A DNA stretch of 27,174 bases, taken from positions 1 through 27,174 of the IMG/VR virus record IMGVR_UViG_3300030376_005442; one strand, 5' to 3'. The DNA comes from a virus. Taxonomy: Duplodnaviria; Caudoviricetes. This document shows positions 1 to 27,174 of this stretch, in pieces (the stretch's first letter is position 1; every line of letters begins with the position of its first letter). The translations under genes and the position numbers were made by a program. The notes beneath the pieces are model-generated. The model worked only from the letters and a program-made list of their open reading frames with translations, did no database searches and was not told the origin of the DNA.

Positions 1-2
1 TA

Positions 3-1748
3 GAAGGATACTGGTCTATGACTGGTAAGGCTGAGAAAGCAGCAGAAAATTACGCTAAAGCCTTAAAAGCTCAAAAAGATGAACAAAGACAAATAAATGA
101 TCTTGTTAAAAAAGCGCAGCAAAAATTGCCCCTTTCTAAAGCAGAACAAAATGACGCTCGAATATCATTAGCTAATCAAAAAGAAAAAGCTTTATCTGAA
201 GCTGAAGCGCAGAAGAAAGAATGGGCGCATGAGAGAAGGATGCGTCAATCAGAAACAAGAAGGAGAAAGAAACGTGAGGCAGAAAGAAAAGCAGATGACG
301 CAGCAAGAAGGAGGGAAAGACTCCAAGAAGGCTTAATGCTTGGTGTTGGTTTTCCTTTGTTATTTGGAGGAGGGCCAGGAGCCATTCTTGGAGGAGGAGC
401 TGGTGCGTTTGCTCAGTCTAAGATGGGTGAAGGCAAAGGATTTGGAGCGCAGATAGCGTTAAGTGCGGTAGGAGGTCAAATAGATCGAATTGCTGCTCAG
501 ATAATTAAAAACGTAATGGAAACAAGTAAAGCTGTTACTTCAACTGCAAATGCCTATGCTTTCTTAGAGGAAAAATCTTTATTTAGCTCTAAACAAATAA
601 AAGAAAGGGCTGCTAAGTTAAAGGAACAAGGAGACGTTGAAAAATTAAATACCTTGTTGTCAAAAGAATATATTAGACTTATAGGAAGGGAAGGTTTAAC
701 TGATCTAAAGAAAGCAGGAGAAGAAGCTGAAAAATTAAAAGAAGCCTGGGAAGAGTTGGCTTTAGCAATGTCAGCATTAATGGCAGGGCCATTAGGGACT
801 CTTTTGGAAGCTATTAATAAAACAGTTGAGACTGCAACTGGTGGATCAAAAATAAATGCGTTAATGAGAGATTTAATAGATCAAGGAGATAAGCCTATTG
901 CTCAGAAGATGCACGATGAAATGATGAACATGATGTATCCAACCAAGTTGGGTAAAATGTTTTCTACCGTTAGTCCTATGGGTATAGCAATGGATATACC
1001 TGCTGATCAACAAGCCGCTATATTGAAAAAGTATTCTGCTTTCAGGAAGGCAGGAGAAAAAGATTTGACTTTCGATGATGCTGGTGATTTAGGTAAAGGA
1101 AAGAAAGAAAAACTAACAGAAACAGAAAAAATAACAGCCGAGAGGAAAAGACTGGAATTAGTATTTCAGTATGGAGAAAGAGAGGCAGCTATCAGAACTA
1201 AAATAAAAAAAATACACGCTGATGTAAATAGCGAAAAAGCATTAGCTCTTCGTAAGGATCTGGAAACGATTGATAAATTAAAAGACATGAATGAGTTATA
1301 TAAAGGAATAGGACAGACAATCAAAGATGGGCTTGTTGAAGGTATTAATGCAGCAATAGATGGAACGAAGACATTAGGTGAAATTGCAAATAATGTATTT
1401 AGAAACATTAGTAATCAGTTAATTAGTTATGGAATAAATGCTGGTCTAAGTAAAATTCCTGGTATCGGAAGTATTTTCAAAGCAGCAGGAGGGCCAGTAT
1501 CAGGGGGATCTCCTTATATCGTTGGAGAAAAAGGCCCAGAATTATTTGTCCCAGGTTCTAGCGGTAATATCGTTCCAAATCATGAAATGGGAGGAACAAA
1601 TGTGGTCGTTAATGTAGATGCTTCTGGTTCGTCAGTAGAAGGTAATGGAGGGCAAGCAGAAGAGTTAGGAGGTATGCTGGCAGCAGCAGTTCAAGCTGAA
1701 ATTGCTAATCAGCAACGACCTGGAGGACTCTTAGCAGGTACACGTTAA
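3..1748 (+). CDS. Tail tape measure protein, C-terminal part (frame open to the left window edge)
   Basis: Long Ala/Lys/Glu-rich helical ORF with a Gly-rich hydrophobic segment (GVGFPLLFGGGPGAILGGGAG) and the typical tape-measure C-terminal motif AAGGPVSGGSPYIVGEKGPELFVP. It lies directly upstream of the gpM-like gene. There is no stop upstream of ATG 18 (frame reads EGYWS-M). Confidence 0.88.
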   Translation, partial: EGYWSMTGKAEKAAENYAKALKAQKDEQRQINDLVKKAQQKLPLSKAEQNDARISLANQKEKALSEAEAQKKEWAHERRMRQSETRRRKKREAERKADDAARRRERLQEGLMLGVGFPLLFGGGPGAILGGGAGAFAQSKMGEGKGFGAQIALSAVGGQIDRIAAQIIKNVMETSKAVTSTANAYAFLEEKSLFSSKQIKERAAKLKEQGDVEKLNTLLSKEYIRLIGREGLTDLKKAGEEAEKLKEAWEELALAMSALMAGPLGTLLEAINKTVETATGGSKINALMRDLIDQGDKPIAQKMHDEMMNMMYPTKLGKMFSTVSPMGIAMDIPADQQAAILKKYSAFRKAGEKDLTFDDAGDLGKGKKEKLTETEKITAERKRLELVFQYGEREAAIRTKIKKIHADVNSEKALALRKDLETIDKLKDMNELYKGIGQTIKDGLVEGINAAIDGTKTLGEIANNVFRNISNQLISYGINAGLSKIPGIGSIFKAAGGPVSGGSPYIVGEKGPELFVPGSSGNIVPNHEMGGTNVVVNVDASGSSVEGNGGQAEELGGMLAAAVQAEIANQQRPGGLLAGTR

Positions 1749-2095
1749 TGGCAACATTTCCTTCGATTACTCCGCAATATGGAGTTCAAAAAAGCTCAAC
1801 ACCTAAAAAACGTGTGGTTCGTTTTGCTGATGGTTACGAACATCGAATTATATTCGGGCTAAATGCACATACAAATCCAAAAATTTATTCTTTAAAGTTT
1901 GCAGTATCAGAAACAGATGCAGACACCATAGAAACCTTTTTAGACGCAAGAGCATTAGATCAAGCTAGTTTTGATTTTACGCCACCTGGAGAAGGTTCAG
2001 CTTCTAAATTTGTTTGCGAGTCATGGAGTAAATCTATTCCTTATCTAAATAGAGCAACAATTACAGCAACATTTAGGGAAGTATTTGAGCCATGA
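1748..2095 (+). CDS. Lambda gpM-like minor tail (distal tail) protein
   Basis: 115 aa with VRFADGYEHR..GLN, FDFTPP and terminal ITATFREVFEP motifs; located after the tape measure gene with a TAATG overlap. Confidence 0.9.
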   Translation: MATFPSITPQYGVQKSSTPKKRVVRFADGYEHRIIFGLNAHTNPKIYSLKFAVSETDADTIETFLDARALDQASFDFTPPGEGSASKFVCESWSKSIPYLNRATITATFREVFEP

Positions 2096-2670
2096 GCTTA
2101 GATCCTATTATTGATGACTTGCAAGGTCTTAATCCTTCAGCAATCATTGAATTATTTGAATTAGAACTCGATTCTGCTTTACATGGTAGTCAGACAATAA
2201 TGACTTATCGTTTTCATGCAGGAAGCAATGTCAATGCAAACGGTAAAATTATTTGGCAAAGCAATACATACTTAAGGTATCCTGTAGAAGCGAGTGGTTT
2301 TGCTTTTCAAAAAGGACAACTTCCTAGACCCCAACTGACAGTTAGCAATACTTTATCTTTACTTACTGCGGTAATGTTAGAGGTCAACGAGGTAACTGCT
2401 GGTAATGATTTAACAGGAGCAAAAGTAACAAGGATTAGGACATTAGCTAAGTTTATTGATGCTGCTAATTTTTCTGGAGGCAGTAATCCTTATGGCACTC
2501 CAGCTAATAATGAATTTCCAAGAGAGATTTATTATATAGATAGGAAAGCTGTTGAGAATAGAGATATTGTTACTTTTGAGTTAGCAAGTATTAGTGATTT
2601 GGCAGGAATTCGATTACCTAAACGTCAATGCACTAGAGCATTATTCCCTTCTATTGGTACGTTTGTATGA
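2092..2670 (+). CDS. Lambda gpL-like minor tail protein, short form without the Cys-rich C-terminal domain
   Basis: IELFELEL, YRFHAG, YPVEASGF, PRPQLTVSN, GAKVTRIRTLAKFID, YYIDRK and VTFELAS motifs; M-L-K-I-J synteny. Confidence 0.9.
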   Translation: MSLDPIIDDLQGLNPSAIIELFELELDSALHGSQTIMTYRFHAGSNVNANGKIIWQSNTYLRYPVEASGFAFQKGQLPRPQLTVSNTLSLLTAVMLEVNEVTAGNDLTGAKVTRIRTLAKFIDAANFSGGSNPYGTPANNEFPREIYYIDRKAVENRDIVTFELASISDLAGIRLPKRQCTRALFPSIGTFV

Positions 2671-3377
2671 CGGATTGGAAAGATAAAGCTTTAGAACACG
2701 CCAAAGAAGAAGATCCTAAAGAATCCGTTGGCTTGTTGTTAAATATTAAAGGTAAAAAAGTTTATTATCCTTGTCATAATTTATCGACTTACTCTCATCA
2801 ATGTTTTATTTTAGACCCAGAAGATTACGTTAAAGCAGATAGTTTAGGGCAAATAGTTAGTGTAATTCATTCTCATCCAACAACTCCAGCAGCAGCAAGT
2901 GAAGCTGATCGAGTTAGCTGTGAAGCAGGTGGATTACCGTGGCATATTGTTAATCCTAAGACAGAACAATGGGGATATTACGAACCAACAGGATATAGAC
3001 CAGCATTAAAAGGTAGGCCGTGGTGTTGGGGTATAACTGATTGTTATACGTTGGTTAGGGATTGGTACAGGGAAGAGAGGGGAATTGAATTAATTGATTG
3101 GGAAAGACCTGTTACACCTGAAGAGTTTTTAGAAAAACCAGTATTTGAAGAAGCAGCAGAATTAGCAAATTTTCGTTTACTAAGACCAGATGAAAAATTA
3201 GAAAATGGAGATGTCTTATTAATGTCAATTATGGGTAAAGGGTTAAACCATGCTGCCATCTTTTTAAATGGGGAAGTTTTACATCATTTAGCAGATCGCT
3301 TAAGTTGTCAGGAACCATACTCTGAATGGTTGCTAAAATGTACGGGAGGCAGGTATCGGTATGTTGAAAACGATTAA
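2667..3377 (+). CDS. Lambda gpK-like tail assembly protein (JAB/MPN domain plus NlpC/P60 domain)
   Basis: JAB motif E..IHSHP..S.AD in the N-terminal half; NlpC/P60 motifs DCY, HAAI and LHH in the C-terminal half. Confidence 0.92.
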   Translation: MTDWKDKALEHAKEEDPKESVGLLLNIKGKKVYYPCHNLSTYSHQCFILDPEDYVKADSLGQIVSVIHSHPTTPAAASEADRVSCEAGGLPWHIVNPKTEQWGYYEPTGYRPALKGRPWCWGITDCYTLVRDWYREERGIELIDWERPVTPEEFLEKPVFEEAAELANFRLLRPDEKLENGDVLLMSIMGKGLNHAAIFLNGEVLHHLADRLSCQEPYSEWLLKCTGGRYRYVEND

Positions 3378-3972
3378 ACTGTATGGTGATCTAAAAGAGA
3401 TCACAGGATATGGTGAATTAGATGCTCATGTAAATAGTGTTGGAGATTCTATAAGGTTTTTATTAATGAACTGGCCTCAATTAGAGGCACACATGAATAC
3501 ACAACATTATCAAGTTTTAACTGACGGAACAGATATAGGAGAGGATGAAATTCATTATCCAGTATCAGAAGAGATCAAGATTGTTCCTGTGATTGCTGGT
3601 GCTGGAGGAAATACAGGAAAGATTTTATTAGGTGCAGCGATGATCGGATTGGCATTTGCTACAGCAGGAAGTTCTGTTGCATTGCAAGGTGGATTAATGA
3701 GTGCAAAAGGATGGGCTGCTGCTAGTTGGACGACTACAAGTTTATTTACCGTAGGAGCAGGTTTAGCAATAGGTGGAGTGGCAGGAATGTTATTTCCTGT
3801 TCCTAAACCAGAAAAGTTTGAAAACGATCAAGATCCACGAATTTCTTTTGACTTTGGTGGAACGCCAAACACCTCCAGAGCAGGAACTACTCTACCGATT
3901 GTTTATGGCGAGATAATGACTGGCTCGACAGTTATTAGTATGAACTTAACGACTGATCAGGTGACAGCATGA
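3361..3972 (+). CDS. Lambda gpI-like tail assembly protein
   Basis: IKLYGDL N-terminus, IKIVPVIAGAGG, Gly/Ala-rich hydrophobic middle, C-terminal N...G..LPIVYGE...GS.VIS. Confidence 0.9.
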   Translation: MLKTIKLYGDLKEITGYGELDAHVNSVGDSIRFLLMNWPQLEAHMNTQHYQVLTDGTDIGEDEIHYPVSEEIKIVPVIAGAGGNTGKILLGAAMIGLAFATAGSSVALQGGLMSAKGWAAASWTTTSLFTVGAGLAIGGVAGMLFPVPKPEKFENDQDPRISFDFGGTPNTSRAGTTLPIVYGEIMTGSTVISMNLTTDQVTA

Positions 3973-6900
3973 GCAAAATAATAAGAGGATCTGGTGGTGG
4001 TTTACCTAAACAACCTCCTAAACCAACCCGTGCGCCTGATACTTTAAACAGCAGGCAATTTGTAACGATCCAAGACTTAATTAGTGAAGGTGAAATCGAA
4101 GGTTGGGCTACTGCATCTAAAGAAAACAGAACAAAAGGTACAGCAGTTTATAACACTGCTGCTTTGAAAGATGTTTACTTAGATGACACTCCTGTTCTTA
4201 ACCCTAGTGCTAATTCAACAAGTCCTGCGTCTACAGATTACAACTATAAAGATGTTACTTTTATTCCCCGTTTCGGTACTGGCAACCAATCTCATATAAC
4301 AGGGATTCAGCAGTCTTCTAGTCCCATTTCTGGCTTCCCTAAACCTTGTACTGCTGCTGCTTCTGTAACACAAACCATAGGTGCTACTGCTGATGCTGTA
4401 CGAATTACTATTAACTTTCCTCAACTGCAAGAAGCAAAAGATAACGGAGATTTATTAGGTGCAAGTGTTCAAATAAGAGTATCTATTGAATACAACAATA
4501 GTGGTACTTTTACTGCTTTATTTACTGATACAGTTACAGGCCGTACTAGCGATTCATATTCTAAAGATTACAGAGTAGAGATCAATGGAAATTCCCCTAA
4601 AGTAAGAGTCGAGCGTGTGACGGGTGATAGTACAAGTGCCTCTTTGCAAGACTCTTTTAACATAATGTCGATGCAAGAGTTAATAGATGACAAGCAAACT
4701 TATAACAATACTGCTTATGCTGCATTAAAGCTTGATAGTAAAATAGTAAGCAATATTCCAAGTAGAAAATATAGAATTAGGGGTGTAAAAATCAGGATTC
4801 CAGGTGCAGGAGCAGGTGGTTCTGGGACACCAACTGTTGATAGTGCTACAGGTAGAATTGTTTATCCTGCTGGTTATATATTTAATGGCACAATGGGTGC
4901 AGCGCAGTGGTGTTCATGCCCTGCGATGGTACTACTTGATCTACTTACAACCGTTAGATATGGTTTAGGAGATCATATTGCTGATAGTAATTTAGATTTA
5001 TTTAGTTTTGTCGATGCTTCTAAATTTGCGAATGAATTAGTTGATGATGGTGAAGGAGGTACAGAAGCAAGATTTAGCTGTAATGTTAATATTTTGTCTG
5101 CAAGTGAAGCTTTTAATTTAATTGAAGAGTTATGCGGAGTGATGAGATGTATGCCTATATGGAGTGCAGGAACAATAACGATTGCACAAGATAAGCCTAC
5201 TGATGCAAGCTTCTTATTCAGTCTTGCAAATGTAACTGAAGAAGGATTTTCTTATTCTGGATCGTCTCTTAAGACCAGACATTCTGTAGTAGCTGTTAGT
5301 TATTACAATATGGATTCAAGAGAAGTGGATTATGAGGTTGTAGAAGATAGTGCGGCGAAGTCGAAGCTAGGAGTTGTTAAGAAAGATGTAAGAGCTTTTG
5401 CTTGCACAAGTCGTGGTCAAGCTCAAAGATTAGGAAAGGCAATACTTTTTACGGAGCAAAATGAGTCAGAGGTCGTTGCATTTACAACATCTGTAGATGC
5501 TGGAGTAACAATTAGACCTGGGGCTGTCATAGATGTAAACGATCCAGTTCGTAGTGGTGCCAGGCGATCTGGTCGTATAAAAACTGCAACTACAACTTCA
5601 ATTACTGTTGATGACATACAAGATTTGCATACGTTTGCGGGTGCAAATAAAAAAGTAAGCGTTCTAATGCCTGATAATTCTGTAGAGGTTAGAGATGTTC
5701 TAAGTACAACTAATGGTGTTATTACATGGGCTTCTGCTTTATCGGAAGTGCCAAATGTAAACGCAATATGGTTTTTAGTCAGCGATACAATCGAAGCTCA
5801 AAAATTCAGAGTAATCACAGTAGAAGAAGCTGATGGTATTAATTATAAAATTACAGCCTTATCGTACAGACCAAATAAGTACGCAAATATTGAAGAAGGA
5901 ATTGCTCTACCAGCAAGAAATGTTTCGGTCTTAAACGCACCAGCAGCACCTCCTACTTCTGTAAGTTTTGAGGAAAAAACTGTTGTAAGAAATGGAGTCG
6001 CCATATCAAGATTATTTGTTACTTGGGTTCCTGTTACTGGCGTTAGTCAATATTTAATCCAATATAGATTTGAAAATGGAAATTACGAAAGTCAAGTTGT
6101 TTTCAGACCTGACATCACAATAGATAACAGTGAATTAGGAAGATATGAGTTTGAAATATTTTCATTTAATGCAGCATTGCAAGTATCAAATACACCTTTA
6201 AGTCAAACATTTGACGCGGAGGGTAAAACAGCCCTACCAGCCGATGTTGCGAACTTAACAGCAGAGCCAGTTGGTGATCATTTAATGAGGTTGAGATGGG
6301 ATAAATCAACTGATGCTGATGTTTTGCACGGTGGTCGTGTTTACGTCAGGCACTCCAATAAAACAGATGGATCTGGTACGTTTGCAGGTTCAGTTGATCT
6401 TGTTAATGCTTTGGCTGGCAATACTTCTGAAGCAGTTGTTCCAGCATTAGATGGTGAGTATATTTTAAAATTCCAAGATGATGGCGGACGATTTTCATCT
6501 GGAGAAACAAGTGTCATTATTGATATTCCAGACGTAGGACAGCAATTAGCAGTTTTAACAAAACGAGAGGATTTATTAGGATCTCCCTTTAGCGGAACAA
6601 AAACAAATGTTTCTTATACAGGTGGAGCTTTACAACTAACAGATCCTTCGGCAAATCTGGCAGGAACGTATCAGTTTGCAGAAACCTTAGATTTAGGTGC
6701 TGTTTTTACGTTGACATTAAAAAGACATATTCAAAGTTTAGGTGTTTTAATTGGAAACAATATTGATTCTTGGGCCAATGTTGACGATGTTGCTAATTGG
6801 GATGGAGATCCAGCCAACGATACTGATTGTCAAGTTTATGTAAAGACAAGTACAAACGGTTCTAGTTATGGAGACTTTAATGTTTTTGCTAATGGAGAAT

Positions 6901-7274
6901 TTAAAGCAAGATCCTTTCAATTTAAAGCTAATCTTTCGTCAACTAATACAAACCAAAATGTTAATGTTCAGCAGTTAGGATATAGCGCAGTCTTGCAATC
7001 TAGGACTGAACAAAGTACAACAACAATCGCATCGGGATCAGGAGCAAAGAACGTAACCTTTACCAAACCTTTCTTCACTGGAACGGCAAGTTTAGGTGGA
7101 ACCAATGCTTATTTACCTTCGATTGGTATTACGGCTCAAGGCATGGCATCAGGAGATTTCTTTGAATTGTCAAATGTTTCGGGTACTGGTTTTACTGTTC
7201 ATTTCAAGAATGGACTATCAGATATAAATAGAAACTTCAGTTATCAGGCTGTAGGTTTTGGCAAAGGGGTATAG
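3969..7274 (+). CDS. Lambda gpJ-like tail tip / host specificity protein with FN3-like domains
   Basis: 1101 aa; IIRGSGG, DLISEGEIEG, P.RKY.IRG.KI.IP, LLT..RYGLG, E.RFSCN and AFACTSRGQA.R.GK motifs; FN3-like segments in the C-terminal half. Confidence 0.92.
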   Translation: MSKIIRGSGGGLPKQPPKPTRAPDTLNSRQFVTIQDLISEGEIEGWATASKENRTKGTAVYNTAALKDVYLDDTPVLNPSANSTSPASTDYNYKDVTFIPRFGTGNQSHITGIQQSSSPISGFPKPCTAAASVTQTIGATADAVRITINFPQLQEAKDNGDLLGASVQIRVSIEYNNSGTFTALFTDTVTGRTSDSYSKDYRVEINGNSPKVRVERVTGDSTSASLQDSFNIMSMQELIDDKQTYNNTAYAALKLDSKIVSNIPSRKYRIRGVKIRIPGAGAGGSGTPTVDSATGRIVYPAGYIFNGTMGAAQWCSCPAMVLLDLLTTVRYGLGDHIADSNLDLFSFVDASKFANELVDDGEGGTEARFSCNVNILSASEAFNLIEELCGVMRCMPIWSAGTITIAQDKPTDASFLFSLANVTEEGFSYSGSSLKTRHSVVAVSYYNMDSREVDYEVVEDSAAKSKLGVVKKDVRAFACTSRGQAQRLGKAILFTEQNESEVVAFTTSVDAGVTIRPGAVIDVNDPVRSGARRSGRIKTATTTSITVDDIQDLHTFAGANKKVSVLMPDNSVEVRDVLSTTNGVITWASALSEVPNVNAIWFLVSDTIEAQKFRVITVEEADGINYKITALSYRPNKYANIEEGIALPARNVSVLNAPAAPPTSVSFEEKTVVRNGVAISRLFVTWVPVTGVSQYLIQYRFENGNYESQVVFRPDITIDNSELGRYEFEIFSFNAALQVSNTPLSQTFDAEGKTALPADVANLTAEPVGDHLMRLRWDKSTDADVLHGGRVYVRHSNKTDGSGTFAGSVDLVNALAGNTSEAVVPALDGEYILKFQDDGGRFSSGETSVIIDIPDVGQQLAVLTKREDLLGSPFSGTKTNVSYTGGALQLTDPSANLAGTYQFAETLDLGAVFTLTLKRHIQSLGVLIGNNIDSWANVDDVANWDGDPANDTDCQVYVKTSTNGSSYGDFNVFANGEFKARSFQFKANLSSTNTNQNVNVQQLGYSAVLQSRTEQSTTTIASGSGAKNVTFTKPFFTGTASLGGTNAYLPSIGITAQGMASGDFFELSNVSGTGFTVHFKNGLSDINRNFSYQAVGFGKGV

Positions 7275-7298
7275 AATGATTGAAACTGTAGAAGATTA

Positions 7299-8447
7299 GT
7301 GTCTCAGGTCACAAACTACAACGTAGAAAATGCTGCTGGTAATGTTGTTCGACAAGACATTATTAATATTCTTGATGCAATAAAAACAAGTAATAGCGGT
7401 GGTTCAGATCCTTCAAACCCTGTAAAATTTATGTTTTACGGGAAATCAAGCGATGATACTTTAAGAATTTACGATGGCTCAAATTTCAGAGTTATAGGAG
7501 ATGTAGGAGAAGATAATTTAGGATTATTACCAAGAGCAGGTGGCACTATGACTGGTGTCATTTTAGCTGATGACGCTTCAGGAGCGAGTGCTCCCGCCAT
7601 AGCGTTTGATGGGGATGCCGATACAGGACTCTTTAGAAAATCAGCAAACACGATTGGGTTGTCAACTGCTGGAACAGAACGAGCGTTTATTGATGTTAAC
7701 GGTTTAACTGTTCAAGCTAGAGGTGATTTAAGACTTGCTGATTCAGATAGTAGTAATTGGGTCGCTCTACAAGCTGCTGCCACGATTGCTTCAAATGTTA
7801 CTTTTACTCTTCCCTCCTCCGATGGCTCGGATGGGCAGATGTTAAAAACAAATGGCTCGGGAACTCTCTCATTCACAACAGTTCAGGGTGTTCCTCCAGG
7901 GGCCGTTTTTTGTTTAGCAGTAGCGACTGTTCCTTCTGATTATCTTGAATGTTCGGGTACGGCTGTAAGCAGGACAACTTATGCTGCTTTATTTCAAGTT
8001 ATTGGTACGACTTATGGTGCAGGAAATGGAAGCACCACTTTCAACGTGCCAGATTTACGAGGGGAATGGATAAGAGGCTATGACCACGGAAGAGGAGTTG
8101 ACAGCGGTAGAGGAGTAGGGACTTCTCAGACATATCAAAACAATACTCACAGTCATGCAAAGGGTTCTTTAGGAGTTACGACAACAAACCAAAGCCATTA
8201 CCATAACTTCCCTGGTGACGATCAACTAAATCAATTCAACGGTGTTGCTGGATGGAATACAAGCAGTGATGGTAGTGCTGCTTATGATGCAACCAGTCGG
8301 GTCGGCAGTGGTCATTCGGCTCCCATGTGGCGCACAACAACAAAAGACACGAACCACAATCACGGAATTAGCGGTTCTACAGCAGCAACAGGTGGAACTG
8401 AAACAAGAGTTAGGAATATAGCGATGATGTATATCATTAAAACTTGA
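7299..8447 (+). CDS. Tail fibre protein with tail-collar domain and HxH-containing tip
   Basis: Collar motif VPPGAV..VPSDYLECSGTAVSRTTYAALF.VIGTTYG.G.GSTTFNVPDLRGEWIRG; terminal ETRVRNIAMMYIIK; GTG start. Confidence 0.88.
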   Translation: MSQVTNYNVENAAGNVVRQDIINILDAIKTSNSGGSDPSNPVKFMFYGKSSDDTLRIYDGSNFRVIGDVGEDNLGLLPRAGGTMTGVILADDASGASAPAIAFDGDADTGLFRKSANTIGLSTAGTERAFIDVNGLTVQARGDLRLADSDSSNWVALQAAATIASNVTFTLPSSDGSDGQMLKTNGSGTLSFTTVQGVPPGAVFCLAVATVPSDYLECSGTAVSRTTYAALFQVIGTTYGAGNGSTTFNVPDLRGEWIRGYDHGRGVDSGRGVGTSQTYQNNTHSHAKGSLGVTTTNQSHYHNFPGDDQLNQFNGVAGWNTSSDGSAAYDATSRVGSGHSAPMWRTTTKDTNHNHGISGSTAATGGTETRVRNIAMMYIIKT

Positions 8448-8479
8448 TGATTGCTAAACTATGAAAAAGTTTTAGTCCT

Positions 8480-8821
8480 ATGGCAGTAGCACCTGGAACG
8501 TATGACATGACGATCCAACGGAGGTCGGATCATAATGTTTCTGTCACGTTGAAAGATTCAGGAGGAAGTGCGGTTAATTTAACGGGTTACACTTTAGCCT
8601 CACAGATTTGGGATTCTGGACGTAGTGCAAAAGCTGCTGATGCAACTGTCTCTGTTACAAATGCTTCAGGTGGAGCGTTTGATTGGAAATTGACCGATAC
8701 TCAGACGGCTACCTTTAGTTCTGATGAATATAAATACGATGTACGTTTAACTAACCCTGCTGGACTGCATGAGTACTGGATAGAGGGTACTATTTATATG
8801 GATGAAGGATACACTGCATGA
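8480..8821 (+). CDS. Small beta-sandwich tail/baseplate adaptor-like protein
   Basis: 113 aa with VNLTGYT..SQI and YKYDV.L....EYWIEG.I patterns typical of phage fibre adaptors; located inside the tail module. Confidence 0.6.
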   Translation: MAVAPGTYDMTIQRRSDHNVSVTLKDSGGSAVNLTGYTLASQIWDSGRSAKAADATVSVTNASGGAFDWKLTDTQTATFSSDEYKYDVRLTNPAGLHEYWIEGTIYMDEGYTA

Positions 8822-9057
8822 CCACAGTCAATATCACAACTAATAAGAACACTGTAACTGTTGACGAAAGCAATAGTTCAGTCATAACGGTTGCGACTCA
8901 GGGACCACAAGGCCCAAGCTTTGCCTCTAGCGGAGTTGGTCTTGCCGATACAAATAGAGTAAATAAAAGTATAATTTATTATGACAGTGCTTCTGGCTCT
9001 TATAAAGCAGATAGTACATGGACAACTAGCACACTCACAGACGGAGGTAACTTCTAG
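8818..9057 (+). CDS. Small tail fibre-associated protein ending in DGGNF
   Basis: ATGA overlap with the upstream gene; short GPQGP collagen-like motif; C-terminal DGGNF. Confidence 0.65.
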   Translation: MTTVNITTNKNTVTVDESNSSVITVATQGPQGPSFASSGVGLADTNRVNKSIIYYDSASGSYKADSTWTTSTLTDGGNF

Positions 9058-10094
9058 TGGCTAACACGATCAGGATCAAAAGAAGCACTGGAAGCACAGC
9101 ACCTACCAGTCTTGAAAACGCAGAATTAGCGTATGCAGAAGGCAATAATATTCTGTATTACGGAACTGGTACGGGGGGAGCAGGAGGAACCGCTACAGCT
9201 ATTGAAGCTATTGGTGGAGACGGGTATTACAACACTCTTTCTACGGCTCAAACGATTTCTGGAGCAAAGACATATACAGGCACAGTTGATTTAAGTAGCG
9301 CAACCGTTCCAACATTTACTTGTTCTCAGAACTTAATTGTAAGTGGAAACCTAACTGTTTCTGGTACGACTACGACTGTCAACAGTACTACCACTACGAT
9401 TGCTGATAAAAACTTAGAATTAGCTAAAGGTGCAGCGAATGATGCGGCAGCCGATGGAGGTGGCATCACCGTGGACTCGGGAGACGGAGACAAAACTTGG
9501 AACTGGGTTAATGCAACTGATTCTTGGACTTCTAATCAAAGCATTGAAGCGGCTGGTTCTGGTCTTAAGTACAGAATTGATGGCGTTGATGTTGTAACGA
9601 AAACTGGATTAGGTTCGACTGTTGTCGGTAGTTCTTTAACTTCTGTTGGAACAATTGGGACAGGTGTTTGGGCCGCAACCGATGTTGCAATTGCTCACGG
9701 TGGAACAGGTGCAAGTACAGCAGCAGGGGCTTTATCAAATTTAGGATTAACAGCAACGGCGGCTGAATTAAATGCACTTGATGGAATCACTTCAACCGTT
9801 GCAGAGTTAAATGTTTTAGACGGAATTACTTCAACCGTTTCTGAGTTGAATATTCTCGATGGCGTTACGGCAACCGCCTCGGAAATAAATCATCTCGATG
9901 GGATCACTTCCACTGTTGCTGAATTGAATATTGTTGATGGTGGAACGTCTGCAACTTCCACGACTTTGGCAACAACAGACCGAATGGTTATCAATGATTC
10001 TGGGACAATGGTTCAGGTTGCATTGTCAGATCTGGTCACATTTTTAGAGAATGGATCGGTTTCAGGTTTTGACATTGATGGAGGAACCTACTAA
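9057..10094 (+). CDS. Tail fibre protein with Mtd-N-like anchor domain and 13-aa tandem repeats
   Basis: N-terminus MANTIRIKRSTGS..P..L..AELAY; GNLTVSGTTTTVNSTT motif; (A/S)ELNxLDGxT repeats; ends DGGTY; GTG start overlapping the upstream TAG. Confidence 0.75.
   Translation: MANTIRIKRSTGSTAPTSLENAELAYAEGNNILYYGTGTGGAGGTATAIEAIGGDGYYNTLSTAQTISGAKTYTGTVDLSSATVPTFTCSQNLIVSGNLTVSGTTTTVNSTTTTIADKNLELAKGAANDAAADGGGITVDSGDGDKTWNWVNATDSWTSNQSIEAAGSGLKYRIDGVDVVTKTGLGSTVVGSSLTSVGTIGTGVWAATDVAIAHGGTGASTAAGALSNLGLTATAAELNALDGITSTVAELNVLDGITSTVSELNILDGVTATASEINHLDGITSTVAELNIVDGGTSATSTTLATTDRMVINDSGTMVQVALSDLVTFLENGSVSGFDIDGGTY
9762..9940 (+). repeat. Degenerate 39-bp coding tandem repeat, about 4.6 copies
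   Basis: Units start at 9762, 9801, 9840, 9879 and 9918 and encode AELNALDGITSTV, AELNVLDGITSTV, SELNILDGVTATA, SEINHLDGITSTV and AELNIVDG. Confidence 0.9.
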
Positions 10095-10123
10095 CTACAA
10101 TTACTACATAGGAGGTAGGTCAA

Positions 10124-13100
10124 ATGGCTAACACAATTAAATTAAAAAGAGGAAGTGGTTCTAACCCTGGTACTTCCGATCTCTCTGTAGGAGAAGTTGC
10201 CTTAAGAACCGATAATGCAACTCTATTCACAAAGAATGATGCTGGAAATATTGCCGAAATCGGTGCATCAAGTGGTGTAGTTGATGGTGATAAAGGCGAT
10301 ATAACTGTTTCTAGTTCGGGTGCGACTTGGACTATTGATGCTGGTGCAATTGATAACGCAAATATCAACAGTAGTGCAGCGATAGCAGGGTCAAAGATTT
10401 CTCCTAATTTTGGATCGCAAACTATAACTGCTGGTAGTGCAACATTTGGTAGCACTTCATTAGGTGATACTACAATTAATTCTTTAGCACCAACATTAAA
10501 CTTTGATGATAGCAACTCTACTCCTGACTACAGAATAATCAACAACAGTGGTTCTTTTGAATTTCAAGATAAGACAAATAGTTTTGCAGCTAGGATTAAG
10601 ATAAATTCTGATGGACACGTTGATGTAGCTGGTAATTTAGACGTAGGTGCTGGTATTGATGTAACAGGGAATATCTCAGTTACAGGAACAGTTGATGGAG
10701 TTGATATTGCGGCAAGAGATGGGACAGCAGCAAGAAAAGATGGCTCAAATATGGGTGCCACCACTTTCAGAGTTGATGGTGCTGATTTTATTGTTAAAGA
10801 TGATACAGATAGTACGACAAACTATATATGGAGAGATCATTCACACGACACGCTTTATTTAGGTACGGCTAACGCAGTTGTTACCCCTAGAAGTTCTGTC
10901 ATACCTAGTGCCGACAGTACTTACAACATTGGTTCAAGTTCTACAAGATTTGCAAATATTTATGGAGATAATATCTTTGGAGATGGATCTAACTTAACCT
11001 CACTTCCAGCAGGTCAATTAACAGGGACAGTAGCAGCAGCAAGATTAGACACAGCTACGACCCAATCAGCAGGAAATAATTCAACAAAAATAGCAACGAC
11101 AGCCTATACAGACACAGCGATTTCAAACTTAGTTGATAGTTCTCCTGGCGCACTAAATACATTAAATGAACTCGCAGCAGCACTTGGAGATGATGCTAAT
11201 TTCTCCACGACAGTAACAAATAGTATCGCCACTAAATTACCTTTAGCAGGCGGCACAATGAGTGGTGCGATTAATTTGAATAGTAATAATATTACAAATG
11301 GCGGTACAATTTCAGGAACATTTAGTGGATCGGGTGCATCTCTCACCAACGTCAACGCAACAACTTTAGATTCGATTGATTCTGGCTCGTTCTTAAGATC
11401 GGATGCTAATGATACGGCTAGTGGAAAAATATCTTTTACAAGTAGTTCTGATTATCCAGTAAATATTAATGGCTCGGATGATGGGAAAATAATGCTTCAA
11501 GGATCAAGTAATCCTTATATAAGATTTAGAGAAAGTACAACAAATAAAGCTTATATCCAATGGTCATCAAGTGGATATATAAATATCGCTAATCAAGAAT
11601 CAGGTGAAACCTTAAGGATAAAGGATGGTGCTAGTGGACTTAAATGGATAGTAGGAAGTACAGAACATACTGTCTGGAACGCTAGCAATGACGGAGCTGG
11701 TAGTGGGTTAGATGCAGATACTTTGGACGGTATTGAAGGTGGTTCGTTCTTACGATCTAACGCTGATGATTCTTTTAGTGGCAAATTAACTTCTACCTAC
11801 GGAAATGATGAAAAGATTGTTCTTAGTAACTCGAATAATCCTTATATAAGATTTCAAGAAGGTAGCACGGATAAAGCATATATCCAGTGGCACACTGATG
11901 GCTATCTTCGGATTGTTAATCAAGAAGATAGCTCAATATTTATTTTTAGAGATAACCCGATTTTTTCACAGGATAATGGAAGTAGTTATTTAACTATCTG
12001 GCACTCTGGAAATGATGGTTCGGGCAGTGGGTTAGATGCTGATCTTTTAGATGGACAAGAAGGTTCTTATTACAGAAACGCTTCTAACATAAACGCTGGA
12101 ACGATTGCAGCAGCTAGGGTTGCAACCCTTAATCAAGACACAACAGGAAACGCTGCAAGTGCTGATACTGTTGATATAGCTGGAAACGGTACCGATAATA
12201 GTTACTCAGTCATATTTTCTACAAACGGAGCCGCAGCAGGAAGAAGTTTAGCTATTGATTCCTCTAGCTCTCAATTCGTTTATAATCCAAGTTCTAATGT
12301 TTTAACAGTCGGTAGTGTTACAGGAAATTTAACAGGTTTAGCATCTTCGGCCTCTATATTGCACATTTCTAGAACTATTGCTGGAACTTCCTTTAATGGA
12401 TCGGCTAATATCGATATTTCATACAACAATTTAACGAATAAGCCAACAATACCGACCAATAATAATCAACTTACAAATGGTGCTGGATATATAACTTCAG
12501 CCAACGGTGGAAACGCTGCAACTTTAGATTCGATTGATTCTAGTCAGTTTGTTAGGTCTGATACTGGGGATACATTAACTGGCGATTACAACACATCAGG
12601 AAAGTGGTTAATTGGTGGTACTTATAGCAATAACCCTTATAACTCAGTATCAAGTACACGTTTACTCTTTGGAGGTGGAAATGATCAAGATAATTACTTT
12701 ATTGGAACAAATTTAGAGAATTATGGCGGCAACTACACCAAGTTAGACCTCCGTTGGCATACAGGAATAAGGATGGGGGCGCAGTCTGGTTACGGCGGAA
12801 TAAGATTTTATAATAATGAAGATTTAAGTACTGTTTTATTTTCGGTTAGCAAAGGTGATGCAAATACAAGGATTGAATCTGGCGAGCTTTATCATAATAC
12901 AAGTGGTACAAGTGACGTTTATTGGCATGTATCCAATGATGGTTCTGGTAGTGGATTAGATGCAGATACTTTGGATGGTGTTCAAGCAGGTGGATTTTTA
13001 AGAGCAGACACGGCTGACACTGCAAGTGCAGATATTACTTTTGGCGGCGGTGCTGGTGCTGTAAATATTGCAGCAGGAAGTGATATAAGATTTATTGATA

Positions 13101-13465
13101 CGACCAATAGTGCATGGACAGGTAATCCTGGCACAAATGCAAAGATTCAAGGCCATTCGGGTTACTTATATCTTGTTGGTGGTCAAAACGGAATTGTCTT
13201 TAGAGAAGATGGTACAGATAGGTGGTATCTAGACGGGAGTGGTCATATCACACCAGCTTCAAATAATACTTACGACATAGGAAAGTCAAGTCATCGAGTT
13301 AAAAATATATATACCAATGACCTTCATTTATCTAACGAAGGAGGTTCAAACTCTGTTGATGGAACATGGGGAGATTGGACACTGCAAGAAGGAGATGAAA
13401 ACATTTTTATGATTAACAACAGAACTGGTAAGAAGTATAGAATGGGTTTAGTGGAGGTTACTTAA
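10124..13465 (+). CDS. Long modular tail fibre protein
   Basis: 1113 aa, Gly/Ser/Thr/Asn-rich; RBS GGAGGT; N-terminus MANTIKLKRGSGS; LVDSSPGALNTLNELAAALGDD motif; repeated NDGxGSGLDADxLDG linkers; C-terminal domain DLHLSNEG..DGTWG.WT.QEG. Confidence 0.85.
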   Translation: MANTIKLKRGSGSNPGTSDLSVGEVALRTDNATLFTKNDAGNIAEIGASSGVVDGDKGDITVSSSGATWTIDAGAIDNANINSSAAIAGSKISPNFGSQTITAGSATFGSTSLGDTTINSLAPTLNFDDSNSTPDYRIINNSGSFEFQDKTNSFAARIKINSDGHVDVAGNLDVGAGIDVTGNISVTGTVDGVDIAARDGTAARKDGSNMGATTFRVDGADFIVKDDTDSTTNYIWRDHSHDTLYLGTANAVVTPRSSVIPSADSTYNIGSSSTRFANIYGDNIFGDGSNLTSLPAGQLTGTVAAARLDTATTQSAGNNSTKIATTAYTDTAISNLVDSSPGALNTLNELAAALGDDANFSTTVTNSIATKLPLAGGTMSGAINLNSNNITNGGTISGTFSGSGASLTNVNATTLDSIDSGSFLRSDANDTASGKISFTSSSDYPVNINGSDDGKIMLQGSSNPYIRFRESTTNKAYIQWSSSGYINIANQESGETLRIKDGASGLKWIVGSTEHTVWNASNDGAGSGLDADTLDGIEGGSFLRSNADDSFSGKLTSTYGNDEKIVLSNSNNPYIRFQEGSTDKAYIQWHTDGYLRIVNQEDSSIFIFRDNPIFSQDNGSSYLTIWHSGNDGSGSGLDADLLDGQEGSYYRNASNINAGTIAAARVATLNQDTTGNAASADTVDIAGNGTDNSYSVIFSTNGAAAGRSLAIDSSSSQFVYNPSSNVLTVGSVTGNLTGLASSASILHISRTIAGTSFNGSANIDISYNNLTNKPTIPTNNNQLTNGAGYITSANGGNAATLDSIDSSQFVRSDTGDTLTGDYNTSGKWLIGGTYSNNPYNSVSSTRLLFGGGNDQDNYFIGTNLENYGGNYTKLDLRWHTGIRMGAQSGYGGIRFYNNEDLSTVLFSVSKGDANTRIESGELYHNTSGTSDVYWHVSNDGSGSGLDADTLDGVQAGGFLRADTADTASADITFGGGAGAVNIAAGSDIRFIDTTNSAWTGNPGTNAKIQGHSGYLYLVGGQNGIVFREDGTDRWYLDGSGHITPASNNTYDIGKSSHRVKNIYTNDLHLSNEGGSNSVDGTWGDWTLQEGDENIFMINNRTGKKYRMGLVEVT
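11354..12990 (+). repeat. Dispersed direct repeats at module junctions in the long fibre gene
   Basis: Exact 23-mer CAACTTTAGATTCGATTGATTCT at 11361 and 12519; exact 20-mer TTAGATGCAGATACTTTGGA at 11708 and 12956; exact 19-mer TAATCCTTATATAAGATTT at 11509 and 11836. Confidence 0.85.
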
Positions 13466-13920
13466 TGGCTATTGACGGCGTAATGAACATCGTGCAGGTA
13501 CAACACCTGTGGTGGACTACAGCAACGTTTATGGGTAATTGTCAGAACAGACAAGATATAAGTGGTTTTGCTAAATCAATTACGACAAAATTTTCAGGAA
13601 GCAAAGTATTAGTGCATGTGCAATTTACAGGTAAGTTGATTTGTGATGGTTCGCTTGGGTTCAGGAGAAACAGCACTCAAGTTGTGGATCGTTTTTTAGG
13701 AACTGATAGAGATAATCAAGGAAGTGGTGGCTACCATGATGCAGAAACTTATGCTGGACAATATCTTGATGATTTTAGTTCAACAGCAGGAACGACATAC
13801 ACATATCAAATGACTACTATAGTTACTGGTTGCGGGGATGACGCTTACTTTAATCGAGATCCGTCAGGCTCCGACCAAAATGGTAAAAGTTCAATCACTT
13901 TATATGAGGTGTCAGCATAA
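13465..13920 (+). CDS. Small beta-rich distal fibre or receptor-binding-like protein
   Basis: TAATG-coupled to the long fibre gene; IVQV..IT.K.S.SKVLV..TYTY..SSITLYEV pattern typical of small fibre-tip proteins. Confidence 0.6.
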   Translation: MAIDGVMNIVQVQHLWWTTATFMGNCQNRQDISGFAKSITTKFSGSKVLVHVQFTGKLICDGSLGFRRNSTQVVDRFLGTDRDNQGSGGYHDAETYAGQYLDDFSSTAGTTYTYQMTTIVTGCGDDAYFNRDPSGSDQNGKSSITLYEVSA

Positions 13921-14318
13921 TGAAGCACACTGTATTGTCTGCCTTTGATGCACTTAGACCAGGAGTAAGTTACCAAGTAGACAGCCCTTTTGGATATGAA
14001 GATATAACCATAATGAGTGTCCCACATAAATCATTTGTGGATACCTCTTCACTTACGATGCCATCAGAAACAGAAATTAATAATAAAATTGCAGAGTTAG
14101 ATGCTGCAGAACCGATGAGACTATTAAGAGAAGAAAGAGATCAAAAATTATTAGAGACTGATTGGACACAGAATCCTGATGTACCAGATGCAACTAAAAC
14201 AAAGTGGCAAGTATATAGACAAGCATTGAGAGATTTACCATCCACGGCTGAGCCCAAATTAAATGCTGGTTATCATTTAGATCAGGCTTCAGTCACTTGG
14301 CCTACAGAACCAACCTGA
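13920..14318 (+). CDS. Tail fibre assembly chaperone-like protein
   Basis: C-terminal LREERDQKLLETDWTQ.PD...WQVYRQALRDLP...WPTEP motif; TAATG-coupled. Confidence 0.8.
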   Translation: MKHTVLSAFDALRPGVSYQVDSPFGYEDITIMSVPHKSFVDTSSLTMPSETEINNKIAELDAAEPMRLLREERDQKLLETDWTQNPDVPDATKTKWQVYRQALRDLPSTAEPKLNAGYHLDQASVTWPTEPT

Positions 14319-14319
14319 T

Positions 14320-14712
14320 TTACTCAGGGCCAGAATTAGCATCTGGAGTAATAGTTGGAGCAGCAGAATAAGAAGTATCCTTACTTGCAACTTCTATTTC
14401 AGTTGCTTTTTCGTTGTGCTTATCAATAGCAGATTGAACAAAACCTTCTAGCTTTTTAACTTTGTAGTCAGTCCAACCAGCTTTTACCCAGTCAACAACA
14501 GTAGTTTCACCTTCTGCTTTTTTAAGATCATCAAGTGATTTAAAGTCAGAGCCAACACCTGCTTTATTACCAGGGAAGACACAATGGCAAGAAGTTGACT
14601 TGGTTACAGATCCTTCCGTTCCAAAGATCTCTACTGTTGCTTCAGTAATGTAGTTATCATCATTTGGATCGGTTTTAAGGCTTTTTACCTTATAGACAAA
14701 AGTTGCTGCCAT
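14320..14712 (-). CDS. Hypothetical phage protein, antisense to the tail operon
   Basis: 130-aa ORF with RBS-like AAGGA and a TATACT -10 upstream; no competing long ORF on the + strand. Confidence 0.75.
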   Translation of the reverse strand: MAATFVYKVKSLKTDPNDDNYITEATVEIFGTEGSVTKSTSCHCVFPGNKAGVGSDFKSLDDLKKAEGETTVVDWVKAGWTDYKVKKLEGFVQSAIDKHNEKATEIEVASKDTSYSAAPTITPDANSGPE

Positions 14713-14732
14713 TAGTCTTAAAAGTTTCCTTT

Positions 14733-14738
14733 AGTATA
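14733..14738 (-). promoter_or_regulatory. Putative -10 element (TATACT) for the 14712 gene, in a divergent intergenic region
   Basis: AGTATA on + reads TATACT on -, 20 nt upstream of the ATG; no clear -35. Confidence 0.4.
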
Positions 14739-14797
14739 AGCCGTCTGTTGAATTAGGCGGTAGATCGGTACACTGATAGGGAACACTATAATTTTGT

Positions 14798-14998
14798 ATG
14801 TCTAGCCAACTAACTAAGTGGGAAGAAGCTCTAAAAGAAAAAACAGAGTACAAAGTAAAACTAGAAGCAGCCCTTAATCAAGTAACGGCTGAGATTCTTC
14901 AACTTCAAGGCGGTATTCAGTTTGCAAAAGAAACTGTTGAGACTGCACCTGTTCAAGAAGGACAAGATACAGAGGGAGCAGAGGAATCAGCCCAATAG
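14798..14998 (+). CDS. Small coiled-coil hypothetical protein
   Basis: 66 aa with a heptad pattern (LKEKTEYKVKLEAALNQVTAEILQLQGGI) and an acidic tail. Confidence 0.65.
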   Translation: MSSQLTKWEEALKEKTEYKVKLEAALNQVTAEILQLQGGIQFAKETVETAPVQEGQDTEGAEESAQ

Positions 14999-15050
14999 CC
15001 ACAATTAGGCTAGTGTGAGCAAGAGCTTTTAAAATTGCGTCTCTTATCAT
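14874..15050 (-). CDS. Putative small membrane protein (58 aa, MIRDAILKALAH...)
   Basis: From ATG 15050 it has one long hydrophobic stretch (SLIVAIGLIPLLPLYLVLL); it overlaps the 3' part of 14798..14998 on the opposite strand. Confidence 0.4.
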   Translation of the reverse strand: MIRDAILKALAHTSLIVAIGLIPLLPLYLVLLEQVQSQQFLLQTEYRLEVEESQPLLD

Positions 15051-15303
15051 GCAAAAAATTCTCAACATTATCAGTGTACTTTCCTTTATACTTGTAGCAG
15101 CAATCACTGGTGGCGGGGTGTTTGGTTATTTATGGATAACCAATGAAGATAATCAGAAGATGCTTCAAGATAAAGCAATGGAAAAAGTAATGGGAGCGAT
15201 GAAAATGCCTGGATTATCTGGCCCTGCTCTCCCTACTGGAGCGTTAAGTCCTAAGCAACAAAAGAACGAAGAAAAGAAAGCTTTTGGATTACCTAGCTTT
15301 TGA
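15049..15303 (+). CDS. Single-pass membrane protein
   Basis: N-terminal TM helix IISVLSFILVAAITGGGVFGYLWI, then a short helix and a Pro/Gly-rich tail. Confidence 0.75.
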   Translation: MQKILNIISVLSFILVAAITGGGVFGYLWITNEDNQKMLQDKAMEKVMGAMKMPGLSGPALPTGALSPKQQKNEEKKAFGLPSF

Positions 15304-16016
15304 TTCCTGAAATTGAAATCCCTGCTGTAGGGGTTAAACCTGTTAAAACATATTTATTGAAAGCACCTGTTGTTAATGCTCCGAACGTACCAATCAATGT
15401 ACCGATAGGGTTTCCAGTGATTGAAATGCCTTGTGTTAAAGCGAGGCGAAGTATTGAAAATGATGCCTTAATCAATAACGATCCAGATTATAATTTGATT
15501 TTGTGTAGTGGTTCGGGAGCACCTGCCTATGAGCCAATGAATTATGACCCTTTACAAATAGTGCCTATAAAAGATGAAGAGCCACAACGATACGAAGAGC
15601 CAGAAATCCCTCCAGCAGCAGCAGTGCCAGAACAACAGCCAGAAGAGTGTCCTCCCGATGGTGCGCCTGAGATTGGTACAAAAGTAGAAGAAGGTACTAA
15701 ACAGATTATTAAGTATGAATTGGTCGGAAACCGTTGTGTAACTAGATATAAAAAATTAAATGTTCAACAACAGATAATTGATGCCATTCCCACCGTTCCA
15801 CAAATTGTAAAAACTGGTTCAATAACTTTGGTGGCGACTAGCGTTGCATTAAGTTCGCCAATTTTATTGAAGGCTGTGAAACCGATACTCCAGCAGGTTA
15901 TCAAGAAGATCAAAAAGATATTAGGTAAGAAAGTAAAACGACCAAACTTATCTGAGAGGAGAACTACTTCTTATCGGGAGAAACGGGGTTTGCCTCCTGT
16001 AAAGGAGAAGAAATAA
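15300..16016 (+). CDS. Pro-rich, four-Cys protein with a C-terminal membrane anchor and basic tail
   Basis: TTG start overlapping the upstream TGA; hydrophobic ITLVATSVALSSPILL followed by a Lys/Arg-rich tail. Confidence 0.75.
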   Translation: MIPEIEIPAVGVKPVKTYLLKAPVVNAPNVPINVPIGFPVIEMPCVKARRSIENDALINNDPDYNLILCSGSGAPAYEPMNYDPLQIVPIKDEEPQRYEEPEIPPAAAVPEQQPEECPPDGAPEIGTKVEEGTKQIIKYELVGNRCVTRYKKLNVQQQIIDAIPTVPQIVKTGSITLVATSVALSSPILLKAVKPILQQVIKKIKKILGKKVKRPNLSERRTTSYREKRGLPPVKEKK

Positions 16017-16752
16017 CGTGCCTATGTGGTAAGACTTGACCCATTTTAGGTTTAACTACAACATCTTCACAGAGATGGAAGTAAGGAGAATTTTTAGCAA
16101 ACTCAATTCCACCTAGTTTCAATTTTCCACATTCACGTAATCTTGCGATGTGCCAATCTAGTTTTTTATTATCAATTAGTTGCTGTTGATGCTCTCCTTG
16201 CAGTTTTGCGTTTTTCAAGCAACGCTCTTGAAATCTTTTATCAAGTGGCATTGAAAAAGTTAAACTTGCTCCAAGATTAAGTGAGAAATTATCCTTCTGT
16301 CCTGTACGTGTTCTTTGATGATATAAAATGTCTCCTTCATCGCTGTAGACTGGAGAGTCATACCAGTATTCTCTTGGTTTAGAGAATGAATGTGAGTCAG
16401 TTACAAAGGGAGAGAATGTAAGCATCGGCCCCTGACAAACAACCCCACCTCCGTATTGGTTTTGTATAAGATTTCCCTGCAATGTCTGGATCGCCATGTT
16501 AGTTAGCGAAGCTGATGTATTAGCAACTGGGGCCGCAGTTTGTGAAGTATTAGCTAATGCACTTGAGCCACTAAATAATATTATTGCGAGAAGACTGAGG
16601 TTGTTTCTGTAACACTTTCTAAGACTGTTGTTCGATTGATTGTTGTCATGTTGGATAGACCAGGGCCAATGTAACTTTCTGCGTATTGAAACGCCTGACC
16701 TGGGTTGGCAATCGTGACGTTTGGTTTGGTTGTTAAATCTGCTCCTGTCCAT
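15964..16752 (-). CDS. Exported protein, candidate oligomeric outer-membrane channel subunit (start uncertain)
   Basis: Signal-like segment RKCYRNNLSLLAIILFSGSSALA; amphipathic strands PMLTFSPFVT and NFSLNLGASLTFSMPLD followed by a long helix; four Cys in the mature part. Confidence 0.65.
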   Translation of the reverse strand: MDRSRFNNQTKRHDCQPRSGVSIRRKLHWPWSIQHDNNQSNNSLRKCYRNNLSLLAIILFSGSSALANTSQTAAPVANTSASLTNMAIQTLQGNLIQNQYGGGVVCQGPMLTFSPFVTDSHSFSKPREYWYDSPVYSDEGDILYHQRTRTGQKDNFSLNLGASLTFSMPLDKRFQERCLKNAKLQGEHQQQLIDNKKLDWHIARLRECGKLKLGGIEFAKNSPYFHLCEDVVVKPKMGQVLPHRHVISSPLQEANPVSPDKK

Positions 16753-17015
16753 GTATAACTTACTCCATTAATTGTTTGGCTCGTTTCTGCTGGCGAAGGT
16801 GAAAGGGTCGTGCCATCAATAGACAAATTCGTTCCATTGATCGTATAAGTATGCCCAGTGTTGAAGTCAGTAGAGACAATAGATTCAGTAACATTTTGTG
16901 TAGTACGTGTAACGGCGGACATTGTACCACTAGAAAAATTTGGCACAACTGGCACTGCTATGACTGGCTTTTGCCAGCTATTTAATAACAACAATAGCAG
17001 TAAATAACGCTTCAC
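16581..17015 (-). CDS. Secreted Thr-rich beta protein with Sec signal peptide
   Basis: GTG start; MKRYLLLLLLLNSWQKPVIA signal peptide; mature part VPVVPNF... is rich in Thr/Ser/Asn and has no Cys. Confidence 0.8.
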   Translation of the reverse strand: MKRYLLLLLLLNSWQKPVIAVPVVPNFSSGTMSAVTRTTQNVTESIVSTDFNTGHTYTINGTNLSIDGTTLSPSPAETSQTINGVSYTWTGADLTTKPNVTIANPGQAFQYAESYIGPGLSNMTTINRTTVLESVTETTSVFSQ

Positions 17016-17107
17016 TTATGTATATCCATATAGTGTTTCCACATTAATAAGTTGAATGTAAAAACAATAATGACAGATATAAAGCAAACAATTAGTGGAA
17101 CGTGCAT
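17012..17107 (-). CDS. 31-aa single-TM microprotein (MHVPLIVCFISVIIVFTFNLLMWKHYMDIHK), not in the ORF track
   Basis: Translated by hand; fills the gap exactly, with a TGATG overlap upstream and a GTGA overlap downstream. Confidence 0.7.
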   Translation of the reverse strand: MHVPLIVCFISVIIVFTFNLLMWKHYMDIHK

Positions 17108-17592
17108 CACTTCACGGTGACAGAACTTACAACAGATCCAGTTGCCACAGTGCCTCCCGATCCTGGTGTTAGAGAAACAACTCCAGCACTTGTCACTGAG
17201 CCAGCAAGTGACCCTGCTGTTCCTGAAGCATGAGAAGTAACGTCACTGAAATTACCCACAGCACCGACTGAAGGAGCAGATGTTGGAACAGCGTCAGCTT
17301 GAGTGTATGCCTGGCTGAACGAAAATGATTCACCCGAAGTAGCGTTCTGAGTCGCTGCAATAGTCCCTGGGGAATAGACTCCACTTGTGATCGTGCCAGC
17401 ACTCATCGTTCCAGCAGTTGTCCCATCAGTTACATCCACTCCAGTACCAGAGATAGAGAAACTCGACCCTATGCGTTCTGCCTGAGTAACAGCAGCATTT
17501 ACCTGAAGCTGTGCGCTAGAGGTGATGCTATGTGTCAAATCTGCGTTAGCAGAAGGAGCCGCTAAAAATAGCAGCAAAAATAGCTTCTTCAT
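17107..17592 (-). CDS. Secreted Ser/Thr/Gly/Ala-rich beta protein with Sec signal peptide
   Basis: MKKLFLLLFLAAPSANA signal peptide with an AxA cleavage site; low-charge mature region; ATGA overlap with the upstream gene. Confidence 0.82.
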   Translation of the reverse strand: MKKLFLLLFLAAPSANADLTHSITSSAQLQVNAAVTQAERIGSSFSISGTGVDVTDGTTAGTMSAGTITSGVYSPGTIAATQNATSGESFSFSQAYTQADAVPTSAPSVGAVGNFSDVTSHASGTAGSLAGSVTSAGVVSLTPGSGGTVATGSVVSSVTVK

Positions 17593-18047
17593 GTGAGTTT
17601 GCCTGATTGTGGATCGACTTCTTTCCCTGTGATGGGGTCAATCTTAGGTTCTTGTGGAACCAGTTTAATAGGAGTTTCGATTCTTATGGTTTGGAACGAA
17701 CCAGACTGCTCACTAAGCATCGCCTGTATCTCTTTTTTATTCATAGGCTTTTCATCTTCTGATTTATATGTTCCATCACCACGCTTTTTCCCACCCTCTA
17801 AACCAAACGAAGCCAAGGCTCCAGTTAGCAAACTCGCAGGAAAAGTTATATCTTTAGGGTCAGAACTGTAACCTGGAATAGTTATATAGTTTAAAGTTAC
17901 GATAAATCCAGACCAAATGACAACACCCAAACGCACTGCTACACCTATGATCTGAAGCTGTTCTTCTTTATCTTCAGCGATGTCTTTTAGTTTACCAATT
18001 GGCCCTTTTTTATTAGGCTTGGCTTCAGGAGTTTGTTTTTCTGTCAT
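17589..18047 (-). CDS. Two-TM inner-membrane protein (holin-like topology)
   Basis: Likely start ATG 18047 (MTEKQTPEAK); hydrophobic segments IIGVAVRLGVVIWSGFIVTLNYI and ITFPASLLTGALASFGL; charged N- and C-termini. Confidence 0.72.
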   Translation of the reverse strand: MTEKQTPEAKPNKKGPIGKLKDIAEDKEEQLQIIGVAVRLGVVIWSGFIVTLNYITIPGYSSDPKDITFPASLLTGALASFGLEGGKKRGDGTYKSEDEKPMNKKEIQAMLSEQSGSFQTIRIETPIKLVPQEPKIDPITGKEVDPQSGKLT

Positions 18048-18092
18048 AGAAAAATAGAAACAATAGTCTAAGATTACTCCAAAAGGATAAAA

Positions 18093-18278
18093 ATGCCTCA
18101 AGAACTACTCGCAGCCTTGATAGGGGCTGCTGTCTCTGGAGCGTTAATGGTTTTAGCGAACCAAACAAACAAGAGGCAACGAGATATACGTGAAATTTTC
18201 CATCGTTTAAATGCTATTGATAAGGAGCTTGCTACGCTTACAGCAACACGCAACCCAAATGGATGGAGGAAAAGATAG
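18093..18278 (+). CDS. Small membrane-anchored coiled-coil protein
   Basis: RBS AAGGA; TM segment LLAALIGAAVSGALMVLA followed by the coiled coil IREIFHRLNAIDKELATL. Confidence 0.7.
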   Translation: MPQELLAALIGAAVSGALMVLANQTNKRQRDIREIFHRLNAIDKELATLTATRNPNGWRKR

Positions 18279-18343
18279 CAACAGCTAAAGCCAGAATTAA
18301 GGAGTTAGAGGTATTAATTAAACACTGGGAGAAAAGAAAGTGA
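18263..18343 (+). CDS. 26-aa helical microprotein (MEEKIATAKARIKELEVLIKHWEKRK), not in the ORF track
   Basis: Translated by hand; overlaps the end of the upstream gene; clean amphipathic heptad pattern. Confidence 0.5.
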   Translation: MEEKIATAKARIKELEVLIKHWEKRK

Positions 18344-18417
18344 AATGCATGAAAGAATGATGACAGGTCTTAGAATAAGAGGGTCGTGTAACGTAGTAAT
18401 CAAACGGATTCAAACCA

Positions 18418-18657
18418 ATGGGAATTTCTAGCTTTCCAGGCGCAAACATTATCACCGACACTGCTGCTCATACGGGCAAATTTGCGAAGATCACTTGCTT
18501 AACAGATTCAACAGTTACTTTGGTTTCTCCAAACGTCACTAAAAACGGAACGACAACTGTTTCTGGAATTGTTTTAAAAGCAGGTACAGAGATAGAAGGA
18601 ATCTTCACTAGTGTCACTCAGACAAGTGCTGGATCACTTATTGCTTACAGCGTCTAA
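18418..18657 (+). CDS. Small beta-rich hypothetical protein, possibly a virion decoration protein
   Basis: 79 aa, Thr/Gly/Ile-rich short strands, ends GSLIAY; function inferred only from composition. Confidence 0.7.
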   Translation: MGISSFPGANIITDTAAHTGKFAKITCLTDSTVTLVSPNVTKNGTTTVSGIVLKAGTEIEGIFTSVTQTSAGSLIAYSV

Positions 18658-18694
18658 AACAAAACCCCCTAGCGTCCTCTAAGAGCTAAGGGGT
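18656..18694 (-). terminator. Intrinsic terminator for a minus-strand transcript, possibly bidirectional
   Basis: Minus-strand stem ACCCCUUAGC/GCUAGGGGGU (10 bp, one GU pair) followed by UUUGUUUU; the + strand version has a C-A mismatch. Confidence 0.7.
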
Positions 18695-18769
18695 AATGTT
18701 TAACATTGAGGTAGTTATCTAATCTCACCACATGTTTTTAAAGTAAGCTTGCGGCCTCCTGGTAAATTT

Positions 18770-18880
18770 CTATTTAACTTTAGCCGCATTTATTTTGCTC
18801 TTCAATAGGTAAGCCCTCTCAATTTGCCTTCTTTTTTCTAGGCAGTGTGAACAAAAACATACAATGGTTTTTTGCTCCAT
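18770..18880 (-). CDS. 36-aa CxCxHC microprotein (MEQKTIVCFCSHCLEKRRQIERAYLLKSKINAAKVK), not in the ORF track
   Basis: Translated by hand; AGGA just upstream; followed by a minus-strand terminator. Confidence 0.6.
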   Translation of the reverse strand: MEQKTIVCFCSHCLEKRRQIERAYLLKSKINAAKVK

Positions 18881-18909
18881 AATCCTGCTAACTTGATTAT
18901 CGGTTGGAA

Positions 18910-18948
18910 CAGAAAAACCTCCCTTTCTGTGCAAATCTAGGGAGGTTT
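18910..18948 (-). terminator. Hairpin with a minus-strand U-tract
   Basis: Perfect 10-bp inverted repeat AAACCTCCCT (18915-18924) / AGGGAGGTTT (18939-18948); the minus strand ends GGGAGGUUUUUCU. Confidence 0.6.
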
Positions 18949-19007
18949 AACTGGGGTGTATGGGGCCACCAAGCCAAATGTAGCTGTTTTATATAGGATT
19001 GTGAAGA

Positions 19008-19205
19008 GTGAGTCTAATTATGCGAAAACTAGCTAAACCTTTTCTACCTCTTCTTTATGCTTTTTTGCGTAGTGAAACAGGTAAAAAATTGTTACTGGAT
19101 CTATTGAGATCAGCAGCAAAACAGACTACAAATACACTTGATGACGAGGCTGTAAACTTCCTTCAGTCAAGGTTATACCCTGGTTCTACTACTAAATTAC
19201 AATGA
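19008..19205 (+). CDS. Small amphipathic helical hypothetical protein
   Basis: KPFLPLLYAFL..KKLLLDLL..T.NTLDD.AV.FL pattern; the true start may be ATG 19020. Confidence 0.7.
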   Translation: MSLIMRKLAKPFLPLLYAFLRSETGKKLLLDLLRSAAKQTTNTLDDEAVNFLQSRLYPGSTTKLQ

Positions 19206-19366
19206 CCGAATACAAGGCAGAATGGTTAGAAGAGGACAGACAAAGGATGTTAAATATGGAGCGTTGGTACGTTCTTGATGGTCGTCACCTACCTGACAAT
19301 CCTATGCACGGCTTATACACTGGGTTAGCAGCTAAAGGTAAAGAATTAGATGGAGAATTTGGATGA
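19202..19366 (+). CDS. 54-aa hypothetical protein (MTEYKAEWLEEDRQRMLNMERWYVLDGRHLPDNPMHGLYTGLAAKGKELDGEFG), not in the ORF track
   Basis: Translated by hand; ATGA overlap with the upstream gene; fills the gap to the 19350 gene. Confidence 0.7.
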   Translation: MTEYKAEWLEEDRQRMLNMERWYVLDGRHLPDNPMHGLYTGLAAKGKELDGEFG

Positions 19367-19640
19367 ACAGTTCATTCTGTTGGATCAGTTAATGGAACCC
19401 CCTTCAGTAGAACAAGAACTGGAGCTGGAGAAAAAGATACGTTGGTTCACAGAGGGAGCATCTAAAGATCAGCTCATAAGGCACTGCGAAGCAGTAGAAA
19501 GAAACCACTTCCATCAATCACAATTCATTGCTAACTGTCTAACCGAAATTGCTAGATGCAAAGCTAAGATTGCTTGTTTAGAAAATCCTGTAAGACAACC
19601 TACATTCAAGAATTGGTTAAGAAAGGTACTTGATCTTTAG
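19350..19640 (+). CDS. Hypothetical helical protein
   Basis: 96-aa ORF; last + strand gene before the strand switch. Confidence 0.7.
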   Translation: MENLDEQFILLDQLMEPPSVEQELELEKKIRWFTEGASKDQLIRHCEAVERNHFHQSQFIANCLTEIARCKAKIACLENPVRQPTFKNWLRKVLDL

Positions 19641-19927
19641 CTGTAGTGGTTATTAACGATGTACTCATCGTAGTCAGTGTCCTCTTCCATATAACGTCCC
19701 AGGTTAAGCATACATAATCTTTTGGCTGCTAGATAACAGTCTTCGTCTGTATAACCTTGAATTTTCAAAAATTCGTAAAAGTCTACAAGTGCTTCACATA
19801 CTTGACCCATAGTTACTAAGGTCTGTTCATTTTCTTTAATTAAGGCTCTAAGTCTTATCTCACTTAACCCCATAGGGCCATAAGTCCTTTTCTGCTTCTT
19901 AGTACCTTCGTTGTCTTTAAATTCCAT
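19637..19927 (-). CDS. Hypothetical protein
   Basis: 96-aa ORF; last gene of the tightly packed minus-strand operon. Confidence 0.65.
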   Translation of the reverse strand: MEFKDNEGTKKQKRTYGPMGLSEIRLRALIKENEQTLVTMGQVCEALVDFYEFLKIQGYTDEDCYLAAKRLCMLNLGRYMEEDTDYDEYIVNNHYS

Positions 19928-19931
19928 AGTT

Positions 19932-20153
19932 TTATGTGGAGGGTATAAAGGTTGCGTTAGATCCTGTCTTTATCCATTTAACTTCGCCGTCTTTAACAGC
20001 TACTTCTGGATACTGAATGGAGTACCAACGATGGTCACACTTGACGCATCGCCTACGTCTAATAGTGACTCCATCACTGGCACGTTTAGTGCATACAACT
20101 CTAGTCCTAACTTCAGCGCACTTAGGACACGCAGCTTGAATTTTGTTAATCAT
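19932..20153 (-). CDS. Stand-alone NrdR-like zinc-ribbon protein (no ATP-cone)
   Basis: CPKC...TRV..T......IRRRRCVKCDHRWYS matches the NrdR N-terminal Zn ribbon (CPxC...RRRxCxxC). Confidence 0.78.
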   Translation of the reverse strand: MINKIQAACPKCAEVRTRVVCTKRASDGVTIRRRRCVKCDHRWYSIQYPEVAVKDGEVKWIKTGSNATFIPST

Positions 20154-20375
20154 TTATGGTGCTGGAACTAATATGTGCTGTGCGTGCTCACTACGCCTAC
20201 CGTCAGGCCATTTAACCTCGTAGTAGTAACAAATTCGATCTCTCTTGTTGTACTTCTCTATAACCTTGATAACGGTTCCTCTATTGGATTCTGTTCTAAG
20301 GAATACTCCTGTGTTTCTTTTCTTATTGACTTGATCATTAATCTTATATTTGGGAGTTACAGAAGCAGTTGTCAT
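20154..20375 (-). CDS. Small basic SH3/KOW-like hypothetical protein
   Basis: KYKINDQV...RGTVIKV...YYYEVKWPDG pattern; coupled to neighbouring genes. Confidence 0.65.
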   Translation of the reverse strand: MTTASVTPKYKINDQVNKKRNTGVFLRTESNRGTVIKVIEKYNKRDRICYYYEVKWPDGRRSEHAQHILVPAP

Positions 20376-20560
20376 AGTTCTTTTTTCCAGAGTATTGAAG
20401 CGTTTGGGTTATTAAGTTTAGCTTTCTTATGTGCCTCTTCTTTTGAATACCCCCAATAATTCATATTTCTACCATTTCGTCTAGGTTCGCAAACCCAAAA
20501 TTGGTGAAGCTTTGCTACTGGTGGCACGTTTTCAGCAGTAACAGAAGAGAAATAAGTCAT
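20372..20560 (-). CDS. Hypothetical protein
   Basis: 62-aa ORF with start/stop overlaps on both sides. Confidence 0.65.
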   Translation of the reverse strand: MTYFSSVTAENVPPVAKLHQFWVCEPRRNGRNMNYWGYSKEEAHKKAKLNNPNASILWKKEL

Positions 20561-20808
20561 TAAGTTTTTTTAGAGGGTCTGCCTTGAACACGTTTATGGA
20601 TAGACTTTTTCCATATAGCTTCGTCTGCTGCTTCAGCTTCGTTGTATTTGGAGCGTGTCAACTCCCGTTTTAATTGGGCATAGATTGCATTTCTAATCCA
20701 GGCTGTAACTCGTATGCCTTCTGCTTCTGCTTGTTCCTGAGCTAACTTAGCTCGATTTGGATCAAGCAAAATCTGCATATAAGTTTTATTACCATGTTTA
20801 AGAGCCAT
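20560..20808 (-). CDS. Putative ribbon-helix-helix DNA-binding protein
   Basis: Strand KTYMQILLD, helix, G-IRVTAWIRNAI helix: the CopG/Arc-like pattern. Confidence 0.6.
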   Translation of the reverse strand: MALKHGNKTYMQILLDPNRAKLAQEQAEAEGIRVTAWIRNAIYAQLKRELTRSKYNEAEAADEAIWKKSIHKRVQGRPSKKT

Positions 20809-20833
20809 TGAAATAGGTAGCCGTTGTACTACT

Positions 20834-21043
20834 CTACCACGAAATAGGTCTATCGACTTTTCTTCGTGCTGAATCTTTCATTGCTTGCCTAGAAGCTTTA
20901 CGGTGTCCTGTTTTACCTCGCCTTATTTTCCTAGCCCCCTCTAAAAACTCTGCTGCTCGCTGTAAATCACCAGTAGTGGCTAAACAGATCTCTCCATTTA
21001 GCCGTTCTACTATGATTTGTCTAGGGGATTTGTCTATAGCCAA
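20834..21043 (-). CDS. Small basic hypothetical protein
   Basis: 69 aa, TTG start, Arg/Lys-rich C-terminus. Confidence 0.6.
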   Translation of the reverse strand: MAIDKSPRQIIVERLNGEICLATTGDLQRAAEFLEGARKIRRGKTGHRKASRQAMKDSARRKVDRPISW

Positions 21044-21090
21044 GGCGTTAAATGTATTTTAGCTCTGTACTAGACTAACTATATATCCGA

Positions 21091-23079
21091 CTAATGCACC
21101 TCACTCCACTTTTTACCAACAGATGTTTCTGCCAATGGAGGTATGTCTCCTTCGTTTGGTGTTAAGTAATCAAGCCATATTCCTTCTGCCTGTTCCATAA
21201 TGCTGCTGAGTTTCTTAGACCATTTATCCTCAAATCCCTCCTTAACTAATAGGAGTAATTCGTCATGCACAGCAGCCGCAATCTTGACTTCCTTTTCTCC
21301 TGCCTTATAAACCTCTTTCCATAGTTCACCTAATGCCATCTTCAATATGGCTGCCCCTGCACCCTGTATAGGTGTGTTACATCTAACAGTAACCTTATTC
21401 AAATCCCCTGGTAATAAACGCTTCATTTTAGATAAAGGTATGCGAATAAAGGGAAGTGCATCCGTTCCACCAGCATCAGTGGCTTTGTTAAGAGTCCTTT
21501 GAGCCTTAGCAGCTTCAGCAGCATTGTCCTCCTGCCACTTCCTTATTCCCTGGTACGTCTGCAACCAATCCTCTCTGATCTTTATTGCTTCAGGCATGGT
21601 CATTGTTACTCCACTTGCACCTGCGTAATTCCTCAGACCTTCTGCACCCGCCCCATACAACAAACCAAAGTTTGCTGATTTTGCTATCTGCCTATCACAA
21701 CCCATCGCATTAGCGGTGAACTCATGTAAGTCTCCACCTTCTTTAAATACAGATGCCATGTTTTTATCTTGGGCCAAAGCAGCAGCCAAGCGAAGTTCCA
21801 TCTGTCCATAGTCAGCATCTACTAAGGACCAACCTTCAGGAGCTTGAACACATTGCCTAAAAGAAGCATCTCTAGGAATCTGCTGATTATTGGGTTTAAT
21901 ACAACTCATTCGACCTGTATCTGCCCCAAGCTGCATATATGAAGCTCGAACAAAACCATCACTAGCCATTTTCTCCTTAATGGAAGTGACCATCTGCCTT
22001 CTCTTCTCTGTCTTCTTCCATTGCAGATACTTATGCACTACCTCATGGTCTGCTGTATAAGATCTCAAAGCTTGCCTTGACGCACTGGGTTTACCCTTTG
22101 CATCTCTAGGCTCTTCACCTAAAACAGCAGTGAATTTTTCCAGTAGTTGTTTAGGGCTATTAAGGTTAAATCCCCTGTACTTTTTAGTACCAAGACGTAT
22201 TGAACCTTCGTCTTTCGCACGTAAATTAAACGCTTCCATTTCTAGCTCTTCTATCTCCTCGTACAAACGTGCCCTAGTTTCTGGATCGTGCCCTGGTTCG
22301 CACAACTTATCCTTAATCTCAGTGATCCTTACATGAGCGTCACCTTCTCTAGGAAGTTTCAGCTCATCAGGCAAAGCCTTATTTAGGTCTTCCAAAAATT
22401 CTTTACCCATATTCTCTGCATCAAATTCGTAGTCCTTACGGCACTGCTCTAATGCTTCAGCGTTCCAGGGTAAACCTGTTCTCCACATCTGAGCCAAAGC
22501 TGGTATAGCTCTAGACTCTAGGATCTCAGCTTTTCTCAACTGCCCATACTGAAGCTTCCTTTCCATAACCTCATACAGATCAGGTAAAACCTCCACATCT
22601 TTAGCAGCGTAGGCTTTCTGTTCCTCACTTAAATAAGGTGCGCTCCAATCAGAAGTTTGCTGCTCTTTAGATAGTTCTATATCTAAATGCTTTTTACAAA
22701 CAGCAGCTAAACCATGCTTTAACCCTGGTATGCCATTGGTAAGCAAGCGATTAGCCAGCATCGTGCATTTAATACCTGTGTTCAAGGTGTTGGGATGTAT
22801 CCCGTATTCCTGAAGCCAAGCAATATCAAATACAGCATTGTGGGCTATCCACATTCGAGGTGTATTGAAAAACCTCCTTACCTGCTCAAAATCATCTTGC
22901 GTTAGATCAAAGCAGTCAAGAACAACAACACTAGCTCTACTCTTACAAGCAAGCTGGATTAAACGCAGCTTTCCCTGTTCAGGTTGTAACTGGAGCGTTT
23001 CTGTATCGAACGCTATGGATACGGATGTTTGAAGCACGTTTAGATGCTCAATACCGTAGTACACTTTGTAGTTAATCAT
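21091..23079 (-). CDS. polA: Family A DNA polymerase with 3'-5' exonuclease domain (no 5'-3' exonuclease)
   Basis: Exo I AFDTET, Exo II HNAVFD, Exo III YAAKD; TGRMS..PN.QQIPR; motif A DADYGQMELR; motif B RQIAKSANFGLLYG (Phe at the 762-equivalent); NTPIQG; motif C VHDEL. Confidence 0.96.
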   Translation of the reverse strand: MINYKVYYGIEHLNVLQTSVSIAFDTETLQLQPEQGKLRLIQLACKSRASVVVLDCFDLTQDDFEQVRRFFNTPRMWIAHNAVFDIAWLQEYGIHPNTLNTGIKCTMLANRLLTNGIPGLKHGLAAVCKKHLDIELSKEQQTSDWSAPYLSEEQKAYAAKDVEVLPDLYEVMERKLQYGQLRKAEILESRAIPALAQMWRTGLPWNAEALEQCRKDYEFDAENMGKEFLEDLNKALPDELKLPREGDAHVRITEIKDKLCEPGHDPETRARLYEEIEELEMEAFNLRAKDEGSIRLGTKKYRGFNLNSPKQLLEKFTAVLGEEPRDAKGKPSASRQALRSYTADHEVVHKYLQWKKTEKRRQMVTSIKEKMASDGFVRASYMQLGADTGRMSCIKPNNQQIPRDASFRQCVQAPEGWSLVDADYGQMELRLAAALAQDKNMASVFKEGGDLHEFTANAMGCDRQIAKSANFGLLYGAGAEGLRNYAGASGVTMTMPEAIKIREDWLQTYQGIRKWQEDNAAEAAKAQRTLNKATDAGGTDALPFIRIPLSKMKRLLPGDLNKVTVRCNTPIQGAGAAILKMALGELWKEVYKAGEKEVKIAAAVHDELLLLVKEGFEDKWSKKLSSIMEQAEGIWLDYLTPNEGDIPPLAETSVGKKWSEVH

Positions 23080-23311
23080 CTAACTTAAGCTCCAACTGTC
23101 TAGGGTCGTTTGTTCTAAGAAGGTGGTCCAGTAAATCTGAAGTTGCCTTGCTATAACCTTCGTAACAAGCCCACTTTTCACGGGCCAGGTCATAGTCTTT
23201 TACTTGCATAGCTTCGTTATACTCTTGGCGATAACGCTTCTGCTTATCGAACAGCTCTGTATGTGCATCTAGTAATGCAGTTTGCTTGTTCAAACGAGTT
23301 TTGAGGTCCAT
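23072..23311 (-). CDS. Hypothetical helical protein
   Basis: 79-aa ORF overlapping the polymerase start. Confidence 0.65.
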   Translation of the reverse strand: MDLKTRLNKQTALLDAHTELFDKQKRYRQEYNEAMQVKDYDLAREKWACYEGYSKATSDLLDHLLRTNDPRQLELKLDD

Positions 23312-23313
23312 AA

Positions 23314-24048
23314 TTAATGTCCGTAGTGATCTCTGAGGTACTTGGGAATTTTGTCTGAATAACCGTTATTAGTTAGAGTTCTAACTAACTTCTTCCACTG
23401 AAATTCGTATTTTCTAGATACTTCAGGAAAGCTATATCCTAAGTAGTATCTTTTACAATTTTCAAACGGTAAGTGGAACATTTGAGGGATAACACGTTTA
23501 AGTAAATAACCTAAATTGTGCTTCTGTTCGTGACTCTTTCGGTAGTCGTTGTTTTTATGCCACTTAAATATGTAAGTAAGCACTCTATCCACAACTTCTT
23601 TATCCGTAATGGCACGATTAGCCTTCCTAGCTTCTCTCTCAATGCTGGTATCTTTCCAGTTAAGAGGTTTTTGTTCTACAGGAGGTAGAACAGTCACTTT
23701 AGGTTCAGAATCTTCGAGAACTGCATCTCTAATGACCTGAACTAAAGCAGGAGGAGCAGGTTTCTTTTCTTCTACTTTCTCTTCTTTTTCAAGAGCAGCT
23801 TGCTTCGCTTTGATAGCGGCTAACTCTTTACTGGAGCGTGGTCTAGTACCAACTTCACTTGTTATAAAAGCGAACTGGTCAAGAGAAGTAGAGACAGTAA
23901 TCCTGGTGATAGTTTCCTGCTTAATATCTTCCTCTTCGTAAGATATATAGACAGTGTTATCTATAACCTGGACAGCAGAAATACGAGCTGTACTTAAGTC
24001 AAGTTTCTTCTTTTTAATGAAGAACTCCTGTTCAGTGATTTCTATCAT
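23314..24048 (-). CDS. Hypothetical protein
   Basis: 244-aa ORF, two domains joined by a charged/Pro linker; no recognised motif. Confidence 0.75.
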   Translation of the reverse strand: MIEITEQEFFIKKKKLDLSTARISAVQVIDNTVYISYEEEDIKQETITRITVSTSLDQFAFITSEVGTRPRSSKELAAIKAKQAALEKEEKVEEKKPAPPALVQVIRDAVLEDSEPKVTVLPPVEQKPLNWKDTSIEREARKANRAITDKEVVDRVLTYIFKWHKNNDYRKSHEQKHNLGYLLKRVIPQMFHLPFENCKRYYLGYSFPEVSRKYEFQWKKLVRTLTNNGYSDKIPKYLRDHYGH

Positions 24049-24206
24049 TTAGCCTCTCCCTGAAGGACAAGTATTTTGTGCATAAGTAAATGCAGTTCAG
24101 CTATCTCATCTTTAACTGCATCCCAATCTCCGCACATAACTTTATCGTGTTCGTCACGAACCAGGTTATAAAGAATGTCTAGCTCGTCTTTAGATAAGTT
24201 ATACAT
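24045..24206 (-). CDS. 53-aa hypothetical protein (MYNLSKDELDILYNLVRDEHDK...), not in the ORF track
   Basis: Translated by hand; GGAGG RBS upstream; ATGA overlap with the downstream gene. Confidence 0.7.
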   Translation of the reverse strand: MYNLSKDELDILYNLVRDEHDKVMCGDWDAVKDEIAELHLLMHKILVLQGEAK

Positions 24207-24208
24207 AG

Positions 24209-24562
24209 TTAATTATTGTCCTCCAAGTCCTTAATTACGGGACACTTGATAGAAGGGCATGATGTGTGCTGTACTGGCTCATTTTTGTAACCAAGCATTG
24301 CAAGCATCTCCTGTTCAATCTTACCTATCAAATCATCTTGATCTTCGTGAGAGGCTTTCCCATCTTTATCAAGCTTATTATGTCCAGTAAGACCGTAAAA
24401 AGAGTTATGCAATTTAGCGTACTCTAATTGGTCAGAATGAAGTTCCTGTAAGCCTGTACATATAACTAAAGCCAAGTAAGACTTAACTTCTCTTAAATGG
24501 TATTTAGCAAGAATTTTAATAACTCTTTCTTGCAACTTTGTGAGTTTTAGCTCTTGTGGCAT
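24209..24562 (-). CDS. Hypothetical protein
   Basis: 117-aa ORF in operon orientation. Confidence 0.65.
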   Translation of the reverse strand: MPQELKLTKLQERVIKILAKYHLREVKSYLALVICTGLQELHSDQLEYAKLHNSFYGLTGHNKLDKDGKASHEDQDDLIGKIEQEMLAMLGYKNEPVQHTSCPSIKCPVIKDLEDNN

Positions 24563-24606
24563 TTGGGTTTAACGGAATGATTACCGCCCCTGTAAATTAC
24601 TCTCTT

Positions 24607-24629
24607 ATTGTAGCAGGACGTTGTACTAC
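24607..24629 (-). promoter_or_regulatory. Putative extended -10 promoter (TGcTACAAT) with adjacent GTAGTACAACG motif
   Basis: ATTGTAGCA at 24607-24615 on +; the 11-mer at 24619-24629 recurs at 20822-20832. Confidence 0.45.
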
Positions 24630-24680
24630 ATAGTTAATTCTCAAGGGTTTTGTTAAGAGATAGAAATAAATGTGTATCTC

Positions 24681-25292
24681 TTATACCTTTGTTTCCTGTC
24701 TAAGATTAGACCCTGCATGTTCTATAGCGTCTTCGTAACTCCAGTTTGTATGGTCTACAGATACAGAAGGTTTCTCTATCACCCAACCATCAGCAGCAGA
24801 AACACAACCACATGCAGGGCATGTATTTCTCAAGTTAAACATAGGTCTTAGTTTAAGTAATGTTGGTCTGCCTAATTTGTAGCAGTGATGGTAGTTGAAT
24901 AAACGCCCAAATAGAGGTGACATACGATTACTTATTATCGGCTTACCTAATTTTCCTTCTGCTGTCAGTACTTCTTTTACTCGTTGGTTATTAAATATGG
25001 GGTTAGGCATAGAATTTATATCTTTTATGATGTTCATAGACCCCATTGAGTCGTGATCATCCCTTAAGTCATAGTCATAAGTGACCTTACAAAACATGTG
25101 CCATGCAAGTTTCCCCAAAGTTGTTTCTAGATAAGCTTGAAGTTCTTCGTACTTATACATCTGCCCCGATTCCTTAAGACCTAAGTCTTTCCCCATATCG
25201 TAGTAAACTGTTGGTATATTTCGATCATCTTCAAACCAGTCTAAACGAGGGACATACTTGTATTCCCCGTACATATCCGAAAATCTAGTCAT
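24681..25292 (-). CDS. Hypothetical protein with a CPACGC motif
   Basis: 203-aa ORF preceded by its own promoter-like sequence. Confidence 0.7.
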   Translation of the reverse strand: MTRFSDMYGEYKYVPRLDWFEDDRNIPTVYYDMGKDLGLKESGQMYKYEELQAYLETTLGKLAWHMFCKVTYDYDLRDDHDSMGSMNIIKDINSMPNPIFNNQRVKEVLTAEGKLGKPIISNRMSPLFGRLFNYHHCYKLGRPTLLKLRPMFNLRNTCPACGCVSAADGWVIEKPSVSVDHTNWSYEDAIEHAGSNLRQETKV

Positions 25293-25314
25293 ACATTGTT
25301 CTATTAGTTTAACA

Positions 25315-25343
25315 AGTATAACAGGGGCGTTATTCTGCTACAA
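25315..25343 (-). promoter_or_regulatory. Sigma70-type promoter TTGTAG-N17-TATACT with TG extension
   Basis: Minus strand reads TTGTAG cagaataacgcccctgt TATACT, 22 nt upstream of ATG 25292. Confidence 0.6.
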
Positions 25344-25371
25344 CTTTATTTTCAACACTTTAAATACCTAT

Positions 25372-27174
25372 TTATTCAGCTTCTAGGAAGTCTTTTGCAA
25401 AATCCCTATGTCTGTGTTTGGGAGCGTCAAAACTATCTTCCGTTCCAGGGGAAGCGTTCTTATTGACAAACGGTGTTTTGTCAAAACTACTTTTGTCAAA
25501 AGTATTTGCCTCTAAAGAATCCGCACCAGGACTTTTGACAAAATGGACTTTTGACAATTCGTCTTTGTCAATAAGATCCGTTCCAGTAGAAGGGGTTTGA
25601 GTTAATACACACTTATTATCGGGCGTTAAGGAAACTGGCTCTTTTCGGAACGTTTTTAGTATCGTACCAAGAGCAATATAAAAAGCTGGAGGACGACCCT
25701 TAAAAGATGCACTTTCTGGCGGATCGCATTTAGTAATTAACTTCTGAGCAAGCAACTTTGAAAGGCTATATCGAATGGCACGTTTCTTATGCAAACCACC
25801 CACCTGATCATGTTCAGTTAGTAAGTCAGCAGACCAGGGAACCTTTTCCTCTCTCATCAATTTGAGTATGTCCAGCATGTGCTGATTAGGTGTGCTGTCT
25901 TTAACCGTATTCTTTCCATCTGGAACGGGACCAATGGTGTACGTGTAATCAGGGAGCAAACTAAACAACATTTTCTGCCCTTCTCTGTCATCCCTAGATT
26001 TCTCTACGGTCACAATTCTGCTATTGAAGGGAGCTGCCATCTCAGCTAATTCCTTGTTACTCACTTTCTGCATATTCCACGTTTCATCTACAGCAGCCTT
26101 AATCGCAGATGTTCCCCTAAAACCACCGTTCCTATTGTTGTGATGGATCACAATAATTGAACAAGCACCAAAATCCTGACCATTCCTTCTAGCCAACCTC
26201 TTTAGAGGAAGTGCATACTCTCTTCTATTTTCTTCGTAAGGGTTTGAATCGTTACAGCCATCAAGACTGTCTATAACAACCAAGTCATATCTACCTTTTT
26301 TACCTGTACCACCTCCTTGGATCTTGCAGAATTTCCTATACCAAGCCATATCCCATTCACCAATAACATCAACACCCCTATCAACACCGATCAGATTGAA
26401 CTGCCTTCTTGTAATCCTTTCACTCTGATCCCCATTCAACCAGAGACATTTTCCTCTTTCTATATCAACTAAACCCCCATGAACATTAAAGTTTCTCCCT
26501 TGGCTGATGTGCTTACAGAGTGTTTGACACATAGCAGATTTACCAGTACCACCATCTGCATGAATCAAAAGCAGCCAAGGTTTAGGTAGTAAACCAGGAA
26601 TTAAATATTCAAAAGCAGTGTCATCTAGATCCGCAACATCTTTAGGCTTACCACCTGCGTTCCTCTTATAGGAAAGGTGAGCATCAATCAACCTATCAAT
26701 CGCAACCGCCCCTTCCCTGGAACGTCCAGCTTCCATAGCTAGAACTGTTTTTGCTTGGTCGAGTAAAGCTGGATCTTCTATCTCTTCCTCAAGATCCAGA
26801 CCTCTAGCAATTAATTCCTCACCATTCAAATATTCAAACTTTACTTTCTGAGGTTGTTTCTCGATCTCATCCACCAACGATGCAATATCGTCCCTTTGAA
26901 ATCGTGACCTCGTTGGATCAATCTCATCTGCTTCAGCAATAAGACTCCCAAACCCTCTTATGTTTCCAGTGTGCTTCCAATTCCTATTCCACTTCTTTTC
27001 ACAAGGATTCCCCTTGGTGCGTAAACCTTCTGCTGACCAATCCCATGAATACTCAGGATCTCTTCTTGACCAGTCTTCCCATACTTTTAAACCTTCTTTA
27101 CCAGGAAGTTCAGAGTTAATCATTGCTCCGACTTGCCACCAATAATCCTCTGAGTAAGCACCCTTTGGAGGAAT
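25372..27174 (-). CDS. Primase-helicase (PriCT-2-like domain, RepA/AAA_25-type helicase, C-terminal winged-helix-like domain); N-terminus outside the window
   Basis: Frame is open to the right edge (IPPKGAYSEDYWWQVGAMINSEL..GLKVWEDWS, PriCT-2-like); YLIPGLLP, Walker A ADGGTGKS, Walker B LVVIDS, IIVIHH..GGFRGTSAI and VEKSR. Confidence 0.9.
   Translation of the reverse strand: MPPKGAYSEDYWWQVGAMINSELPGKEGLKVWEDWSRRDPEYSWDWSAEGLRTKGNPCEKKWNRNWKHTGNIRGFGSLIAEADEIDPTRSRFQRDDIASLVDEIEKQPQKVKFEYLNGEELIARGLDLEEEIEDPALLDQAKTVLAMEAGRSREGAVAIDRLIDAHLSYKRNAGGKPKDVADLDDTAFEYLIPGLLPKPWLLLIHADGGTGKSAMCQTLCKHISQGRNFNVHGGLVDIERGKCLWLNGDQSERITRRQFNLIGVDRGVDVIGEWDMAWYRKFCKIQGGGTGKKGRYDLVVIDSLDGCNDSNPYEENRREYALPLKRLARRNGQDFGACSIIVIHHNNRNGGFRGTSAIKAAVDETWNMQKVSNKELAEMAAPFNSRIVTVEKSRDDREGQKMLFSLLPDYTYTIGPVPDGKNTVKDSTPNQHMLDILKLMREEKVPWSADLLTEHDQVGGLHKKRAIRYSLSKLLAQKLITKCDPPESASFKGRPPAFYIALGTILKTFRKEPVSLTPDNKCVLTQTPSTGTDLIDKDELSKVHFVKSPGADSLEANTFDKSSFDKTPFVNKNASPGTEDSFDAPKHRHRDFAKDFLEAE
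25439..25586. repeat. Iteron-like array and large imperfect inverted repeat; candidate replication origin
   Basis: Six TTTTG(A/T)CAAAA-like boxes at 25461, 25476, 25491, 25533, 25549 and 25563; 46-bp inverted arms at 25458-25503 and 25531-25576; flanking direct repeat TCCGTTCCAG at 25439 and 25577. Confidence 0.8.

Follow-up and report, generated by a model that had tools for sequence, protein, structure and literature searches.

What a run of eight small, putatively envelope-directed genes is for in a tailed virus is the question raised by the window analysed here, a stretch of 27,174 nucleotides from a member of the Caudoviricetes (Duplodnaviria; IMG/VR record IMGVR_UViG_3300030376_005442). 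A sequence-only reading had taken these genes, here called A to H, for an uncharacterised cassette acting in the host envelope, either as a curli- or fimbria-like surface structure with its own export channel or as a non-canonical lysis apparatus.

The genes of the cassette

All eight frames lie where that reading had placed them, and neither Pfam nor PHROGs assigns any of A-H to an enzyme family, in keeping with its description of envelope-type genes devoid of enzyme motifs; a single weak PHROG peptidase row for D (E 0.007) is not significant. On the plus strand, A (15049..15303) encodes a protein with an N-terminal transmembrane (TM) segment, a so-called plasmid stability protein (phrog_568); B (15300..16016) a protein rich in Pro, with a basic tail and, about 70% along the chain, a hydrophobic segment (phrog_570); and H (18093..18278) an N-terminal TM segment followed by a charged helical tail. 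The minus strand carries G (17589..18047), a small protein (DUF6450; phrog_2714, 721); F (17107..17592), signal-bearing and rich in S, T, G and A (phrog_564); E (17012..17107), a hydrophobic peptide of 31 residues; D (16581..17015), Thr-rich and with a signal peptide (DUF6322; phrog_650); and C (15964..16752), with a long basic signal peptide (phrog_848, 1755). The overlaps are 4 nt for G/F, 1 nt for F/E and 4 nt for E/D, and the 3′ end of B overlaps C by 53 nt. Through the annotation of phage P-HM2 the genes map to T4-GC clusters 218 (G), 414 (A), 234 (B), 235 (C), 236 (D) and 237 (F). A further small gene, K (19008..19205, plus strand; phrog_2738, 402), stands outside the cassette finding.

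Targeting of the products to the envelope, as had been proposed, is predicted from conserved signal-like N-termini, judged by a hydropathy and motif heuristic rather than by SignalP and counted over distinct homologue ends: an h-region is present in 198/200 ends of C, 172/172 of D and 63/63 of F. A lipobox, sought by regular expression, occurs in none of these (0/200, 0/172 and 0/63) and in none of A, B and G; it is found, not conserved, in 3/42 H and 2/32 E. The TM segment of B comes late in the chain, with neither lipobox nor signal before it, and no C-terminal TM segment is present in C, D or F. Tat export of C was considered and rejected, a Tat-like motif being present in only 5/216 leaders. 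The description of C as an exported four-Cys protein holds for the cysteines, all four of which are invariant in the mature part of a 62-sequence alignment, while its export is predicted by the same heuristic. G had been described as a 2-TM protein, which fits its first, strong segment but less well the second, weakly hydrophobic one; among 188 homologues two hydrophobic segments are seen in 65, one in 118 and none in 5. D and F are paralogues (HHalign probability 92%, E 5e-7), and the ESM Atlas returned own-family clusters only, the neighbours of F being DUF6322.

An internal start for C

The sequence-only reading had counted C in a translationally coupled operon. The coupling is not by a short overlap: no start codon lies beside the signal-like segment of C, and its ATG, at 16752, is found 172 nt within D, in the -1 frame, giving a leader of about 67 residues; the overlap (16581..16752, minus strand) specifies both the end of D and, in C, the basic leader with the h-region. 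This ATG is built from conserved x-Trp codons of D, with GGAG 10 nt upstream, and the -1 frame is open from there to the D stop. Where the codons at the C start are free to vary, 63/63 yield ATG, and none of the possible stops in the overlap frame is used (0/1072); stops are taken in 57/91 and 4/105 cases in the two bins before the ATG and in 0 in every bin after it. In one locus, L130, C has an ordinary start of its own. A D-C frameshift fusion is disfavoured because stop avoidance begins at the ATG, the ATG itself is selected and C of L130 starts by itself; a shift downstream of the C ATG is a conceivable alternative to the internal start. Judged from these codon patterns, C is translated from an internal ATG in D, by conserved dual coding. 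C is missing from the annotation of S-RSM4 and truncated in that of P-SSP7. Whatever the function, the hidden start corrects a recurrent annotation error and clearly exemplifies dual coding conserved over a long time.

Distribution among cyanophages

The conserved unit is smaller than eight genes and consists of G, D, C and a B-like tail-anchored protein, which are shared by cyanophages of the lambda-like, T4-like and T7-like types; the expected co-inheritance over unrelated phage types therefore applies to this core but not to the whole set. F and A are found in the lambda-like and T4-like groups only, while E (12/24 well-flanked lambda-like loci) and H (20/24) occur in neither the T4-like nor the T7-like group and are local genes outside the unit. 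The cassette is present in 444-459 deposited phage records, S-TIP37 and P-SSP7 among them, and D accounts for at least 7,983 protein clusters. In T7-like phages a shorter B-like gene, recognised by eye, precedes G, and K follows C in 11/12 well-flanked loci, although K is also present in Syn5, which lacks the cassette. In T4-like phages the position of the cassette moves, among replication or photosynthesis genes and often beside hli, psbA and petF. In neither the T4-like nor the T7-like group does G diverge in step with D/C (rho -0.04 to 0.13). No chromosomal homologue exists among 185,579 genomes: the 12 matches all lie on contigs of <42 kb bearing the same cassette, with phage genes in the five inspected closely. 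Relatives on metatranscriptome contigs, mostly of <95% identity, cover parts of the cassette and cannot show strand or expression.

Uncharacterised does not mean unreported, as the cluster had been seen in 2010: the 'mobile hypothetical gene cluster' of T4-like cyanophages (T4-GC 218/219/234/235/237; Sullivan et al. 2010, PMC3037559), to which no function was assigned, consists of the same genes and was reported in all 16 T4-like genomes except S-PM2, an absence confirmed here. Added here to that account, as far as its available parts go, are a proposed function, a predicted localisation, start-site analysis, the occurrence in T7-like and lambda-like phages and the comparison with endolysins. 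The literature, searched with most subscription journals outside the search, yielded no functional description of the cassette and does not name DUF6322.

The endolysin slot

In P-SSP7, gp42-45 are the B-like gene, G, D and C, set between the tail fibre and the terminase small subunit, and P-SSP10 is arranged likewise; in S-CBP1 and S-CBP2 the tail-fibre-to-terminase slot holds an annotated lysozyme/endolysin, and C is absent. Of 15 records chosen because they carry the S-CBP1-type endolysin, 13 lack any match to C, one has a divergent stand-alone C-like gene and one the whole cassette; when cassette-bearing records were searched with the N-terminal domain of that endolysin, 1/15 matched, two of the 14 negatives being incomplete. 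DSL-LC02 carries both cassette and endolysin, and Syn5 neither. Weak matches to the endolysin domain (30% over 138 aa) in S-RIM14, S-SSM2 and S-ShM2, the first of which has C, were left out of this count, as was a DUF6322 search in five cassette-less records, run without a positive control. Because the panels are hand-picked and related, a Fisher p of 8e-6 was set aside, and the exclusivity may track lineage or habitat. The alternation of cassette and endolysin is seen again in three types of phage and between phages of a common host, namely WH7803 (S-PM2 versus Syn33) and MW02 (S-N03 versus S-H38).

Among 96 ORFs of at least 70 aa from two CheckV-complete cassette-bearing siphoviruses, no Pfam family of endolysins, holins or spanins was recognised at E 1e-4, and only a tail-tip NlpC/P60 appeared. 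Elsewhere, the cassette carrier S-SM1 has a lytic-type domain in the virion 'Lysozyme murein' T4-GC607, and P-SSP7 gp50 gives a weak endolysin profile (E 1e-9). The H profile matches a gene in the tail-fibre-to-lysozyme stretch of S-CBS1 (E 1.9e-5); the C-like gene of S-CAM7 is preceded by a small secreted gene whose likeness to D is not supported (probability 4%). In the spanin survey of PMC6139136, as far as its accessible text goes, 20/91 spanin-less phages infect Prochlorococcus or Synechococcus, and the outer membrane of those hosts was suggested to be perhaps simply fragile. Slot replacement and near exclusivity add evidence to the lysis branch of the sequence-only reading, and the cassette itself matches no holin, spanin or endolysin family, in line with the lack of a recognisable endolysin or lipoprotein o-spanin that the reading had stated.

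Structure models

The model of C consists of an amphipathic beta-hairpin (faces 1.94/-1.17 and 1.13/-0.22) followed by a 42-residue helix, that of D of a long polar two-strand hairpin with terminal strands of 24 and 25 residues; pTM is 0.48 in both. Foldseek against the PDB gave nothing at E 0.001 for either protein; its weak rows, not taken as identity, are long-hairpin barrel formers with TM-scores of at most 0.25, the FlgH ring being the top, non-significant row for C (E 0.076), and when PDB sequences were searched with the profile of C only two rows came out, at E >0.7. A complex prediction of three C and three D chains scored 0.00 with controls not folded, and is uninformative either way. 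Of the pore-like subunit previously proposed, the pore-stave-like shape of the C model stands and a significant fold match is lacking; C is predicted by its model to be an outer-membrane channel subunit.

Proposed function and alternatives

The data show that the genes are inherited together, that C starts inside D, that the cassette occupies the slot described and that it is nearly exclusive with one endolysin family. We consider the chances about even that the cassette lyses the host by a non-canonical apparatus, likely a channel through the whole envelope, used late in infection in place of the endolysin-spanin route; an undescribed exit route is likely because the cassette sits in the endolysin position and seldom co-occurs with an endolysin. 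D, F and C would be exported by Sec. Each C subunit would contribute a single amphipathic hairpin to a barrel in the outer membrane, its helical part remaining periplasmic; a polar beta-tube would be made of D and F, and the inner membrane would house B, A and G, the last acting as a timer in the manner of a holin. The proteins may bind one another in an assembly that breaches the envelope. Mid/late expression of the P-HM2 homologues, absence from the virion table, the spanin-less phages of Prochlorococcus and Synechococcus and the two-faced hairpin of C fit this reading. Passage through peptidoglycan would need a host or unrecognised phage enzyme, since no muralytic domain was found. The lack of a catalytic family in any member by sequence, and of a catalytic fold in C and D, speaks against the lysis reading, as it leaves wall degradation without an agent; so do the presence of both systems in DSL-LC02 and of neither in Syn5, the other lytic-type domains of cassette carriers, the weak endolysin-domain matches, the shifting position in T4-like phages and the independent divergence of G.

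Other roles have to be weighed against this. The cassette might remodel the surface or periplasm of the infected cell, by superinfection exclusion, lysis inhibition or a surface polymer, as would suit the envelope-targeted look of all its members, the S/T/G-rich paralogues D and F, the mobility and near universality of the cluster in T4-like cyanophages (in the available parts of PMC3037559) and the one carrier that also has an endolysin. This is unlikely, however: the P-HM2 homologues are expressed mid/late and none early (PMC5082946 supplement), no known exclusion family is recognised, and slot and exclusivity are left unexplained; the curli/fimbria branch of the sequence-only reading in particular gains no evidence, there being no CsgA, CsgF, CsgG or pilin family match and D being modelled as a hairpin with no beta-solenoid. 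Still less probable is an auxiliary channel of the virocell for solute uptake or export of phage products, unrelated to lysis. The membrane-stave-like hairpin of C, the tube-like hairpin of D and the frequent hli, psbA and petF neighbours in T4-like phages would fit it, whereas the lack of a chromosomal homologue among the 185,579 genomes and of any ATPase, TonB-like or binding-protein gene in the cassette speaks against it, and it too ignores slot and exclusivity.

Finally, the proteins could play a minor part in the virion or in tail assembly, or the genes could have unrelated roles and their exclusivity be a lineage artefact, which we hold to be improbable. Tail-fibre genes do adjoin the cassette in lambda-like and T7-like phages, phage collar proteins are among the weakest fold rows (E 0.01-0.2), and virion proteomics can miss small proteins; but signal-like N-termini are conserved, the same genes occur with three tail types, the D/C overlap is strict, and none of the cluster's T4-GC numbers appears in the virion table of S-SM1, S-PM2 and Syn9 (PMC3037559 Table S8, T4-like phages only, as given in the PDF text), which agrees with the earlier view that these are not ordinary virion components.

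The lysis reading is preferred. In its full form, that very widespread ocean cyanophages of three lineages lyse their hosts without endolysin or lipoprotein spanin, by a pore that assembles itself across the envelope and has a subunit made from a hidden start, it is a bolder and more tentative proposition; if true, such a machine would be a categorically new kind of system, though its genes had been noticed as a cluster in 2010. The cassette provides a concrete candidate for phage lysis of Prochlorococcus and marine Synechococcus and, as it is carried by S-TIP37 and P-SSP7, the question is directly testable.

Comparison with known systems

Two-component spanins (Rz/Rz1), as described in the accessible text of PMC6139136, resemble D/C in being two envelope genes in overlapping frames in the lysis slot, the second often unannotated. 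Their o-spanin is a lipoprotein, whereas C, D and F have no lipobox; their upstream protein is a TM-anchored coiled coil, whereas D is beta-rich with a cleavable-type signal; and the overlapped C-terminus of D is conserved, unlike that of overlapped spanins. An i-spanin has an N-terminal TM segment and a periplasmic helical domain and lies next to the o-spanin; A and H have such a TM segment but are short and outside the core. No cassette protein combines an N-terminal lipobox and a C-terminal TM segment as a unimolecular spanin does. Holins are small proteins with 1-3 TM segments and charged termini, encoded in the lysis slot; by this weak criterion G, which has one or two hydrophobic segments in 183/188 homologues, resembles them, but it matches DUF6450 and PHROGs of unknown function only, with no holin family. 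A muralytic catalytic domain was found neither in A-H by sequence nor in C and D by fold search.

Curli are built from CsgA/B with CsgE/F/G. Their Sec-type signals and their S/T/G-rich paralogous subunits beside a pore recall D and F next to C, the candidate pore, but the cassette has no Pfam match to curli or type VIII secretion, no CsgA-type repeats, no CsgG or CsgF homologue and no lipoprotein pore, and the D model has no solenoid. TolC/OEP and CsgG/FlgH-type channels are outer-membrane rings, OEP with a two-repeat alpha/beta subunit and CsgG as a lipoprotein. C differs from these in having one hairpin per chain, disulfide-type Cys pairs, no lipoprotein character and no match at E 0.001, with no OEP family or fold match; it shares with them an amphipathic hairpin followed by a long helix, and a strand ending in a P-L-D motif.

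Genomic setting and spread of the cassette

The window record is 68% complete. Tail genes of lambda-like type (tape measure, gpM/L/K/I/J-type, fibres) fill positions 1-14318, the replication genes start at 21091, and between the two sets lie the eight ORFs, present as the sequence-only reading had described them: A (15049) and B (15300) on the plus strand, C (ending at 15964), D (17015), E (17107), F (17592) and G (18047) on the minus strand, and H (18093) on the plus strand. Pfam covers D (DUF6322) and G (DUF6450) only, and the PHROGs matches are to families of unknown function, except for A, labelled plasmid stability. D and F are paralogues: HHalign pairs them at 92% probability (E 5e-7), and an Atlas search agrees. 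As a whole, the cassette, i.e. the conserved set with G-D-C and a B-like protein as its core, belongs to none of the families tested.

Three C queries were used to fetch 240 viral loci, which were grouped by query, not by taxonomy, as lambda-like, T4-like and T7-like; gene-content counts are restricted to loci flanked on each side by 2.5 kb or more. G-F-D-C faces B in 24/24 lambda-like loci (A in 23, H in 20, E in 12) and F-D-C faces B in all 34 T4-like loci (A in 33, G in 31), while G-D-C is found in 12/12 T7-like loci, 11 of them with K (a small protein, at 19008..19205 (+) in the window), F and A being absent and a shorter B-like gene being seen by eye upstream of G. The cassette also occurs in S-TIM5 and P-RSP2. 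Its genes are mapped to T4 gene clusters (T4-GC) 218, 414 and 234-237 in the P-HM2 record, and the portion of Sullivan et al. 2010 (PMC3037559) available to us places the cluster in all 16 T4-like cyanophages except S-PM2, giving no function. C matches are present in 444 of 50,697 phage records, and from their names (Synechococcus 312, Cyanophage 80, Prochlorococcus 38, Marine 10, uncultured 3, Tiamatvirus 1) we infer that the host of the window virus would be a cyanobacterium. A single-pattern scan of 185,579 prokaryote genomes gave 12 matches, every one on a contig shorter than 42 kb with the same cassette, and phage genes were found on the five contigs examined in detail. Short cassette contigs (L244-L255) sit in assemblies assigned to, among others, Saccharibacteria, Formosa, Lewinella, Euryarchaeota, Chloroflexota and Coraliomargarita, and are likely mis-binned cyanophage DNA. 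The cassette is real, conserved and, as far as searched, cyanophage-restricted.

Several neighbouring genes deserve mention. T4-like phages have an extra membrane-type gene of ~200 aa (phrog_605) between A and B (L002:5383-5997), absent from the window. A DUF7936 gene (14320-14712) is on the minus strand, opposite to the tail genes, and S-CBP1 has a plus-strand phrog_7802 relative upstream of its lysis slot; a 79-aa gene (18418-18657, phrog_34166) has look-alikes among the head-tail genes of G004, a complete cassette-bearing siphovirus, and G008 (L283:9322, L285:8615). The window encodes a Family A DNA polymerase and a primase-helicase (21091-27123), whereas complete same-cassette relatives have ERF/RusA/PD-(D/E)XK genes and no polymerase match, so that the replication modules differ. 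In S-CAM7 (L290:2383-3288, 5005-6000), a small signal-bearing S/T/G-rich gene precedes a divergent C-like gene whose signal peptide is of the ordinary kind; the C-like product forms a family of its own (70 clusters), and the two genes 2 kb further along have N-termini that we take to be type IV pilin-like.

The hidden start of C

The firmest new result concerns the start of C, near whose h-region there is no ATG, GTG or TTG. The end of D lies in the expected frame in 219 of 244 loci (the other 25 are, among those listed, mostly contig ends), and a conserved Trp is present in 216 of the 219; in the remaining three the frame stays open to an ATG at an upstream Trp. Dereplication at 90% left 104 sequences; in 99 of them the base preceding the Trp codon yields ATG and in five GTG, and where four bases are free at that position ATG is found in 63/63 (23.4 expected). 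Between this start and the D stop, -1-frame stops are used at 0 of 1,072 possible junctions (320 expected); upstream of it they occur at 324 of 991 (338 expected). The last 54 codons are open in the -1 frame in 207/207 D ends, against 4/129 for F, 0/183 for G and 4/144 for B. The choice of ATG and the avoidance of -1-frame stops from the start to the D stop strongly indicate, at the sequence level, that C initiates internally, within D. GGAG lies 10 nt upstream in the lambda-like and T4-like groups, other Trp codons serve as the start in some divergent T7-like loci and in DSL-LC02, and C has an ordinary start in one locus (L130). The long form of C is annotated in the P-HM2 and P-SSP10 records; C is missed or truncated in those of S-RSM4 and P-SSP7.

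At the A-B junction (15298-15303), B starts with a TTG that overlaps the A stop within a T-run, and the TTTTGA context is found at 40 of 47 listed lambda-like junctions. B has no signal peptide, so that an A-B frameshift fusion would be topologically sensible; the separation of A and B in T4-like phages and in G004 counts against it.

Predicted export signals and structures

A hydropathy/motif heuristic, not SignalP, was applied to the homologue ends of C (200), D (172) and F (63). It scores an h-region in 198, 172 and 63 of them, respectively, an AxA-like site in 197, 145 and 62, and a lipobox in none; the C leader is basic (median +9). The AlphaFold2 model of mature C (114 sequences; pLDDT 78.8, pTM 0.48) consists of a disordered N-terminus, a long hairpin (43-69, 75-102) with amphipathic proximal strands (faces 1.13/-0.22, 1.94/-1.17) and a polar distal loop, a helix (105-146) and a small Cys-bearing end. 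That of mature D (83 sequences; pLDDT 85.1, pTM 0.48) has two long, largely polar strands (9-32 and 99-123) on either side of a small beta domain; covariation gives weak support to one antiparallel register (0.054, the next scoring 0.026, at an effective depth of 28). Foldseek returned no match at E 0.001 for either model. The lone long hairpins in these predictions suggest that the proteins may form oligomeric barrels or tubes.

Cassette and endolysin

The cassette of P-SSP7 and P-SSP10 occupies the slot between the tail fibre and the terminase small subunit, and this slot holds an annotated endolysin in S-CBP1 and S-CBP2; in S-CBS1 the gene row is tail fibre, H-like gene, lysozyme. The N-terminal domain of the S-CBP1 endolysin, annotated as C39 peptidase in some records, has matches in 105 phage records, all cyanophages. 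In panels that were hand-picked and related, which counts against strictness, a C match is absent in 13 of 15 endolysin carriers (S-CBP1, S-CBP2, P-SS2, S-CBS1, S-CBS2, S-EIVl, S-PM2, ACG-2014f, S-N03, S-B68, S-SZBM1, S-CREM2 and S-SRM01), and the N-terminal domain is matched in one of 15 cassette carriers, DSL-LC02, an endolysin carrier with the full cassette as well. The endolysin carrier S-CAM7 has only its divergent stand-alone C-like gene, and Syn5 has neither cassette nor N-terminal domain. The place where regA adjoins hsp20 in S-PM2 is occupied by the cassette in P-TIM40. Strict exclusivity is further opposed by weak 30% endolysin-domain matches in S-RIM14, S-SSM2 and S-ShM2 (kept out of the count), by a weak match of P-SSP7 gp50 to an endolysin profile and by the lysozyme-domain protein of the S-SM1 virion, as given in the portion of PMC3037559 at hand. 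In two complete cassette-bearing siphoviruses, a scan of 96 non-duplicate ORFs of 70 aa or more outside the cassette gave no lysis family; for G004 it covered all but 321 bases at the genome end. Endolysin-bearing cyanophages have in common a small TM gene, alike in sequence, that adjoins the endolysin (L259:1516-3308, L274:3565-3795, L281:2012-2170; phrog_15106 in S-CBP1) and is a candidate holin of the endolysin route.

Possible functions

According to the accessible part of PMC5082946, the P-HM2 expression classes (light/dark) are late/late for G, B and F, mid/mid for C and late/mid for D. The T4-GC numbers of the cassette are absent from the virion table as available (PMC3037559; S-SM1, S-PM2, Syn9), and we regard virion or unrelated roles of the proteins as improbable. 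A metabolic channel, another use to which barrels or tubes might be put, is scarcely better placed, and an exclusion system or a surface structure, although somewhat ahead of it, is still unlikely. The available portions of PMC2784084, PMC4646655 and PMC13002823 hold nothing on the cassette, and that of Kongari et al. (PMC6139136) lists 91 phages that lack spanins, 20 of which infect Prochlorococcus or Synechococcus.

The genomic context leads us to propose, with about an even chance of being right, a non-canonical lysis apparatus, one of the options raised by the sequence-only reading. Such an apparatus would act like a spanin/holin set and be built as a trans-envelope channel, the generally known features of TolC and curli and the gene order of T7 providing the comparisons.
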